IMG/VR virus record: IMGVR_UViG_3300032086_003797
Span: 110,626 to 174,625 of that record
Length of the DNA: 64,000 bases
Reading direction: 5' to 3' (one strand)
From: a virus
The translations under genes were made by a program, and so were the position numbers. Each line of letters begins with the position of its first letter. Position 1 is the first letter of the stretch. Under the pieces are notes generated by a model. The model was not told the DNA's origin and ran no database searches. It saw nothing but the letters and a program-made list of their open reading frames with translations. Of the stretch, positions 1-64,000 are shown piece after piece.

Positions 1-1333
1 ATATGAAAACTTTACTGCACCTGACCCAACACACATAAATGGTCCAGGTCTGTACGCTACTGCTAAGGTATTATGCCAAAGTAAAATTCATAAAGACGTA
101 TTACAAAGAAATATTTCTGTAGCAGATGCGGTTAATCTTGAATGCTCTATTTGGAGTGATAATTTTATTGAGGCTGCGGAGAACTTAAAAATTGTAAAGA
201 CAAAATCTGCGGCAATATTGAAGTCTACAAACCCAACTAAAAACCAAATTGCAGCAGAAATGTATTGCAGAAGCAATAATATTGAGTATGATTTAGTTGC
301 TGCGGATAACCCAGTAGAACTTCTCAAGGTATTATCTCAATATGAGAAGTTTGTATTTTTCCCAGCGGTGCTGGAGACATTCTGTCGAACCATAGTAGAA
401 GCAAAATTAGCTGGGTGCAAGATCATTACAAACCCAAAACTTCTTGGGGTCGCAAGTGAGGAATGGTTTACTAGCGGCACTAGAGAAGATATAATAAACA
501 AAATGAAGGGCTCGCTTGATAATACATTAGATATAATAGAAAACACTTTTAAAGAAGCCAGTTTACGGCATGAAACTCCTGAAGCTCTGGGCTCTGACAT
601 AACAGTAATTCTCAATTCTTATCGCCGCCCATATAATTTAGAGAAACAGATAAAGGCAATCAGGGAACAGTCTGCTCCACCAAAAGAAATATGGTTATGG
701 ATCAATGATCATGAAGATAACAGAGATTTTGATCATACTAAATTAGACGTTGATAGAATATTCCACAATAATCACAATTGGAAGTTTTACGGTCGATTTG
801 CAGCGGCACTTCTAGCAGATACAGAGTTTATTGCTATCTTCGATGATGACACAATACCAGGCAGTGATTGGTTTTCATGTTGCTACAAATCGTTTGCCCA
901 CAGGCAAGCTATTCTTGGTAGTGCAGGGGTGGTGCTAAATAGTTCTGAGTCATACGCTGATCATGACCGAGTTGGCTGGCCTAGCCAAAATAAGGATATG
1001 GAAAGAGTTGACTTAGTAGGTCATGCTTGGTTCTTCAAAAGAGATTGGTTACAATATTTATGGAGAGAAAAGCCATATACTTGGGACAACGGAGAAGATA
1101 TACAATTTTCATATCTAGCGCAAAAATATGGAGGTATTGAAACATATGTACCTCCTCATCCCCCAGGTATGCCACATTTACATGGGTCAATTTTAGGTAA
1201 TGAACTAGGGATTGATGACAAGGCGACATCAACAAACAGTGCAGTCTCTCATGAGCAATTCTTTAGCGAGAGAGACCGCTGCGTCAAAAACGCTATCCAA
1301 GGTGGATGGGCGACAGTTAGGAACCTAAAGTGA
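1..1333 (+). CDS. Two-domain glycosyltransferase (GT-B/GT4-like N-terminal part, GT-A-like C-terminal part), 5'-truncated by window edge
   Basis: Frame is open from position 2 (YENFTAPDPT...) into the 218..1333 ORF. It has ETFCRTIVEAKLAGC (GT4-like E-x7-E motif), then ITVILNSYRR and IFDDD (GT-A DxD). Confidence 0.7.
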   Translation, partial: YENFTAPDPTHINGPGLYATAKVLCQSKIHKDVLQRNISVADAVNLECSIWSDNFIEAAENLKIVKTKSAAILKSTNPTKNQIAAEMYCRSNNIEYDLVAADNPVELLKVLSQYEKFVFFPAVLETFCRTIVEAKLAGCKIITNPKLLGVASEEWFTSGTREDIINKMKGSLDNTLDIIENTFKEASLRHETPEALGSDITVILNSYRRPYNLEKQIKAIREQSAPPKEIWLWINDHEDNRDFDHTKLDVDRIFHNNHNWKFYGRFAAALLADTEFIAIFDDDTIPGSDWFSCCYKSFAHRQAILGSAGVVLNSSESYADHDRVGWPSQNKDMERVDLVGHAWFFKRDWLQYLWREKPYTWDNGEDIQFSYLAQKYGGIETYVPPHPPGMPHLHGSILGNELGIDDKATSTNSAVSHEQFFSERDRCVKNAIQGGWATVRNLK

Positions 1334-2118
1334 AAGATTTTAAGCAAGAGTTTGATAAATTCAAGTCAAAGATAGAATCGGGAGAAAACTTTGCATTTGC
1401 TAGGTTTTCAGATGGTGAAATGTTCATCATGCAAAATCAAACAGTTGTTTTAGCCCCTGGTTATTTTGTTACGGGTGATCGTATTGGGCACAACATATAC
1501 ACTAAAGAAGAGCAGAAAGAATTCCTACCAAATAAACATCAGTTCCACCGTGAAAAGCTTATTGAAAGCTTTCAATACAAAGCTGATAACTATTACAAAG
1601 GGATTTGTACTAAAACAGATGTCGGAGAAGAAAATTTCAAGTGGCAGATGGATCTCCATGGAGAAGGATATGAAAAAAACCTTACATTTGCTAATGTGTT
1701 CATAAACTCAAATTACCCCAGGTATGTAGAGGAAGTGGTCCCACTGTTTAAAAATAGGGATATTATTTATGTTGTCAATGAGTTGGCGGATTTATCTGGC
1801 TTGCCTTTCAAGGTAAAGAAAGAATTTCGTATAGGAAGCAACTGCATGGTTGACAATTATGATACAGTAGAGCAAGTCAAAGAATATATCGAAAAGAATA
1901 ATGTCAAGGACCATATTATTCTTTGTTCAGCCGCTAGTTTAAGCAACTTTATAATACATCAATGTTTTATGGAGAATCAGAACAATACATTCTTAGACAC
2001 TGGCAGTGCTCTGAATCCTTACCAAAATTTGGAAGGCTGGCGCTTTACTAGAGGGTATCTAACCTCATATTGGATGAAGAGTGATAGTCAGTATGGAAAT
2101 CAAGTTGATGAGTGGTAA
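1330..2118 (+). CDS. GT-D fold (DUF1792-like) glycosyltransferase
   Basis: N-terminal FARFSDGE and C-terminal FLDTGS resemble GT-D signatures; glycan cluster context. Confidence 0.55.
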   Translation: MKDFKQEFDKFKSKIESGENFAFARFSDGEMFIMQNQTVVLAPGYFVTGDRIGHNIYTKEEQKEFLPNKHQFHREKLIESFQYKADNYYKGICTKTDVGEENFKWQMDLHGEGYEKNLTFANVFINSNYPRYVEEVVPLFKNRDIIYVVNELADLSGLPFKVKKEFRIGSNCMVDNYDTVEQVKEYIEKNNVKDHIILCSAASLSNFIIHQCFMENQNNTFLDTGSALNPYQNLEGWRFTRGYLTSYWMKSDSQYGNQVDEW

Positions 2119-2521
2119 ATTAAGAGTTGCTATTTGTAAAACAGAACACTGGGAATTCATTCGTAATCTACGGAACCATCCTGATGTTAAACAAGGGTTT
2201 ATACAACAAGAAGAAATCCTCCCAGCAACACATAAAAAGTATATGAAGCAACATTCTCGAAACTATTGGGTTTTGCTGAAGGATAATATACCTGTTGGGT
2301 TTGTTGGCAGTATTGAAGGTGATATAAGAGTAGCTGTACTGCCTGAGGAAAGTGGGAATGGTTACGGTAAAATACTTATTAATCATGTAATGGAACAAAA
2401 GCCATATTCACATGCTAAGGTTAAGATTGCAAATGATGCTAGTCTTAAACTATTCGAGTCATGCGGCTTTAAAAAGAGATATTATATTTTGGAAAAAGAA
2501 GATGAAACAGAATCCATATGA
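2108..2521 (+). CDS. GNAT N-acetyltransferase (PseH-like sugar N-acetyltransferase)
   Basis: FIRNLRN..DV, VLPEESGNGYGK acetyl-CoA motif A, NDASLKLFESCGF motif B; adjacent to aminotransferase; ATG at 2108 preferred. Confidence 0.75.
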   Translation: MSGKLRVAICKTEHWEFIRNLRNHPDVKQGFIQQEEILPATHKKYMKQHSRNYWVLLKDNIPVGFVGSIEGDIRVAVLPEESGNGYGKILINHVMEQKPYSHAKVKIANDASLKLFESCGFKKRYYILEKEDETESI

Positions 2522-3122
2522 AGTAGTAAAGATGTTTGAGCAATCGGTAGCTGATTATACAGGAGCACCTTATGCGGTATCATTAGACTCCTGTACTAAT
2601 GCCTTGTTTTTGTGTTGTATGTTTGAGGGCGTCAACGGTAAAGAAGTAACAATACCTAGACAAACTTATCTATCAGTACCGCAATCCATTATGCACGCTG
2701 GTGGAGAGGTGGTATTTGAAGACCTGCGTTGGCAAGGAATCTATCAGTTGAAACCATTCCCAATCTTTGATGCAGCTAAAAGATTTACTTCGGATATGTA
2801 TAGACCTGGCACGCATATGTGTTTATCTTTTCATATTAAAAAGCACCTTAAGATCAGTAAAGGTGGGATGATCCTTACAGACAGCAAAGAAATGGCAGAT
2901 TGGGCTAGAGAAGCTAGATATGAAGGTCGAAGTGAAGGAGTGAGGTATCAAGACGATGATATTAAGATGTTAGGGTGGAATATGTATATGACTCCGCAAC
3001 AAGCGACACACGGCTTAACTCTGATGCAAAACTTCCCAAGGATAAATCCAGATATCCCAGAATCACCACCATATAGAGACTTAACAGAATTTACTTTATT
3101 TAAGGATTGTAAGACAAAATGA
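2502..3122 (+). CDS. DegT/DnrJ/EryC1/StrS-like PLP sugar aminotransferase, unusually short (206 aa)
   Basis: FEQSVADYTGAPYAVSLDSCTNAL, DAA, SFHIKKHLKISKGGMILT (PLP lysine motif), GWNMYM. Confidence 0.75.
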   Translation: MKQNPYEVVKMFEQSVADYTGAPYAVSLDSCTNALFLCCMFEGVNGKEVTIPRQTYLSVPQSIMHAGGEVVFEDLRWQGIYQLKPFPIFDAAKRFTSDMYRPGTHMCLSFHIKKHLKISKGGMILTDSKEMADWAREARYEGRSEGVRYQDDDIKMLGWNMYMTPQQATHGLTLMQNFPRINPDIPESPPYRDLTEFTLFKDCKTK

Positions 3123-3949
3123 AAATTGCACTATGTTTCCATGGCTACTTTATAAACAGCGGCGGTGATAATGCTGCCTTTGCTTCTTGGGAATACCTAA
3201 AAAGAAAAGTGATAAACAATAATAATGTAGATGTATTTTTTCACTGTTGGGAACAAGGCGACAGCGTAAAAAAAATGATACACCATATGTATGATCCTGT
3301 CAAGATAGAATATGATAAGCAGAAAGATTTCAAAGAAGAAATGGAATCTATGGATCAATCTTGGTTTGATGACGGCTTTGACCGCAGCGGAACAATGTAT
3401 AAGAGCAATTCAATATTCCAAACCTTTAGTTTTCTATACTCCCGTAAAAGAGTCCTTGAATTGAAGTCCGAGCACGAGAGTGAAAACAACTTTACATATG
3501 ATGCGGTAATATTAGCCAGGACGGATATAGGCACTAGGGGCAAAGAACACCCACAGACATATTATGTAACTAATCTTAATTTTGATCCAACCTCTGACAT
3601 GAATAGACTTCACGCTGCTTATTGGAATCAGATGAACTGGGGATATGCTGACCACTGGTTTTATTCTAATAGTAAAAACATGGACCTAGTTGGCACTGCA
3701 TATGATAAAATCCAGACCTATTATAAACCAGGTAGTGATTATTATAAATCTATTACAGAAGGCTGGTTTGATAGTAATGCAGAGGATGAATTTAGCAACG
3801 AGCAGGAAAAGCCAAAAGATTATCGAACAGATAAGTTAGTTAAATTTGACAAATGGCAATGTATCGATAATCATAAATTTTATAAATGGTTTTTTAATGA
3901 CATCGGATTATATGATAAAACTAAGTTCGTTGATATAACAGGTGAATGA
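3119..3949 (+). CDS. Putative glycosyltransferase-like protein
   Basis: MKIALCFHG start, VDVFFHCW, YDAVILARTD pattern common in polysaccharide-cluster hypotheticals. Confidence 0.45.
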   Translation: MKIALCFHGYFINSGGDNAAFASWEYLKRKVINNNNVDVFFHCWEQGDSVKKMIHHMYDPVKIEYDKQKDFKEEMESMDQSWFDDGFDRSGTMYKSNSIFQTFSFLYSRKRVLELKSEHESENNFTYDAVILARTDIGTRGKEHPQTYYVTNLNFDPTSDMNRLHAAYWNQMNWGYADHWFYSNSKNMDLVGTAYDKIQTYYKPGSDYYKSITEGWFDSNAEDEFSNEQEKPKDYRTDKLVKFDKWQCIDNHKFYKWFFNDIGLYDKTKFVDITGE

Positions 3950-3950
3950 T

Positions 3951-4685
3951 ATGAAAAGCACAGCTATTATCATGTATTCGCATAGCGATTATAGTGATAT
4001 ATGGGAAATGTTTACAAGTCAGGTTGACAAATATTTCAAAGACATAAAAAGATACGCATTTATCGATAAAGATGTAAATAAAATTTTACCTGATCATTGG
4101 GAGCAGGTCTGCTATAACGAAGAGGAACAATATGATAGAAGAGTGCAGTCTTGCCTTACAAGTGTAAAAGAGGAATATTGCATTTTCCATCACGAAGATA
4201 TGGTCCTATTTGATACTCCAGACTACGCCAAGTTGGAAAAATGTAAATCAATTTTAGAGGATGAAGATATAAGTTATATAAAACTTATAAAAGGTGGGTT
4301 ATATAGTGATCACCATCAAGACATACAGTTCAACAACTATGATGGGATTTATTTATTAGAACATAGCACTAGCTTTATGTTTGCAGTCCAACCATCTTTA
4401 TGGAGAACCGAAGACTTACTTGAGGTATATTCAGAGACAGATATTGATAAAATACATGAATTTGAAGTAATGGCATCTCAGGTGTGCAAACAATTTAACA
4501 TTGATGGTCTTTACGCATATAATGGTGAAAAGAAACGTGGCATGTTTCATTGGGATTCAAGCATCTACCCTTATGTTGCTACAGCAATCGTGAAGGGTAA
4601 GTGGAACATTTCAGAATATGAGAAAGAGATGACTCTTTTACTAGAACAGTACAATATTGAAAAAGAGGATAGAGGGTTTGTATGA
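3951..4685 (+). CDS. Hypothetical protein, probable GT-A-like glycan-cluster protein
   Basis: Coupled ORF; HHEDMVL and QPSLWR motifs; context. Confidence 0.4.
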   Translation: MKSTAIIMYSHSDYSDIWEMFTSQVDKYFKDIKRYAFIDKDVNKILPDHWEQVCYNEEEQYDRRVQSCLTSVKEEYCIFHHEDMVLFDTPDYAKLEKCKSILEDEDISYIKLIKGGLYSDHHQDIQFNNYDGIYLLEHSTSFMFAVQPSLWRTEDLLEVYSETDIDKIHEFEVMASQVCKQFNIDGLYAYNGEKKRGMFHWDSSIYPYVATAIVKGKWNISEYEKEMTLLLEQYNIEKEDRGFV

Positions 4686-5218
4686 TTGAGTTAGTTATAT
4701 TAGATATCGACGGAGTTCTAACGGATGGTCGAAAATATTACGGACTAGATGGTATGCCATTTGCAAAGACATATTGTGATAAGGATTTTACTGCGATCAA
4801 GCGCCTTCGTGGTGCAGGGGTAAATGTCTGCTTTCTGTCTGGGGACGATACTGTCAATCAAGCTATGGCAAAAAATCGAAACATTGATTTCTTTTATGCC
4901 CGTGGAAAAGATAAAGCAGATTTTATTGAGGAGTTTCAAAAAAAATATAATACATCCCCACAAAACATGGCATACATTGGCGATGACTTATTTGATAGTA
5001 GCATATTGAAAGCTGTAACATACCCATTTTGCCCTGCCGACGCATGTGGAGAAGTGAAGAAAATTTGTACATCTGCTTATGGTTATCATAATATCCTGCG
5101 AAGTAATGGCGGCTGCAATGTTATTATGGAAATGGTTGAGGTATTACTTGAACGTGGACTAATAAATGACTGCACTATGGAAGATATAGAAGCACTTGAC
5201 AAAAAAGAAAAGTTTTGA
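4682..5218 (+). CDS. KdsC-like HAD phosphatase (KDO-8-P / sugar-phosphate phosphatase family)
   Basis: LDIDGVLTDG, D..AIKRL, K, YIGDDLFD, CPADA, GG.. motifs. Confidence 0.8.
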   Translation: MIELVILDIDGVLTDGRKYYGLDGMPFAKTYCDKDFTAIKRLRGAGVNVCFLSGDDTVNQAMAKNRNIDFFYARGKDKADFIEEFQKKYNTSPQNMAYIGDDLFDSSILKAVTYPFCPADACGEVKKICTSAYGYHNILRSNGGCNVIMEMVEVLLERGLINDCTMEDIEALDKKEKF

Positions 5219-6074
5219 TTTCTGTATAGTAGGTAATATATTCCTAGATACAGTACAAGTAACTAATTCGTTCCAAGTTGGCACATCTAACTTGGGGACA
5301 TCGAAAAGAACTGCCCTTGGTGGTGTTATGAACACAGCGAGAAGCCTGTGTAAAATAAATAATCATTGTAAAGTATTTGTTTCTACAGTGGTAGGTAATG
5401 ACGACCAGGGTAGGTATATCTTAGATAAACTACAAGATTTTAAAAATGAAAACAGTAACTTCGATTACCATGCAACTCGTGTCGATGCCGCCACGACAAG
5501 TGCGCTTATAATATGTGAAGCCGACAAACAGATAAGAAGCAGTATAGTGAATTGGGGTGCTTGTAAGACAAGTTCTGATTTTTATTTACCTGAATCGAGA
5601 TGGTACCACTTCATGTACCTGGACACTTTATTAGCTGTCAATAAAAATATGTTTACACAAATATCAGAAGAGAGTATAATATCGGCAGACTTTTGTTTAG
5701 CTACTCACACTGCCAAGGAAAGAAATAGGATAATGGACTTGATAAAGAATATGAATTTTGTTATAACCTCAGAAGATAGTGCAACAAGCATTACGGGCGA
5801 ACAATATGAGATCTATTCAGCGATGACGCTAGGCGAAGCAGTTGGCTCAGCAGCAATTGTGCATAGCCCAAGAGGCAGTTTTGTTAGTGCTCAAGGAAAT
5901 GATTTCATGGTCAACAGCGACTATATAAATGACGTGAAACTCGATGTACTAGGTGCGGGCGACGCATTTGCAGCAGGATTCATGCATGATACTCAGAAAA
6001 ACCCAAACAATATAAAAGAAAATGTCCAGTATGCACACACTTATGCAACTAATTTTATTCAGGGGGATAAGTGA
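5196..6074 (+). CDS. PfkB/ribokinase-family carbohydrate kinase
   Basis: LGGVMN, VGNDDQG, C-terminal DVLGAGDAFAAGF signature. Confidence 0.8.
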   Translation: MTKKKSFDFCIVGNIFLDTVQVTNSFQVGTSNLGTSKRTALGGVMNTARSLCKINNHCKVFVSTVVGNDDQGRYILDKLQDFKNENSNFDYHATRVDAATTSALIICEADKQIRSSIVNWGACKTSSDFYLPESRWYHFMYLDTLLAVNKNMFTQISEESIISADFCLATHTAKERNRIMDLIKNMNFVITSEDSATSITGEQYEIYSAMTLGEAVGSAAIVHSPRGSFVSAQGNDFMVNSDYINDVKLDVLGAGDAFAAGFMHDTQKNPNNIKENVQYAHTYATNFIQGDK

Positions 6075-6406
6075 TGGATTTATATGCATCAACATGGAAA
6101 TATTTTTCCGCATTTGAAAATAAAGATTTAGATACATTATGTGATCTGTATAGCAATACTGTGTCCTTAATAGATTGGGATGTTGAATGCCATAGTGCGG
6201 AGAAAGTCCTACAAGCAAATGAGAGTTTATTTAGCAGTGTTGAAAACATCAAGGTTGACATTACACGTTGCTCGGTTGATAAGATGTTGTTGACCGCTAC
6301 AGCAGAAATTATTATTACACTGGACGGAGAAGAGATAATAGTAGCAGATATCATCACGTTCGGTCAAGATGGAAAAATAAAAAATATTAGAGCCTATAAG
6401 GGGTAA
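6074..6406 (+). CDS. SnoaL/NTF2-like protein
   Basis: YFSAFENKDLDTL..LY, DIITF..DGKIKNIRAY pattern. Confidence 0.65.
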   Translation: MDLYASTWKYFSAFENKDLDTLCDLYSNTVSLIDWDVECHSAEKVLQANESLFSSVENIKVDITRCSVDKMLLTATAEIIITLDGEEIIVADIITFGQDGKIKNIRAYKG

Positions 6407-6409
6407 AAA

Positions 6410-7576
6410 ATGACAAAGAAATATAATGTATTGTTGCCTGTCGCAGGGCGAGCACAAAGATTTTTAGATAAGGGCTATACTATGCCCAAGCCGCTAATCA
6501 TGGCAAATACCAGGCATGTTATTGATTGGGCTATGGATGCATTCAAGGCAGATGACTGCAATCTTATTTTTGCAGTTCGTCTAGATCATATTCACAACTT
6601 CTCAATCGATCAAATATTGAGGGATAAATTTGGTGAAGATGTAAAAATTGTTATTGTTGACCATATCACAGATGGATCAGTGTCTACTTGCTTATTAGCT
6701 AGAGAATATATTGACAATGATTTGCCTTTGTTTATTTATACACCTGATGTATATTACGAAAACCAGTTTGACCCAGCCTCTGTACCAGAAGAGATGGATG
6801 GATATCTGTTGACATTCAAAGCAAATAGTCCAGCACACAGTTATGTTGAAATGAATGAGGATGGTTATGCAACCAGAACAGCAGAGAAAGAAGTGATTAG
6901 TCAGAACGCTGCTGTTGGTGTTTACTATTATAAAACTGGTAAGATGTTCATTCAATATGCAGAAGAAATGATCGAAGCGAATATTCGTGTAAAGAATGAG
7001 TTCTATATCTGCCCAATGTACAACCTTATGATCCGAGATGGCGCTAAGGTTGGTATCCATCAAGTAGAGAAGATGCATGTTCTGGGAACCCCACAAGAGT
7101 TGGAATTCTTTGTAAACCATGTAGCACCAAGGTTTGGGCAGAAGCCCGTAGCTATTGCTTGTGACCATTCAGGGTTTGAAGCTAAAGAGATGGCTAGGAG
7201 AGTGTTAGAAGCTAATGGCGTTCCTTATGTTGATTTTGGAACTTATGTAAACCAAAGCTGCGACTACAACGACTATGTGTCACAAGCTATTAGAGCAATC
7301 CAGAATAACATCTGTGACTTTGGTATTGGATTTTGCCGCACAGGTCAGGGCGTAAATATATTAGCTAGTAATATGAATGGCACTATTGCGGCTTTAGTAT
7401 TTGACGAGTATACAGCCGAACATGCAATGACTCATAACTGTGCTAACTGGTTTTCAGTACCGAGCAAATATGTTAGTGAATCTACGTTCGATAGGATGGT
7501 AAAGCTATGGAAGACCTCATCATTTGATGGTGGACGCCACATGACTAGAATGAGCAAAACACTAGGAACGAAATAA
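6410..7576 (+). CDS. Sugar-phosphate nucleotidyltransferase fused to ribose-5-phosphate isomerase B (RpiB)
   Basis: N-term LPVAGRAQRF..PKPLI, AEK, GVYYY, NEFYI, LGTP; C-term IACDHSGF, FCRTGQG, HN.AN, FDGGRH..R (RpiB/LacAB signatures). Confidence 0.8.
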   Translation: MTKKYNVLLPVAGRAQRFLDKGYTMPKPLIMANTRHVIDWAMDAFKADDCNLIFAVRLDHIHNFSIDQILRDKFGEDVKIVIVDHITDGSVSTCLLAREYIDNDLPLFIYTPDVYYENQFDPASVPEEMDGYLLTFKANSPAHSYVEMNEDGYATRTAEKEVISQNAAVGVYYYKTGKMFIQYAEEMIEANIRVKNEFYICPMYNLMIRDGAKVGIHQVEKMHVLGTPQELEFFVNHVAPRFGQKPVAIACDHSGFEAKEMARRVLEANGVPYVDFGTYVNQSCDYNDYVSQAIRAIQNNICDFGIGFCRTGQGVNILASNMNGTIAALVFDEYTAEHAMTHNCANWFSVPSKYVSESTFDRMVKLWKTSSFDGGRHMTRMSKTLGTK

Positions 7577-8526
7577 TGCCTGAGTACAAGGACCCAATAC
7601 AAGGAGGTATCACTACCATAATACAGGGACCAATAAATGATGTGTCTCTCAAAAATATTCCTCAGTACCTCCGAAATGGTCCTGTTGTGATACATGCATG
7701 GGATTACAATCAACAAATACCGCATTGGCGCAACTCTGAAAATTATAACAGTATATTATCACAAATAAAGGATTTTTATGGCGATCGGGTAAAAATAGTT
7801 TTGTGCCCTGTGCCACAGGAATCTAAAAATATCAAAGATATACACTCTGATCGCTGGGCTGACTGGGCGCTACAATTTGCTAACAAGACATTCCATTTTG
7901 CAATGTATGGGATTAGTGACGCACTAAAACACGTTGAGACAGAATATGTGTTAAGAACAAGAAGCGATGAAGCGTATTCAAACGTTGATTTATTCATAGA
8001 AGCATTATGCAGAGACCCAAAGAAATTTGTTATGGGTAATATTTTCGCTGCACCTATGAAAAATCAAGAATTTCATATTGGTGATCACATCTATGCCTGC
8101 AAGTCAGAAGATTTATATCATGCAACTAATCAGCTAGCATCTTTTTACTATGGTTATAATAAAGATCCAAAATGGTTTTATTTCCAACGACCAATCGGTT
8201 TTGAGCAGGTATTAGCATATTCTTGGATGGACTGTACTGGCATCGACATGTCACTACCCTTACGTCCAGAAAATATTGAATCCTTGCCGCCTATGAGAAG
8301 AGCTTCCCCAGAGCTTCGGAATTTTATCTTATCGAACAGTGTACAATCAGACATAAAAAATAGAGAAATAAGAAAGCAGGTCGCACATGATTATTTTCAT
8401 GTGATAGATATCAATAAAGCACGCCCCTTTAGGGCTCGCTGGAATCATTGTGGTAAAACCTTTATAGATCAATTTCAAAATCCGCACGGGGTCTATAATA
8501 CAGGAGATATGTTAGATGGATATTAG
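7576..8526 (+). CDS. WavE-like lipopolysaccharide synthesis protein
   Basis: TTIIQGP, YVLRTRSD, FHIGDH; paralog of 10538..11320. Confidence 0.6.
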   Translation: MPEYKDPIQGGITTIIQGPINDVSLKNIPQYLRNGPVVIHAWDYNQQIPHWRNSENYNSILSQIKDFYGDRVKIVLCPVPQESKNIKDIHSDRWADWALQFANKTFHFAMYGISDALKHVETEYVLRTRSDEAYSNVDLFIEALCRDPKKFVMGNIFAAPMKNQEFHIGDHIYACKSEDLYHATNQLASFYYGYNKDPKWFYFQRPIGFEQVLAYSWMDCTGIDMSLPLRPENIESLPPMRRASPELRNFILSNSVQSDIKNREIRKQVAHDYFHVIDINKARPFRARWNHCGKTFIDQFQNPHGVYNTGDMLDGY

Positions 8527-8545
8527 AAATAAGGAGACATGCTAA

Positions 8546-9202
8546 ATGAATACGCCTAATAGAGATATAAATTTACATCAAAGACTATTAAAACTTTTAT
8601 ACGATCATAATGAAGAGCATGTTGGAAGCTGCTTTACTTGTGTGGATATAATTGATAATATTTTTAAAAACAAAAACGAAGATGATATATTTGTACTGTC
8701 AAATGGACATGCAGCATATGCTTTATATGTCGTATTAGAGAAATATTATGACCATATTGATGCTGACGCATTAGTAGAGAAACATGGTGGTCACCCTAAC
8801 TGGGATGAGGATAATCACATCTATGTATCAACTGGCAGTTTAGGCTCGGGTATTGTTATTGCAGTAGGTAGAGCATTAGCAAATCGCAACCGTAAAGTTC
8901 ATGTTATGGTTAGTGATGGAGAATGTGCTGAAGGTTCCGTATGGGAAGCATTGCGATATGTAGAAGAATATAATGTTGACAATATGGAAGTTTATGTTAA
9001 CGCAAACGGCTGGGCATGTTATGATCCCGTAGATGTGGAATACTTAGAGCGACGTTGTAAAGCTTTTTTGCCAAGGATTCATTTTCATAAAACCGATGTC
9101 AACTCATATTTCCCATTTTTGAAAGATCTTGATGCACACTATTGCAAGCTTTCAGCGGAAGATTATAAACTAGGTACGGAGATGTTGAATAATGAGCGTT
9201 AG
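8546..9202 (+). CDS. Transketolase-like ThDP-binding N-terminal subunit
   Basis: HVGS, LSNGHA, GHP, STGSLGSG, SDGECAEGSVWEA..N ThDP motif. Confidence 0.85.
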   Translation: MNTPNRDINLHQRLLKLLYDHNEEHVGSCFTCVDIIDNIFKNKNEDDIFVLSNGHAAYALYVVLEKYYDHIDADALVEKHGGHPNWDEDNHIYVSTGSLGSGIVIAVGRALANRNRKVHVMVSDGECAEGSVWEALRYVEEYNVDNMEVYVNANGWACYDPVDVEYLERRCKAFLPRIHFHKTDVNSYFPFLKDLDAHYCKLSAEDYKLGTEMLNNER

Positions 9203-9674
9203 AAAAACATTTGTCAGTTTACTACATGAAGAAATGAAACAGAACGACAATATTGTATTTGTTGTTGGTGATTTGGGATACGGACACTTTGATGAGATCC
9301 GAGAAGAGTTCCCAGACAGGGTTATCAACCCAGGGGCGGCAGAACAGTTAATGATGGGGATGAGTATTGGCTTAGCTCAGGAGGGCAAGCTTGTAGTATG
9401 TTATTCAATGACGCCATTCACATTATATCGACCATTTGAATTTATTAGAAACTATGTTGACTATGAGAAGATTCCAGTCAAATTAATTGGTGCGGGTAGG
9501 GATAAAGATTATCTTTGGTTAGGCTGGTCACATTGGGCGACTGATGACAAGGAACATCTTAGCGGCTTCAAGAATATTGAAAAGCACTGGCCTGAAGACC
9601 CCGAAGATATGAAACGCTTATTTAAAGGTATCATGTATAACGGGAAACCAACTTATGTGAATTTGTCAAGGTAA
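9192..9674 (+). CDS. Transketolase-like pyrimidine-binding subunit (short)
   Basis: GDLG, FPDRVIN.GAAEQ, R.FEFIR, SH..DD, P.Y..LSR. Confidence 0.8.
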   Translation: MSVRKTFVSLLHEEMKQNDNIVFVVGDLGYGHFDEIREEFPDRVINPGAAEQLMMGMSIGLAQEGKLVVCYSMTPFTLYRPFEFIRNYVDYEKIPVKLIGAGRDKDYLWLGWSHWATDDKEHLSGFKNIEKHWPEDPEDMKRLFKGIMYNGKPTYVNLSR

Positions 9675-9681
9675 GATTATA

Positions 9682-10548
9682 GTGTCAAATTTAAACTTAG
9701 GAGAAATTGAAATAAAGCGAACTATTTTCAAACCTCTACATTACTGGCCTATATACCAAGAGTTATTTGAGAAGATAAATAAATCGCATGACAAAAAAGA
9801 AACTCTTAAAATATTTGAAATAGGCATAGCTGATGGCGGATCTATTGAAATGTGGTATAAGATATGTAAACAATTAGGTATAGATGTTAGCATAACAGCT
9901 ATTGATGTCAGGCTATCTGATAAACTTCGTAATAATATACAACAAGTCACAACTAACGATGGGAGTGTGCTTCTTGAGCCCTGCAATTCAAATTCTATTG
10001 AACACATAAATGCCATTTTGGGAGATAATAAATTTGATCTTATTATTGATGACGGAAGTCACCAATCAGACGATATAACCAAGTCGTTTCACAATTTGTT
10101 TATTGACAGGCTAAAGGATGGTGGTATATATATAATAGAAGACCTACATTCTCACTATTGGCAAAAACAAGCAGAGGCGAGTGATTCTGCCTCTAATTTG
10201 ATTCGTGCCTTAATGGATGCACAAAACTTCTGGTCGCTCACTAAAGGTGTTGCAAGATACAAGGTAGCTGAGAGATATTTTGACAAGATAAATAAAATAG
10301 AGACATATGACAGTATCGTGTTGATCCATAAAGGTAAAACCTATAGAGATAGGAGCCAGTATGAAAAGCTTGGTGCCGCTGAAGACAGATATTGTTATTT
10401 AGGCTGTCCAATTGGATCTCCAGATGGTAGTATTATAAGATACGGTAGGGTAAGTAATAATTTAAATTCACAGATAAAACTCAAAACAGCACTAACGGAA
10501 GAATACAGTTTGTTGTTTGACAGAGGGGTAAGCAAAGATGAATATTGA
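9682..10548 (+). CDS. Class I SAM-dependent (sugar O-) methyltransferase
   Basis: EIGIADGGSIEMW, FDLIIDDGSH, LKDGGIYIIEDL. Confidence 0.8.
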   Translation: MSNLNLGEIEIKRTIFKPLHYWPIYQELFEKINKSHDKKETLKIFEIGIADGGSIEMWYKICKQLGIDVSITAIDVRLSDKLRNNIQQVTTNDGSVLLEPCNSNSIEHINAILGDNKFDLIIDDGSHQSDDITKSFHNLFIDRLKDGGIYIIEDLHSHYWQKQAEASDSASNLIRALMDAQNFWSLTKGVARYKVAERYFDKINKIETYDSIVLIHKGKTYRDRSQYEKLGAAEDRYCYLGCPIGSPDGSIIRYGRVSNNLNSQIKLKTALTEEYSLLFDRGVSKDEY

Positions 10549-11320
10549 TCTGATCATCCAAGGACCCGTTCATGGTAATAATGCCTTCTTATCGAAAATG
10601 GATAATTTGTGCAAGCAATTTAACAAAGTTATAATTTCTACATGGGACCATGAAGATTCAGCCGCTTGGGTAGAAAAGTTATCAGGTTATAACAATGTGG
10701 TAATAACCTCGCAGAAGCTACCTGACCGCCCTGGTCTTAAGGGACCGTACAGGGGGATTGCTACAGGGTCCACATTTTATTGGGCTTGCTTATCAACATA
10801 TAACGGACTAAAAGAATCATCAGCAGAATATGTGGTCAAGATGCGCTCAGATGAATATTATGAAGATTTTACAGCTTTCAAGTTAGAACTAAAAAAAGCA
10901 AACCACAAGTTTGTCTGTGGTAATATATTTTATAAAAGATGGTATAGGAGTTCCCCTTATCATATTGGAGATCATGTATATGCTTGTAAAAGAGAGGGTC
11001 TACAGAATGGTCTAAAAATGGTGCTGGACTATTATAACCATGTTGAATGGCACAAAGAAATAGAATATAAAGAAGATATATCACAAGACCTGACCTGTGC
11101 CGAGATTGTCTTAGCGCACACTTTTCTAATCGGATCAGGGATACCTAGAATCGAATGGTTCGCCGTGGGGGCGACGCTCCAGACAGCCCCTGCATTTGAT
11201 AAATATTTCAAAGTTATTGATATTAATAAATTAGGAGAATATGTTGCTCGATGGGAGGGTAGCAATATTACATTTAGACATGATACATCCCCATTTATAC
11301 ATTCTCATTATGACAGGTAA
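10538..11320 (+). CDS. WavE-like protein
   Basis: LIIQGP, IISTW, STYNGLK, VKMRSD, YHIGDH. Confidence 0.6.
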   Translation: MNIDLIIQGPVHGNNAFLSKMDNLCKQFNKVIISTWDHEDSAAWVEKLSGYNNVVITSQKLPDRPGLKGPYRGIATGSTFYWACLSTYNGLKESSAEYVVKMRSDEYYEDFTAFKLELKKANHKFVCGNIFYKRWYRSSPYHIGDHVYACKREGLQNGLKMVLDYYNHVEWHKEIEYKEDISQDLTCAEIVLAHTFLIGSGIPRIEWFAVGATLQTAPAFDKYFKVIDINKLGEYVARWEGSNITFRHDTSPFIHSHYDR

Positions 11321-11323
11321 AGC

Positions 11324-11962
11324 ATGTTTATAGACGACAAAAGAAAAATAATATTTGTACACAACCCAAAAGCAGCAGGGTCTTCAATTCATATACTGCT
11401 TAAGGATTTGTATGAACTTAGAGACACCGATAGGCACGACCCAGAACCACACATACACCACATGAGTTACCAACAAATCCTAAATTTAAAACCTGAATAC
11501 TATGGATACTATTCATTTGCTGCTGTTAGAAATCCTTGGGCTAGATTATTATCAGGCTATATGGATTTTGTACAAAATAGAAAACATGAGTACTCTGGTT
11601 TGATACGATATGATGAGCCATTATTATCTGAGTATAAGGATTTTAAAGATTTTGTTATGAGGATTGGCGAAGGCAAATGGATAAACGATGTTCATTTCCT
11701 CCCTCAGCATGTTTATACTCATGCAGAAGATAAAGTTGTCGATATGATCCTAAGGGTAGAAAATATCAATATGGATATTCAAGCACTTATGAATAAAATA
11801 GGATTTAAGTATTACCAGCACTTATTCGGCGCTCATTGGCAGAGACACAGATCCACTAAGCACGGACATTATACAGAGTATTACGACGAACAAAGTGCAG
11901 CTAAAGTAGTTGAATTATATGCAAAAGACATAGAGCTATTTGGGTATCAATATGGAGAATAA
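11324..11962 (+). CDS. Sulfotransferase (Sulfotransfer_2 family)
   Basis: FVHNPKAAGSS 5'-PSB motif, VRNPWARLLSGY 3'-PB motif, HFLPQ, LYAKDIELFGY. Confidence 0.85.
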   Translation: MFIDDKRKIIFVHNPKAAGSSIHILLKDLYELRDTDRHDPEPHIHHMSYQQILNLKPEYYGYYSFAAVRNPWARLLSGYMDFVQNRKHEYSGLIRYDEPLLSEYKDFKDFVMRIGEGKWINDVHFLPQHVYTHAEDKVVDMILRVENINMDIQALMNKIGFKYYQHLFGAHWQRHRSTKHGHYTEYYDEQSAAKVVELYAKDIELFGYQYGE

Positions 11963-12827
11963 GTGCATAGTATCGCAAATACATATTCCTGATCATGACC
12001 CTCAAGGTAGTTTAGGGTTTCTAGCTAAGCAGGAGATAATTGATACAAACATACAAAGCTTAAGAAGAAACAATCCAGATGCATACATAATTTTAGTTGG
12101 TCATGGACATGAGCCTTATGACTCTACTAAAGATGTTTGTGATAAATTTATTTGGGAAGACTTGCACCCAATCGACGGTGGCGGCACGGTAATAGGGATG
12201 CCAGCCCAATATAAGTCTGTATCGCTAGGAATAGAACACGCAAAAGAAAAAGGCTTTGATTATTGTTTGAAAACTAGAGGTGACTCTATAATAGCAAAAC
12301 AAGATATTATATCATACTGCCACGACATAATAAAATCAGAAGATAAGATGATTCTCCTAACCCAGCAAACTGGCAAGGAACTATACAAATTTGGCGATTG
12401 TTTTATGTATGGAGAAATAGACCTATTGAGTTCTATATGGGATGCAGCCAACCCCCCGTTTCATGCCGATGGCTTAAGGCACACAGGCATATCGTTTGTA
12501 AAGCATTTCTCTGGTAAGGTTCCTCCTATACCATATAACCCACAAGCAATACTTTATGAAGATAAAAACTGGACAGATCTTTTGAAAGAATATTGTTCGT
12601 TTAGGGACATTGGTGAAATAGGGTTCTGTGATCTTAGGTGGAATTATAACCAGATGCAGCAAAATTGGAAAAACAATAAACAACAAATATTAGACCTTGA
12701 ATACGACTTTGAAGAAATATACTGGGGTCGAAGTAATGGATGGCACAACTTCAATAGTATGGGTCAGGTAGTAAGTCATGGTGGTATGTGTCACTGGGCA
12801 TATACTCAAGCGGAGTTTTATAAATAA
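11952..12827 (+). CDS. Hypothetical glycan-cluster protein (distant WavE/GT-like)
   Basis: YCLKTRGD resembles the KxRxD motif of the neighbouring WavE-like genes. Confidence 0.4.
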   Translation: MENKCIVSQIHIPDHDPQGSLGFLAKQEIIDTNIQSLRRNNPDAYIILVGHGHEPYDSTKDVCDKFIWEDLHPIDGGGTVIGMPAQYKSVSLGIEHAKEKGFDYCLKTRGDSIIAKQDIISYCHDIIKSEDKMILLTQQTGKELYKFGDCFMYGEIDLLSSIWDAANPPFHADGLRHTGISFVKHFSGKVPPIPYNPQAILYEDKNWTDLLKEYCSFRDIGEIGFCDLRWNYNQMQQNWKNNKQQILDLEYDFEEIYWGRSNGWHNFNSMGQVVSHGGMCHWAYTQAEFYK

Positions 12828-12828
12828 A

Positions 12829-13266
12829 ATGTTATTGATTTCACATAGAGGTAACTTGTTCGGACCTAATGAGGTTGGAGAAAATAATCCTAAAAAGATA
12901 GCTGAGTTAATTGATCGAGGTATCCATGTGGAGATCGATGTCTGGTCTATCGATAATAAAATGTACCTAGGGCACGATAAGCCGACACATTTTGTTACCA
13001 CTGATTTTTTATTACATCCAAATTTATGGTGTCATGCTAAGAACATTGAAGCACTAGAACATCTCTTAAACGTAGGGGCGCACTGCTTTTGGCACGAAAC
13101 AGATTCTTACACTGTGACAAGTGATAAAATTATTTGGACATTTCCAGGTAAACAACTTACCCCAAGATCTGTTATAGTATGTCACTCGGAAGAAGAAACC
13201 GAGGCAGTTATGAAAACAAACGCATATGGCGTCTGTAGTGATTATGTGGGGTATTACAACAAATGA
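12829..13266 (+). CDS. Small GDPD/PI-PLC-like phosphodiesterase-fold protein
   Basis: ISHRGN, EN, VEIDVW, LGHD, WCHAKN, GVCSDY. Confidence 0.65.
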   Translation: MLLISHRGNLFGPNEVGENNPKKIAELIDRGIHVEIDVWSIDNKMYLGHDKPTHFVTTDFLLHPNLWCHAKNIEALEHLLNVGAHCFWHETDSYTVTSDKIIWTFPGKQLTPRSVIVCHSEEETEAVMKTNAYGVCSDYVGYYNK

Positions 13267-14216
13267 AGATAGTAGCAGTAACAGGGTGCATGGGGCTGAT
13301 AGGCTCCCATGTTACAAGTGAACTACTCCAGCGTGGTTATCTTGTATTGGGAATTGATAAGCTGACTTATGCAGCCAACAGTGAGGCAATGCAGACCTTC
13401 AACGACTTGCCTGGTTTCACTTTTTTGCAAAAAGATATTTGTGAGTTGGAATCTATACCTGATTGCGATTATGTTATCAATCTGGCGGCAGAATCGCACG
13501 TTGGCAATAGTATCATTGACGGTACAGACTTTATTAGTACGAACATTAGCGGTGTGCAAAACTTGCTCAAGATTATTCAAAATAAGCCAAGCAATGTTTG
13601 TGAGAGACCTGTGCTCCTTCACTTTAGCACCGACGAAGTATATGGAGATCTAGAGGAGGGCTCATTTACAGAAGATAGCTCTCTAAATCCCAGCAACCCT
13701 TACTCGGCTACCAAAGCGGCAGCAGATCATTTGATAAAGTCTTGGAGCAGGACATATGGAACAGAGTATGTCATTGTCCGTCCAACAAATAACTATGGGA
13801 TATTTCAATACCCAGAAAAACTTATCCCTCTATCAGTAAAGTTATTGCAAAGAGGTAAAAAAATTAGACTCCACAATAAAGGCGAGCCTACAAGAAACTG
13901 GCTTCACGCTGCTGATACCGCAAATGCGATTATCACTATTATGGAGTCGGGTGTAAAAAATGAAATTTTCAATATATCTGGTGGTTTTGAACAGAAGAAT
14001 ATTGATACAGTAAAGAAAGTGATAGACTGTTACTTTGAGGAAAAAGTAGAAGATTATGACCAATACCTTGACTTCTCACATGAGCGTGAAGGACAAGATG
14101 TTAGATATTCGGTAGATGACAGCAAGTTAAGAAACCTAGGCTGGTCACCAAGGTTTGATTTTGATGAAGAAATAAAACATATTGTAAAATATTACAAGAA
14201 GACATTCGTATGGTAG
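13263..14216 (+). CDS. rmlB: dTDP-glucose 4,6-dehydratase
   Basis: TGCMGLIG, DKLTYA, AAESHV, STDEVYG, YSATKA, NNYG.QYPEKLIP, R.W. Confidence 0.88.
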   Translation: MKIVAVTGCMGLIGSHVTSELLQRGYLVLGIDKLTYAANSEAMQTFNDLPGFTFLQKDICELESIPDCDYVINLAAESHVGNSIIDGTDFISTNISGVQNLLKIIQNKPSNVCERPVLLHFSTDEVYGDLEEGSFTEDSSLNPSNPYSATKAAADHLIKSWSRTYGTEYVIVRPTNNYGIFQYPEKLIPLSVKLLQRGKKIRLHNKGEPTRNWLHAADTANAIITIMESGVKNEIFNISGGFEQKNIDTVKKVIDCYFEEKVEDYDQYLDFSHEREGQDVRYSVDDSKLRNLGWSPRFDFDEEIKHIVKYYKKTFVW

Positions 14217-14416
14217 CAAAGAAAAGACACTTAGCAAAGGCGCTTAGCTGGCGAGCCGTTGGAACAATAGATACCATGCTATTGGGTTGGCTCATATCGG
14301 GTGATCCTATGGTTGGGGTTAAAATTGGCGCAGTCGAATTGGTAACAAAAATATTTTTATATTATGCACACGAAAGAGCATGGTATAAATTCTCTAAGTT
14401 TGGGGTAAGAAAATGA
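14210..14416 (+). CDS. DUF2061-like small membrane protein
   Basis: KALSWR..GT.DT, K..LYY.HER.W. Confidence 0.75.
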
Positions 14417-15360
14417 CAAACAATTTACACTTTCATAATGCAACAGTATCAACCGAAGAGAAGGTACAAAAAAACAAACATAAGCCCGCTGTATTATGGT
14501 TTACAGGTCTTTCAGGTTCAGGTAAATCTACTTTAGCAAATGCAGTAGAAGTATTGCTATTCCGAAAAGGATACCAGACACACACCTTAGATGGTGACAA
14601 CGTTAGGATGGGACTCAATAGTGACCTCGGGTTCTCCCCAGAGGATAGAAAGGAAAACATCCGAAGGATTTCGGAGGTAGCTAATCTGTTGAGACAATCT
14701 GGCACAATAGTGTGCACAGCATTTATTTCACCATACCGCAAGAGTAGAAAATTTGCAAGAGAAATAATTGGAAAAGACTTTATAGAGATATATGTAAAAG
14801 CTCCATTAGAAACGTGTGAGGCTAGAGACCCTAAGGGATTATACAAAAAAGCTCGAAGCGGCGAAATCCCTAATTTTACTGGGATTAGTGCTCCCTATGA
14901 AGAGCCTAGAAGTCCAGAAATCATTGTGAACACAGCAGAGTTTAGCGTAGAAGAATGTGCTAATCACATTGTTGAGCACCTAGAGGAGAGTGGCTATTTT
15001 TCTACTATAAATGAAGTCAACGTACTGGACAAAAAAAGAACTATTGCGATTGATTTCGATGGTGTGATACATAGATACAGTCAGGGCTTCAAGGGTCTAA
15101 TGAATGCCTATGATGATCCAATGGATGGTGCAGAAGCAGCATTTGAGGTACTGAAAGGCGCAGGTAAAAGGCTGGTTATCTTGTCTTCCCGCCCATCTTC
15201 AGTAATAGAAAGCTGGCTAGAAGAAAGAGGCTTAAAGAAATACTTTGATGAAGTATCCAATTTTAAGATTCCAGCTAACACATATATCGATGATCGAGCA
15301 TATAAATTTAGAAATTGGACAGATACAGTTAGAGATCTACTAGAAGGGGAAGATCGATGA
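14413..15360 (+). CDS. cysC: Adenylyl-sulfate (APS) kinase fused to C-terminal HAD-like domain
   Basis: [13 protein letters not shown]-loop, [28 protein letters not shown]; C-term IAIDFDGVI and YIDDRA HAD motifs. Confidence 0.9.
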
Positions 15361-15758
15361 ATAATAGAAGAGCAATGTTTATTGGCAGGTGGCAACCATT
15401 TCATAACGGGCATAAATGGCTTATGTCACAAAAACTTGATGAGGGTCTGCCTATTTTAATTTGTGTTAGAGATATTCCACCCGACGAGAAAAATCCCTTT
15501 ACCACAGAGCAGACTGTAAAGATGCTGGAAAAAGCATATGAAGATCACGATGTTGTCGTGATGACTATTCCAGATATTGATTCTGTAAACTACGGGCGGG
15601 GTGTTGGGTATGGTATTATTGAACATGTACCACCTAAAGATGTTGGCTTTATATCAGCAACTGACATTAGAAATAAAATCAAAGAAGGCGATGATTCATG
15701 GAAGCAAAATGTTGATGAAAAGATTCACGACCTTGTAGTAAAATACCTTAGCGAGTAA
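15357..15758 (+). CDS. HIGH-superfamily adenylyl/cytidylyltransferase-like protein
   Basis: [20 protein letters not shown]. Confidence 0.75.
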
Positions 15759-15760
15759 AA

Positions 15761-16750
15761 ATGTTACTAATAACTTATGGCACCAGACCCGAGTACATAA
15801 AAGTTCTTCCTGTAATAAATGAAATGAAAAAACGGTCTATACCGTATAAAACCTTCTTCACAGGACAACATACTGATTTATTGAAAAAGGCAAGCAAGCC
15901 AGACCATATATTAGAAATAGTTGATAATGGTAACCGACTAGATTCAATTATACAATCAATATTAAACAAAGAAGAAATATTTGTCGATATAACTTGTGTG
16001 ATGGTACAGGGTGACACTACGTCTGCATTTGCAACCGCCCTAGCAGCTTTTCATAGGAAGATACCTGTGGCTCACCTGGAGGCAGGGTTACGGACATTTG
16101 ATAAATATAGTCCATATCCAGAAGAGTTTAATAGGTGTGCTATTTCTGCTCTTGCGGAAATTCATCTATGCCCAACAGATACATCAGCCGATAATCTTAA
16201 AAAAGAAGGACGCAAAAATGTTTATGTAGTTGGTAATACTGTTTTGGATAATTTATCTAACGTGGTTACGATGAAAACAAATAAGGTTGTTGTTACTCTT
16301 CATCGCCGTGAAAAACTAGATGAAATACAAAATTGGTTTAAAGTAGTAAATGATCTGGCTAAAAAACATAAGAACCTAGACTTTATATTACCTATCCACC
16401 CCAATCCAGAAGTCAAAAAACATGCTAATATTTTATCCCATGTAAATGTTATTGATGCACTGGGGCACAAGGAGTTTATAGATCAGCTTTCAGCTTGTGC
16501 TTTTATAATAACCGATAGCGGAGGAGTTCAAGAGGAGGCTGCCTTCCTCAAGAAGCCATGTATTGTTTGCCGTGACTTTACTGAAAGAGTGGAGGGGCTA
16601 AACACATTTTCAGTCCTCTGTAAGGAACCGAAGTCTTTAGAAAACTTGGTAGACACTTGGGCAACTAAGGTAGATTTGTCTAATCAAACTTGCCCTTATG
16701 GCGACGGGCAATCATCGAAATATATTTGTGATATAATAAACAATATTTAA
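15761..16750 (+). CDS. wecB: UDP-N-acetylglucosamine 2-epimerase (non-hydrolysing)
   Basis: GTRPEYIK, TGQH, QGDT, HLEAGLR, PEE.NR, TLHRRE, TDSGGVQEEA, PYGDG. Confidence 0.92.
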   Translation: MLLITYGTRPEYIKVLPVINEMKKRSIPYKTFFTGQHTDLLKKASKPDHILEIVDNGNRLDSIIQSILNKEEIFVDITCVMVQGDTTSAFATALAAFHRKIPVAHLEAGLRTFDKYSPYPEEFNRCAISALAEIHLCPTDTSADNLKKEGRKNVYVVGNTVLDNLSNVVTMKTNKVVVTLHRREKLDEIQNWFKVVNDLAKKHKNLDFILPIHPNPEVKKHANILSHVNVIDALGHKEFIDQLSACAFIITDSGGVQEEAAFLKKPCIVCRDFTERVEGLNTFSVLCKEPKSLENLVDTWATKVDLSNQTCPYGDGQSSKYICDIINNI

Positions 16751-16754
16751 CAAC

Positions 16755-16783
16755 TTGACAAAAGTAGTATATTATTATAAAGT
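16755..16783 (+). promoter_or_regulatory. Sigma70-type promoter (TTGACA-N17-TAAAGT)
   Basis: TTGACA 16755-16760 and TAAAGT 16778-16783 in an intergenic gap; GGAGG RBS before ATG 16818. Confidence 0.6.
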
Positions 16784-16817
16784 AGAAATAAAAACCCTTT
16801 TATGGGAGGAGAATAAA

Positions 16818-17036
16818 ATGAAACTTAGTAATCAAGCAATGGGCGCTATCATGATGGCTTTGCAAAACAGTCTGATGGAACAAACAGATATTGTTCCTGT
16901 CTTGCAATCATTTGAATTTAGCAAAACACCTAATACAAAGCGTTGGGGAACTAAGGCAGGCGAACTTATGGTGGAAAACCCACCAACAGTTAAAGCACCA
17001 GAGACGCAGACTAAACCAGTGTTTGAAACCGAATAA
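16818..17036 (+). CDS. Hypothetical protein
   Basis: Strong RBS (GGGAGGAG) upstream of ATG 16818. Confidence 0.6.
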   Translation: MKLSNQAMGAIMMALQNSLMEQTDIVPVLQSFEFSKTPNTKRWGTKAGELMVENPPTVKAPETQTKPVFETE

Positions 17037-17290
17037 TGCCGAGATATTCTTACGAGTGTCACTCCTGCAAAAGTATATTTGATGCAGTTCATCACCATCA
17101 ACAAATTTTGCAGGAGTGTACATTCTGTGAGAGTGAAGACATAAAAAGAATTATTAGTAAAGTTTATTTGCACAAGAAAACCACTACAGACGATGCAGCG
17201 GGTAATAAAGTCAAAGAAACTATAGCAGAAACTATAGAAGAGATGAAGAAATATAAAAAGCACTCTACAAGAGAAAGAGATCATAAATGA
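17036..17290 (+). CDS. FmdB-family zinc ribbon protein
   Basis: MPRYSYECHSC...CTFC.S..IKRIIS. Confidence 0.8.
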   Translation: MPRYSYECHSCKSIFDAVHHHQQILQECTFCESEDIKRIISKVYLHKKTTTDDAAGNKVKETIAETIEEMKKYKKHSTRERDHK

Positions 17291-17583
17291 CAGGCTGGGT
17301 ACTATTGATACTTCACTTGTTATTCGACATCGCAATTGTATGGTATGTGCGTGAGATGTTATTAAGATTTAGTATGTTATCACAAGGCTTTGATGATATA
17401 AAAACTGTACTAGATGAGTATACAGATCATGTGGAAGAAATCAGTAAGATGGAAGCATACTACGGTGATGAAACTATTTTAAATCTACTTCGACACTCCA
17501 ATGATACGAGAGAATACCTAGAAGAATATAGGACCCTATTTTCTCTAGAAGAAGAAGGGGATCTAGAAAATGCAGAAAGCTAA
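17287..17583 (+). CDS. Hypothetical protein with N-terminal transmembrane segment
   Basis: WVLLILHLLFDIAIVWYV followed by acidic coiled region. Confidence 0.55.
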   Translation: MTGWVLLILHLLFDIAIVWYVREMLLRFSMLSQGFDDIKTVLDEYTDHVEEISKMEAYYGDETILNLLRHSNDTREYLEEYRTLFSLEEEGDLENAES

Positions 17584-18283
17584 ACCAAGAGCTAAAAGAG
17601 CAAAGAGTAAAAGTAAAAAGAATCATTATTTTACAAAAGATACTGAAATGGCAATTGTAGAATATGCCAGGACTGAAGATATTACCTATCGAACCAAATT
17701 ATACATAGAGCATATCCAACCAGCATTCAATGAGTTGGTGGACAAAATAGTATACACATACAAATTTACTTCTTTGCAAAATGTGGATAATCACAAAGAA
17801 GACTGTAAAATATGGCTGACTACAATCTTGGATAAATATAATCCAGATCGTGGTACTAAGGCTTTTTCTTATTTTTCAGTAGTTACAAAGAATTGGTTCA
17901 CACACAAGGCTAAGAAGCAAACCAAAAGAAACAAAAGAGAAATAGAGTTTGGTTCTGTAATAAAAGAAATAGATATCATCAACAGTAATGAAAAGGGCAC
18001 TATTGAGGATAGCCTTGAAGACCAGCAGTTTTGGGCTTTTTTACTGACAGAAGTAAGTAAGTGGGGTGATGAAGATCTCCGAGAAAACGAAAGAAAAGTA
18101 TTGGATGCTATTCAAACCCTAATGAATAACATCGAACAGATCGAGATTTTTAATAAAAAAGCTATTTATTTATACATGCGTGAAATCACTGGGCTGAATA
18201 CAAAGCAGATAGTAAGCAGCCTAAAGAGGTTACGACAAAAATATGCTGACTTTAGAAAAAGATGGCTTGAAGGCGAGGTATAA
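17570..18283 (+). CDS. Phage-encoded sigma-factor-like protein (candidate late sigma)
   Basis: LDKYNPDRGTKAFSYFSVVTKNWF resembles sigma region 2.3-2.4 and T4 gp55-like proteins; C-terminal HTH-like segment (REITGLNTKQIVSSLKRLR). Confidence 0.65.
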   Translation: MQKAKPRAKRAKSKSKKNHYFTKDTEMAIVEYARTEDITYRTKLYIEHIQPAFNELVDKIVYTYKFTSLQNVDNHKEDCKIWLTTILDKYNPDRGTKAFSYFSVVTKNWFTHKAKKQTKRNKREIEFGSVIKEIDIINSNEKGTIEDSLEDQQFWAFLLTEVSKWGDEDLRENERKVLDAIQTLMNNIEQIEIFNKKAIYLYMREITGLNTKQIVSSLKRLRQKYADFRKRWLEGEV

Positions 18284-18287
18284 ATGA

Positions 18288-18581
18288 ATGGGACAGAACT
18301 TAGATGTGTTAATAACCAAGGCTCTTCTTAATATAGAGCAGGACAGAAATACAACTGAAGAGTTGCTGGGGGAGTTAAAAGATTATCTCTCAGGAGCCAA
18401 AGACAGATATGCAGAATCTGGAACCGTTGCTGCCAAGCTGGTGGAAACCTTACAGCGTTCAAATGAACAATTAGTTAAGCTCGCTGCAATAGTGCATAAA
18501 AAAGAGTCTACAAACAAAAGCCAATCACTAACAGAAGAAGATAAGGATGATCTCTTTGACATGATCCAAGGACAGGGATAA
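18288..18581 (+). CDS. Hypothetical coiled-coil protein
   Basis: Coupled ORF with helical composition. Confidence 0.55.
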   Translation: MGQNLDVLITKALLNIEQDRNTTEELLGELKDYLSGAKDRYAESGTVAAKLVETLQRSNEQLVKLAAIVHKKESTNKSQSLTEEDKDDLFDMIQGQG

Positions 18582-20966
18582 ATGTCCGTAGAGAACAAAA
18601 GTCAAAAAGCTACCGTGCTTGAATTATTTCAAAAGATGCACGAAGAGAAAAGTTATAACACCAATGCTTATAGTCTTACAAACCCAAAAGACTCTGGTGA
18701 AACTTTCAAGGAAATACAGCAAGAAAGAAATTCAACAGATAGCTTTGCAGGGCGCACTTGGTTCCCAGCTATGGTGGTTCATAATTTAGAAAGTAAAGTC
18801 AGAACACCCTCAATAGGTGATAGAGAATTGATCGGTGGTCATAAACTTGTATACACCGCAACAGGTGATAAATCTATATCCGTCAGATGCTTAGTACCAG
18901 GGATGGTCCTACGCCACCCTACATCAATTGATGATTCAATTATCAAACAATATCCCAGATTTACATGCGATCTAAACACAATCAATTCGATCCCACCAGT
19001 TGGTTCAATTTTGATGGTAATGTGGAATGATAAAAACATAAGAAACGGTGGTATCATACTCGGATATGCTCTAGGCGGGCAAAAACAACAAGATGATTTT
19101 AGTATATTTACGGCGGCAGAATCTTGCGGCGAAGTAGTGCCAAACAAGATGAAAACAACTCATGCAGCAGGAGAGTCGCTACCAGCAAATAATATAGCGC
19201 AACAAGCTGAAATAAAAGTAGAGAACACTACCCCTGACCCAAAAGAGGTAGAGTCCTTAGCTAGCGCCGCCGCCCCAAATAGCCGATGGACAACAACTGA
19301 TCAGCCACCACCAGGCTCTTCTGCTCCAGTAAAAGCTGAAACAAAAAAGAATCCTCAAACTCCAGCAGAGGTGCCAAAAACAATAGAGCCCGCACCTAAG
19401 CAGCCAAGTTATGAGATAATATGTAATAAATCATACCAGCTTAGCGAGACTACTGAAGAAGGAAATGGCGTATCCCCTAATCACGAGCAGTCAAGAAGGG
19501 GAGACACATCAAATAAATTTTGTAGAGTAGAAGAGTTAGCAAAGAGGGTAGGGATACCACCAAGATTATTATTAGCATTTATGGAAGTAGAAAGTAAAGG
19601 TAATGCCCGTGCTGTAAGGTTTGAACCACATATATTTGTAGGCGGAATAAGATCACGAAATATCGATAAAGCAAGACCAGATCTAATAAATAAAGTACCC
19701 TGGACTCCTCGTAATCCAAAACCACCAGCAAGTAAAGATAGAGCATGGTATATTTCCAGAGTGAATAAGGAAACTAATAGAGCCGCTTTCAACAAGGCAT
19801 ATGCTTTAGACCCAGTAGCTGCTATTCAATCAACTTCATTCGGTCAATTTCAGGTCATGGGTCGAAATTTGCTTAAGGAGTTTAAGAATAACCCTGTATC
19901 AGCCATGCAAGCTTATGATAGCGATCCTGAGGCTGTCTCGGATAGACTTCTTATAACATGGATTGAGGGTAGTTATCATTGGCGTCGTGTCGCAAAAGCA
20001 GGAGCTAGAACAGGAAACTATGATTTTATCAAATTAGCAACTTATTATAACGGTCGTGGTCAAGCTGAAAAATACGGTAATTTACTGAAGGAAGCTTACG
20101 ATAGACTTGAGGGAACAGATATACTTTGTCGAGACAACATACCAGTTGGCAATCCTCGACCTGCCCCGCCACCCCCAGAAGAGGACGGACTTACGCTCGA
20201 TTCCTGGGTTAGGGGTAAATTTAAAGGCGCAATCCCAGCTATTGAAATAATTAAGGATGGTCCCGTTAGATCTGCTAAGGGAAAAAAAGGCTTAATAGCA
20301 AAAAGCTTAGAAGAGCCGATCAAAAATATGATAGCAGCATATAAAAAAGATGTTCCTAATGGACCAGCGTTACAAATAAATTCTACATATAGATCATATG
20401 ATGTACAGCTTAAAGCCAGAAGAGACCTTCTAAAGCCTAAATGGAGAGAAGAGTACAACCGCCGTGGCGGCGAAGGCAATGCTGCCGCTGAAAAATGGTT
20501 AGCCAGCCGATCACCGCAAAGAAAATATTTTAGAATACCTGTGGCTAGACCTGGTTACTCTAATCACAACTCTGGCATAGCGGTAGATTTCCAAACATCT
20601 GCTGGCGGCGGCATGGCTTTCAAGCGAAAAAAATCAACATATAAAGAAGACAGGTTTTATGATCATAGAGCAAAAACCAGAAGATATAAAGGAAAGCAGG
20701 CGCATAACTGGCAAGGCACTAAAAATGATGAGGTTCAGCCGTGGAAATGGATGGCAGAAAATGCACACAGGTATGGATTCATAAGAACTGTAACGTCAGA
20801 ACGATGGCACTTTGTTTATGTGGGATCAAGCGCACCATCAAAGAGATTCTCTAAGGTTAAGAAAAGCCATGGTAGCTGGGATGGTTTAGCAGGAGTGGTG
20901 CCTGATAAAGAACAGGCACGTCGAAGGCGAGCAGAACAAGCTCGACGAAGAAGTCAAGGGAGTTAA
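18582..20966 (+). CDS. Putative virion-associated lysin: N-acetylmuramidase (DUF3380-like) plus M15/VanY-like Zn peptidase
   Basis: EVESKG..RFEPHIF..STSFGQFQVMG..YNG (muramidase); STYRSYDVQ..ARPGYSNHNSGIAVDF..WMAENAHRYGF..ERWHF (M15B). Confidence 0.8.
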   Translation: MSVENKSQKATVLELFQKMHEEKSYNTNAYSLTNPKDSGETFKEIQQERNSTDSFAGRTWFPAMVVHNLESKVRTPSIGDRELIGGHKLVYTATGDKSISVRCLVPGMVLRHPTSIDDSIIKQYPRFTCDLNTINSIPPVGSILMVMWNDKNIRNGGIILGYALGGQKQQDDFSIFTAAESCGEVVPNKMKTTHAAGESLPANNIAQQAEIKVENTTPDPKEVESLASAAAPNSRWTTTDQPPPGSSAPVKAETKKNPQTPAEVPKTIEPAPKQPSYEIICNKSYQLSETTEEGNGVSPNHEQSRRGDTSNKFCRVEELAKRVGIPPRLLLAFMEVESKGNARAVRFEPHIFVGGIRSRNIDKARPDLINKVPWTPRNPKPPASKDRAWYISRVNKETNRAAFNKAYALDPVAAIQSTSFGQFQVMGRNLLKEFKNNPVSAMQAYDSDPEAVSDRLLITWIEGSYHWRRVAKAGARTGNYDFIKLATYYNGRGQAEKYGNLLKEAYDRLEGTDILCRDNIPVGNPRPAPPPPEEDGLTLDSWVRGKFKGAIPAIEIIKDGPVRSAKGKKGLIAKSLEEPIKNMIAAYKKDVPNGPALQINSTYRSYDVQLKARRDLLKPKWREEYNRRGGEGNAAAEKWLASRSPQRKYFRIPVARPGYSNHNSGIAVDFQTSAGGGMAFKRKKSTYKEDRFYDHRAKTRRYKGKQAHNWQGTKNDEVQPWKWMAENAHRYGFIRTVTSERWHFVYVGSSAPSKRFSKVKKSHGSWDGLAGVVPDKEQARRRRAEQARRRSQGS

Positions 20967-20968
20967 TA

Positions 20969-21889
20969 ATGGCAGGCGGTACAAGAATAAAAGCTGTAGA
21001 CCAAACAGGTGTTTCAGGCGATAGAAATAAAGTAAAACAGGGACCAGGCAATAAATCTCTCGGCGGGTCAAATTCTAGATTAGTAGAACCACATGGAAAC
21101 TACAATCAGGTAGATTCTGAAACAATATACCAAGGAGAGAACAACAACTTTATAATTCTTGGACGTGATCGCCCGAGTGACCCAAACAGTGGTTATGGTG
21201 GTAAGGGACACTCACACACTTCAACCATTAGAATAGTGGCAGGTTTGCATGGAAGGAATGTAAAAGAAGAAAAAATCATTTCTGAAAACCCACGCAAGAC
21301 AGAACCCCAATTTTTGAACCCCGATCCTGTTCTAGACGCTGCTACCATATATTTGTCTCAAAAAACAGATATAGATAGGAATTTTCATATAAACACAGGT
21401 GGTCGATATGGTGCCCCTAAAGGTCGATCCGCAGCCCTCATGAAAGCAGATTGTATTAGGCTTGTTGGTCGTGAGGGTGTTAAGATAATTACTGGGACCG
21501 ATAAAAAGAATTCACTGGGCAAACCAATCACAAAACCAATTGGTATTGAGCTAATAGCAGGTAACGATACATCGGATATGCAACCAATAGCAAAAGGTAA
21601 AAGCGTGGTCAAAGCCTTTGAAGATATGACTGAATTAGTGAAACAGCTTAGTATGATTGTAGAGAAGCAGGGTATTGCGATTAATGCACTGGCTGCTGGC
21701 GGAATCCCAACTCCTTTTGGTATAGCAGCATACCCTCTCCTGCCAGTTGGTGCAGCAACTGCGCTTACGTTTAATACTATTGCTATGTCATTTATTGCAA
21801 CCTTTCAAGGAAACCTGGCTAACTTCAAAGAGTTGAAACTAAAATACGATAAAAACAAAATCTATAGTAGATATAATATGACAAACTAG
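20969..21889 (+). CDS. Hypothetical virion protein (possible baseplate spike/hub component)
   Basis: Position between lysin and baseplate genes; beta-rich Gly-rich N-term, hydrophobic C-term. Confidence 0.4.
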   Translation: MAGGTRIKAVDQTGVSGDRNKVKQGPGNKSLGGSNSRLVEPHGNYNQVDSETIYQGENNNFIILGRDRPSDPNSGYGGKGHSHTSTIRIVAGLHGRNVKEEKIISENPRKTEPQFLNPDPVLDAATIYLSQKTDIDRNFHINTGGRYGAPKGRSAALMKADCIRLVGREGVKIITGTDKKNSLGKPITKPIGIELIAGNDTSDMQPIAKGKSVVKAFEDMTELVKQLSMIVEKQGIAINALAAGGIPTPFGIAAYPLLPVGAATALTFNTIAMSFIATFQGNLANFKELKLKYDKNKIYSRYNMTN

Positions 21890-21898
21890 GAAATATAG

Positions 21899-24800
21899 AT
21901 GGCACACAGTTTTGAGGACCTATACAATTTATACAGAAATCAGCCAGATGGACCTGATGCTGAGATTGCCTATTTTAGGCAAAATGGTATAAGACAAATA
22001 AATGTAAATGTTCGTGATGACCAAGCAACGGTGGTCATGATTGATGCTAACGGGCAAACTCACAGAGCTACAGGCAGAGTGCCTCAAGAAGAGGTGCCAC
22101 CTCAAGCAGCACAAGAAGATCTTGGGTATGAGGGGAAGATTACATCAGACCCTTTATCTGTTGAGGAAAGATCGATCATAGACCCCAATCCAGATATAGC
22201 CATATTTACAAATCAAGATGCATTTCATGGAAGTTACCCAGAAGATCGCCTACAGGAGTTAGGGATAACAAATCAAGGCACATGGTTCAATACATATAGG
22301 GAAGGATTGAGATATCGTTATAACCCCCCAAGCGAAGATATAAATAATCCAACCTCGCCTGAAGACGCCGCTCGGATAACGGAGACATCAAAGTTAAAGT
22401 TTAAGTATAAACTTATAAAACAGCAAGCTACTAAATTAGCACCAATGTCTTTCCCATTCACAGTGGAAACAAGAGGGGCTAACAGGGTGCCGTTTAATCG
22501 TGCTTTCCCACCAGTTAAGGTTGAATTTACTCTATTGGATGCAATTTATTTTGCCACTCTACATCCTCATATAATAGCAGGGTTCACAGTAGAAAGTAGA
22601 GGTTTCCTGTTTAGAGAAACAAAATATAAATTTCTATATCTGGAAAAAACCTCTACAGAGGATGAACCAGGCACTAGACTAGCAAGAGAAATAATGGTTG
22701 GTAGGGGCATGTACACGCAAACTGCAACTGCATCTACAAGAAAACCAGTTATGCCTTTAACTGCCCAGACTATCCCTACTAAGGCAGAACAAAAGGAATT
22801 GGACAGCACAACTGCATCCCTATCAGCACAAGAAAATCAAGAAAAACAAAAACAAGCAGAGCGTAGGTCTGCGGGAACAAGCAGAAACGCATCACTCCAA
22901 ATGGATGGGACTAAGCCTCTTGGTAGGCAGGTATTATATGCAAAAATATTGGAAGACGGAGCAGTTTGGGTATCACAGTTACCTAATGCGAAGCCTAGCG
23001 CAGATCCAAGTGTAGGGGAAACATCCTTAGCTAGCAGCATAACTAATAGTCATTTGAATAGGATAGTGCAAGCCGCAGGTGACGACGGATTACTGGATGA
23101 TGAGAACGATGGAAAATGGTCAAATATAAATGAGTACACAGGTGATTTTTATGATACTACCACCGACCCTGGTAGAGAGAAATTTGCTTACGAAATAAAA
23201 AAGGTCGGCAATACTGTTTATATACAGAAGCTAGAAAAAGTTCAAAATGTAACACCTACTGAACAGAAACAAGAAGCGGACGCCAGTGCTATAACTTCCA
23301 ACAACAGAACAGAAGATGCATATAACTATGATGACTGGACAACCAATATTAACTCTGATAGAGGCGTCCCCAATTCTTATTACAACCCCAGGTACCCTGA
23401 GTCAGTTGCTGTAGCCAAGGATGAAGGTTCTTATTTTGTGGTGATGAAAGCCCCCGCAGATGTTGAGGATAGTTTAGATTATCGAGCCGAAGAAGCTGAG
23501 CTAAAGGAATTGATGTATCGTGCTTTGTGCAACCACCTAAACAAGCCGATAACTGATATGCCTAGCACTCTGAGCCATGAGATGAAGACTCACTTTGACC
23601 CAAGGCCAAATTCAGCGCCACTTATAGCCTTGATAATAAAGAAGACAGAATTTGATAAGTCAGCAGCATCTGGCAATATTAAAACTGATCTAGATGAACT
23701 AACCCTCCAGAGGGCTATATTGACCAGTCAAAAAAGGTCAGAAAAAAATATATCTTTTACTTTAGAAAAGATGGACCCTTTATTCGAGACAGCTTCGCAC
23801 ATTGTTAGAAAATATGCACGCATTGTTGCTGGACAGGGATTGGGCTCGGCTGATATAGGAGTCAATTTATATAAGCAATATATGGCTCTATCTAAGTTTA
23901 CTAGTAAGGTAAGATCAGCTTTAGCCCACAATGGTGTATATCCAGATGCAAGTGACCAAATAGAAATAGGATTTACAAACGATTATCAAATGCTGCACAT
24001 TATACATAAATCTAGGATGTATTTCAGTGGCTTTAAGAGGGCAACAATAGATAATGAAATAGCTGTTACTTTGGAAATAGATTCTATACAAGACCAACCA
24101 GAGGGACAGTTTCCATCACAATTAGAGAGCGACAAAAACTATTTTAGGATCTACAAGCAGACTGAATTTGGGTATGTGTTTTTTGCAGAGGAGATAGTAA
24201 AAAACAACCCACCAAATGCTAGCGATCGAAAACTCACACCGTGGGTAGACTTTGTTCGACTTTATACATACCCTGCACCAACTATCAACCCAACTAAAGT
24301 TAACAATAAAAATAAACTTACCGATGACGGGGATGACCAGATACCATCTCAAAGCCTAACAGATACGGGATCAGAGATTGAATCTGATGATATTATAGGG
24401 AGTTCGCAGGTAGCATATGTAGATAAATCAGCGAGTAAGCCTGGCACACAGATAAGGACAGTAACACAGTCTCAAAAAGAATCTGAAGCCATCAATATTC
24501 GATCCTTCATTGAGAAGAAACAGAAAATAGAAAGAAAGGCAAAATCTTTAGAGCCGCTAGTAGAAGATGCAGTCATGAACTGTGGTAATTTACCACAATT
24601 ACTAGATCAGATCAAGGAGTTATCTGATTTGTTTGATTTGGTATTAGATCAAATTTCATTAGATGAACTGTTTGCAGCCCTACGAGATTCGCTCCTGCAA
24701 GATTTGCAAAAATTATTTGCTATGAAAGATTTAGCAGAAGGCTACACGCCAGGAGCTTTCGCAGGCGCTGGAGATCAAGGAGAAGGTCTTGATACCACTC

Positions 24801-27298
24801 TTTCTACAAGAGCATCAAAACTTGTTTGCGCTCCTTCTTCTGAGTTTGAGGACTTTTTACAAAACGACCTGGCTTGTGCCTTAGACCAAATCGGTGATTC
24901 ATTGAAGAACCAACTCCTTGGTCGAGACTTGAACAATTTACCACTTGATCAGCTAGTTGAGGATAGGATTCGCAATCTATTCGGGATAAGCATACCCTTC
25001 ATACCTATTGAGGGTATTTTATCATTTATACTAAAAATAGTATCCGAAATACTCAAAGAAGCCCTAAGACAAGTTTTGGTAGCTTTAGTGCAAGAGGCAC
25101 TTGAAAAATATTTAGACTGTGAAAATATTCCACTTCTCGATGATAACATCGCTAAACTGGGAGATATAAAAAATCCCGCACAACTATTGGAGTATGGTAA
25201 ATCTCGCCTGGGTGATCTAATCGGAGACATAGATCTTAACAAGCTTGTTGATGAGCTTGGGATAGAGTTACCCCTAGAACAGCTTCAAGAAGTATTTGAG
25301 AAAGTGTCAGATTGCCTAAACTCCATGGAAATGTTAGCTCTATTATCAGGCAACGCAGGTCCGTTGATAATGCAACTTGTGCGTGAGCAATTCGGTGGAC
25401 TTTTGCTAGATGATCAAATAGATTTATTATTTGACAAAATTGGTGACAATGTATCAGATGAAATAAAGAATGGTATAGTGCCAGAGGAATTTTATGTTGA
25501 CTACTGTAATAAGGCAGACTATGTTAGGGCAGCTAGCAAGGCTTTAGATCTGCTAAGAGACAAGGGTCTTACAGACGAGCAAATTAAAAATCAAGCTGAT
25601 GAGGAGATTAAGAGAGCAGCAGATAAAATAAAATCAATGTGTGATTTTGAAAACCTAGCCAACAATGCTTTGATAAATGCTCTTAATAACATAAAAGCAC
25701 CTGATGCTATTGTAGACCTTCAGAGCAAAGCATCCTCCAATATTGCAGCAATAGCGCAAGCAGGGATTAAAGCAGAGGCAAAACCTTTCATCCTCGGTCG
25801 CACACCTCCCAAATATGGCGGTTTCAATCTTGGTTCACTTGCTCCTCTGATTCCATTTCCCGATCCAACATATGGATCAGAACAATTAGTTCGTGTGTCA
25901 GACGATCGTAATTTAGCCTTGAAAGGTTCGGGCGGCAAAACCGCAGAGCGTGTAGAGGTTAGCTATAATTCAGAACACGATGAATATCGGATTGGTAATC
26001 TTAGAATAGTTGTTTCTACTCCAACATCTGATGCTGATCGGGGTCCAACAGAACAAGCTGTAGGAATAAATGATGAGATACAGGAAAAGCCAAATGACAT
26101 AGTAACAATTATAGTCCATGACATAAAGCCTGACAATCAAGGCGTTCGCCGTGAAACCTATGTTGACGAGTTTGGTCAGTTTATAGAAAGCAAAAAAGAA
26201 GAATTAGAGCAAGATAGAAATGTTTTAGTGTTTTTACAAACTCAGCCTGACAGGAATTATAGCCGCCCAACCCACAGCCGACTGCCAAGATTTATCAACC
26301 GCCCAAGGGAACTGGGTGAATTCTTAAATCTGTTTTTATCCGCACATCAAGAAAACATATATGGATTTGGCATAACAAGTGATCAAATAGAAGAGGCGTA
26401 TATAGTTGGCAGTGAAGAAGATGGGGAAGCAGCATATCTAAGAGCGCCCGAATCACATGAGGCGGGCAAGTACCCCTATCCTTTGATGGAGAATTTGGTA
26501 ATCGACCGTGGTAATGATATGGAAATATTCAATGCTTTTTTTAGAAAAGATGATATCAATCTCAAGAAAAACCCAAGACAAGATTATTTTGAGTCTGGGA
26601 TATTCAATGCAGGGAAGGCATACGAGAAGCTTTATGCCGATTTACAGGAAGAGCCTACATTGGTCAACGCAGGACCAAACTTTGAGAAAAAGGTAAAGAG
26701 AACAACTGCTACTGTTGGCATAGGCGCACGACTAATGCCATTCTTTTGTGCGATATGGCCTTTGTTCAACGCCCCAAGCGGACAAAGAATCAGGTTTGCA
26801 TCCAAGGGAGAGGGTCAATATGATGACCGCATCTTTAGGGAGATTATAGAAAATTACCTTACAAGGAAAATAACTTTTCAACTTGAGAATCTAGGTGTCT
26901 TAGACATGTATAATAAGGTATTAGCAGAGGACGATTTTGAGATCGCCGATGTTGTTTCAGTGTTTCTGGATGGTATATTTGTAGATAATCCCGATGAATC
27001 TAACAAAGTTTTATATGAAGCAATAAACTTCAACGACAGCATTCCAACAAGCGGACAGGGTTCCACCAGCCAACATTTTGTTTTAAATGTCTTGGGCACT
27101 CAGGACGGAGTTAGTAATTATAATGCAGTTCGGGATAATATTTCTCGGAGCGTATATCCTGTCGAACCTCTTCTGGCGGTATCAACTATTTACTTAGAGA
27201 CCTCTTGTAATGCAACTGGTTTATTGGGAACTTCATTTGTAAAGTCTTCAATAGATGCAGATCAATTACTTAGGAAGTTTTTTGATCCATTAATTTAG
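21899..27298 (+). CDS. Large hypothetical virion protein (1799 aa)
   Basis: Long uninterrupted ORF immediately upstream of gp25-like gene. Confidence 0.5.
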   Translation: MAHSFEDLYNLYRNQPDGPDAEIAYFRQNGIRQINVNVRDDQATVVMIDANGQTHRATGRVPQEEVPPQAAQEDLGYEGKITSDPLSVEERSIIDPNPDIAIFTNQDAFHGSYPEDRLQELGITNQGTWFNTYREGLRYRYNPPSEDINNPTSPEDAARITETSKLKFKYKLIKQQATKLAPMSFPFTVETRGANRVPFNRAFPPVKVEFTLLDAIYFATLHPHIIAGFTVESRGFLFRETKYKFLYLEKTSTEDEPGTRLAREIMVGRGMYTQTATASTRKPVMPLTAQTIPTKAEQKELDSTTASLSAQENQEKQKQAERRSAGTSRNASLQMDGTKPLGRQVLYAKILEDGAVWVSQLPNAKPSADPSVGETSLASSITNSHLNRIVQAAGDDGLLDDENDGKWSNINEYTGDFYDTTTDPGREKFAYEIKKVGNTVYIQKLEKVQNVTPTEQKQEADASAITSNNRTEDAYNYDDWTTNINSDRGVPNSYYNPRYPESVAVAKDEGSYFVVMKAPADVEDSLDYRAEEAELKELMYRALCNHLNKPITDMPSTLSHEMKTHFDPRPNSAPLIALIIKKTEFDKSAASGNIKTDLDELTLQRAILTSQKRSEKNISFTLEKMDPLFETASHIVRKYARIVAGQGLGSADIGVNLYKQYMALSKFTSKVRSALAHNGVYPDASDQIEIGFTNDYQMLHIIHKSRMYFSGFKRATIDNEIAVTLEIDSIQDQPEGQFPSQLESDKNYFRIYKQTEFGYVFFAEEIVKNNPPNASDRKLTPWVDFVRLYTYPAPTINPTKVNNKNKLTDDGDDQIPSQSLTDTGSEIESDDIIGSSQVAYVDKSASKPGTQIRTVTQSQKESEAINIRSFIEKKQKIERKAKSLEPLVEDAVMNCGNLPQLLDQIKELSDLFDLVLDQISLDELFAALRDSLLQDLQKLFAMKDLAEGYTPGAFAGAGDQGEGLDTTLSTRASKLVCAPSSEFEDFLQNDLACALDQIGDSLKNQLLGRDLNNLPLDQLVEDRIRNLFGISIPFIPIEGILSFILKIVSEILKEALRQVLVALVQEALEKYLDCENIPLLDDNIAKLGDIKNPAQLLEYGKSRLGDLIGDIDLNKLVDELGIELPLEQLQEVFEKVSDCLNSMEMLALLSGNAGPLIMQLVREQFGGLLLDDQIDLLFDKIGDNVSDEIKNGIVPEEFYVDYCNKADYVRAASKALDLLRDKGLTDEQIKNQADEEIKRAADKIKSMCDFENLANNALINALNNIKAPDAIVDLQSKASSNIAAIAQAGIKAEAKPFILGRTPPKYGGFNLGSLAPLIPFPDPTYGSEQLVRVSDDRNLALKGSGGKTAERVEVSYNSEHDEYRIGNLRIVVSTPTSDADRGPTEQAVGINDEIQEKPNDIVTIIVHDIKPDNQGVRRETYVDEFGQFIESKKEELEQDRNVLVFLQTQPDRNYSRPTHSRLPRFINRPRELGEFLNLFLSAHQENIYGFGITSDQIEEAYIVGSEEDGEAAYLRAPESHEAGKYPYPLMENLVIDRGNDMEIFNAFFRKDDINLKKNPRQDYFESGIFNAGKAYEKLYADLQEEPTLVNAGPNFEKKVKRTTATVGIGARLMPFFCAIWPLFNAPSGQRIRFASKGEGQYDDRIFREIIENYLTRKITFQLENLGVLDMYNKVLAEDDFEIADVVSVFLDGIFVDNPDESNKVLYEAINFNDSIPTSGQGSTSQHFVLNVLGTQDGVSNYNAVRDNISRSVYPVEPLLAVSTIYLETSCNATGLLGTSFVKSSIDADQLLRKFFDPLI

Positions 27299-27309
27299 GA
27301 GAGTAAGTC

Positions 27310-27708
27310 TTGTCAAGAGTAGGTATTTCACCAGCGTTGCCTTTAGCATATACGAAAGAGGATGGACCATATGGTCTTAATAAAACCATTAGGGATTCAA
27401 TTCAACAGAATTTTAAAAATATCCTCTTGACTAGTAAGGGTGAACGTGTAATGTTGCCCGATTTCGGCGTTGGTCTTAGATCTTTCTTGTTCAGTAATTT
27501 CACACCTTCATTGCTAGAGCGGATAAGAGCCGAAATAAATAAACAAGTTGCGTTGTATCTTCCATTTATAGAGCTTACAGAAATTGAGTTTATATCTTCA
27601 ACAGAAAGTGATCAGGTAGCACTGAACCAACTACAGATACAAATAAGATATGAAATTACGCCTATAAATGAGTCGGATACACTTACTATATTTGAATCAA
27701 TAAACTAA
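27310..27708 (+). CDS. Baseplate wedge protein, GPW/gp25 family
   Basis: IQQNFKNILLTSKGERVMLPDFGVGL..LF signature. Confidence 0.88.
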   Translation: MSRVGISPALPLAYTKEDGPYGLNKTIRDSIQQNFKNILLTSKGERVMLPDFGVGLRSFLFSNFTPSLLERIRAEINKQVALYLPFIELTEIEFISSTESDQVALNQLQIQIRYEITPINESDTLTIFESIN

Positions 27709-27735
27709 ATATATTTTAGTAGGAGTTTATTATTA

Positions 27736-29523
27736 ATGGCTAAAAGACCAGTAAACTATATTAGCCGTGATTTTGAGAGCATCAAGCAATCATTAATAGA
27801 TCATGCAAAACGTTATTATCCCGACACATTTAAGGACTTTAACGAAGCATCGTTCGGCTCCTTGATGTTAGATGCAGTATCCTATATTGGAGATAATTTA
27901 TCCTTCTATGTTGATTATCAGGCAAATGAAAGTTTTCTTGATAGCGCAATAGAGACAGATAATATTACTAGACTAGCCCGTCAGATGGGTTATAAACAGA
28001 CTGGTACTACAGCAACAGAGGGGATTATAACTGTATATGTTTTAGTCCCAGCTTCAACAACTTCTAGGGGACCAAATATAGATTACATCCCAATCATGAA
28101 AAAAGGCACTACCTTCAACTCTGAGACTTCTGGCATTTTTACACTACAGGAAGACATCGACTTTGCTGACCCAGCTAATGAAGTGGTAGTTGGTCGTGTC
28201 AATGAAGCCACAGGCGACCCCACATATTACGCAATAAAATCTAAAGGGAAGATTATATCAGGTGAATTAAATCAGGAAACATTTGCCGTAGGGACCTTTA
28301 CAAAATTCCTTCGCCTCAAAATGGATGGTCTGAATATTAGTGAAATAGTATCAATAAGAGACTCAGAGGGGAATGAATATTATCAAGTACCATACTTGTC
28401 GCAGAACGTGATATATGAGCAAATTGTTAACAATGCTTCAGATAAAAGCGTGGTACCATATAATCTAAGAATAAGACCAGTACCCAGAAGATTTATGACA
28501 GAGTTCATTGATGGCGAGGTGTTTTTACAGTTTGGATTTGGATCAGAAGGTAACCTGACTGGTGATTTGGTCGCAGATCCTGCTGATGTGGTGCTGGATG
28601 TACATGGTAGAAACTATGTAACAGATGATAGTTTTGACCCTAGTAATCTTATAAAAAATGACAAATTTGGTGTGGTGCCAACCGATACGATTTTGACAGT
28701 GATCTATCGATCCAACAGCACTACAACAGCAAATGCCAGCGTGAACACGGTGACCTCACCTTCGGCAGTAAACCTGGTGTACAAGTCTCTTAGTTCGCTC
28801 GACTCTACCGTCACTGATTTTATTGAGTCTTCAATTGAGAGCACAAATGAACAACCAATAATTGGTGACGTTACAGCACCAACCCAAGAAGAAATAAGAA
28901 TGAGAGCTTTCGATTCCTATGCATCTCAAAATAGGGCGGTAACGAAACAAGATTATATTGCACTTTGTTACAGAATGCCAGGAAATTTTGGCTCTATCAA
29001 AAGAGCAGCCATAGCGCAAGATAGAGATTCTTTTAAGAGGAATCTAAATCTTTATGTTATATCGGAAGACCAGGATGGTAATTTTATAAATCCACCAACC
29101 TCATTGCTTAATAATTTAAAATCGTGGTTGAATCAATATAAAATGATCAATGACACGATAGACATTTTACCAGGCAAAATAGTCAATTTGCAGATAGATT
29201 TTGAGGTTGTTACAGATTTAGAATCAAATAGATTTGATGTAATAAATGAGTGCATCAATCGATTGAAAATTGATATGGCTGTCAAGAAAAATATTGGAGA
29301 GCCCTTTTACATAACTGAATTATTCAAGACACTTAATAGCGTCCCAGGTGTAGTAGATACCATATCTGTAAACGTGGATACTAAGACAGATGCAGGTTAT
29401 AGTCAGTTTCCGTTTGACATAGAACTGAATACTAGTCCTGATGGAAGGATCTTATACGCCCCTTCTACTGTGGTGTTTGAAATCAAAGCTCCAGACCAAG
29501 ACATACAAGGGATCGCACGATAA
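27736..29523 (+). CDS. Baseplate wedge subunit, T4 gp6/baseplate J-like
   Basis: RDFESIK..L, F.DFN.AS.G, NESFLDSA, LARQMGY, QNRAVTKQDY. Confidence 0.85.
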   Translation: MAKRPVNYISRDFESIKQSLIDHAKRYYPDTFKDFNEASFGSLMLDAVSYIGDNLSFYVDYQANESFLDSAIETDNITRLARQMGYKQTGTTATEGIITVYVLVPASTTSRGPNIDYIPIMKKGTTFNSETSGIFTLQEDIDFADPANEVVVGRVNEATGDPTYYAIKSKGKIISGELNQETFAVGTFTKFLRLKMDGLNISEIVSIRDSEGNEYYQVPYLSQNVIYEQIVNNASDKSVVPYNLRIRPVPRRFMTEFIDGEVFLQFGFGSEGNLTGDLVADPADVVLDVHGRNYVTDDSFDPSNLIKNDKFGVVPTDTILTVIYRSNSTTTANASVNTVTSPSAVNLVYKSLSSLDSTVTDFIESSIESTNEQPIIGDVTAPTQEEIRMRAFDSYASQNRAVTKQDYIALCYRMPGNFGSIKRAAIAQDRDSFKRNLNLYVISEDQDGNFINPPTSLLNNLKSWLNQYKMINDTIDILPGKIVNLQIDFEVVTDLESNRFDVINECINRLKIDMAVKKNIGEPFYITELFKTLNSVPGVVDTISVNVDTKTDAGYSQFPFDIELNTSPDGRILYAPSTVVFEIKAPDQDIQGIAR

Positions 29524-31004
29524 TGGCTATCAAATTATATGACGCAACACAAGACAACACAATAACTAATGCTTTCAAGGCTGATTTATTAACCAGAGCT
29601 ACAGGGTCCAATATGGGCGCTGCTGACATATTAGAAACATTTGTTATACACGGGCAAACGTCAGCTAGTATCAACTCCCAAACTGCGGAAGAGGCTAGAG
29701 TATTATTACAATTTGATATTGCTAATATTTCTACAGATAGAGCAAATGGAGTAATTCCAGCTTCAGGAAGTGTCAACTTCATATTAAAAGTCAGAAATGC
29801 TAAGCACGCTGATACACTACCAGATAATTTGACACTTGATATCAAAATGGTTGCGAATAGCTGGGATGAAGGTCGTGGCGTGGACATGGATGGATATAAG
29901 GATATTGATGAGTGTAACTGGGTAAAGAGGACATCAGGTGCAACCTGGAATGGAACAGGTAGTGATTATTTCACAGCCCAGGCTACTAGCAACTTCTCAG
30001 GATCTGTGCTGTTCCCCAACGGCGATGAGGACATGGAAATTGATGTTACTCCTGCTGTAGAAGATTGGATAGCAGGAACACGCAACAACTATGGATTTAT
30101 AATCAAGAATACAGATTCTGCCATCAGCGGTAATGTTGGCAGCCTGTTCACTAAAAGATTTCATGCAAGAAGTACAGAGTTCTTTATGAAGAGACCAGTG
30201 ATCGAAGCACAGTGGGACGACTCAACAAAAGACCAGAGAGCTAACTTTTTTCTTAGTAGCTCAGCCCTGTCGGCAGCAGATAATCTAAATACTTTGTTTT
30301 TATACAATAGATTCAGAGGTAATCTTACAAATATAAGTGGACTTACAAATGATGCACTAAGTGTATCGTTTTATACTGCATCCTCAGGCGGAGCCCCGAT
30401 AGGCTCACCAGTTATCGTAACAGATGCTACGGGTTCATCGGTAACAAAAATTGAGTGCGGTCGTGAGATTAATAACGGCGTCCGCTCAACAGGAATTTAT
30501 ACAGCGTCGTTTGCAATCACTAGTTCTGATGCAACATTGTTTGATGTGTGGTTCACTGGCTCTACCGAGTTCTTCACTGGCTCTTTTAAGCCGCAGTCAT
30601 ACACTCCAAATCTTGAAGACAGAACAGAGCCATACTTTAATAAAATAACAAATCTGAAACCAACATATAACAGACTAGAAAAGCCAAGATTACGAGTTTT
30701 TGCGAGACCTAAAAGATGGCAACCAACGATTTACACTGTTGCATCTGTTGATGTTGAAAACACAATTGTAGAGGATGCTTATTATAAGATATTCCGTATA
30801 GAAGACAATATAGAAGTGGTTTCTTATGGCACTGGAACCATGAAGTATAGCAGACTTTCTTACGATGTTAGTGGTAATTACTTTGACTTAGATATGAGTC
30901 CATTAGAGGCAGGATATTCATACGGAATACAACTTGCGTACTATTTACAAGGACAGTACAAAGAACAAGCAGAAATATTCAAATTCAGAATTGAAGAGCC
31001 CTAA
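29523..31004 (+). CDS. Virion structural protein (possible DNRLRE/CBM-like beta-sandwich)
   Basis: R.LLQFD, WDEG.G, DVT..V..W..G..NYG..IK, F..R..P pattern; baseplate context. Confidence 0.45.
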   Translation: MAIKLYDATQDNTITNAFKADLLTRATGSNMGAADILETFVIHGQTSASINSQTAEEARVLLQFDIANISTDRANGVIPASGSVNFILKVRNAKHADTLPDNLTLDIKMVANSWDEGRGVDMDGYKDIDECNWVKRTSGATWNGTGSDYFTAQATSNFSGSVLFPNGDEDMEIDVTPAVEDWIAGTRNNYGFIIKNTDSAISGNVGSLFTKRFHARSTEFFMKRPVIEAQWDDSTKDQRANFFLSSSALSAADNLNTLFLYNRFRGNLTNISGLTNDALSVSFYTASSGGAPIGSPVIVTDATGSSVTKIECGREINNGVRSTGIYTASFAITSSDATLFDVWFTGSTEFFTGSFKPQSYTPNLEDRTEPYFNKITNLKPTYNRLEKPRLRVFARPKRWQPTIYTVASVDVENTIVEDAYYKIFRIEDNIEVVSYGTGTMKYSRLSYDVSGNYFDLDMSPLEAGYSYGIQLAYYLQGQYKEQAEIFKFRIEEP

Positions 31005-31006
31005 AT

Positions 31007-34000
31007 ATGAGCATAAAAAAGTTATTTGATGCAAAAAAAGCAGGAACACTTGGTGGTGCCACTCGCTCAACCCTAAAAAAGCTTGGCGATAATGTAGAGT
31101 CACCAGAGCAAATTGAAGCAGCTTTATCGAAAGCTAGGGCTTTTTCACCAAAGATTGATTTTTCAGATCCAGCCAATTTCGTTAAATATGGCTCAGCCTA
31201 TCGTTATTATTATGATACATTTGGATATATCAAAGACTATTATCCTTACGACGGTAGTTCTAGGGAAAAGCTAGAATTTTATAATGGATTATCGCCGTTT
31301 GAACAGTATATTTTCAACAATGAATACCCTAAAACTACTGGGTATGTTACGATAGGAGCTATTTACGGCACAGATGGAGCATCTAAGCAAGGATACACTA
31401 CGCCCACTACAGCGGAGTACATCCAGTTTAAGGGCGGACCACACAGCGGAACCTTTTTTGCTACAGGATCAGGACTAAGTAACAATTTAGAGTTTGGCGG
31501 CATCAGTGGCTCAACAGTAGAATTCTTCTATAACAAGACTGAGTTCGATAGTACTATATCGTCCCCAACAGAGGTGATTCTAGATATTTGGAACGGTGTG
31601 TCAAGTGGCTCACATGACTACGGTCGCCTTACGATTGAAACGGATTCAGGATCAGCAGATAGATTTTATGTTTCATACCAATCAGGATCAAGTGGTGTGT
31701 TTAAAGCATCGGTCCCCACCGCAGGTGGTTTAACACTAGGAAGTGGCTCTTGGGATCATTATGCTTTTGTGTTTTCCAATAGTGATGATTCTACTTCTAT
31801 TGATCTTTATGAAAACGGCACATGTAAACAAAGTAATATCCTAACTGGCTCTTCCATCAACTTAGTAACAGGCAGTCTGATCGGAAGGCTCGGTGCATTA
31901 AGAACAGCCCCAGGTCCAATACAGGCAAGTGGCTATGGAACCCAGGCAACTGCCACAGATGCCATTGATATGGCTGGGTATCAGGCTGCTGGTGATCCTG
32001 CTATCAAATTTAACATAACAATTCCTGTCGCCGCAGGTGGGTCTAACACTACCATTACGATAAAATTTGACATCTCCTCGGGCGGCTCTCCTGTAAGTGC
32101 AGGCGCAGACCATATTACCATTGGCACCGCAGGCTCAAACGATGCAGCGAATGCGGCTCTTGTTATAAAAGCAATAAATGGTGATACGGACAGCAGAATC
32201 ACTTATGGAAATGGTTCGGGCGACGGATCATCAGGAATAGGTGTACAGGGACTTACAGCATCAGCAGGAAGCTCAAGCACCAAGGTTACCCTAACAATTA
32301 GTAAGGGTGGCACGTCAGGAAATATTAACAGTGCTGTTGCACACGGCGCAGGGACAGTTAACGTAGTTGATGTGGCTAACTTTACTGGCGGTGCGGTGAT
32401 ACCCGCAGGGGACGGTAAATTATCGGCTTCTTTGGACGAGTTCAGATTCTGGAAAGAGCCTAGAACAGCAGAAGAAATTGGTCGCAATTGGTATATGGGT
32501 GTTAATGGTGGTGCGAACACCACCATAAACAACTCTGGACTAGGGATATATTATAAATTCAATGAGGGCATTACACAGGTTTCTACAACAGATAATGTTG
32601 TGCTCGATTATTCTAGTAGGTTATCAAATGGTGCCTGGACTGGTTATTCTACATCAGGGACCAGGAATACAGGATCTGCTATAGTATCATCTAGTGCTGC
32701 GGGATTTGAGACAGCCGACCCAATTATTTATGATACACATCCAACCTATATTTCATCCAGGGATGACCTATCGTCTTTAGGGCAGCAGTATGATTATACA
32801 AACAACTCCAGTTTGTATTACACGATGCCAGGGTGGATTATTGAACAAGATGAAAGAAACGGCGAAGAACTAGCAAAACTAACACAGATTATGGGAAGCT
32901 ACTTGGATACCCTGTATGCCCAAGTAGGCGGTGTACTAACTGTAAAAGACGTTAGTTACCCCACAGGGAGTGTGCAAGAATCTCCAAACAATGATAGACT
33001 ATTGTCATCATTAGGGTTTGAGGCTCCTGATTTATTTGATTCTGTTGGTGAGATAGTAAGGTTCTTAGATAAGGATGATAAGAGACCATTAGAATCCTCC
33101 ATACATCAAATTAAAAACATAATCTATAAAAACATTTATAACAACTTATCTTATATCCTTAAATCAAAGGGTACTAGAAAATCGTTTGGTAATACCTTAC
33201 GTTGTATGGGCATCGACGAAAAAATAGTAAAAATTAGCACCTATGCTGATAATGTTGAGCAGACCATAACCAGCAGCTACAAAGCCATTCCAACAGAAAA
33301 GAAATTTGTTGACTTTAGTGGTCTTCGTAGGTATGATGATCAAGCTGCCACAATATATCAGCATTATTACGCAGATGGATACGATGGGGGTTCAAGTGGG
33401 CTTATATCAGGCAACTTAGACCTTGGAGATAATGCATTTACATTACAAGCAGATATCCTCTTCCCACTGAAGCCTTCCCCAGCAGAGGCTTCATATATTG
33501 AGCCAACCTCGCCTAGCTCCTCTTTGTTTGGTTTTCATACACCAAAAATTACAACAACTACGTCTACTGACACTGCTTGGGCTTCAAACACAATAGACTT
33601 TGGGTTGCAGGTGTATGCTGTCCACGCCACAACGGACTACTCTGAAATAACAAGCCCCCAAGGTGCTTCTAGGGATGCATATTTTGTAGTAGAAGATAGG
33701 TTTGGAAATATTCTTCTTAAGACTGATACAGTTAGAGAAGTATATCAAAATACAAGGTGGGTTTTTGCACTCTCGGCTCGACCAAAAACCTATCCATTCT
33801 CTCAAGAAGTTGATGGTACGGATAATGATGACCAGTCATATATTATAGAATTATACGGAACAAGTTTTGATCTGGAAGATAAAAGAGCATCTTTTGATTC
33901 TAGTAAAATAGTAAATTTTGTAACTGGGTCCTCTACGCTCGCCTCTGCGAAAAGAATATACGCTGGAGCGCACAGGACCGATTTTAGCGGCTCATTATTA

Positions 34001-37000
34001 ACCAGGTCTGATATTAGACTTAACTCATGCCGCTTTTGGAATACATTTCTTACATCATCCGTTGTTGATCAACAAGCTAAAGACGCTGATGCATATGGTC
34101 TTGTTCATCCGTATAGAAATGTAAAAACCTTTCAAACTAGTGGTTCCAGTGTTTTTATTCCAGCGATAGAATCGCTAGCACTTAATTGGGATTTTGAAAC
34201 TGTTACAGGCAGCGATGCCAGCGGTCAATTCAGGGTAGATGATTTTAGCTCAGGCTCTAATTCAACCGCATACGAAAATAATTATCAGGTTGAGTATGCT
34301 GGAACAGTGCAACGCCATCACTCTGCTCGTGGCGACTTCTTTAAGGCGAGCGATACTCCAGTAAGAAAAGAATATTTCCCCTCCCTAAGGTTACAAGCGC
34401 CAGAAGAATTATCTTCAGACGATATGATAACGGTGATTGTAGAGGGATCAGATGATAGTGTTTATGGTCGAGCACCCAGACCTATAAGGCATTTCTTTGC
34501 AGTTGAAAAAAGCATGTACGATGCAATATCAAACGATATGCTTGAGATGTTTGCATCAATAGATGAGTTCAACAATCTTATTGGTGAGCCTGTAAACAAG
34601 TACAGGGCAGAGTACAAAGACCTTAAGAAACTTAGAGAGATATTCTTTCGCCGTGTTACTGGACAGCGAGTTGATTTAGACAAATACTTAGATTACTATA
34701 AGTGGTTCGACGGCGCTCTTACAAACCTTGTGGAACAGTTGTTCCCCGCTAGTGCGCCAGTGGCAGAAAACACCAGAAATGTTGTTGAGAGTCATGTTTT
34801 AGAAAGAAATAAGTATCAGCATAAGTACCCAACTCTTGAGGAGTACCCGTTTGAACCATCTGGTTCAATTAAGGGTGGGTATGAACAGCAGTATAGTTGG
34901 CGATTCAACCATCACCCAATAACAATGACGGGATCAGTTGCATCTGCGGCTGATGCGATCGATATGGATGGCTATCAGGCTGCCGCAGATCCTTCAAGTA
35001 GATTTACTATTCAAATACCTGTTGCAGCGGGTGGATCTAATACTACCATAACTATCAAGTTTGATGTATCATCGGGCGGCTCACCATCTAGTTATGGCGC
35101 CAACGCTATCACTATTGCTACAGCAGGATCAGACGACGCATCTAATGCCGCTTTGGTGGTCAAAGCTATCAATGGTACTGCTGACAGTAGAATTACATAC
35201 GGTAATGCGGTGTCTGTAGGGGATGGATGTGCAGGTATTGGTGTTCTGGGTATTACCGCTGCGGAAGGCAGTAACAATAAAAAAGTAACTCTAACTATGA
35301 CCGTTGCTGGTACAAATGGCAACATTACCAGTGCGATAGCACATGGTGCTGGCACAGTAAACCTTGTTGATGTAAACGACTTTACAGGCGCTAGTGATGA
35401 TATTATAAAAAATGATCAAGGCGAAAATTGTAGTTGGTGGGCTAATCGGGCAGAAAGAAATGCCAATCCTCTAAATTTGGGTCCAAATGCTGTTGTAGGT
35501 GCCGCAACAACACTAGATAGACAAAATATTTTTACATCTGTGCGCAAGAAAGAGCTTGACAATCAAAGAAATAAGTTCTATAAATTTGGTGGTGCAGTAG
35601 AAAAGTCTGTTGCTGGCGGACATAATCAATCCTTCAATAAGATAAAAGCTAACGTTTTATCGTTTGATCAGGTATCGGATCAGAGCACTTGTACAGATGA
35701 GGAAGTCCCAGCAGGTTCTCCTTTAGAAAAATCAAGGCAGAAGTTTAGAATCTCGATTGCTGGGCAAACCTATAAAGGCGACCGAATGGCTCCCTTTAGT
35801 TTATATAAAGCATTGGTGCCTAGCGAACACAATAAGCAGCTTACGAACACTGGCTTGTCTGGTAGTCACATGACGAATATCCATGAGGATTCATATTATG
35901 GAAGCGGTTTTGAGGTTCCAATGCAGGGTCCGTTCACAAGCCAACATGTCGGTGGTTTGCTAGCTAGAGCTAGAACAAGTCAAATTGAAGGCGCAGTCAA
36001 TCTCCGCCGTGAAAATTATAGACTTACTATCGCAAGCGGAACAGGCAGCTTGGCAAGGTTAGACACTGAAATTGGTGCCAACAGTTCAGGCAAGGGGCAT
36101 TATTACAGAGGGATCACAGCCAAAAGACCTGTCAACATTGCTAATATTGCCCACCAGACGGCAAGCGACGGCGGCGGTCCAGGCGGTAGTGGTGGTACTA
36201 TAGTGGGTAATTTCGATAAAAATTACCAAGTGCTCCAGACTTCGGGTCGAAAAATAAATAACTTAGACTTTAGAGATGACCCTGATGCATATAACCCAAG
36301 TGCTTTCTTATCGCCATATGTCGGTGGTTTGGTCGAGACTCCTGTGCCATCAAGAAGAAATACAGAATACACACTCAAGGCAAGAACAACTAATAAAACT
36401 ATATTTGTAAATAGGTTTTCATCGCCTGGCAGCGTAGAAACAAATACACCTGCCTTCTTGGATTTCAACTCGCAGGAAATAGCACCGAATAATGCACTGC
36501 CTTTTAGAAACATGCTAATCAGATCAGTTAACGAAGGTCACAATACGCTGTCGCAGGGCTGGGGTGGTCATATCAACACCACTCAAAGATCCTTCCTTGG
36601 TCTAGGATATACGATCCAAGACCTAAACACAGGTAGTTTTTCCACGGTAGTTACGTCAAGACACGATGTAAATAGAAATGCTAAACCTAAACCTTTCTTA
36701 ACTCAATTCGATTTATCTGCATTCGGTCAGGGTCAGATTGAATCTATAGGCTCAGGTAGTATACATAATAATAACTTTATTACAACCCCTATTCCGCAAG
36801 CTGATAACATGTCTTGGTTTATGGCTTATTCGGGATCTGATACGCAAACATACAATCATTTCTTCCATAGTGGTGGCTTGATGCCTGAATCTATAACTGT
36901 TCCATCCCCACCCAATTTAGAAGGTCAGTCTGGCATAAATGAAGGTACACCGTTTAGTATTTCTGCTGTAGCAGAGCTTACAACAATTGGTATTGATGCC

Positions 37001-40000
37001 CGTGACGCTCTTGGCAGCTTTGACAAATTCACTTTATCTGGTGCTGCTTGGGTTGTGTATGATTACACTGGATCATCGTGGTTGTTTTCTACAGATCTTA
37101 GTGGTGCTAGCGGACCAACAGGTCATGAGAGCTTGTTATCGGCTGGGGCAATCAATAATATACACTATGTAGATATTTCTAGTGTGAGTAATGCAAAGGG
37201 TGTAATGACTGCTATGTCCTCTGCCATTTCTGCATCAGGTATAGGACAGGTCGCCACCGATGGTACTGGAGATCTAAATCAAACAGCCTCCATCACAAAC
37301 CTAACGATCCGCTCCCACAATAATCCAGGCGTAATGGAAATTACTTCGTCAGCCCAAGCATTTAGTAACATATTTATCTTACCTGATGAACAGGGTGGTG
37401 CAACTTTCTTAAGCACAGAAAACGATCTTGATAAATACACGGCAGCCGCTTCAGCGCAATCAGCTATGGGTGCGTCAACTGATGTCGAGGGTGTAACCGC
37501 AACAACAGGTTACCTCCGAAGCTTGCCGTTCGATGGTCTATCGGATTACCGCACAAATGACGCCTCAGCAATATTTACAGCCTCAAACGGACAGGTTCAA
37601 TATCGCTGGGGTGCTGGTAATAATTATAATTCTTGGCAACAAGTAAGACAGTCTCAGTTGAGGTCACGAGAAAGTATAGTTAAATCAAATCAAATAAATG
37701 TTTTTGAAGTTGCTATGAGTAATGGGAATCAAGTAGAAACACAAGTAACTCTTGATGATCCATTCTTGTTTATTTCGGCAGAGCCAATAAAAACAATATT
37801 ATCCGTGGTAGACGAAAACAGTCCTGAAGACGGTCAGTTGAAGTTCAGAGATATTACGGTGAAGCACTCGTATGGTAACCAGCGCCAAGGATTTATCAAT
37901 GGTGATGCTAATGTGAAACACAAATACACTGGCAAGGGTGACAAATTTCTTTATGATAGCTTACGAGATATAAGATCGATATCATATAGCAAGAACCTAG
38001 CTCCTGAGGAAACAGGTATTGGTAGAATTAAGAGCCACGAAATAACACAGCAAATTTATCCTCAAGCAAGGCACCAGTTCTTATCTGAGAGTATGTTGAG
38101 AAACAATTATTTGTACACCCGTTGGCAAAATGATGATGATGCTATAAACAATAGGATAGAGAACGACCTACATGTTGTATCAGATCTTTTCCAAGGCGAC
38201 CTTCCAAATCCTGATACGGATGACAAAGTGGCAGGTAGAATAGAATTAATATATAAAACACACAATAGGCAAGTGGATCGCCTGGTAGTAGGGTATACTA
38301 ATAGTCAAAACTACACATTAGAAGAGCATTACCAACACCCATTTGATATAGTGGATGGTATTGTTGCCAAAAGAACTGGCAGCGGAGGAGCATCAACTGA
38401 CGGCACAGCGTCTATCTGGCCTTTGGACTCTTTCTTGTTCAGCGATTCAGTATATTCAGGATCTATACCAGTATTATCAGGTGTTACGGTTGGTTCAATA
38501 TCAGCTAGCGCCCAATACGGAATCCATGATGCAGTACGATGGGACTTGAATTTCTTTACTAACCTTGGTGCGGGCGAACTAATGTGGTTCAGGGCAGGTG
38601 CAGCCGCCCGAACAGGTAGTCAGGGTTATGCACCGCAAGGGTGGTATACAAGAAGAAATTGCCAGTATATAAACCAAATGGTTCACCTAGATTTTGACAG
38701 CTTGTCCTCAGGGGTTAACTATACGCAATCTGTGTTTGGACCTTCGATGGGCGGAGCATTGTTTATGCCGCCTTGGACAGCAGGACGTGACCGTCGAGCA
38801 GTTGATGGCAATAACAAAGGTGAACTCATAGGATCTAGGGGACCTTTCTATAATACCTACGAAGACTTTGCTGATGGCGTAAAATTAGTTGGTCGTGGTA
38901 TGGGCATAATACCAGAGTTTAGAATTAGCGAACATATAGATCATTATGAAGGTACAAATAATGGTGATTATTTCGCTGCTAACACAGCATCATATTCTAT
39001 AACAGGTTCAGCTATCACTAACCTGAATAATTCAGCAGATGATGGATTCATGAAGAGATTCCAAAATACTGACTTTATAAAATACCTATCTCAGTTTATG
39101 GTAGAAGATCAGGATATGAATGGATTGCCAACAGATCTTAAACTAGAAGCACAGGCAGTGCAGAGGCTCTTACCTTATGATGGGTTTTATCCTGTTATAA
39201 GAACTTTGCAGATAGCTACTCTGTTTTCACAGTCTTACTCGCCAGGCTTATTCCCAGTTGCAGGCGGTCTCGGTGCCGCAGATCAAACTGAGATATCAGC
39301 TTCGGGCTGGCAGAATATATTGGATTATTTTTATGCCCCAGGTATCATGTATAACTCTATCAAGTCTGGTCTCGCAGTTGACCACCCTGTATTTACAGTC
39401 AAAGAAGACAGGATTCCAAGAGAAAAGGGAACCATAGGTGAAGTATTATCAGGTTCTACGGATGCTCAGACATTTGCAGAAATAGTAAGTGATACTAAGC
39501 GAGCAGCAGGACTTAGGCAGTCCGATCACACAATCGGACCATTGACGTCTGGCGGCGGCTCCCGTCGAGAAATAACTAAATTTTATAAAGATATTATTCT
39601 GCCTAGACGTCTTGGCACAGCCGAAGAGGTACAGCCAACAGGTAGCGAAGAATTTTTAGCCCATCAGATATATTTCCCAGACCGTATACCTTTTGAAACT
39701 ATTATTAATCCTACAGATTATTTGTTGCAAAATAAGTTTAACAGCAACCAAACATATGATTGGTTTAGAAATGACACCACATCTTCTTTCAGCTACTTTG
39801 CAAACAATAAATATGTTAAAGGTGCAGGCAACTTCTTCGGAGCAATCCCAGACGTATTCTTGGAAAACAGTAGGCTTACATCAATTGCAACCGACCCTAA
39901 CTTAGTTGACCCACAAGCTATTTCAGTACAGAGTGGTACCCTATATGCTATGGAGGTTGCTCTTAGAAAAACTGATCAATTCAATATGTACTCAAACCCA

Positions 40001-42127
40001 ATAGCCTTTGGACCCCCTACCGCCACGGGCTCCGCTTTCAATAGTGGCGATGAGATCCTAGCAACCCAAGGGCAAGCCACTCATACGTTTGATGATGATA
40101 TGGCGCAAGTCGTCACGGGTGATTGGGGAATGGTTAGATACGGATACCAGACTACGGCTAAGAATTTGCTAAACGCATCGCTAACAGGCAGTATGCCATC
40201 GGGAAGCGGCTGGCCTTTGCTGCATGGTAATCATGCACCTTACACGCCTCCTTACTGGTATGGTGAGTCATTTGCAAGAATATATTATTCTCCTACAGCT
40301 TCGGGCATGGTGACAATAAATGAGATCCTAGAAGAAGCACAATATGAGTATGGTAATGCAAATGACTATCTCTTTGATTTCAGATATAACGACCTGAATA
40401 AAACAGATGTCAGTGCTTCATTTGGGTCAGCTAATCTTAACTTACCCATGAATATTGTAACAGAAGGCGCTGGTGGCTTAGGATTACCGCCATATATGTG
40501 GAACCGAGCCTGGCAAAATAAGATGGAGATAAAGGCTTCGCTAACAATTAATAATAGACACCCAGGTAACATACAGCCAAACAATGCATGGGTCATTATG
40601 CCTAAGTGGGAATGTCCCATATTGGATTTCCCAGTTAGAGCCGAACCATGGGCTTCAACTAGTGGCTCTTATAACTTTACAGCTTCTTTTGCTAAGGTTG
40701 GTCTTGGCGACCGTGGGTTATTACCTTTCACAAGTCCAGCTAACGGCAGAGAAGTGTGCCCACAACAAGGTATGTGGCACCAATACGGGGTAGTGCCAGA
40801 TGCAGGAGAAGGTGTGCAAATGGTGCTCAGAGATATATCGTCAGGAGATAAAGAGAAGAGAATGAAAGCTCAGATAATTTATCCTGGCACCCAAGGACAA
40901 CCAAATGTTATTGGTGCAGCGGAAGAAAAGATGTTACCTAAAATACCAAATTCGCTGATGGATATAACAGCGTTTGGGGATAGAAAGAGGAAAGTAAGGT
41001 CGCTGGCTAAATTGGTAGGCTTTCCATCCGAAGTGGTTAATAAGCCAGTTGATTTAGGTCGAATAGCTAATAAGAAAACAGTTCATGAAGCTATAATAGC
41101 ACTGCCATATTATGAGGATGCGGAAGCTAATATACAATTTATTCCAATACCCTTGAAAGACGAGTCTAACCAGGTGGTAAGTGAGTTTGGAAAGCAAACA
41201 GCCAAGCTCAGGAAATCATTATCAAAATACATATTGCCACCAGTTATAGAACAAAGAATGTCTTACTTGGTGCCAGAATCATACCCATTATCTTCTGATG
41301 GGGAAGATCTTAGATTAAGACCAGATAGTGCTGTTTACAGCAATGAGGACCCACCACTAGCAATGTATTTGTTTGAGTTTACTACGGAACTAAGTAAACA
41401 GGACTTAGCAGACTGGTGGCAGGGAATAATGCCAGAACCAAGCACTAAGTTTAACAATACAACCATGAACATATCTACAATTGATCATGCTATGCCTGGC
41501 ATCGGTTTGCAAGATTTTGGTGCAAAGCCTGGAGCAGGCGGTGGTAAAGTAGACGAAAGGCTTCGTGACCTTATGGACACATCAAGGTTAGTAAGAGGCG
41601 GCTCGAAAAACGACCCAGGGTTTAGACCTGATATTAAGTGGATGGTGTTCAAAGTGAAGCAGCGTGCCCCAGCTACTTATGAAGAGCTTATCAAGAAAAG
41701 TCTAACTGAAGCAGGTGCAAAAGTGCCAGGTGCTACAGGTCAGACAGCATATGAAAATAGACCTAAAGGTTTCAACTGGCCGTATGATTTCTTTTCTGTG
41801 ATTGAATTAGCGAAGATTAACACCACAGTTACTTTCAGACCAGATATAGACACTATCACAGTAGAAGAAAAAGAAAATACTACACCAGTCAAAAGCCTAG
41901 AGGGCGGCAAGAGAGAAGAGGCACAAGTACCACCTCCAAAGCGTGGTCGCCCTAAGAAATCACCAGCTAAAAAAGAGCCAGCCAAGAAGACAACTGCGCC
42001 AAAGAAAAATCCGCCTAAAAAGCTACCACCTAAAGCTAAATCAAAACCTGCTCGACCTAAGGATGTTGCAAAGAAAAAAGTCTTACCTAATAAATCTAAC
42101 AGCAATCCAAAGAAAACACTCAAATAG
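31007..42127 (+). CDS. Giant virion structural protein (3706 aa) with LamG/concanavalin-like domains, a duplicated insert domain and a Lys/Pro-rich tail
   Basis: WDHYAFV..LYENG..LDEFRFW LamG-like motif; KSKGTRKS baseplate-like motif; internal ~150-aa repeat; basic C-terminus. Confidence 0.65.
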   Translation: MSIKKLFDAKKAGTLGGATRSTLKKLGDNVESPEQIEAALSKARAFSPKIDFSDPANFVKYGSAYRYYYDTFGYIKDYYPYDGSSREKLEFYNGLSPFEQYIFNNEYPKTTGYVTIGAIYGTDGASKQGYTTPTTAEYIQFKGGPHSGTFFATGSGLSNNLEFGGISGSTVEFFYNKTEFDSTISSPTEVILDIWNGVSSGSHDYGRLTIETDSGSADRFYVSYQSGSSGVFKASVPTAGGLTLGSGSWDHYAFVFSNSDDSTSIDLYENGTCKQSNILTGSSINLVTGSLIGRLGALRTAPGPIQASGYGTQATATDAIDMAGYQAAGDPAIKFNITIPVAAGGSNTTITIKFDISSGGSPVSAGADHITIGTAGSNDAANAALVIKAINGDTDSRITYGNGSGDGSSGIGVQGLTASAGSSSTKVTLTISKGGTSGNINSAVAHGAGTVNVVDVANFTGGAVIPAGDGKLSASLDEFRFWKEPRTAEEIGRNWYMGVNGGANTTINNSGLGIYYKFNEGITQVSTTDNVVLDYSSRLSNGAWTGYSTSGTRNTGSAIVSSSAAGFETADPIIYDTHPTYISSRDDLSSLGQQYDYTNNSSLYYTMPGWIIEQDERNGEELAKLTQIMGSYLDTLYAQVGGVLTVKDVSYPTGSVQESPNNDRLLSSLGFEAPDLFDSVGEIVRFLDKDDKRPLESSIHQIKNIIYKNIYNNLSYILKSKGTRKSFGNTLRCMGIDEKIVKISTYADNVEQTITSSYKAIPTEKKFVDFSGLRRYDDQAATIYQHYYADGYDGGSSGLISGNLDLGDNAFTLQADILFPLKPSPAEASYIEPTSPSSSLFGFHTPKITTTTSTDTAWASNTIDFGLQVYAVHATTDYSEITSPQGASRDAYFVVEDRFGNILLKTDTVREVYQNTRWVFALSARPKTYPFSQEVDGTDNDDQSYIIELYGTSFDLEDKRASFDSSKIVNFVTGSSTLASAKRIYAGAHRTDFSGSLLTRSDIRLNSCRFWNTFLTSSVVDQQAKDADAYGLVHPYRNVKTFQTSGSSVFIPAIESLALNWDFETVTGSDASGQFRVDDFSSGSNSTAYENNYQVEYAGTVQRHHSARGDFFKASDTPVRKEYFPSLRLQAPEELSSDDMITVIVEGSDDSVYGRAPRPIRHFFAVEKSMYDAISNDMLEMFASIDEFNNLIGEPVNKYRAEYKDLKKLREIFFRRVTGQRVDLDKYLDYYKWFDGALTNLVEQLFPASAPVAENTRNVVESHVLERNKYQHKYPTLEEYPFEPSGSIKGGYEQQYSWRFNHHPITMTGSVASAADAIDMDGYQAAADPSSRFTIQIPVAAGGSNTTITIKFDVSSGGSPSSYGANAITIATAGSDDASNAALVVKAINGTADSRITYGNAVSVGDGCAGIGVLGITAAEGSNNKKVTLTMTVAGTNGNITSAIAHGAGTVNLVDVNDFTGASDDIIKNDQGENCSWWANRAERNANPLNLGPNAVVGAATTLDRQNIFTSVRKKELDNQRNKFYKFGGAVEKSVAGGHNQSFNKIKANVLSFDQVSDQSTCTDEEVPAGSPLEKSRQKFRISIAGQTYKGDRMAPFSLYKALVPSEHNKQLTNTGLSGSHMTNIHEDSYYGSGFEVPMQGPFTSQHVGGLLARARTSQIEGAVNLRRENYRLTIASGTGSLARLDTEIGANSSGKGHYYRGITAKRPVNIANIAHQTASDGGGPGGSGGTIVGNFDKNYQVLQTSGRKINNLDFRDDPDAYNPSAFLSPYVGGLVETPVPSRRNTEYTLKARTTNKTIFVNRFSSPGSVETNTPAFLDFNSQEIAPNNALPFRNMLIRSVNEGHNTLSQGWGGHINTTQRSFLGLGYTIQDLNTGSFSTVVTSRHDVNRNAKPKPFLTQFDLSAFGQGQIESIGSGSIHNNNFITTPIPQADNMSWFMAYSGSDTQTYNHFFHSGGLMPESITVPSPPNLEGQSGINEGTPFSISAVAELTTIGIDARDALGSFDKFTLSGAAWVVYDYTGSSWLFSTDLSGASGPTGHESLLSAGAINNIHYVDISSVSNAKGVMTAMSSAISASGIGQVATDGTGDLNQTASITNLTIRSHNNPGVMEITSSAQAFSNIFILPDEQGGATFLSTENDLDKYTAAASAQSAMGASTDVEGVTATTGYLRSLPFDGLSDYRTNDASAIFTASNGQVQYRWGAGNNYNSWQQVRQSQLRSRESIVKSNQINVFEVAMSNGNQVETQVTLDDPFLFISAEPIKTILSVVDENSPEDGQLKFRDITVKHSYGNQRQGFINGDANVKHKYTGKGDKFLYDSLRDIRSISYSKNLAPEETGIGRIKSHEITQQIYPQARHQFLSESMLRNNYLYTRWQNDDDAINNRIENDLHVVSDLFQGDLPNPDTDDKVAGRIELIYKTHNRQVDRLVVGYTNSQNYTLEEHYQHPFDIVDGIVAKRTGSGGASTDGTASIWPLDSFLFSDSVYSGSIPVLSGVTVGSISASAQYGIHDAVRWDLNFFTNLGAGELMWFRAGAAARTGSQGYAPQGWYTRRNCQYINQMVHLDFDSLSSGVNYTQSVFGPSMGGALFMPPWTAGRDRRAVDGNNKGELIGSRGPFYNTYEDFADGVKLVGRGMGIIPEFRISEHIDHYEGTNNGDYFAANTASYSITGSAITNLNNSADDGFMKRFQNTDFIKYLSQFMVEDQDMNGLPTDLKLEAQAVQRLLPYDGFYPVIRTLQIATLFSQSYSPGLFPVAGGLGAADQTEISASGWQNILDYFYAPGIMYNSIKSGLAVDHPVFTVKEDRIPREKGTIGEVLSGSTDAQTFAEIVSDTKRAAGLRQSDHTIGPLTSGGGSRREITKFYKDIILPRRLGTAEEVQPTGSEEFLAHQIYFPDRIPFETIINPTDYLLQNKFNSNQTYDWFRNDTTSSFSYFANNKYVKGAGNFFGAIPDVFLENSRLTSIATDPNLVDPQAISVQSGTLYAMEVALRKTDQFNMYSNPIAFGPPTATGSAFNSGDEILATQGQATHTFDDDMAQVVTGDWGMVRYGYQTTAKNLLNASLTGSMPSGSGWPLLHGNHAPYTPPYWYGESFARIYYSPTASGMVTINEILEEAQYEYGNANDYLFDFRYNDLNKTDVSASFGSANLNLPMNIVTEGAGGLGLPPYMWNRAWQNKMEIKASLTINNRHPGNIQPNNAWVIMPKWECPILDFPVRAEPWASTSGSYNFTASFAKVGLGDRGLLPFTSPANGREVCPQQGMWHQYGVVPDAGEGVQMVLRDISSGDKEKRMKAQIIYPGTQGQPNVIGAAEEKMLPKIPNSLMDITAFGDRKRKVRSLAKLVGFPSEVVNKPVDLGRIANKKTVHEAIIALPYYEDAEANIQFIPIPLKDESNQVVSEFGKQTAKLRKSLSKYILPPVIEQRMSYLVPESYPLSSDGEDLRLRPDSAVYSNEDPPLAMYLFEFTTELSKQDLADWWQGIMPEPSTKFNNTTMNISTIDHAMPGIGLQDFGAKPGAGGGKVDERLRDLMDTSRLVRGGSKNDPGFRPDIKWMVFKVKQRAPATYEELIKKSLTEAGAKVPGATGQTAYENRPKGFNWPYDFFSVIELAKINTTVTFRPDIDTITVEEKENTTPVKSLEGGKREEAQVPPPKRGRPKKSPAKKEPAKKTTAPKKNPPKKLPPKAKSKPARPKDVAKKKVLPNKSNSNPKKTLK
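31946..32392 (+). repeat. Intragenic repeat domain, copy 1 (~150 aa)
   Basis: ATATDAIDMAGYQAA...IPVAAGGSNTTITIKFD...DSRITYGN...AHGAGTVNVVDVANFTGG. Confidence 0.9.
34940..35392 (+). repeat. Intragenic repeat domain, copy 2 (~150 aa)
   Basis: ASAADAIDMDGYQAA...IPVAAGGSNTTITIKFD...DSRITYGN...AHGAGTVNLVDVNDFTGA. Confidence 0.9.
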
Positions 42128-42151
42128 TTTTGATAAAAGAGTATTTATAAT

Positions 42152-42964
42152 ATGACCACCTATTTCAACAAAAAAGAGGAAGTAATAGAAATACAGTTGA
42201 CCCAGTACGGCAAATACTTATTGTCTAAGGGTAAACTTGCTCCCGCTTTTTACAGCTTTTACGACGACGATATTTTGTATGATGGATCACATGGTGGTGT
42301 TACAGAATTACAAAATGACATTGTAAATAGAATTAAAGACACGCCATACCTAAGAGCAGTTTATGATTTTTCCTCCTCTATAGAATTTCCCAAACCATAT
42401 TCTAAAGAATCGCTGGGGGTTATAGATACAAACCATGCTCTGAGTAAGCCCATTGGAACAATAGATTCAGCTAAAGATTTCAAGCCAGCATGGAAAGTTA
42501 GAAAAGCAAGAAATAGTGCAGCTAATCCAACGGGATCACACCAATATTTAGAGACTTATAACAGGGGGCAAAGAGTACCACAAATGGAATTTACTGGTTC
42601 TATTACATACTCTAGTCAATCATATGGTCTAATTGTAGAGGATGAAAAGCCAGTAGTATTAAACCTAGAAGAAGTAAACGGTGTATTCAAGCCAAAAGGT
42701 AATTTTTCTGTTGAGGTCTTTGAGGTGGTTTCTGGAGCAATGACGAGACAATTATACTTTATCCCAGAAATGAGTGCTAGAGCCGAAGATGATTTTATCA
42801 AGGCATCGGAAGAAGATTTATTAGAAAGATATCCAGACTTGAACAGCACGTTTGCAGAATATTATTTAGACATTAGGGTTGATCGTGAAATAGATGATGC
42901 TGATCAGCAAGTTGATAGTGTGGATATATATACTGATGATGATGGAACTGGGGAGGTCTGCTAA
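42152..42964 (+). CDS. Virion/baseplate-associated protein, N-terminus related to 49344..50315
   Basis: IQLTQYGKYLLSKG...YSFYDDDILY vs AVLTDTGRKRLAKG...FAFGDDEINY. Confidence 0.55.
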   Translation: MTTYFNKKEEVIEIQLTQYGKYLLSKGKLAPAFYSFYDDDILYDGSHGGVTELQNDIVNRIKDTPYLRAVYDFSSSIEFPKPYSKESLGVIDTNHALSKPIGTIDSAKDFKPAWKVRKARNSAANPTGSHQYLETYNRGQRVPQMEFTGSITYSSQSYGLIVEDEKPVVLNLEEVNGVFKPKGNFSVEVFEVVSGAMTRQLYFIPEMSARAEDDFIKASEEDLLERYPDLNSTFAEYYLDIRVDREIDDADQQVDSVDIYTDDDGTGEVC

Positions 42965-45900
42965 TGCCGCAATTTCGTTTTGATAGTTGTGTTGCGTTTG
43001 ACGGACTAACACCAGAAATAAGCATTAGGAAGGTGACTTTTGAGCCATCACTTGATGCGGCGCAAGCTGATAGTGGCGCTGGCTACCTTACGGTAAATAG
43101 TAGTTTTATTGAGACTGTAGAAGATGAAGCGCAAGATACTTGGTTCGATGACCAAGAGGGTCAACAATATACAAGTATTAGAACTTTGGTATCGGTTGAT
43201 TCTAACATCACCAAACAACTGATGAATATCATAAGGGCAGTCACAGAACAACGTGACGGCTTAGAAGGCGACTTGTCGCTCATGTCGGATTTAATTAATG
43301 GTATTCATGACTTTTCTGAAGAAGAAGCGACACAAGCCGCAGAACTGCTAGGTCTCTTAGGCACACATCAAATGGAAAACGGGCACTTCCACCCAGGGCA
43401 AAATCATGCAAGTTTCAGGGCGGCTGTAAGGCGCTTGGCGGCGTGTATCAGAGCTTTAACTTCAAGAACATTTTTTGGCGCTGACCCCGACGGCAGCGGT
43501 ATATATGGTGCGAACGAAAGATTTAGTTTAACAGAGGGCGGTAGAAATAGAGTCTTGACTTTTGGTGATCCCACTAATAATAACTTATTTGTAATAGAGC
43601 AGTCGATGCGCTCCCTTACCATGGATGAGCAGTTCATGGCACAAATGGAAAAAACAATAAATGACGATGGTGCCGAGGTTAGGGTTGCTAACATGCCAAG
43701 ACTTCAGTATGTCTCTATACCCTTGAACGCAGATCATCTAACAGTCTTATCATTTGCGTTTATAGATACTGAAGCACTTCGCCAGACCTTTGATGAAACA
43801 CCGCAGGGCGAAAGGTTAGACTTTACATTTACAGATGTTACAACGGCGATTGTGCAATCAAATGTCTTCATAACTCCTTTATCCGAAACGGCAGAGGAGG
43901 CATTATCGCCAGATACTACCAACTTATCGCCTCAGTCTAATATTTTTGAAGACTTAAGAGGTGTCTTCGCCATCACCCGAACACTAGATACACGTTCAGG
44001 TTATACCAATGAAAGAGAGAGCAATGGTGTAAACCTGTCGGATTTTGAAGATGAAATAAGATCGATGTCGGTAGATGTTGACGAGGGTATACAAAAGGCT
44101 CTTTCTCGTAATTCAACAGTATTTTCTGATCTGTGGTCGTCGAGGCGACGTGATGACGCAATAGATCTGTCCTTCGTTTTCAATGAAAGGTTGTTCCTAA
44201 AACAATCCAGTGTATTTCCTAAATTATATCAAAATGAAACATTTGCCTTATTGGCTGACGGTCTCGGCGGCGGCGTATCGAGAATAAGGGTATATAAACA
44301 GCAAGTCAATTCAAAAATACTAACTAACGACAATTCATTATCAACATCCAGTAGGGCTAGTTTATTATTGGGTCGTGACCAAGAAAAAGAATATATTTCT
44401 ACTGGTTTAGACAACGAGATGCTTATAAATGATTTCTCGGAAGATCTATATTTTGGATCTAGAGCAGAAGGAAATGGCAAAACCAGGGGGTTGATGTTCC
44501 TAACTTGCACAGATTACGATAATCAGGACGCTAGAAACGTCATAGGAAAAACATTCCAGTACGGTGTCGAAATAGATTATGTAGACCCAACTGTTGATAT
44601 GGTACTAAAAATGACAAATGGCTTATTGGAGCAAGCTCAGAACATCCAAGACATAATCGAAGACTTAGTTAACCAACCATCAAGCGACCCTGATGAGCGC
44701 CGACGTTTGCATGGGTCCACTACTGAGAGATTGAATAACATAATGAGAAGATGGGTACCCCTGATGGATGCTTTGGCTAGTATTGATATAATAAGTGGTG
44801 CAGGTTCAATCCAGGATTATGTAAATAGAATGGCAGGGACAGCCGATCAGACGGTGTACGAGCGAGCAGAAAGTATCGGGCGCATTGTTGATATATTTCA
44901 GTTTTATGGTTCAGAATTGGAAATTGAATTACGAAAAGCTGTGCCTGGAATAGAGGTTTACCCTGGGGATGACAGCCCAGAATCAGCTAACTATGCATCT
45001 TCTGGTGGCAGCGGTACTGGCAGCACATCTAGATCTATCAACACAATAGAATATAGATTCAATAATATATTGCCCGCCGACCAGGGTGCTGGGTACGATT
45101 ATCTTAGATATGAAGAGGAGCCTACGATAAACCCAGGACTAGAAATAGTCAGCCTTACAGATTATCTTAACCGCTGTGATATAGAAACGGAAAAATATTT
45201 TACGAATCCAGGGAGCGTGAAGGGAGCAAATGCGGCAAAAGTTAAGTATTTTACTCCGTCTGTTATTCTAAACCCGCTTGGACAATCAATAGTTCAAGTG
45301 GGTGATAACATAAGAGATTACAATAATTATGCCAATTTTACTGCTGGAATGATTTCTTATAAAAACCAAAAGGATAATATGGTCGCTGTCAATAAAAGTT
45401 CATTAGGTCAAGATATAGGTCTCGACACAGCGGAGATATTTTTGCAAGAGCTACAGTCCCAAGGTGTTACGGTAGAATACAATACAGACAGGAATAGGAA
45501 TAGAGACCAGGTGAACAATAGATCACCATTTTCAAAAATAGGTTTAGGAAATTCCAAACAAGAGCAAACAGAAAGTAATCAGAGTGACCTCTTAGACAGA
45601 GATGAAAACCTTAGATCTAGAAGAGGCGAAGAACAAGAGACAAGAGATGTACAATCAGACGATAGGGATGTAAAAAAAGCACTCGCTAACTTACTAGGTC
45701 CTATGTCACTAAGCACAAACAACTCTGGTACCCAACAAAAAGATAAAGCAAACTCTTTTACTAAAGTGGTCTTAAAGGCACCAGAAGAAACATTTGAAGA
45801 CATTTCTTTATTTCCGAATCAACTCAAAGCCATGGTAAGTATCGTGCTATCTAAGTTTAACGATGATGTGGATGAATATATAAATTACAATTATGATTTT

Positions 45901-46866
45901 GAAGAAATAAGACAGCTTGTAGGCTCAAATAATCAGCAGACAGATTTGACGGACCCAATGCGAGACTACTCTAGATATGCAGCTTACTGGCTGAATTACA
46001 AACAGCTTGCAAGGGTAGAGATATTAAGTGGATTTTCACTTACAGCAGGCGGACAAATCAACATATCATCAGCAAATTGGAGAGAAATATCTGTGCAAGA
46101 CATTAATAGTTTGCCAGTTAGGTCTATTATGTTATGTAGGTTTTCTTCTGCTTTGCTTGCATTGGGTGATTTAGGGGACATGTTGGGACTAAGCTCCCCA
46201 AGCGGGCTTGACTTGCCAACATATAACCAGTATTTTCTTCTGACTCGCACTGACGAAGAAGAGGGCGTATCAATTATAGAAGAAGATATACAAATTGAAG
46301 AAGCACCCCAACAACTGCAAACATTTGAGCCTACCGCAAACCAGCAGCAGCTTGAGAGTTTTATTCTATCCCCAGAACCTCCTCAGATAGGTGATAGAAA
46401 TCAAATAGCTAGAGTATTGGAAAGGTTTGGTAACAATGTAGTGCCTAAACTGGATGTTCAGAGGGTTTTTACACCACCACCCGTATCTATGGACCAGGCT
46501 CCACAAAATGGAATGGATATTATTACACCAAAACGAGAGTTAAGAGAAGAGGTCGTCAGACCACCAGTGCAGCAAAATATACCCGCAAGGACAAAATTTG
46601 AAGATTTGCTAGATAACATTATTCAGACTCCCAGGGATCAAGTCAGAGAAACACGACAGGTTGCTCAAAGATTACAAGACACGCAACCAAATGTAAGTAG
46701 GCAACAAAGTCAGCGCCGTGGCTTCACGCAGGCGAGACAAAATAACATGCAGCAGTCTAGATTAGGACAGAACCAAGCAAGAAACTTCCAAAGGACAAAT
46801 ATGAATGTTAATACACCTATGAGAAACATCAACACCAACAACTTCGGCGGCGGAGGAGGATACTGA
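42964..46866 (+). CDS. Large hypothetical virion-module protein (1300 aa) with Q/N/R-rich C-terminus
   Basis: Long ORF coupled to neighbours (TAATG, TGATG junctions). Confidence 0.5.
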   Translation: MPQFRFDSCVAFDGLTPEISIRKVTFEPSLDAAQADSGAGYLTVNSSFIETVEDEAQDTWFDDQEGQQYTSIRTLVSVDSNITKQLMNIIRAVTEQRDGLEGDLSLMSDLINGIHDFSEEEATQAAELLGLLGTHQMENGHFHPGQNHASFRAAVRRLAACIRALTSRTFFGADPDGSGIYGANERFSLTEGGRNRVLTFGDPTNNNLFVIEQSMRSLTMDEQFMAQMEKTINDDGAEVRVANMPRLQYVSIPLNADHLTVLSFAFIDTEALRQTFDETPQGERLDFTFTDVTTAIVQSNVFITPLSETAEEALSPDTTNLSPQSNIFEDLRGVFAITRTLDTRSGYTNERESNGVNLSDFEDEIRSMSVDVDEGIQKALSRNSTVFSDLWSSRRRDDAIDLSFVFNERLFLKQSSVFPKLYQNETFALLADGLGGGVSRIRVYKQQVNSKILTNDNSLSTSSRASLLLGRDQEKEYISTGLDNEMLINDFSEDLYFGSRAEGNGKTRGLMFLTCTDYDNQDARNVIGKTFQYGVEIDYVDPTVDMVLKMTNGLLEQAQNIQDIIEDLVNQPSSDPDERRRLHGSTTERLNNIMRRWVPLMDALASIDIISGAGSIQDYVNRMAGTADQTVYERAESIGRIVDIFQFYGSELEIELRKAVPGIEVYPGDDSPESANYASSGGSGTGSTSRSINTIEYRFNNILPADQGAGYDYLRYEEEPTINPGLEIVSLTDYLNRCDIETEKYFTNPGSVKGANAAKVKYFTPSVILNPLGQSIVQVGDNIRDYNNYANFTAGMISYKNQKDNMVAVNKSSLGQDIGLDTAEIFLQELQSQGVTVEYNTDRNRNRDQVNNRSPFSKIGLGNSKQEQTESNQSDLLDRDENLRSRRGEEQETRDVQSDDRDVKKALANLLGPMSLSTNNSGTQQKDKANSFTKVVLKAPEETFEDISLFPNQLKAMVSIVLSKFNDDVDEYINYNYDFEEIRQLVGSNNQQTDLTDPMRDYSRYAAYWLNYKQLARVEILSGFSLTAGGQINISSANWREISVQDINSLPVRSIMLCRFSSALLALGDLGDMLGLSSPSGLDLPTYNQYFLLTRTDEEEGVSIIEEDIQIEEAPQQLQTFEPTANQQQLESFILSPEPPQIGDRNQIARVLERFGNNVVPKLDVQRVFTPPPVSMDQAPQNGMDIITPKRELREEVVRPPVQQNIPARTKFEDLLDNIIQTPRDQVRETRQVAQRLQDTQPNVSRQQSQRRGFTQARQNNMQQSRLGQNQARNFQRTNMNVNTPMRNINTNNFGGGGGY

Positions 46867-49280
46867 TGAGTAGAAGAAACTTGACATTTTTTGGAACTAC
46901 GCAAGGGGTGCCACTTGAGGCATTTGATGACTTTGCCCTAACTCGTGGCTTGGATGATCTACGACGAGGTAGAGGAGAGAATAGGGGACAAGTTACATTT
47001 ACCAAAAGACGAGTACAAGTTGGTAGAGGTACTTTTGCCACTGAAGACAAAGTAGATATTGATCTAAATGCAATAAGGGTTGGAGTTGATGATGATGACT
47101 ATCGTCGTTTTGGTTCTCGGGAACTGAGAAAATTTGAAAACGCACTTGCTGACTTCTATACTGAAATAATCGAACCGATCCAATACAACACGATAGCTAT
47201 AGACATAGATCATCTGCCGTGGGTCCGAGACACTAAGGAAACAAACGATTATCTTAAGACAGTTGACTCTTCGGGGCAAATAGTAGAAATAACCCCAACA
47301 TATAACTATTATGCTGGCTCATATGAAGAAATGTTGCCTATGCTTGATGAGAGAATCCTTCCAAGCCTATATGAAACTGAAATCTGTAGAATATTAAGCG
47401 AACGTGATAATGATTTTTATGTTGGCTCTGATAGATCGCTGGCTAGCGCAAGAAGTCGTTGCAACGATCTACTCCCTCAGACTCCTGATGATTGGAATGA
47501 CTTCGGAACTCTTCTAGGTGAAAATCAAAACTTTAATCCTGATTCAACAAATATTACTGTTTTCCCACAAACAGAGATCAAACAAATATTAAACTTACAT
47601 GATAAGAAGAATCTGTACCCAATGTATGTGGATATAACATTCCCAACAGCCCCAACAGGACCATTCATGAAGGCTGTAGAGCAAGCTAAGTTAAGTACAA
47701 CTTTATTCGATACAATAATAGGTATCCAAACGGGAGTAGGACCAGCAACCTATCCCATCAAAGGATCTACCAGCACTGTGGTTAGACTTGATGAGGAGAC
47801 CGTTGAGAGCCAGCCAGCATCATTTACTGGACAGGTAGAGGTGCTGAGCATCGGACCCGCAATTGAAACAATGCTCAATCAAGCAAGAGCAGGACAGAAC
47901 GAGCAAGCAGCAAATGCAGAGTTCTTAACTCTTAGAGGAAACGAAAGGAACCCAGGGCAAGAGACTGGCAGTTGCCTTAGTTTGCTCGATCGAGTATACA
48001 TGAAAGCTATAACAGACAGAATCGATACTATCCTCAGCCGAGCAACCGCACCAGGCTTGATCAATAGACTGAACAGCAGAACGTCAATTCACCCAGCAAA
48101 AATTGGTTTACCTAATGATTTAGCCGAAGACACAGGGCAAGAAATTATAGCTTACTCTGTAGAAAAACGCTACGCTGGTCGAGCAGCGGTTTTGTCTACT
48201 CATATATTCCCCAACAGTGATGATTTGGGAGTTCTTAAGTATGTTGACACACAAGTAAAAAATGAGATAGATTATGAATACGATGTATATGCACACATAC
48301 TGACGACATCTGAAAGGGGAACGCTAGAATTTGAGTCCAATTTTGCCCCAAATCGATATGCAATTAAAACCACAGTGGCAGATAAAGAATTAGTTTTGGT
48401 CAAGGTTCCAGTCGCCTCTAAGAAAAACTTTGTAGACGAAGAGTTGCTAGCAAGAGGGCGTTTTGTAACGCCTAATGGTATATCATTCCCAGAGATAAGA
48501 ATAATTGATAGACCACCTGTCCCACCTAACTTTACATTTATACCATATAAGGGTGTAAAAAACAAACTATTAATCAAATTGGAACGTCAAACAGATGAAC
48601 TCACAGGACAGAGAACTGTTCCATTCATTCCTATTATGAATGGTGATGCGGATAGGTTTAATCTCCTTCGTGATCATCAGCTAATAGAAAACTTTGATTT
48701 ACCTGAAGGTCATGTTGAATTTAAATCTGAAGGTGAAGATACCACTTTAGTGCAAGTGTTTAGAACCACAGAAGAGCCAAGGTATGACATAGACCCAGAA
48801 GATGGTAGTATAATAAATATAAAGAAATCTGCATACGCTAATTTTTCTGATAATCTTTATAGGGAAGTAACTGCCGATGCTGGCTTGGCTTTTACTGACA
48901 CCCTAACACCCAATACAAAATACTACTACACGTTTAGATCTGTTGATTTAAGTGGCAATTTCTCTAACCCAAGCGCCATCATGCAGGTAGAAATTGTAGA
49001 AACTGAAGGTGTCACATATCCACTAATCAAAGAGTATATACCAAATCGAACAGAGCCAAATAAGCAAGACTCCAGAACAATGGCTAGGTTCTTGCAAATT
49101 AGACCATCTTATCTGATGTCAGAACCACTGCCAGATCCAGATGGTAACTTAGCAGTTGGGCAAAGAATAGACGACACAACATTTGGTAAGCACTATAAAA
49201 TTAGAATAACATCATTAGATACAGGTAGACAGTTTGACTTAAACTGCACCTTTGAGAAGAAAACACAGGAAGAGTCATGA
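46866..49280 (+). CDS. Hypothetical virion protein with fibronectin-III-like segments
   Basis: YVDTQVK...YEYDVYA and FTDTLTPNTKYYYTFRSVDLSGNFS FnIII-like motifs. Confidence 0.5.
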   Translation: MSRRNLTFFGTTQGVPLEAFDDFALTRGLDDLRRGRGENRGQVTFTKRRVQVGRGTFATEDKVDIDLNAIRVGVDDDDYRRFGSRELRKFENALADFYTEIIEPIQYNTIAIDIDHLPWVRDTKETNDYLKTVDSSGQIVEITPTYNYYAGSYEEMLPMLDERILPSLYETEICRILSERDNDFYVGSDRSLASARSRCNDLLPQTPDDWNDFGTLLGENQNFNPDSTNITVFPQTEIKQILNLHDKKNLYPMYVDITFPTAPTGPFMKAVEQAKLSTTLFDTIIGIQTGVGPATYPIKGSTSTVVRLDEETVESQPASFTGQVEVLSIGPAIETMLNQARAGQNEQAANAEFLTLRGNERNPGQETGSCLSLLDRVYMKAITDRIDTILSRATAPGLINRLNSRTSIHPAKIGLPNDLAEDTGQEIIAYSVEKRYAGRAAVLSTHIFPNSDDLGVLKYVDTQVKNEIDYEYDVYAHILTTSERGTLEFESNFAPNRYAIKTTVADKELVLVKVPVASKKNFVDEELLARGRFVTPNGISFPEIRIIDRPPVPPNFTFIPYKGVKNKLLIKLERQTDELTGQRTVPFIPIMNGDADRFNLLRDHQLIENFDLPEGHVEFKSEGEDTTLVQVFRTTEEPRYDIDPEDGSIINIKKSAYANFSDNLYREVTADAGLAFTDTLTPNTKYYYTFRSVDLSGNFSNPSAIMQVEIVETEGVTYPLIKEYIPNRTEPNKQDSRTMARFLQIRPSYLMSEPLPDPDGNLAVGQRIDDTTFGKHYKIRITSLDTGRQFDLNCTFEKKTQEES

Positions 49281-49304
49281 TAAGGGCGATAAATAGATTC
49301 AAGC

Positions 49305-49313
49305 ACTACTTAT
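49305..49313 (+). promoter_or_regulatory. Candidate late-promoter motif ACTAYTTA
   Basis: ACTACTTAT in intergenic gap about 30 nt before ATG 49344; same motif recurs before other genes. Confidence 0.4.
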
Positions 49314-49343
49314 TATTGACGACCTGTCCATAGGAGAGTTATA

Positions 49344-50315
49344 ATGGCATTTCTTGACAATAGCGGCGATATTATATTAGATGCCGTACTTACCGACACT
49401 GGTAGAAAAAGATTAGCAAAAGGCGACGGTAGTTTTAGAATTACTAAGTTCGCTTTCGGTGATGATGAGATCAACTACGAACTTTATAATTACAACCATT
49501 CAAGCGGTTCAGCATACTACGATTTGAATATCCTTCAATCGCCAGTATTTGAGGCTTTTACTAACAACACAAGCGTTATGAAGTCAAAGCTTTTGACTAT
49601 CGCACGCACCGATCTTCTGTATCTTCCAGTTGTACAATTGAATACTAATAATGAGGTTGGTGTAGGTCCCACTACAGACCCCACTGAGTCAACTCTAGCA
49701 GATAAAGCAGCGGCTGGATCATATGTCATAACAGTCAATGACGCAACGACAGCAATATTTGCTGGTGACAATACGTCCAAAGGGCTTATTAAGGGAGCCA
49801 GAGCAGATCTAGCCAACCAGGCTGTAATTGCTTTTGACCAAGGTATCGACAATAATGCGTTAGGGTTGATTCCATTGGGAGTTTCCAATACTCTAACTGA
49901 GACAGCTTATGTAGTAGAAATAGACAATAGGCTTGGCACAATTGTTACGCCCGATACAGATGCTGAGGATGCAAGAGTATCATTTGTAGATGATGATCAG
50001 ATTGCTAGTTATTACTTCTCCTTACAGGGCAGCCTAAGTGATAGTGCTTATTTTGATACAATTGGGCAAAACCAAGCGCAAACTGCTAACCTCAACTCCC
50101 CAATCGCTGGGCGTGCTGGATTGAGGTTCAACTTCAAGATTCGTGCAACTGACAATCTTGCGTCGAGCGACTATTTGTTCAACACGCTAGGTGGTTCTAC
50201 TATGACTCTTACCACTCCTAGCCAAGCATTCAAATTCATTGATAGCACAATAAGAGTCACAGGGTTTACAACAGGGTATCGTGTAGATATACCTGTTAGA
50301 TTTATTAAGGTATAA
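49344..50315 (+). CDS. Virion structural protein (tail/baseplate, tail-collar-like N-terminus)
   Basis: DAVLTDTGRKRLAKGDGSFRITKFAFGDDE; AGGAG RBS; structural context. Confidence 0.55.
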   Translation: MAFLDNSGDIILDAVLTDTGRKRLAKGDGSFRITKFAFGDDEINYELYNYNHSSGSAYYDLNILQSPVFEAFTNNTSVMKSKLLTIARTDLLYLPVVQLNTNNEVGVGPTTDPTESTLADKAAAGSYVITVNDATTAIFAGDNTSKGLIKGARADLANQAVIAFDQGIDNNALGLIPLGVSNTLTETAYVVEIDNRLGTIVTPDTDAEDARVSFVDDDQIASYYFSLQGSLSDSAYFDTIGQNQAQTANLNSPIAGRAGLRFNFKIRATDNLASSDYLFNTLGGSTMTLTTPSQAFKFIDSTIRVTGFTTGYRVDIPVRFIKV

Positions 50316-50328
50316 TAAGGGATAAGTT

Positions 50329-51465
50329 ATGGCGACTACATTTAAAACACTTCTACCAAGCGACGTTGTAGACACAAGAACCAAGTTACACGAGAATATT
50401 CCGATTACAGGAACGATCGTCTCAGGAACATATAACAATGAAAACATCCAAACTCACACTCATGGTATGTTTACCGCAGTATATGATTATCCCTATCTTA
50501 GTTCATCAGCAAACCACATTTACGATGTGACGGCTGGCTATTCATCCAACTCCGCTCTGAGTGGTACACACATAGTAGGCGGAAACCTTAGCACACAAAA
50601 AATAAACCTCTATAATCAAATGGCACAGGTTCTTGTTGGGCACGACGCCACAGGATCTATTCGTGATTTTGATGAGGACGGAAACCTAACTGGTGGCACA
50701 AAACTTAAAGAGGTTTTCTTTCTTAACTTTGCTCGCCTTCTCACAAAAGATGAGATTAAAAAAGGTACATTCCAGCTAGACATGTTTGTTAGTGGTAACC
50801 TCTTAGTGGGTTCCCAACCAGATGGCGGCAACGATGCAGGTACGGGCAAAGCTCGTGCCAAAAAAGTAAATCTTCGTGACCTCAATGCAGCCACCAACTA
50901 TTTTGTAAACTCACCAGCAGGTGAGTACGGTATCCTATATCAGAATGAGGGTTCATTTACAGCCACATCCAATTCAGTTGGCTTGATATATTATCAAGCA
51001 GGCGTTGCTGTCCTTACCGCCTCCTTATTTGATTCAGGAAGCACAGGTACAGGCACTACTCCTCTGAAACAGGGTAGTATCGTAGCAACTGATACACACT
51101 TGCTAGCAACAGGTGCTATCACAGGGTCATCGGCTCTACTGGTGACGGCAAGCCTAGATAATATTGCTAAAGTGGTCAATCACAGAATAGATAATATTTC
51201 CTTCAACAACACTACAGAGTTGAACTCCTCAGTTTATTTCTGCCGTGCTAACGCCAATGAGTTTAACTATAGTTCAAACCCAACGTACCTAAGTGCTAGC
51301 CAACTGCGTGTTAAGAGCACTGCTACTGACACACCAGTTTCGTACATCACAACAGTTGGTATGTATGGTGCTAATAACGAGTTGCTGGCGGTAGCAAAGC
51401 TCAGCGAACCCATCAAAAAGACACCTGCTAATGAGCTAACGTTGAGGGTCAGGCTAGACTACTAA
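50329..51465 (+). CDS. Virion structural protein (tail/baseplate)
   Basis: C-term ITTVGMY..NNELLAVAKLSEPIKK..RVRLDY shared with next gene. Confidence 0.55.
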   Translation: MATTFKTLLPSDVVDTRTKLHENIPITGTIVSGTYNNENIQTHTHGMFTAVYDYPYLSSSANHIYDVTAGYSSNSALSGTHIVGGNLSTQKINLYNQMAQVLVGHDATGSIRDFDEDGNLTGGTKLKEVFFLNFARLLTKDEIKKGTFQLDMFVSGNLLVGSQPDGGNDAGTGKARAKKVNLRDLNAATNYFVNSPAGEYGILYQNEGSFTATSNSVGLIYYQAGVAVLTASLFDSGSTGTGTTPLKQGSIVATDTHLLATGAITGSSALLVTASLDNIAKVVNHRIDNISFNNTTELNSSVYFCRANANEFNYSSNPTYLSASQLRVKSTATDTPVSYITTVGMYGANNELLAVAKLSEPIKKTPANELTLRVRLDY

Positions 51466-51476
51466 CGGGGGTAAAA

Positions 51477-52571
51477 ATGTCTTATCTCCATCGGTTCGGT
51501 CCAGATGATATATTTCATAACCAACTAAAAACGCACCCGCAGTTTAAAGTTACACTGTACAGCGGCTCTGCCTACATTAACGATCGCAGAAATGATAATG
51601 TAGGTAATGGCGTTATTGATTTATATGAAACCATTAATGGAGCTTTTCCGTTTGCCGTAAAAGATGGCACAACAACAGTACTAAACACAACAAACCAAAA
51701 CACATTTAATACCTCAGATTACGGTGATACCTTCAACGGCACATATCCACTATCAGCATCCGTAGACAGGGAAATGATCCAAAAGAATGGTGACCGCAAA
51801 AGAATGGCGGCATTACAAAATACTATAAACTATTACGAGTATCAAAACAAGCATTTTAACTTTGCAACACACTTCACTGGTAGTGATGTCAACTTGGTTA
51901 GTATTCCTAGTATAATGTTTGGCTCATCAATTAAAAAAGGCAGCGTAAAACTAAACTATTATTTTACTGGATCTCTGATGGCTACAGCAGAGGACTCGAA
52001 ACGCAATGGTGAACTTATAGAAACCAAGGGACCAAATGTTGGTAGCACAGTTGGGGTTGTTTTATACAACGAGGGGTTCATGCTGTTAACGGCTAGTTAC
52101 CATATTTCTAATGTCAACACAGATTGTTATTCGGGTTCAGCATCAAGTCAATTTGCTCCTAACTGGGCAAACTTTGCAGCGTACAACACGGGAACATTTC
52201 ACCCTAGCTCATCAATCTCAGAGATTAACTTTGAAGGCACACATACGATCCCTACAGTGACCATGTTTGCACACGCTCCTGAGGGTCAACTCAACGCCTC
52301 GATGAATCCAACATTTTATACCGATGGGCAGCAGTATGATGCAAATGATTTATCTAACACGTCTTTTGTAGAGCCAGATAAAATCAATATCAAAAACACA
52401 ATGCAATCAGTTTTTTGCTCATCAAGCGCCCAAATAGAAAAGCAGGTGTTTATAAGTAAAATAGGCATTTATGATCAAGACAAAAATCTAATAGGAGTAG
52501 CCAAACTAGCAAACCCAGTAAGAAAAGAAGAATCCCAAGGATTCACATTCAAATTAAAGCTTGACATTTAA
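51477..52571 (+). CDS. Virion structural protein, paralog of 50329..51465
   Basis: IKKGS, G.V.Y..G, N.S.NPT, C-term ISKIGIYD..KNLIGVAKLANPVRK..KLKLDI. Confidence 0.55.
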   Translation: MSYLHRFGPDDIFHNQLKTHPQFKVTLYSGSAYINDRRNDNVGNGVIDLYETINGAFPFAVKDGTTTVLNTTNQNTFNTSDYGDTFNGTYPLSASVDREMIQKNGDRKRMAALQNTINYYEYQNKHFNFATHFTGSDVNLVSIPSIMFGSSIKKGSVKLNYYFTGSLMATAEDSKRNGELIETKGPNVGSTVGVVLYNEGFMLLTASYHISNVNTDCYSGSASSQFAPNWANFAAYNTGTFHPSSSISEINFEGTHTIPTVTMFAHAPEGQLNASMNPTFYTDGQQYDANDLSNTSFVEPDKINIKNTMQSVFCSSSAQIEKQVFISKIGIYDQDKNLIGVAKLANPVRKEESQGFTFKLKLDI

Positions 52572-52589
52572 ATAAAGATAGTATATAAT
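52561..52589 (+). promoter_or_regulatory. Perfect-consensus sigma70 promoter TTGACA-N17-TATAAT
   Basis: TTGACA 52561-52566, TATAAT 52584-52589; ATG at 52597. Confidence 0.85.
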
Positions 52590-52596
52590 AGTCTGC

Positions 52597-53175
52597 ATGA
52601 TACTAGGATTAGATATTTCATCCACTATGATAGGCGCAGCCGTCATAGATCCCACTACTGGCGACCTGGTGCACTGTAAGGGCTGGGACTTGTCTAAGAT
52701 AGACAACAGCTACACCAAATACGAGATGGTAGGCTCAGAGCTTTATACTCTAAGAAGAGAGCATGAAATCGAACATGTTTTTATTGAGACAGCATTGAAG
52801 AGATTTGTCCCTGGTAGATCAAGGGCAGATACTATTATCAAATTGGCTAAATTCAACGGTGTTGTATCCTGGTTATGCTTTAATGAGTTGGAGCTTGAGC
52901 CAACATTTATCAATGTCAATACGGCTCGCTCTTTATATGGGCTATCCTTCCCTCGTGGCACTAAAGGACCACAAAGAAAGAAGATGGTTATCCAGGCGGT
53001 TATAGAAAGAGAAAAGACGTCGTTTCCTTATGAGATGGCTAGAGGCGGAAAAAACTATAAACGTGGAACAGACGACCGAGCAGATGCAGTTGTAATTGCT
53101 AGGGCAGGCGAGTTTTTGTTGAAGAACAAAGATAACAAAGGTTTCCTAACAGAAAAGATAGTTTTGACAGAGTAG
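52597..53175 (+). CDS. RuvC-like Holliday junction resolvase
   Basis: ILGLDISST..G, VFIE, L.KFNGVV, DDRADAVVIA. Confidence 0.8.
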   Translation: MILGLDISSTMIGAAVIDPTTGDLVHCKGWDLSKIDNSYTKYEMVGSELYTLRREHEIEHVFIETALKRFVPGRSRADTIIKLAKFNGVVSWLCFNELELEPTFINVNTARSLYGLSFPRGTKGPQRKKMVIQAVIEREKTSFPYEMARGGKNYKRGTDDRADAVVIARAGEFLLKNKDNKGFLTEKIVLTE

Positions 53176-53177
53176 TG

Positions 53178-53186
53178 ACTACTTAC
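53178..53186 (+). promoter_or_regulatory. Candidate late-promoter motif ACTAYTTA
   Basis: ACTACTTAC directly after the ruvC-like stop, upstream of the leader-ORF array. Confidence 0.4.
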
Positions 53187-53221
53187 TAACAGACGCTTTG
53201 CGTCCTGTAAGGAGAAATACT

Positions 53222-53521
53222 ATGAAGCTCACTGAAGACATGATTAGAGAGTTGATCAGAGAAGAGATCAACACCACCAATATTCAAGAAGAACCCGAAC
53301 CCGCCCCAGCAGAAGAATCTGATGTACCTAACCAGGTTAAGGTTGCCCTTAAGCAAATTATGGGCGACGGCGGTGATGCAAAAATTCTAGAAAAACTTAA
53401 GATGTATATGCAGAAGCAAAACGTCGCTAGACAGACAATGGTTGCAGATGTTCTGCTGAATATGATCGGCTTAGATTTAGAGCCTACGAAACTTAGAGCG
53501 GCTGTTACCACCAATGCATAA
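53222..53521 (+). CDS. Leader-family protein (MKLTEDMIRELIREE), unknown payload
   Basis: AAGGAG RBS before ATG 53222; type-B leader. Confidence 0.65.
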   Translation: MKLTEDMIRELIREEINTTNIQEEPEPAPAEESDVPNQVKVALKQIMGDGGDAKILEKLKMYMQKQNVARQTMVADVLLNMIGLDLEPTKLRAAVTTNA

Positions 53522-53969
53522 TATATTCACAGGCTGGAAACGCTTCCTTGCGGAAGAAAAAATGTCAGACCTCGGCAGCGGCGGTGCTTATGTCGCCAAG
53601 GTCGGTGGCTTGAAGGTTGTAATAGATCTAGATGATTTAGATCTGCAATCTACTAAGCACAGTAAAGAGCGACAATTTAGGCACGATAGAAAGATATCGA
53701 ACGAAGCTATCGTTGGAACAGTAGAGATGGCATTAGGCAAAATAATAAATGACTATGCAAACGGCGAGCTAGCTAATGAAGAGGCATTTCACATCAAGGG
53801 AGTCAGTAAAGCTAAGTCTGTCCCAGACCTTAATGTTATAGGGGTGCTCAATATGCAAAAAGGTCCTGACACACTAAAAGTAATTACAGTAATGAGAAAA
53901 GATGACTTCAAGACTGATAGTTTTGGAGGAGGTCAGCAGAAAACATATACTGTAAACCCAAGGCAGTAA
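53514..53969 (+). CDS. Leader-family protein (W..FLAEE) with possible RelE/BECR-like nuclease payload
   Basis: MHNIFTGWKRFLAEE; STKHSKERQFRH...KVITVMRK resembles DUF4258/BECR-fold patterns. Confidence 0.45.
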   Translation: MHNIFTGWKRFLAEEKMSDLGSGGAYVAKVGGLKVVIDLDDLDLQSTKHSKERQFRHDRKISNEAIVGTVEMALGKIINDYANGELANEEAFHIKGVSKAKSVPDLNVIGVLNMQKGPDTLKVITVMRKDDFKTDSFGGGQQKTYTVNPRQ

Positions 53970-53984
53970 CGAGGAGTCAGGGAT

Positions 53985-54263
53985 ATGAACTTCACACATG
54001 ATAACCTCAGGGAACTTATTCGAGAAGCGATCTTAGACGAAAAGAAAAAGCGTAAAGCTAAGAGAAAAGCTTCTAGTCGCCGTAAAGCTAAGAAGAAAAA
54101 AAGACGAGTAAAGCGTAAAGCTAAAAAAGCTAAAAGAGATGCTTGCTACCATAAGGTCAAGGCACGTTATGATGTATGGCCTTCAGCTTACGCTTCGGGT
54201 GCTTTGGTAAAGTGCCGCAAAGTTGGCGCAGCGAACTGGGGCGAAGGTGGTAAAAAGAAATGA
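53985..54263 (+). CDS. Leader-family highly basic protein
   Basis: MNFTHDNLRELIREAILDE then poly-K/R tract and DACYHKVKARYDVWPSAYASGALVKCRK. Confidence 0.65.
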   Translation: MNFTHDNLRELIREAILDEKKKRKAKRKASSRRKAKKKKRRVKRKAKKAKRDACYHKVKARYDVWPSAYASGALVKCRKVGAANWGEGGKKK

Positions 54264-54625
54264 AAATCACCAAAGATCAGCTACGGGAAATGATCAGAGA
54301 AGCACTTCTTGACGAAAAGAAAAAAAAGAAGAAGCGCAAGAAGAGAAAAGTAAAACGTAAGAAACGTAAGCTCACCAGTAAGCCAGGATCAGAATCGAAT
54401 CTTGGTGACTGGTTTGGTCGCAAAGGCGCACCAGGCAGTAAAAGCGGATGGGTAGATTGCAACACTTGTCGCAAAGATAAAAAGACAGGCAGAAAAAAAT
54501 GTAAAGCTTGTGGACGTGGTAGCGGTGAAAAGCGATCCAAATATCCAAAGTGCAGACCCACACCAGGGGCATGTAGCAAGCGAGGTAACTACGGTAAAAA
54601 ATCAAAGGCAGGTAAAAAAGGATGA
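54260..54625 (+). CDS. Leader-family basic Cys-rich protein
   Basis: MKITKDQLREMIREALLDE, poly-K, WF..GWVDC..CGR..YPKCRP. Confidence 0.65.
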   Translation: MKITKDQLREMIREALLDEKKKKKKRKKRKVKRKKRKLTSKPGSESNLGDWFGRKGAPGSKSGWVDCNTCRKDKKTGRKKCKACGRGSGEKRSKYPKCRPTPGACSKRGNYGKKSKAGKKG

Positions 54626-55323
54626 AGATTACAAAAGACCAAATTAGAGAACTGATTAAAAAGCAAATCGAAGAGCGTTGTCAAAAAGGTTACAAGACCC
54701 ACCCTACCCGCAAAACAAAAGTAATGTTTGGTAAAAAATATAGAAATTGTGTTAAGGCAGAATCAATCTCAGAGGGTGTACAATACCACATGCAAAATAA
54801 CCTTCCTATCACGGAATGTGTTTATCGTCTTGGTTCAGACGCTTACTTTGCCACAATCAAGGAAGTCAAACAACTCAATGAAAGAGGAATGTACAACTTA
54901 TCCAAAGAGGAAGAAGATTTCATAAATGAAAATCCTGACCTTGGAGAATGGGCTTGGCACGAGGAGGAGGGGCAAAATGTCCCGTTAGGATTCCCCATGT
55001 ATGTAGAAGCTTCCCCAGAGTTGTATGAGGCTAAGAAGAAGAAGGCAAAAAAGAAAGGTCCACTTGGGAAGCCAATGAGAAACACAGGCTCTGGCAAAAA
55101 ATATAAAGTTTATATGAAAGATCCTAAAACAGGGAACATAAGAACTATTACTTATGGAGACGCAAAGGGTGGTCTTGAGGGCAACTGGAATGACCCAGAG
55201 GCAAGAAGCTCATATGCTAAACGTCACAACTGTGAGGACAAGAAAGACAGAATGTCAGCAGGCTATTGGTCATGCAGATCCCATAAGGATTTTGGAAAGA
55301 ACGTACCAGGCAGGTTCTGGTAA
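54622..55323 (+). CDS. Leader-family multi-module protein
   Basis: MKITKDQIRELIKKQIEE; modules CQKGY..NCVK, CVYRLGS, and KKYKVY..GD..KRHNC..AGYWSC. Confidence 0.65.
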   Translation: MKITKDQIRELIKKQIEERCQKGYKTHPTRKTKVMFGKKYRNCVKAESISEGVQYHMQNNLPITECVYRLGSDAYFATIKEVKQLNERGMYNLSKEEEDFINENPDLGEWAWHEEEGQNVPLGFPMYVEASPELYEAKKKKAKKKGPLGKPMRNTGSGKKYKVYMKDPKTGNIRTITYGDAKGGLEGNWNDPEARSSYAKRHNCEDKKDRMSAGYWSCRSHKDFGKNVPGRFW

Positions 55324-55324
55324 T

Positions 55325-55603
55325 ATGTTCCCGTTTGAAGAGACAGTTATAAAGCATAACACAGTATTGCGTGAGTTTGCTCATGATGTCGATTCGGACG
55401 AGCTTATCTGGCACCTTGATCGTGAAGATAGAAAAATTAGAGTCCTGGAGTCTAACGGATGGAAATTACAACTTGACAACAAACTACCTATTATGTTAGA
55501 AGGTGGTAAGAGCTACTGGATACCTAAATACATGTACCACAGAGTTATTAAGGGACAAGGTAATCTTGTTGTTGAAATAAGAAAATACGAGGAAGAACAA
55601 TGA
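55325..55603 (+). CDS. Small cupin-like protein
   Basis: WHLDREDR...W.LQLDN..P...IPK..YHRVIKG.G.L (cupin-like His motifs); ATG 55325. Confidence 0.5.
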   Translation: MFPFEETVIKHNTVLREFAHDVDSDELIWHLDREDRKIRVLESNGWKLQLDNKLPIMLEGGKSYWIPKYMYHRVIKGQGNLVVEIRKYEEEQ

Positions 55604-56064
55604 AAAAACTACTAACAGAGTGGCGGAAGTATATAAACGAAGAAATAAAAGTAGCTGTCAATGCTGCTAAGAAGTATATTTGCCCACCTGCAACCCAAGA
55701 TCTCGAACTCAACACCAGGAACCGTGACGCCTCTATCAAAGCAGAGCACATTCAGTATGGACCGCTCAATGTAGATGAGCCAGGTGATTACTGGAAAGAT
55801 ATTGCTGAGTACTGGAACACAACTGAAGAAGCAGCTAAAAAATCAAATTGCAGCAACTGTGTTGCGTTTGATATTTCTCCACGAATGAAAGAGTGTATGC
55901 CAGGTGATACATCAGATGAAGATGGTGAACTAGGCTACTGCTGGATGCACCACTTTAAGTGTCACTCGGCTCGATCTTGCAGAACATGGGCTAAGGGTGG
56001 ACCCATAGATAAAGACGAGATATCCCACGACTGGCAAGAGAGAAATAAGTTCCCAGAGGAGTAA
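55600..56064 (+). CDS. Leader-family protein (MKKLLTEWRKYINEE) with Cys-rich metal-binding payload
   Basis: CSNCVAF..C..GYCWMHHFKCHSARSCRTW. Confidence 0.65.
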   Translation: MKKLLTEWRKYINEEIKVAVNAAKKYICPPATQDLELNTRNRDASIKAEHIQYGPLNVDEPGDYWKDIAEYWNTTEEAAKKSNCSNCVAFDISPRMKECMPGDTSDEDGELGYCWMHHFKCHSARSCRTWAKGGPIDKDEISHDWQERNKFPEE

Positions 56065-56065
56065 T

Positions 56066-56233
56066 ATGTTAACAAAACACCTTATAGAACAAGACATGAC
56101 ATACCTCCAGCACCTACTACATGCTGGCAAATATTCTGCCAAGCTAATGTTGTGTGCAGGTGGCTTGCTTATTCATGCAATATTTCCATTTATATTGGTG
56201 GATTTTGCATCAAAAAGAGTGGAGCTAAAGTAA
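56066..56233 (+). CDS. Small hydrophobic protein (DUF6356-like), 55 aa, absent from ORF track
   Basis: MLTKHLIEQDMTYLQHLLHAGKYSAKLMLCAGGLLIHAIFPFILVDFASKRVELK*; fills the gap exactly. Confidence 0.65.
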   Translation: MLTKHLIEQDMTYLQHLLHAGKYSAKLMLCAGGLLIHAIFPFILVDFASKRVELK

Positions 56234-56234
56234 T

Positions 56235-56768
56235 ATGAAGCTTCTTATGGAACAGTGGCGACAGTTTATAAATGAGGGCTCAAAGTTCAAGCTCAAGGGT
56301 GACTCGGAATACTTTCGCATTGACCTTCAAGGTATTGGTTATGCCCAAGGGATGCAGCACCTAAGATTTAAAGAATGTCAGTCAGATGTTGACGCTCTTA
56401 TGGAGACACCAGAATTTATAAAAGCCAAAGAAAAATACGAAGCCAACAATACCACAAAAGATATGGCACAAGACGAAGACGGCAATTATTTTATGAAAGA
56501 AGTGCCAGCTAAGTTCAGACCAAGATTTTATGATATAGAAAACGCATGGATCACAAACCCAGAACAAAGAGGTAAAGGGTACGGCAAAGAATTGTATAAA
56601 GCATTTATCGCCCAAGCAGCAGAATACGCCAAGTCTTATGGCGGTGTATTTGTTGGGGCTCACCACTGCACCATAGGCTCAGGAACCTCGGACGATGCCA
56701 AGAGAGTATGGAAATCAATAACGAGGGACTATACATCATCAGGTGATGTGGTATTTATAGGACTATGA
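56235..56768 (+). CDS. Leader-family protein with GNAT-like acetyltransferase payload
   Basis: MKLLMEQWRQFINE; PEQRGKGYGKELY (GNAT motif A), SDDAKRVW. Confidence 0.65.
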   Translation: MKLLMEQWRQFINEGSKFKLKGDSEYFRIDLQGIGYAQGMQHLRFKECQSDVDALMETPEFIKAKEKYEANNTTKDMAQDEDGNYFMKEVPAKFRPRFYDIENAWITNPEQRGKGYGKELYKAFIAQAAEYAKSYGGVFVGAHHCTIGSGTSDDAKRVWKSITRDYTSSGDVVFIGL

Positions 56769-57388
56769 AAGAACTATTAACAGAGTGGCGGAAGTATTTA
56801 TTGTCCGAAGGGATGAAGACTATAAAAGATCTCCCTGAAGGATCAAGCATACTTGTTAGCATTGGACAAGATATTCAATTGGCTTATAAGCACGAGGGTC
56901 AAACACTCTACCATGCAAACGCTGGTGATCCTCCTCCACCTGACGATGCCCCTTGGGGGTCCATGACTTCAATAAAACTAAAGAAGCCTTGCCTAGACGG
57001 CTATCAGGTCGTGCAGGCATCCGCCAGAAAAGGTTGGGGTCCACTTTTATATGACATAATGTTAGAACTGACAAGCGAACTTGGCGGCGGGCTTACTGCC
57101 GACCGAGGCAGCGTTTCTAGAGATGCCTATCAAGTATGGGATTATTATATGCGGAAACGAAAAGATGTAGAGGCTAAACAGCTAGACATTACCAATCGTG
57201 ATTTTGAGAAGGTTACCCCTGACGATGAATCCGATGACTGCGAACAATCATCTTCAATTAGGTGGGCTAGAGCCAACAACCTTGATAAGGAGTACGGCTG
57301 GTCATCTCAGCCCACAGCTTATTTATACAGCAAGGGTTCAACTCCAACATTGGACGCTTTGCGTGCGGCAGGTAAATTAGAAGAATGA
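56765..57388 (+). CDS. Leader-family protein with divergent GNAT-like payload
   Basis: MKELLTEWRKYLLSE; ARKGWGPLLYD..GLTADRGSVSRDAYQVW. Confidence 0.55.
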   Translation: MKELLTEWRKYLLSEGMKTIKDLPEGSSILVSIGQDIQLAYKHEGQTLYHANAGDPPPPDDAPWGSMTSIKLKKPCLDGYQVVQASARKGWGPLLYDIMLELTSELGGGLTADRGSVSRDAYQVWDYYMRKRKDVEAKQLDITNRDFEKVTPDDESDDCEQSSSIRWARANNLDKEYGWSSQPTAYLYSKGSTPTLDALRAAGKLEE

Positions 57389-57918
57389 AAAAACTACTAA
57401 CAGAGTGGCGGAAGTATCTGAAGGAATCAAAGTTCCTACCAGATACTTTGTATCATGGCACCACTGAGGTGTTTGATAAATTCGACGACAGCAAGGTAGG
57501 TAGAAGAGATAGTGGTAACTTAGGTAGAGGCATATACCTATCGATCGATAGTGACATGGCTATGAGTTACGCAGAGGAAAATGCCAAGCGATTTGGAGGA
57601 GACCCAGTTGTCCTAGAAGTAGAACACAGCCTAGAGAATGTAGCCAACTTCAATGAGCATATAGACGACTTGAAACAACTAGGTGTAAACTTCCCACCAA
57701 AAGCAAATGACCCTGAACGCTCGGCAGCATTAACAAAATACTTTACAGAGAAAGGCTTTGATGGTGCCCACTCGGGTCACGAAATAGTCGTCTTTGATGT
57801 TAGCAAACTAAATATAAAAGGCGTCGGTGATATTCCTTCAACCAAAGAGGCTTGGAAGATCAAGGCAAGAGCTAAAGCTGACAAGCTTGGAATACCATAT
57901 GAGGATTTAGGATTATGA
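57385..57918 (+). CDS. Leader-family protein with ADP-ribosyltransferase-like payload
   Basis: MKKLLTEWRKYLKES; LYHGT, LGRGIYLS..A.SYA, GFDG..EIVVFD (H-Y-E type ART pattern). Confidence 0.7.
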   Translation: MKKLLTEWRKYLKESKFLPDTLYHGTTEVFDKFDDSKVGRRDSGNLGRGIYLSIDSDMAMSYAEENAKRFGGDPVVLEVEHSLENVANFNEHIDDLKQLGVNFPPKANDPERSAALTKYFTEKGFDGAHSGHEIVVFDVSKLNIKGVGDIPSTKEAWKIKARAKADKLGIPYEDLGL

Positions 57919-58304
57919 AAAAACTATTAAACGAATGGCGACAGTTTCTCAAAGAGTCACAAGTGTTTGACGAAGAAGAAATGGTTAACGCACTAAACAA
58001 AAACGGTAGAGATATGTATGGATTAATTGATGATCTTAACGATCTAGGGTACGATGCTAAGGAAAGCCCTGCTCTGATACAAAAATATACTAGGGACGGA
58101 GACAGAAATTATAAACAACCAAAGGTGAAAGAGTTTATAGCAGACCACCCAGAGGGTGTCTATATAATAGTGCATCAGCCATTAATGGGCATAGGCACTA
58201 TTAACCTTCTGATAAATGGTGATCAAATATCTGGAGATCAAAAGCTAATAGGAGGAAGGGCTATAGCTGGTCCTGTCGGTGTTGTAAAGGGCAAAGAAGA
58301 ATAA
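57915..58304 (+). CDS. Leader-family protein, unknown payload
   Basis: MKKLLNEWRQFLKES. Confidence 0.65.
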   Translation: MKKLLNEWRQFLKESQVFDEEEMVNALNKNGRDMYGLIDDLNDLGYDAKESPALIQKYTRDGDRNYKQPKVKEFIADHPEGVYIIVHQPLMGIGTINLLINGDQISGDQKLIGGRAIAGPVGVVKGKEE

Positions 58305-58305
58305 A

Positions 58306-58971
58306 ATGAAAAAGCTAATGACAGAGTGGAGAGAGTTTTTGAAGGAGGGTCTTGATCCTCGTATACAGAAGCAATTGAATGCTTTGTTGGAGCGTGAGAA
58401 TCTCGGCATTGTATTGAGTGTATTTGCAGGCGGCGACGGTGCTGAAGTAAGATATGTAAAAATAGAAGATTACGAAAACGAACAGTTTTCTGATTTGAAA
58501 GAAGGCGCTGCGGTTTACGGCGGCGTAGAAATCAGCAGAGCCCTTGAGGATGAGCAAGGACCGTGTTTCGATGGACACCTTGTCATAGGATCAAGAGCGG
58601 AAAGAGGTTGGGGTCCATTGTTATATGAGGTTGCTCTAGAGTGGGCTTCGCAGAACGGTGGCGGTCTTATGCCCGATAGGTTTTCGGTATCCGATTATGC
58701 TTTAGCGGTCTGGTCTAAATACGAAAAACGATCAGATGTAAAACCAAGTCAAATGGATGTTGCCCATGGTCTAGATGGGATCTCTTCAAGAACGCTTGAT
58801 TATTTCCCGCAACTAACCCCAGACAAAAAAGAAGACGATTGTGACCAGACCGTGCCTATTGGCAGAAGAAGCACTGACTGGCCTAAAAGTCCCCTATCTA
58901 AGATATATTCTAAAAGTTCTGCTGATACTATCAAAGCACTACAAAAAGCCAAAAGGTTAATTGTAGTATGA
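58306..58971 (+). CDS. Leader-family protein, paralog of 56765..57388 (GNAT-like)
   Basis: MKKLMTEWREFLKEG; PC.DG, A.RGWGPLLYE..GGGL..DR.SVS..A..VW, TPD...DDC.Q. Confidence 0.6.
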   Translation: MKKLMTEWREFLKEGLDPRIQKQLNALLERENLGIVLSVFAGGDGAEVRYVKIEDYENEQFSDLKEGAAVYGGVEISRALEDEQGPCFDGHLVIGSRAERGWGPLLYEVALEWASQNGGGLMPDRFSVSDYALAVWSKYEKRSDVKPSQMDVAHGLDGISSRTLDYFPQLTPDKKEDDCDQTVPIGRRSTDWPKSPLSKIYSKSSADTIKALQKAKRLIVV

Positions 58972-59216
58972 AAAAGCTTCTAACAGAGTGGCGGAAGTTT
59001 CTAAACGAGATTAAGCTTGACATTAAAGTTGGTGATGTTCTCTTGGGCGGCAAGTTCAAAAACAAGCGAGTGATTGTAAAGAGTATTGGAAAAGATGCAT
59101 TAGGGCAGCCAACAATCAACGGTCAATCTCTCCTTAAGTTTAGGATTGAAAAGAATCTACCAGATAGCAAGAAAAGCAAAAAGACTTTAGAAGCTGGGAA
59201 TAAAGATGAATCATAA
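58968..59216 (+). CDS. Leader-family protein with small KOW/SH3-like payload
   Basis: MKKLLTEWRKFLNE; IKVGDVLLGGKFKNKRVIVKSIG. Confidence 0.6.
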   Translation: MKKLLTEWRKFLNEIKLDIKVGDVLLGGKFKNKRVIVKSIGKDALGQPTINGQSLLKFRIEKNLPDSKKSKKTLEAGNKDES

Positions 59217-59592
59217 ACTCATAATGGAAAACTGGCGAGGTTACCTCAACGAGGAAACATACCTCAACGAGGAGCTTCTTGATGAGGGGTTGAGAGATTG
59301 GCTAAAAGCTAAGTCTACATCGGCGATTGAATCAATCAAGTCTAGCTTGGCAAAAGTTGGGCAGGAGATAAAAGAGTCTGGCGAAGCGGGCAAGCTTATA
59401 CTAAAAGCAGCCAAAGGCACGGCGTTATCTGAGGAAGAGAAATCATTTTTAAAAAGACAACTACGAGACATAGGAGTGGGAGCAGTTTTGCTAGCACTCT
59501 TTATACCCCCAGGTGGCGCACTTGCAATTGGCGCACTTGTAAAATTAGGCAAATATTTTAATATTGATATCTTGCCTAGTGCATTTATGTAA
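59206..59592 (+). CDS. Leader-family protein with LETM1-like hydrophobic payload
   Basis: KLIMENWRGYLNEE; LSEEEK.FLKRQLRD..LLALFIPPGG. Confidence 0.5.
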   Translation: MNHKLIMENWRGYLNEETYLNEELLDEGLRDWLKAKSTSAIESIKSSLAKVGQEIKESGEAGKLILKAAKGTALSEEEKSFLKRQLRDIGVGAVLLALFIPPGGALAIGALVKLGKYFNIDILPSAFM

Positions 59593-59607
59593 CATAAAAA
59601 ATTAGAG

Positions 59608-59616
59608 ACTATTTAC
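59608..59616 (+). promoter_or_regulatory. Candidate late-promoter motif ACTAYTTA
   Basis: ACTATTTAC in intergenic gap before GAGG RBS and ATG 59632. Confidence 0.4.
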
Positions 59617-59631
59617 TGTGAGGTGTTTAAC

Positions 59632-60699
59632 ATGAAAAAATTTAAAGTACGAATAATCAAAGAAGATAAAGAAGCTTATGGCGGCGATATTGGACGACAT
59701 GGTGGCTCTGGCAGAGTCAGGATGGCACAGTCCCTTAAGAAGGGGGATACAGTTCAATTTCAAGTTGCTGACTATAAAACGAATACTCGTAAATATTACA
59801 AAGGTATTCTGATGATGCTAAAAGGTGAAAAGGGTTACACTCGTGTTGTTTCAGACCGAGCCCAAGTTAAAGTAACTCATGAAGCAGAGCAAACTTATAG
59901 ATCTAGCCACGATCAGCAAGGTAGCATATCTGATTTTGTTCCCGTACCAGAGCCATATATTACTGAGATTTCTGCTGATGAGCTTGTTGCTGTCAACGAA
60001 GGTATGAATGAAGACAGGTACTCGCAAGAAATAGATATAGAGGGTAAAGCCAGAGAATTGGCTGGTCTCCCAGAGGAAGCCATCAATGATATTGCTGCCA
60101 TGGCTAAACAAATGAAAGATAAAGAATCAGGCGCTGGCAACCGTCAAGATAATCTAGAAGAAGCAAGATTCTCCGAGTACGGCAAGATCGACGCTGAGAT
60201 GGGTAACCCGCCTTCAAAGATTGGGCAGGGCGACGAAGAGTACATGAAGGCGTACAATGCCGTCCTTATAGCGAAAGGCGAGGAGCCCCTACCTATCGTG
60301 AAGCCTGACCAGAAATACCTTGACGCACTTCAAGGTGGTAAATTGTCTAACGATTATACGGCTCGCAACCGTAAAGATGAAGGATATCGAGGCTCAGAGG
60401 AAGAGAAAAAAGCAATGAGCAAAATGTCCAACAAAGAGTTATACAAATATATTACTCGTGACAGGCACACTGTACCAAATCTAAAAGGTGACATGGGACC
60501 ACTCCCAGGACTTGAAGGACCATTCCAATTTGAAGATGGGCAGGTACTATATTACGATCCAAAGGCTGGTAAATACTACGATCGTGGTAAAGACATGTTT
60601 GTTGAGAACCCACCAGGGAACCGTAAAGATGTAGAAGAATCTCATTGTGGTGGTAAGAGCCCTGGTAACCGTCGCATCAAGGTCCGAAGAAAGAAATAG
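59632..60699 (+). CDS. Multi-module hypothetical protein with repeated xNRxD linkers
   Basis: GNRQD, RNRKD, GNRKD, GNRR repeats; GLEGPF..GQVLYYDPKAGKYYD module. Confidence 0.6.
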   Translation: MKKFKVRIIKEDKEAYGGDIGRHGGSGRVRMAQSLKKGDTVQFQVADYKTNTRKYYKGILMMLKGEKGYTRVVSDRAQVKVTHEAEQTYRSSHDQQGSISDFVPVPEPYITEISADELVAVNEGMNEDRYSQEIDIEGKARELAGLPEEAINDIAAMAKQMKDKESGAGNRQDNLEEARFSEYGKIDAEMGNPPSKIGQGDEEYMKAYNAVLIAKGEEPLPIVKPDQKYLDALQGGKLSNDYTARNRKDEGYRGSEEEKKAMSKMSNKELYKYITRDRHTVPNLKGDMGPLPGLEGPFQFEDGQVLYYDPKAGKYYDRGKDMFVENPPGNRKDVEESHCGGKSPGNRRIKVRRKK

Positions 60700-60715
60700 A
60701 TTTCTGAGATAACCA

Positions 60716-61210
60716 ATGCCCTGGAAAGTACGCAGAAGAGATTGCAAACAAGCAAGCGGAAAGCCTGGCAAATATATAGTTGTTAAGGTAAAGCGTGGTG
60801 GCAAAGAAGAAAAAGAATCTTGCCATATAAACAAAGATAAAGCGCAGGCCGCTACTAGAGCACGGTATGCGAATGAATCCCTGCAAGAATCAGATCCAAA
60901 AAAAGGCTCAGGTAAAAAACCAAAAGGTTCAGGTCGTAGGCTGTACACAGATGAAGACCCAAGTGACACAGTGTCAGTCAAGTTTAGAACCGTGCAGGAT
61001 ATAAAGGATACTTTATCTAAATCGTCTTTCAAATCTAAATCACACAAGCGCCAGTCACAGATAATCAATTTGATACACCAGAGAGCTAGAGCAGCGTACC
61101 AAAACGCAAAAGACCCAGAAGTAAAAGCTCGCCTCAAAAAAGCATATGACTATGCCGCAGAACGCAAAGAAGCGTCAAAGAAAAAAACACAACAAAAAAA
61201 TAAAAAGTAA
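60716..61210 (+). CDS. Basic two-module hypothetical protein
   Basis: MPWKV..C..CH..A; LQE linker; DPKKGSGKKPKGSGRRLYTDE module. Confidence 0.6.
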   Translation: MPWKVRRRDCKQASGKPGKYIVVKVKRGGKEEKESCHINKDKAQAATRARYANESLQESDPKKGSGKKPKGSGRRLYTDEDPSDTVSVKFRTVQDIKDTLSKSSFKSKSHKRQSQIINLIHQRARAAYQNAKDPEVKARLKKAYDYAAERKEASKKKTQQKNKK

Positions 61211-61216
61211 ATTACC

Positions 61217-61244
61217 TTGACAACGGCATAGCCTGTGGTATTAT
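61217..61244 (+). promoter_or_regulatory. Sigma70-type promoter (TTGACA-N16-TATTAT with extended TG)
   Basis: TTGACA 61217-61222, TGG-TATTAT 61236-61244; GGGAGG RBS before ATG 61267. Confidence 0.7.
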
Positions 61245-61266
61245 AATTATGTAGGGAGGTGTCCCC

Positions 61267-61872
61267 ATGAGATACCAAGTGTTTAGTGATATGGACGGTG
61301 TGCTTGTCAATTTTGAAGGCGGCGTTCTAGAATATATGAACAAACGTTTTCAGGAATTGAAAGACCAACCTGATCATCCTGATTACAAACTTGCCCGTTC
61401 GGCAGCCAAAGAGCTTGGCGGCTGGGACGTGGTAATCAACAAGTGGCACATTGCCCGCTCTGATCAAGAGAAGAGCCTGCCTCGGAACTATCGTGTTCGA
61501 GACATGATGTACCGAATGGTTGAGGATAATGTTGACCTCTGGGCTAACCTTGGCTGGGAGCGTGGCGGCAAAGAACTGTGGGATTATATCAAAGACATCC
61601 CAGGGTTGGAGATTTTGTCTGCCCCAATGGCAGAAGGTTCCAAGGTTGGTAAGCGGATGTGGGTTGAGCGGGAACTGGGTGTTCCGCTGGAAAAAGTCAA
61701 TCTTTCTGACAGCAAGAAGCCCTACGGAGTTTGGAACGGAAAACAAGGACTTCTCATTGACGACCGTGATAAGTACGTCAACGAGTTCCGTGAGGGCGGC
61801 GGCATCGCCATTAAACATGATCCAGATAATGTGTATAATACGATTCGGCAACTCAAAGAACTTGGACTGTAG
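61267..61872 (+). CDS. 5'(3')-deoxyribonucleotidase-like HAD protein
   Basis: DMDGVLVNF, ILSAP, GK..W, LLIDD, GG.AI.H. Confidence 0.8.
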   Translation: MRYQVFSDMDGVLVNFEGGVLEYMNKRFQELKDQPDHPDYKLARSAAKELGGWDVVINKWHIARSDQEKSLPRNYRVRDMMYRMVEDNVDLWANLGWERGGKELWDYIKDIPGLEILSAPMAEGSKVGKRMWVERELGVPLEKVNLSDSKKPYGVWNGKQGLLIDDRDKYVNEFREGGGIAIKHDPDNVYNTIRQLKELGL

Positions 61873-62814
61873 TTGAAAGATGTAACGGCAGTAAAGAAAA
61901 AGAGAATACTAGATCAGGTCCTTGGAGGTTCAATCCGACAGGGATCTGAACTTTTATATCCATGTGTTTGTTGTGGTCATCACAAGCCAAAGCTATCCGT
62001 AAACATTCTCAAGGAAGCTTTTAAGTGTTGGGTCTGCGACTACAAGGGTAAATCTCTGCGCCGCCTCGTTCGCCGCTATGGCGACTTTAATCACGTTTAT
62101 CAATGGCGTGAGTTTGAAGAAGACCCAATAGATTCAGACCTGAAGGATCTATTCGTATCTGTTCAAGAGGTAGAGCAGGTCATCGAACTACCAGAGGAAT
62201 TTACATCTTTGGCTCGCCCGCCAAGACCAACAGATAATAGGGCACGAAAATATCTTAGATCTAGAAATGTGTCCAAGCAGGATATACTTATGTGGCGACT
62301 GGGGTATTGCCCAACAGGACAATATGCTAATAGAATTATTATACCCAGCTTTTCATCCAGAGGAGAATGTAATTATTTTGTAGCCAGATCTTGGGATAAG
62401 AAGTGCTGGCCTCCATATTTGAACGGACCAGGCAGCAAAGATATAATATTTAATGATCTACTAGTTGATTGGGATAAAGAAGTAATATTGGTAGAGGGTG
62501 TGTTTGATGCCATCGCTTATGGCGAGAACGCCATTCCTCTATTAGGGTCCACTCTGCGTGATGATAGTAAACTGTTCCATAAAATTATTTCTAACGACAC
62601 ACCTGTTCTTATGGCTTTAGATGATGATGCTAGAGACAAGAGTTTGAAAATAATTAAGTCTCTCTTGACTTATGACGTAGAAGTTCGCCTGATGGATACT
62701 TCAGGATATAAAGATGTTGCTGAAATGCCTAAAGCTGTGCTTTTAAATCGAGCAGCGACAGCACCGTTTATGAATCCAACAAACTACTTAATGCTGAAGG
62801 CTTCTGGTCTATAG
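61873..62814 (+). CDS. DNA primase (zinc finger + TOPRIM)
   Basis: CVCCGHHKPKL..FKCWVC; RIIIP; LVEGVFDA; ALDDDA; KD. Confidence 0.85.
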   Translation: MKDVTAVKKKRILDQVLGGSIRQGSELLYPCVCCGHHKPKLSVNILKEAFKCWVCDYKGKSLRRLVRRYGDFNHVYQWREFEEDPIDSDLKDLFVSVQEVEQVIELPEEFTSLARPPRPTDNRARKYLRSRNVSKQDILMWRLGYCPTGQYANRIIIPSFSSRGECNYFVARSWDKKCWPPYLNGPGSKDIIFNDLLVDWDKEVILVEGVFDAIAYGENAIPLLGSTLRDDSKLFHKIISNDTPVLMALDDDARDKSLKIIKSLLTYDVEVRLMDTSGYKDVAEMPKAVLLNRAATAPFMNPTNYLMLKASGL

Positions 62815-62823
62815 GAGGATGAA

Positions 62824-63090
62824 ATGAAATTCACCGAATCTGAACTACGAGAAATTATTAAAGAAGAGCTTATGAGCGAGCGATCTGGCGTCACGGGTGC
62901 CGAGATCAAGCAAGCGAGACTGATTATTAAAAAACACCTAAAGCAGATGTTTGACGAAATAGGCAGAGACAAGCTGCCCGAAAAATTCTCAACAGAAATA
63001 CTTATCCAGCCAATTTTAGACAAGTGGTCCCAAGGTCGCCGTGGTCCTGTGAAAGCCTATAATCCGTTGACACGGAAAATGACTAGCTAG
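62824..63090 (+). CDS. Leader-family protein (MKFTESELREIIKEE)
   Basis: AGGAGG RBS; type-B leader; ACTACTTA motif at 62783. Confidence 0.65.
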   Translation: MKFTESELREIIKEELMSERSGVTGAEIKQARLIIKKHLKQMFDEIGRDKLPEKFSTEILIQPILDKWSQGRRGPVKAYNPLTRKMTS

Positions 63091-63159
63091 TCTATAAAAC
63101 CCTAAACACCTCTAAAAATACCTGATAGAATAAAACACAGTTACAGAAGGAGTGCGCCT

Positions 63160-64000
63160 ATGGTGCGGATTGCACATTTCGGGGATACCCATATCAAAAA
63201 TCTTAAATATCATTACGAATATCGTCAGGCATTTGAGGAAATTTATAAAATCTTACGAAGAGAGCAAGTAGACTACATCGTCCATACTGGCGACTTGGCT
63301 CATACAAAAACACAACTCTCACCAGAGTATTTTGAACTAGCCACAGAGTTCTTGAAGAACTTGGCGGACATCGCCGAGACTCACATCATCCTTGGCAATC
63401 ATGACGGCAACCTGCGGAACAGTAGTCGCCAAGATGCCATCACCCCAATCGTGGAAGCACTAGACCACGCAAGTCTGATGCTCCACAAGTATTCGGGAGA
63501 GGTTCAACTAGAGGACGACCTGACTATTAACGTTTTGTCAATCTTTGATGAAACCAACTGGCAAGACCCAACAGACCCAAGTGCTATTAACATCGCTCTT
63601 TATCACGGAGCAATTAATAATAGCAAAACAGACATGGGTTGGATTATGGACCACGGCGACCATGACATCAAAGTGTTTGATAAGTTTGACTACGCTATGT
63701 TGGGCGACATCCACAAGACTAATCAGGCTCTAAACGAGTCAGGCACCATCCGCTATTGTGGTTCCACTATCCAGCAGAATCACGGCGAGACAAATGACAA
63801 GGGCTTTTTGATTTGGGATATCCATAGCAAGACTGACTTTTGCGTGGAGCATCATCTTGTAGAAAACGTTAAGCCTTTCATGACAATTGAGATGACAGCC
63901 AAGGGCAATATCCCACGCAAGTTGGATATCCCAGAAGGTGCCCGACTGCGAGTGGTGACACACCACAAAGTCTCGCTAGACAAAATCCGCCGTGTTATGG
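63160..64000 (+). CDS. SbcD/Mre11-like metallophosphoesterase nuclease (T4 gp47-like), runs off window end; absent from ORF track
   Basis: AAGGAG RBS; MVRIAHFGDTHI, HTGDLAH, ILGNHDG, LYHG, LGDIHK, YCGSTIQQNHGE..KGF. Confidence 0.88.
   Translation, partial: MVRIAHFGDTHIKNLKYHYEYRQAFEEIYKILRREQVDYIVHTGDLAHTKTQLSPEYFELATEFLKNLADIAETHIILGNHDGNLRNSSRQDAITPIVEALDHASLMLHKYSGEVQLEDDLTINVLSIFDETNWQDPTDPSAINIALYHGAINNSKTDMGWIMDHGDHDIKVFDKFDYAMLGDIHKTNQALNESGTIRYCGSTIQQNHGETNDKGFLIWDIHSKTDFCVEHHLVENVKPFMTIEMTAKGNIPRKLDIPEGARLRVVTHHKVSLDKIRRVM

Follow-up and report, generated by a model that had tools for sequence, protein, structure and literature searches.

What do the two short N-terminal leaders do that head a long run of otherwise unrelated proteins in this phage DNA? 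The DNA belongs to an uncultured marine T4-type phage, whose genome (174,625 bp, ~174.6 kb) is 95% complete and whose nearest cultured relatives have a capsid protein of only 37-45% identity. Positions are given within the window, that is, the whole stretch of 64,000 nt that was analysed, unless they are marked as genome positions, which refer to the entire 174,625-bp record. The first-pass annotation had proposed that the leaders are capsid-targeting tags, which a prohead protease removes. Everything that this interpretation predicted and that could be tested computationally came out as predicted, and by inference it is supported: leaders A and B probably form a capsid-targeting sequence system of the T4 style, of a kind already known and here met in a distant lineage, and by analogy with the T4 internal proteins, the tagged proteins are most likely loaded into the capsid and injected with the DNA.

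Two leaders on otherwise unrelated proteins

About 23 otherwise unrelated proteins of this genome bear either leader A (consensus MKKLLTEWRKYLxE) or leader B (consensus MKITKxQLRxIIKE), each of 14 residues and each ending in a head-protease cutting motif. Profile HMMs of both leaders, applied to every one of the 4,185 possible N-termini in the genome, returned nine matches for type A (E 1.8e-10 to 1.3e-6) and ten for type B (E 2.4e-10 to 1.4e-6). The scores are bimodal, with 19 N-termini at E <= 1.4e-6 and all others at E > 2, so that the signal is not due to chance. All 14 start positions listed in the first-pass annotation open ORFs with leader A or B, and the whole-genome scan added about nine further leader genes, bringing the leader loci to five: array 1, array 2, genome 60240, window 62824 and a gene in the head operon (Table 1). 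Other details of the earlier description needed amendment. The array itself is confirmed, but two ORFs inside it carry no leader; the nine ORFs assigned to type A do bear it, but two of them are divergent variants (MHNIFTGWKRFLAE and MNHKLIMENWRGYLNE); and similarity, said to stop at or near a hydrophobic-x-Glu, ends sharply at Glu14 in type A but runs on to about residue 16 (IIKEEL) in type B. The final Glu holds generally, but the gene at 54622 has Lys in its place (LIKK), and P1 Glu is likewise missing from a leader of the relative L010 (FVD, the degenerate leader of its copy of the 55600 gene) and from P0025 (FVNK). Many of the leader-gene starts overlap the preceding stop codon (ATGA).

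Table 1. Leader genes and neighbouring features; positions refer to the window unless marked as genome
Feature	Position	Strand	Remarks
Sigma-70-type promoter, perfect TTGACA-17-TATAAT	52561..52589	+	12/12 matches; ahead of RuvC-like gene and array 1
RuvC-like gene without leader, first after promoter	52597..53175	+	weak Pfam RuvC match, E 0.057, below cut-off
ACTACTTA, copy of ACTAYTTA motif	53178..53185	+	44 nt before first array gene; position kept in L010 and L016
Leader B gene (MKLTEDMIRELIRE), 99 aa	53222..53521	+	acidic payload
Divergent leader A gene (MHNIFTGWKRFLAE), 151 aa	53514..53969	+	leader HMM E 7.7e-9; no match of payload in Pfam or PHROG
Leader B gene, 92 aa	53985..54263	+	polybasic stretch (payload pI 11.1) and phrog_727 domain (E 1.3e-20)
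Leader B gene, 121 aa	54260..54625	+	polylysine and Cys-rich payload (pI 10.7)
Leader B gene, 233 aa	54622..55323	+	Lys for Glu at position 14; C-terminal phrog_7595 domain
ORF without leader inside array, 92 aa	55325..55603	+	missing from L010
Leader A gene, 154 aa	55600..56064	+	Cys-rich payload; four homologues among the compared sequences (itself, L003, L006, L016)
Small ORF without leader, 55 aa	56066..56233	+	kept in L010
Leader A gene, 177 aa	56235..56768	+	GNAT-like payload (PF00583 19.3 bits vs 20.7 cut-off; PHROG acetyltransferase E 4.9e-4)
Leader A gene, one-residue insertion (...YLLSE), 207 aa	56765..57388	+	GWGPLLYD family
Leader A gene, 177 aa	57385..57918	+	predicted ADP-ribosyltransferase (ART-PolyVal), H24/Y51/E133
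Leader A gene, 129 aa	57915..58304	+	
Leader A gene, 221 aa	58306..58971	+	paralogue of 56765 gene
Leader A gene, 82 aa	58968..59216	+	basic payload
Leader A variant (MNHKLIMENWRGYLNE, then second YLNE), 128 aa	59206..59592	+	C-terminal hydrophobic helix
ACTATTTA motif	59608..59615	+	15 nt before 358-aa gene 59623-60699 (without leader)
ACTACTTA motif	62783..62790	+	41 nt before isolated leader B gene; same spacing in L010
Isolated leader B gene (MKFTESELREIIKE), 88 aa	62824..63090	+	basic payload
MKKSQLKELIKE-headed gene	genome 14521		directly 3' of prohead protease, in head-morphogenesis module
Array 2	genome 53150-56131		five genes with canonical B, one with A, and one for a P-loop kinase-like protein with a B variant
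Single B-variant gene	genome 60240		

For comparison, 92 distinct leader proteins were assembled from this genome and 14 related IMG/VR loci. In this set, conservation amounts to 2-6 bits per position over the first 14 residues, and in type A it drops to less than 0.9 bit from residue 15 onwards; the regular expression used for collection inflates the positions that it constrains, but 2-2.9 bits remain at positions 3, 6, 10 and 13, which it leaves free. Behind the leaders, the payloads are mostly unrelated, as had been stated: grouped by payload, the 92 proteins form 55 clusters, of which 35 have a single member. Several of the payloads are extremely basic, the median payload measures 142 aa in type A and 83 aa in type B, and no payload family is common to the two tag classes. 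At the DNA level, the first and second codon positions of the leaders are 76-80% identical and the third only 50-61%, 43-54% of the codon pairs for the same residue differ in codon, and the 30 nt 5' of the leader genes agree at the random level (~30%). Selection on the leader thus acts on the peptide and not on the DNA. Some leaders nevertheless are identical over 33-34 nt, and comparison with L010 reveals a cassette insertion or deletion bounded by leaders, the 58968 leader aligning to two leaders of L010 between which one extra cassette lies.

Protease, capsid protein and the predicted cut site

A gp21-type prohead protease, on which the proposed processing of the leaders hinges, is encoded at genome 13928-14524 (Pfam Peptidase_S77, E 2.3e-28, 95.6 bits, above the cut-off); its GELDHP and SSRGLGS align with the catalytic His and Ser of T4 gp21, and its N-terminus has VLQE at the place of LLIE in the T4 enzyme. 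The major capsid protein belongs to Pfam Gp23 (E 1e-74), and its LLKE/A (the stroke denoting the cut) aligns onto the T4 cuts FLTE/A in gp23 and LLRE/S in gp24. Across 120 homologues, L56, L57 and E59 do not vary, while residue 60 is variable and small; from this alignment we infer that the capsid protein is cleaved at LLKE/A. The MKKSQLKELIKE-headed gene, which follows the protease gene directly, is kept in the relative L022, and its type of tag also stands at the front of several genes in Flavobacterium phage immuto, which is in culture.

Mutants of the T4 tag have assigned targeting to residues 4 and 7 and processing to residues 8 and 10 (PMC9026906); these correspond to P7, P4, P3 and P1. 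At these four positions leader A carries W8, F/Y11, L12 and E14, and leader B carries L8, I/L11, I12 and E14. With the tag MKTYQEFIAE, with which T4 IPII and IPIII begin, the leaders have only this pattern in common and no clearly alignable homology, and their 14 residues instead of 10 also speak against the capsid-targeting reading. The leaders without Glu14 count against it too; in T4, however, an Asp at P1 stops cutting but leaves targeting intact (PMC9026906).

The ADP-ribosyltransferase payload

The payload of the 57385 gene matches ART-PolyVal (PF18760, 32.9 bits vs a cut-off of 31.2), and H24, Y51 and E133 are nearly invariant across the alignment of the ART family, forming an H-Y-E triad. 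In the structural model (pLDDT 87.5), the leader appears as a separate helix (residues 2-14, pLDDT ~62) and the domain begins at residue 21; in the PDB the model is matched best by the cyanophage A4 pre-ejectosome (E 3.9e-7), and PARP ART domains (PARP13, PARP4) come next. As modelled, the payload has an ART fold of the H-Y-E type. The domain has 467 homologues, nearly all of which start to align at query residue 14-21. Most are domains within polyvalent proteins of 1,000-5,800 aa, and small homologues begin with other tags (MKTFLEFYRE, MKTFLEYITE, MLTFEAYLAE or MRFREFLDFLNE). The first of these, MKTFLEFYRE, exemplifies the T4-like tags on homologues from other T4-type phages and is that of phage Vi01, which also encodes an S77 protease. 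In the MAFFT alignment of the ART family, the leaders of the different families were placed in register.

Expression context

On the + strand of the genome, the octamer ACTAYTTA has 18 copies, as against two on the - strand. The scaffold, sheath and adaptor-like genes have it 15-72 nt before them, the baseplate-wedge gene and a gene for a 3,706-aa protein at a distance of 67-125 nt. Of the five leader loci, four lie directly behind it (array 1, array 2, genome 60240 and window 62824), and the fifth is situated inside the head operon. PhoH is also among the genes that the motif precedes. Judging from the genes that it precedes, ACTAYTTA may be a late promoter. Near-perfect sigma-70-type sites are likewise enriched (19 on the + strand genome-wide vs 2.9 in shuffles); besides the perfect one in Table 1, a second perfect site stands ahead of the polymerase gene preceding array 2. 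Both arrays adjoin replication genes behind sigma-70-type promoters, outside the head operon, with the strong promoters farther upstream of the arrays than ACTAYTTA. The T4 internal proteins are produced both early and late (PMC6071114), and the two kinds of signal found here match such a pattern.

Function of the leaders

Taken as a capsid-targeting tag, the leader would act as follows. Each tagged protein would be made early and late, and its N-terminal amphipathic helix would draw it into the scaffolding core while the prohead assembles. There the gp21-type protease would cut after the leader Glu (Phi-x-x-Phi-Phi-x-Glu, after P1) and free the payload, which would remain in the DNA-filled head until payload and genome are ejected together into the host. 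The cargo would be a changeable set of about 23 proteins (ADP-ribosyltransferase, GNAT-like, P-loop kinase-like and polybasic DNA-binding-type proteins and many small ones), plausibly serving host takeover, counter-defence or the balancing of DNA charge, and the repeated leader DNA may in addition offer a homology patch for the gain or loss of whole cassettes. This reading is supported by the S77 protease, the Leu-x-Glu motif of the capsid protein, the leader gene in the head module and conservation at the level of the peptide; by the ART payload, which elsewhere occurs with T4-type tags or in giant polyvalent proteins; by the upstream motif that the leader loci have in common with virion structural genes; and by the finding of no leader on any recognisable gene for replication or metabolic housekeeping. 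Against it stand the position of the arrays beside replication genes and behind sigma-70-type promoters instead of in the head operon, and the hydrophobic helix that ends the payload of the 59206 gene, which would be unusual in head cargo.

That same position of both arrays, 3' of perfect sigma-70-type promoters, would also fit a leader that serves as an N-terminal docking or oligomerisation helix of early host-takeover proteins that are not packaged and act only once synthesised in the infected cell; RNA polymerase, the ribosome or a chaperone might be the common partner. The amphipathic helices predicted for the leaders would agree with this as well; we nevertheless consider it unlikely, for it leaves unexplained why similarity ends exactly at the Glu of a protease motif that recurs at the maturation site of the capsid protein, why the same type of tag heads a gene of the head module, why ART homologues of other phages with an S77 protease carry T4-type tags, and why the upstream motif of structural genes is found at leader loci.

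A peptide tag could also be read by an enzyme other than the head protease, as in RiPP-like systems, in which one modifying or processing enzyme serves many precursors. The leaders, however, fit the S77 cleavage pattern position by position, the 95%-complete genome contains no match to the radical-SAM domain (PF04055; 14 of 14 control genomes were positive), and no candidate modifying enzyme was found adjoining either array; we regard this possibility as very improbable. The least probable explanation, to which we give hardly any credence, dispenses with a peptide function altogether and takes the leader for a DNA or RNA element, be it a recombination junction, a translation-initiation or an operator sequence. 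The long stretches of nucleotide identity, the leader-bounded cassette difference to L010 and the starts overlapping upstream stops would suit such an element, but the third codon position is far more variable than the first two, about half of the codon pairs for the same residue are synonymous variants, and the upstream ribosome-binding region is not conserved; recombination at the leader would moreover be compatible with, and secondary to, its function as a peptide.

Comparison with known systems

Returning to capsid targeting, the system resembles that of the T4 internal proteins in having a short N-terminal tag (P7 and P4 hydrophobic or aromatic, P3 aliphatic, P1 Glu) on otherwise unrelated proteins, in encoding an S77 protease, in the recurrence of the tag's motif at the capsid protein's maturation site, and in several basic payloads, genes outside the head operon and signs of early as well as late expression. 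Unlike T4, it has two tag classes with non-overlapping payload families, and it comprises about 23 tagged genes in one genome, as compared with three IPs and Alt; whether packaging follows the T4 model is a prediction from sequence. The hyperplastic ip loci of T-even phages (Repoila et al. 1994, cited in PMC12373910) are clusters of unrelated genes, recognisable only from a common leader, the content of which varies between close relatives, and injected anti-restriction functions are known for Ip1-3 (PMC12373910). Here, too, unrelated clustered genes with a common leader vary among relatives, but the arrays, with as many as 13 tagged genes running, are far longer and include predicted enzymes. 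As for T4 Alt, a packaged and injected ADP-ribosyltransferase, the likeness is that both are ARTs of T4-type phages and carry an N-terminal propeptide; Alt, however, has been described as an ART of the R-S-E clade (PMC5512222), whereas the enzyme predicted here is small and of the H-Y-E type (PARP-like, ART-PolyVal). The ART-PolyVal family, to which this payload belongs, was defined on giant proteins of many domains, for which entry into the host together with the DNA has been predicted (Iyer et al. 2017, PMC5512222). In the present system, by contrast, the domains are separate small genes, each with a tag of its own. In phiKZ, 201phi2-1 and SPN3US, a gp21-related protease that cuts after Glu matures many of the proteins inside the head (PMC9026906), but their propeptides are long and varied, without a single short common leader, and these phages belong to another lineage.

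A tentative extension, which we think rather doubtful, is that the two leaders constitute a loading code with two addresses, leader A being meant for folded enzymes and leader B for small, very basic or very acidic proteins, which would differ in location, copy number or fate within the head, with the leader DNA acting as an integron-like exchange site. If true, a large shared pool of injectable cargo cassettes would be exchanged within an abundant marine phage lineage, and such cargo could be read from sequence alone.

Two leaders and their distribution

The first-pass annotation had listed 14 gene starts carrying one of two leaders of 14 residues, A (MKKLLTEWRKYLxE) or B (MKITKxQLRxIIKE), and all 14 indeed bear them. 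When every possible N-terminus of the genome was scanned with leader HMMs, 19 canonical members were recovered at E <= 1.4e-6, all others having E > 2; together with looser variants the total comes to about 23, so that roughly one gene in ten is tagged, and includes a second array (see table). A degenerate leader-A DNA pattern led to 13 further IMG/VR contigs with 14 matching stretches, and several tagged genes of both types lie in every one of these stretches. Pooled from the genome and the related stretches, 92 distinct tagged proteins fall into 55 payload clusters (the payload being the protein behind the leader), in agreement with the earlier observation that payloads are mostly unrelated; none of the 55 clusters mixes A and B. 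The claim that similarity ends at the Glu has to be restricted to type A, where conservation collapses directly after Glu14, whereas in type B it extends to about residue 16. A reading of the leaders as signal peptides was rejected on inspection: the helices are amphipathic and charged and have no hydrophobic core. One tagged protein of the second array has another type-B-like motif near its C-terminus (...TLNKIIQEELRNVLLE...), perhaps a propeptide at that end or the leftover of a fusion with the next cassette.

Coordinates of leaders, putative promoter motifs and other features
Feature	Frame	Position	Remark
Array 1 of tagged genes	window	53222-59592	
Array 2 of tagged genes	genome	53150-56131	
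Looser leader variant	window	59206	
Looser leader variant	genome	55214	on P-loop (AAA_33 / zeta-like) protein
Looser leader variant	genome	60240	
Looser leader variant	genome	14521	
Tagged protein with second type-B-like motif	genome	54560-55210	L019:5561-6211
ADP-ribosyltransferase (ART) gene	window	57385-57918	
Near-perfect sigma-70-type promoter	window	52561-52589	
Near-perfect sigma-70-type promoter	window	61217-61244	
ACTAYTTA	window	27185	67-125 nt ahead of gene
ACTAYTTA	window	30940	67-125 nt ahead of gene
ACTAYTTA	window	49305	
ACTAYTTA	window	53178	
ACTAYTTA	window	59608	
ACTAYTTA	window	62783	
ORF of 3,706 aa	window	31007-42127	tail/baseplate region
ORF of 1,799 aa	window	21899-27298	tail/baseplate region
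bS21 homologue	genome	14893-15186	outside window; L020:6894-7187

The phage and its prohead protease

The window forms the final 64 kb of one IMG/VR virus contig, which is 174,625 bp long and an estimated 95% complete; nearly all genes lie on the + strand. The genome is that of a T4-type myovirus, though a distant one, with a capsid protein matching Pfam Gp23 (E 1e-74) and with genes for tail sheath, tail tube and baseplate wedge proteins. Among cultured phages, the closest by capsid identity are Flavobacterium phage immuto (45%, partial) and Microcystis phage Mel-JY01 (37%); neither the region (megablast) nor a small type-B protein (tblastn) found a match among GenBank phages. Marine metagenomes, Tara Oceans included, hold thousands of homologues of the scaffold and capsid proteins.

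A gp21-type protease, which the first-pass annotation proposed to look for, is present: a Peptidase_S77 (genome 13928-14524) that can be aligned with T4 gp21 at the His and Ser motifs. Its head module is ordered portal, two small genes, S77 protease, scaffold and capsid protein. Aligning the capsid protein with T4 gp23 and gp24 puts its LLKE↓A opposite the T4 cleavage sites FLTE↓A and LLRE↓S; this site is invariant among 120 homologues and is followed by a small, variable residue. T4 IPII and IPIII begin with MKTYQEFIAE. Within the T4 tag, targeting is governed by residues 4 and 7 and processing by residues 8 and 10; with Asp at residue 10 the tag still targets but is no longer cut (PMC9026906). 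Counted back from the Glu (P1, the residue before the cut), the four positions are P7, P4, P3 and P1, occupied by W, F/Y, L and E in leader A and by L, I/L, I and E in leader B. The gene immediately behind the protease starts with MKKSQLKELIKE, a tag retained in one relative and also heading several genes of phage immuto, which likewise encodes an S77 protease. In immuto (NC_055915, L029-L037) a recurrent N-terminus MENFDLKKFLVEN(K/R)LT is found on at least four genes (1803, 103806, 117631, 118632), accompanied by MKKSQLxxIIKE-type tags. A predicted complex of the scaffold with an 82-aa tagged protein gave no answer (score 0.00) and speaks neither for nor against binding.

Constraint on the peptide and exchange of cassettes

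Between leaders, identity amounts to 76-80% at codon positions 1 and 2 and only 50-61% at position 3, about half of the same-residue codon pairs use different codons, and the 30 nt upstream are identical at the random level. By this codon pattern, the constraint acts on the peptide. Some leader pairs, on the other hand, are identical over 33-34 nt, a close relative (L010) has one extra cassette with both ends within leaders, and in the 59206 gene YLNE is present twice at the point where L010 has an inserted domain. These three features indicate that leader DNA would double as a recombination patch, a role also proposed for the T-even ip loci.

Payloads

Most payloads belong to no known family, and for the 56765 family the structure model (pLDDT 50.7) was not good enough to search for related folds. 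Like T4 internal proteins, several of the type-B payloads are extremely basic, with a pI of 10-11. Best characterised is the payload of gene 57385, an ART-PolyVal ADP-ribosyltransferase with conserved H-Y-E triad. In its model (pLDDT 87.5) the leader forms a helix (residues 2-14) set apart from the domain, which begins at residue 21; its best structural match is a cyanophage A4 pre-ejectosome chain, followed by PARP ART domains. Nearly all of the 467 ART homologues obtained by exhaustive search start after the leader. For most of them the domain sits in giant polyvalent proteins, which are predicted to enter the host along with the DNA (PMC5512222). Homologues that are small separate proteins start with other short tags, whose last residues are Phi-x-Glu, as in Salmonella phage Vi01 (MKTFLEFYRE), where an S77 protease is present; one homologue lacks any tag, and one (P0083) was found on a 1.4-kb contig only.

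What the leaders may do

Taken together, the sequence comparisons make it probable that, in this distant marine lineage, the leaders serve for capsid targeting in the manner of T4, as a large system with two tag classes and exchangeable cassettes. The mechanism itself is already known from T4, and workers on T4 have proposed that T4-like phages could load varied proteins by means of such tags (PMC9026906). The most serious competitor, a docking helix that does not lead to packaging, is nonetheless unlikely, as it accounts neither for the exact protease motif nor for the tagged gene of the head module, nor for the presence of T4-type tags on homologues of the ART. We give very little credit to a recognition tag of the radical-SAM type, the genome encoding no radical-SAM enzyme, and marginally less still to a pure DNA- or RNA-level element, which the codon analysis contradicts.

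Should the tags act as they do in T4, the genome of this abundant, uncultured phage lineage from the sea would directly reveal which proteins are injected: about a tenth of the genes, with 55 payload families from only 15 genomic stretches. These would supply ready candidates for host takeover and counter-defence, an ADP-ribosyltransferase among them. Leaders A and B would then be the second and third natural capsid-loading tags, comparable with the T4 tag of phage engineering, and phage immuto is a cultured relative in which the prediction is testable.

Promoters and expression

A perfect TTGACA-17-TATAAT promoter lies upstream of the gene preceding each array. Near-perfect sigma-70-type promoters are in excess on the coding strand genome-wide (19 vs 2.9 expected), often about 21 nt ahead of gene starts, several reading TTGACA-16-TATTATAAAT. 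Directly ahead of the first tagged gene of both arrays, and likewise of genome 60240 and window 62824, stands the octamer ACTAYTTA. Of its copies in the genome, 18 are on the + strand and two on the - strand; most are intergenic, and the positions are kept in relatives. Genes preceded by it are mostly virion structural, the distance being 15-72 nt for most (among them the scaffold, adaptor-like and sheath genes) and 67-125 nt for the baseplate-wedge and 3,706-aa genes. We infer that ACTAYTTA is a candidate lineage-specific late promoter; it differs from the T4 late promoter TATAAATA, which was not enriched and was found upstream of neither array. T4 internal proteins are synthesised both early and late (PMC6071114), a parallel to the arrangement of promoter and octamer at the arrays. 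Intrinsic terminators in the region did not exceed chance.

Further genes

The 3,706-aa and 1,799-aa ORFs have no Pfam match. Within the head-morphogenesis module, a homologue of ribosomal protein bS21 (Pfam S21, E 9.4e-8) is flanked by the tagged gene behind the protease and the scaffold gene, and the corresponding module of Microcystis phage Mel-JY01 also contains a gene annotated as S21.

Follow-up and report, generated by a model that had tools for sequence, protein, structure and literature searches.

We regard it as likely that the window, the 64,000-nt stretch of DNA analysed here, carries a hypervariable locus of genes for capsid-targeted internal proteins, in which the DNA coding for a short leader serves as the cassette junction for homologous recombination. 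Each cassette would consist of a 14-residue amphipathic leader and a payload, the payloads including an ADP-ribosyltransferase, GNAT-like proteins, a HiPIP-like protein and small basic proteins. The leader is predicted to dock its payload into the scaffolding core of the prohead and, as its motif and context suggest, to be removed by a gp21-type protease after L/I-x-E (residues 12–14); the freed payload would then enter the head along with the DNA and be injected. In the DNA, the initial 33 bases of the type A leader would recur as direct repeats dispersed over all cassette boundaries, and the phage's own homologous recombination may cross leader copies, both within a genome and between co-infecting relatives. 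Such crossovers would delete, insert, replace or re-leader a cassette with the start codon, frame, tag and upstream junction preserved, and the ATGA overlap would travel with the cassette as a translational-coupling junction not required for the exchange. In such a locus the tag-coding DNA doubles as a recombination junction, uniting a protein signal and a cassette boundary in one repeat.

The window is the end of a T4-like phage genome of 174,625 bp (~175 kb; CheckV completeness estimate 95%), and its source is an uncultured, marine, distant T4-like myovirus. A Peptidase_S77/gp21-type prohead protease is encoded at genome position 14021–14446 (PF03420, 95.6 bits, E = 2.3e-28; phrog_207, E = 1.6e-51), together with a gp23-type major capsid protein (PF07068, E = 2.1e-64). 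No isolate exceeds 37–45% identity in the capsid protein, placing these phages far from the T-evens. Between protease and capsid gene lies the gene of an acidic, scaffold-like protein of 338 aa with 13 [LI]xE motifs (3.85 per 100 aa vs. a genome mean of 1.19); a scaffold-family match was looked for and none was found, so its putative scaffold role is read from position and composition.

Two types of leader were recognised, type A (MKKLLTEWRKFLKE) and type B (MKITKDQLRELIRE), both amphipathic and of 14 residues. A master 33-mer (ATGAAAAAACTACTAACAGAGTGGCGGAAGTAT) encodes the start of the type A leader. That it is identical at 55600–55632 and 57385–57417, as the earlier note had claimed, was borne out by direct search, and 100 dinucleotide shuffles contained no match. 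The near-identical copies it listed were also found at 56765–56797 (two mismatches) and 58968–59000 (three mismatches), and the diverged ones at 56235, 57915 and 58306 were recovered at both protein and DNA level. To these we add degenerate type A leaders at 53514 and 59206, as well as one outside the window at genome position 53759. In a set of 77 leaders, residue 8 is always W, residue 11 F or Y and residue 12 mostly L, I or V; residue 14 is E in 69, and ~90% of copies end in the gp21 cleavage motif L/I-x-E at residues 12–14. The features of the array are the following:

53222–53521, + strand: gene with type B leader (MKLTEDMIRELIRE)
53514–53969, + strand: gene with degenerate type A leader (MHNIFTGWKRFLAEE); its payload family has a canonical leader in relative G004
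53985–54263, + strand: type B leader, then a Lys/Arg-rich small protein
54260–54625, + strand: type B leader, then a Lys/Arg- and Cys-rich small protein; ATGA is the stop of 53985–54263
54622–55323, + strand: type B leader, then a two-domain payload; ATGA is the stop of 54260–54625
55325–55603, + strand: leaderless 92-aa ORF, missing from close relative L004
55600–55632, + strand: exact master leader; ATGA is the stop of ORF 55325–55603
55600–56064, + strand: type A leader and Cys-rich payload resembling high-potential iron-sulfur protein (HiPIP)
56066–56233, + strand: leaderless 55-aa hydrophobic ORF, kept in relatives
56235–56276, + strand: diverged type A leader (MKLLMEQWRQFINE); TAA-t-ATG junction
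56235–56768, + strand: type A leader and weakly GNAT-like payload (Acetyltransf_1, E = 0.0014, below the Pfam cut-off; phrog_1249)
56765–56797, + strand: type A leader, two mismatches; ATGA is the stop of 56235–56768
56765–57388, + strand: type A leader and 207-aa payload, by alignment a paralogue of 58306
57385–57417, + strand: second exact master leader; ATGA is the stop of 56765–57388
57385–57918, + strand: type A leader and ADP-ribosyltransferase (ART-PolyVal, E = 1.3e-7, 32.9 bits vs. a cut-off of 31.2)
57915–57956, + strand: diverged type A leader (MKKLLNEWRQFLKE); ATGA is the stop of 57385–57918
57915–58304, + strand: type A leader and 129-aa payload without assigned function
58306–58347, + strand: diverged type A leader (MKKLMTEWREFLKE); TAA-a-ATG junction
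58306–58971, + strand: type A leader and 221-aa payload, by alignment a paralogue of 56765
58968–59000, + strand: type A leader, three mismatches; junction left by a one-cassette difference
58968–59216, + strand: type A leader and 82-aa payload
59206–59592, + strand: gene with degenerate type A leader (MNHKLIMENWRGYLNE)
62824–63090, + strand: isolated type B leader gene (MKFTESELREIIKE), downstream of the primase gene

Relatives of the 55600 payload in GenBank phages carry a HiPIP annotation, and its homologue in Actinomycetia phage DSL-LC01 adjoins genes annotated as capsid maturation protease. Fold hits of the 56765 payload are GNAT-like, weak ones only. In L021 a longer protein ends in a fused domain of the 58968 type, preceded by an L-Q-E motif, and in L004 the 59206 gene has ~106 extra residues inserted just past the W-R of the leader. 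The earlier statement that unrelated payloads stand behind the repeat holds for the HiPIP-like protein at 55600 and the ART-PolyVal protein at 57385, whose leaders are identical, but not for 56765 and 58306, which are paralogues.

Neighbouring cassettes mostly lie end to end or with a 4-nt overlap, without intergenic spacers. Direct reading confirmed that the leader's ATGA includes the stop of the upstream gene at seven junctions (55600, 56765, 57385, 57915, 58968 and, for type B, 54260 and 54622), and the 59206 gene overlaps its upstream neighbour by 11 nt. The ATGA overlap is found at 155 of 255 non-redundant leader junctions in relatives (61%), and in ~11% of adjacent gene pairs genome-wide, as counted from crude ORF calls. 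The leader's supply of the upstream stop is real and common, but dispensable for exchange, since a leader–leader crossover leaves each upstream junction untouched. A perfect TTGACA-17-TATAAT at 52561–52589 is the sole strong promoter-like site ahead of the array; it is sigma-70-like and hence early-type, and it is not kept in relatives. Inside the array, promoter- and terminator-like sites are no commoner than in shuffles. The folding of RNA at the leader regions does not exceed that of shuffled sequence, and a folded site of the attC kind was not seen there. The locus had been likened to an integron-like array without integrase; the cassette-array picture stands, as does the absence of a tyrosine recombinase/IntI-type integrase (zero PF00589 matches in the 174,625-bp genome), while a site-specific mechanism is unlikely. 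With no integrase, no attC-like site and a RecA/UvsX-type recombinase encoded in the genome, exchange probably proceeds by general homologous recombination, the mechanism put forward for T-even internal-protein loci and for PeSL shuffling, and not by integron-like site-specific recombination. A metallophosphoesterase occupies the gp47/SbcD position.

The leader is conserved as DNA and not only as a peptide. Paralogous leaders have a same-codon fraction of 0.63 at codons 2–11 (expected 0.36–0.39), a likeness at synonymous sites beyond that due to codon bias, as had been proposed; at codons 12–15 the fraction is 0.33 (expected 0.40–0.44), and the excess is limited to codons 2–11. A codon-blind pattern search returned the exact master bases, expected at about 3e-5 per leader, in 13 of 32 leaders, and 11 of the 32 were one base off. 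Arg9 is CGG in 36 of the 77 leaders, a codon that makes up 4% of Arg codons genome-wide. The exact 33-mer is present on 92 marine metagenome contigs, before at least 32 unrelated payload clusters. Orthologous leaders have synonymous identities of 0.84, 0.80 and 0.56 next to 0.84, 0.73 and 0.51 for their payloads. This drift, as fast as that of the payloads, argues against selection on the bases and, set beside the synonymous bases shared by paralogous leaders, agrees with the duplication or recombination that the earlier note saw behind the leader identity. It also weakens the alternative that the bases are kept for a function in mRNA or DNA (an unstructured start region, a translational-regulator site or a recognition site) and that cassette differences arise in some other way. 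That alternative, which we find unlikely, would account for a codon preference common to distant phages (same-codon fraction 0.56 for different payloads in different genomes) and for conserved bases that stop sharply at codon 11 though the peptide motif goes on. The tract is moreover A-rich and barely folds, as suits a start region, but the preferred CGG, GAG and AAG are unlike the A/T-rich choices expected there, and the long-lived payload families F6, F12 and F14 retain their own, differing leader codons. A RegA homologue was searched for and not found, and RNA structure at the leaders is not significant.

As for the peptide, the leader is most likely a head-loading tag, given the pattern aromatic-x-x-F-[IL]-x-E that it has in common with the T4 capsid targeting sequence. 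In T4, gp21 cuts after L/I-X-E and the capsid targeting sequences are N-terminal propeptides of 10–19 residues, in which targeting depends on residues 4 and 7 and processing on residues 8 and 10 (PMC9026906). In the T4 sequence, MKTYQEFIAE (PMC8442874), Y-Q-E-F-I-A-E lines up with W-R-K-F-L-K-E of the leader, a 7-residue pattern too short for homology statistics, the shared positions falling on T4 residues 4, 7, 8 and 10. With 14 residues the leader is within the range of T4-type propeptides and ends in the cleavage motif. We think it improbable that it is some other shared N-terminal module (a docking site for a common chaperone or partner, an amphipathic helix that binds membranes, or a signal for degradation), a case in which the DNA-level exchange would still hold. 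Capsid packaging of the payloads is predicted from motif and context only, and the structure model of the 56765 protein renders the leader just as a free N-terminal helix of low confidence; however, the genome carries the T4 head-maturation set, ~90% of leaders end in the gp21 motif, the gene directly 3' of the protease begins with a type B-like motif, and the mix of payloads, with an ADP-ribosyltransferase and small basic proteins, is parallel to that of T4 Alt and the internal proteins. The single strong promoter-like site ahead of the array is early-type (sigma-70), but early promoters are associated with the internal-protein genes of T-even phages as well (PMC2839356). For a secretion signal the leader, as read from its sequence, is too polar.

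Comparison with relatives (G001, G003, G004, G005, L004, L021, L025 and others, all of them metagenome assemblies) showed that payload order and content are not fixed. Their 344 leader ORFs fall into 54 payload families, and cassette order is heavily shuffled, one family having 13 different downstream neighbour families. In three independent pairs of genomes, one member has precisely one cassette more, with a leader copy on either side, and the single leader of the other member aligns to both of these: 58968 of the window vs. 6874/7288 of L004, 8245 of L021 vs. 10834/11217 of L025, and 7411 of G004 vs. 6752/7264 of G005. In the first case the upstream flank of 58968 matches that of L004 leader 6874 and the downstream payload matches that of leader 7288, and the two alignments overlap over 58968–59008. 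In the third the flanking leaders share little exact identity, so the event may not be simple homologous recombination. Only such exact one-cassette differences are diagnostic of leader-bounded exchange, because conserved leaders extend alignments and breakpoints in them are partly built in for cassette replacements. The window also differs from L004 over 54670 to 55661. Orthologues of 55600 in G001, G003, G004 and G005 carry other leader codons, the window copy being the master, and this leader therefore looks replaced or converted. One payload follows a type B leader in G003 but a type A leader in both G004 and G005. Against G001, core genes have 70% DNA identity, whereas two cassettes have 91–92%, with different genes between them. 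The insertions, deletions and swaps at leader copies envisaged in the earlier note are thus seen as outcomes, and the mechanism behind them we infer.

Since all relatives are assembled contigs and shared short repeats can cause assembly jumps, leader-bounded differences and shuffled order might be artefacts of assembling co-occurring strains over a short repeat, the real arrays being stable. Assemblers do stumble at the repeat, as the excess of the master 33-mer within 150 nt of contig ends shows (19 of 98 cases vs. 9.7 expected). We nevertheless consider such an origin of the differences very improbable: the exact stretch common to neighbouring leaders is usually <33 nt (~26 exact bases for the flanking leaders of L004), shorter than the final k-mers of common assemblers; junction leaders, including that of the window, have substitutions of their own; samples and assemblies independent of one another contain the same arrangements; and the cassettes diverge unlike the flanking core genes, which a jump in the assembly of a single population would not give.

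The proposed locus of leader-joined cassettes resembles most closely the internal-protein loci of T-even phages (IPI, IPII, IPIII and Alt; Repoila et al., 1994, as cited in PMC2839356 and PMC12373910), hypervariable loci in which the capsid targeting sequence is all that is shared (PMC3012670, PMC12373910). Common to the two are a T4-type head, a gp21-type protease, a short L/I-x-E-ended leader on unrelated small proteins, a cargo that includes an ADP-ribosyltransferase (cf. Alt) and basic proteins, and a gene number, order and identity that vary between relatives. The leader described here, however, has another sequence, 14 instead of 10 residues and two classes; it tags >20 genes per genome instead of 3–4, with at least 54 payload families across relatives; the genes are chained by ATGA overlaps, without intergenic promoter or stem-loop elements; and the boundary repeat is leader-coding DNA with one master base sequence common to distant phages. 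T4-type phages are known to shuffle cassettes between short repeats, for which <50 bp of homology is needed (PMC2839356, PMC9391042). In the PeSL shuffling of RB49 and phi1, short dispersed repeats likewise flank small accessory genes and relatives differ by repeat-bounded cassettes with one chimeric repeat left, as in our three independent cases; the mechanism proposed is the phage's general recombination with <50 bp of homology, and excised mini-circles have been shown (PMC2839356). A PeSL, though, is an intergenic promoter and stem-loop of ~100 bp driving its own gene (PMC2839356), whereas the present repeat is 33 coding bases including the start codon, before genes that probably lack promoters of their own. 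With integron arrays the locus has in common a row of compact, perhaps mostly promoterless cassettes of variable content and a repeated boundary element, but it has neither an IntI-type integrase nor an attC-like folded site, and its repeat is translated. Finally, polymorphic toxin loci (Rhs, CdiA) have a conserved coding motif ahead of C-terminal toxin modules that can be swapped, and this motif serves, as the leader may here, both as a functional protein boundary and as homology for payload swapping; there the conserved part is a large delivery protein and the modules are C-terminal, while here the payloads are separate genes, each with a 14-residue N-terminal tag.

A leader encoded by repeated DNA, present in exact, near-identical and diverged copies, had been described in the earlier note, and all of these were recovered in the window, where every gene lies on the + strand. 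The leader is a 14-residue N-terminal tag of type A or type B, a cassette is a leader with its payload gene, and the master 33-mer is the first 33 bases (codons 1-11) of the type A leader.

53222, 53985, 54260, 54622 and 62824, + strand: genes opened by the type B leader (MKITKDQLRELIRE)
53514 and 59206, + strand: degenerate type A leader copies
55600-55632 and 57385-57417, + strand: exact master 33-mer
56765, + strand: 33-mer copy with two mismatches
58968, + strand: 33-mer copy with three mismatches
56235, 57915 and 58306, + strand: more diverged type A leaders (protein-level scans)
55325-55603 and 56066-56233, + strand: small ORFs of the array that lack a leader

The 33-mer was matched in 0 of 100 shuffles. 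Whole-gene tandem duplication is ruled out as the origin of the repeat, since identical leaders precede unrelated payloads. The DNA repeat starts precisely at the ATG, and the 15 bases upstream vary among copies. That the initial ATGA also supplies the stop of the previous ORF, as previously claimed, was verified by reading the DNA directly at all seven junctions concerned (54260, 54622, 55600, 56765, 57385, 57915 and 58968), while 56235 and 58306 have the form TAA-n-ATG. ATGA junctions account for 61% of 255 leader junctions against ~11% of gene pairs genome-wide, which marks a very tight coupling that moves along with each cassette. A crossover within the leader spares the upstream junction, so the ATGA stop is dispensable for exchange. 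Additionally, the type B leader tags two small proteins at 53985-54625; both have long stretches of Lys/Arg, the second is also Cys-rich, and they recall the basic internal proteins of T4.

The leader bases are alike at synonymous sites well beyond codon usage, as had been proposed. Specifically, paralogous type A leaders of this genome share the same codon at 63% of comparisons over codons 2-11, against 36-39% predicted by codon usage (z ~5-7); codons 12-15 show no such excess, and that of the type B leaders is smaller (0.50 vs 0.38-0.41). At leader position 9 CGG is used in 36 of 77 leaders, against 4% of Arg codons genome-wide. A codon-blind search with the pattern MKKLLTEWRK[YF] led to 22 loci in virus contigs; among 32 distinct leaders, the master bases were exact in 13 and one base off in 11 (~3e-5 expected per leader). 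In marine metagenomes, 92 contigs carry an exact copy of the 33-mer, and the payloads that follow it form at least 32 unrelated clusters. Searches of GenBank phages at the DNA level, with the 33-mer and with the array, gave chance partial matches only, so the leader is without counterpart in any sequenced isolate.

Selection on the bases themselves and shared DNA ancestry could both be considered for this identity. Between orthologous cassettes, synonymous identity of leader and payload was 0.84 vs 0.84, 0.80 vs 0.73 and 0.56 vs 0.51; the leader thus follows its payload at each level of divergence, and its bases drift freely under vertical descent. Payload families conserved in distant genomes retain their own diverged leader codons, and it is mainly variable payloads that carry the master form. 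The gene at 55600 is a telling exception: its first 33 bases are identical to the 57385 leader, the leader codons differ in its orthologues from four other genomes, and homology with the close relative L004 restarts only at 55661. Leader RNA structure was not significant and a homologue of the translational repressor RegA is absent. Given the drift of orthologous leaders, together with these two negative results, the master leader is best explained by leader DNA having been copied and transferred repeatedly. Concerted evolution in single genomes was rejected because leaders of the same genome are barely more alike than those of different genomes (0.57 vs 0.56), so that the master form is clade-wide rather than homogenised per genome.

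Exchange of payloads at leader boundaries, the central suggestion of the earlier note, is supported by three one-cassette differences among relatives, all of which are metagenome assemblies without exception, and by shuffled neighbours. The closest relative (L004) is ~87% identical and collinear, with one extra cassette of 137 aa between its leaders at 6874 and 7288; the single leader of the window at 58968 has the upstream flank of the former and the payload of the latter, and the 41 nt common to both alignments are the leader. The second difference sets L021 (8245) against L025 (10834/11217) with an overlap of 32 nt, and the third G004 (7411) against G005 (6752/7264) and G003 (6656/7153) with 27 nt. 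Replacement is seen between G003 and G005 in the cassette flanked by payload families F5 and F12 (165 and 171 aa, payloads 26% identical), where homology enters the leader, breaks and restarts at the ATG of the next leader; in replacements, aligning through conserved leaders makes a leader breakpoint partly automatic, and the diagnostic cases are confined to exact one-cassette differences. The leader in front of one payload also changes type: it is type B in G003, and in G004 and G005 it is type A together with a spacer domain. Against a further relative (G001), DNA identity is 70% for core genes and 91-92% for two cassettes, the GNAT-like and the ART one, which enclose different genes in the two genomes. 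The 137-aa cassette missing from the window was found in more than 20 contigs, and the genes on both sides of it vary widely among them. Overall, 344 leader ORFs from 111 loci fell into 54 payload families, the common ones having up to 13 distinct downstream neighbour families. Among loci L033-L112, 19 of 98 master copies have a contig end no more than 150 nt away, against 9.7 expected, indicating that assemblies tend to break at the leader; the excess fits population variability and also warns of assembly trouble. A 164-aa basic ORF at 60716-61210 is missing from the closest relative and all other fetched loci.

Shuffling at the leader also takes place at the level of domains: some relatives, and not others, have a module starting KVxKVNEKxYKQYASRLSE inserted directly behind the W-R of the leader, and the two genes affected are unrelated. 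The comparisons are as follows:

Window 59206-59592, + strand, against 7526-8230 of the closest relative (L004)
L029 and L030 against L028 (related loci)

Apart from this module, the 82-aa payload of 58968-59216 recurs as the C-terminal domain of a longer protein (209 aa) in L021 (8245-8871) and L025, where L-Q-E precedes the domain in place of the leader; the arrangement suggests a gene fusion or fission at what would be a protease site.

The virus record comprises 174,625 bp, the window being its final 64 kb. It has genes for a prohead protease of the gp21 type, a major capsid protein of the gp23 type, the baseplate and a RecA/UvsX-type recombinase, with a metallophosphoesterase at the gp47 position; an acidic 338-aa protein between the protease and capsid genes bears 13 [LI]xE motifs, a density threefold that of the genome as a whole. 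Identity between the capsid protein and its counterparts in the nearest isolates (Flavobacterium, Microcystis and Rhodothermus phages) amounts to only 37-45%, which places the phage in a distant, uncultured T4-like lineage. In genome coordinates, another group of genes with type B tags lies outside the window at 53150-56131 and includes one type A gene at 53759, and a 123-aa gene directly after the prohead protease (14521-14892) has a type B-like N-terminal motif and six [LI]xE sites. A 3706-aa ORF of the virion module (31007-42127) has no Pfam match.

In T4, gp21 cleaves after L/I-X-E, and the N-terminal capsid targeting sequences of internal proteins have 10-19 residues, of which 4 and 7 serve targeting and 8 and 10 processing (PMC9026906); the T4 sequence is MKTYQEFIAE (PMC8442874). 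In a profile of 77 non-redundant leaders from this phage and its relatives, W8 is invariant (77/77), F or Y stands at position 11, L, I or V is usual at position 12, and E14 occurs in 69. Y-Q-E-F-I-A-E of T4 and W-R-K-F-L-K-E of the leader share, as a short pattern, the four T4 positions 4, 7, 8 and 10. We infer that the leader is a putative capsid-targeting tag removed by the protease; structure prediction drew it as a separate N-terminal helix with low confidence. The payloads include an ART-PolyVal ADP-ribosyltransferase, GNAT-like proteins (weak fold hints), small Lys/Arg-rich proteins and a HiPIP-like protein whose actinophage homologue adjoins genes annotated as capsid maturation protease, a set that would fit an injected arsenal. 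In Actinomycetia phage DSL-LC01 a homologue of the HiPIP-like payload lies near a giant gene (at least 9.9 kb) for a hypothetical protein. Most payloads had no match in Pfam and PHROG scans. For a 207-aa payload (mean pLDDT 67), Foldseek returned no PDB match at E <= 0.001; its weak top matches were mostly GNAT acetyltransferases, a mere hint of a possible GNAT-like fold.

Ahead of the array, a perfect sigma-70 consensus (TTGACA, 17 nt, TATAAT) at 52561-52589, whose exact site was not found in six relatives, stands just before a gene for a 192-aa protein (52597-53175) that resembles RuvC weakly (E 0.057, short of the cut-off). This gene directly follows a conserved 364-aa gene and precedes the array region in 7/7 genomes compared. 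The T4 late promoter TATAAATA gave 7 matches against 6.8 expected, none ahead of cassettes.

The array had also been likened to an integron. The picture of a cassette array without integrase stands, no tyrosine integrase having been found in the genome, and the site-specific mechanism does not: the repeat is translated and a folded site of the att kind is absent, so the likeness is pictorial only. Short homologies suffice for efficient recombination in T4-type phages (PMC2839356; PMC9391042), and the present genome encodes a recombinase of the phage's own. We regard it as very improbable that the leader, rather than being passive homology, is a dedicated, translated recombination site recognised by a factor of the phage (the RuvC-like gene, for instance) that excises and captures cassettes as circles; if true, it would be a true phage counterpart of the integron, with new injected-protein arsenals built continually across the whole marine T4-like clade.

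If the reading as tag and junction holds, the peptide would be an address to the phage head and the same DNA a linker for single-crossover swaps, in which start codon, frame and tag are all kept. This would explain dozens of interchangeable injected enzymes in an abundant uncultured marine phage group, with at least 54 payload families behind one tag, 32 of them behind identical 33 bases. The tag is also a simple search key in viromes for candidate first-strike anti-defence and host-takeover proteins, and, after cultivation of a relative, a possible packaging signal for engineering. A proposal on T-even internal-protein loci was reportedly made by Repoila et al. in 1994; it would here be extended to a far larger scale, and to a mechanism using the coding sequence itself. 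The nearest known parallels are the T-even internal-protein loci, which are hypervariable (PMC3012670, PMC12373910), and PeSL-mediated shuffling (PMC2839356); this array differs from them in its larger scale, its two tag classes and its translationally coupled genes without intergenic modules, the tag-coding DNA itself being the linker.
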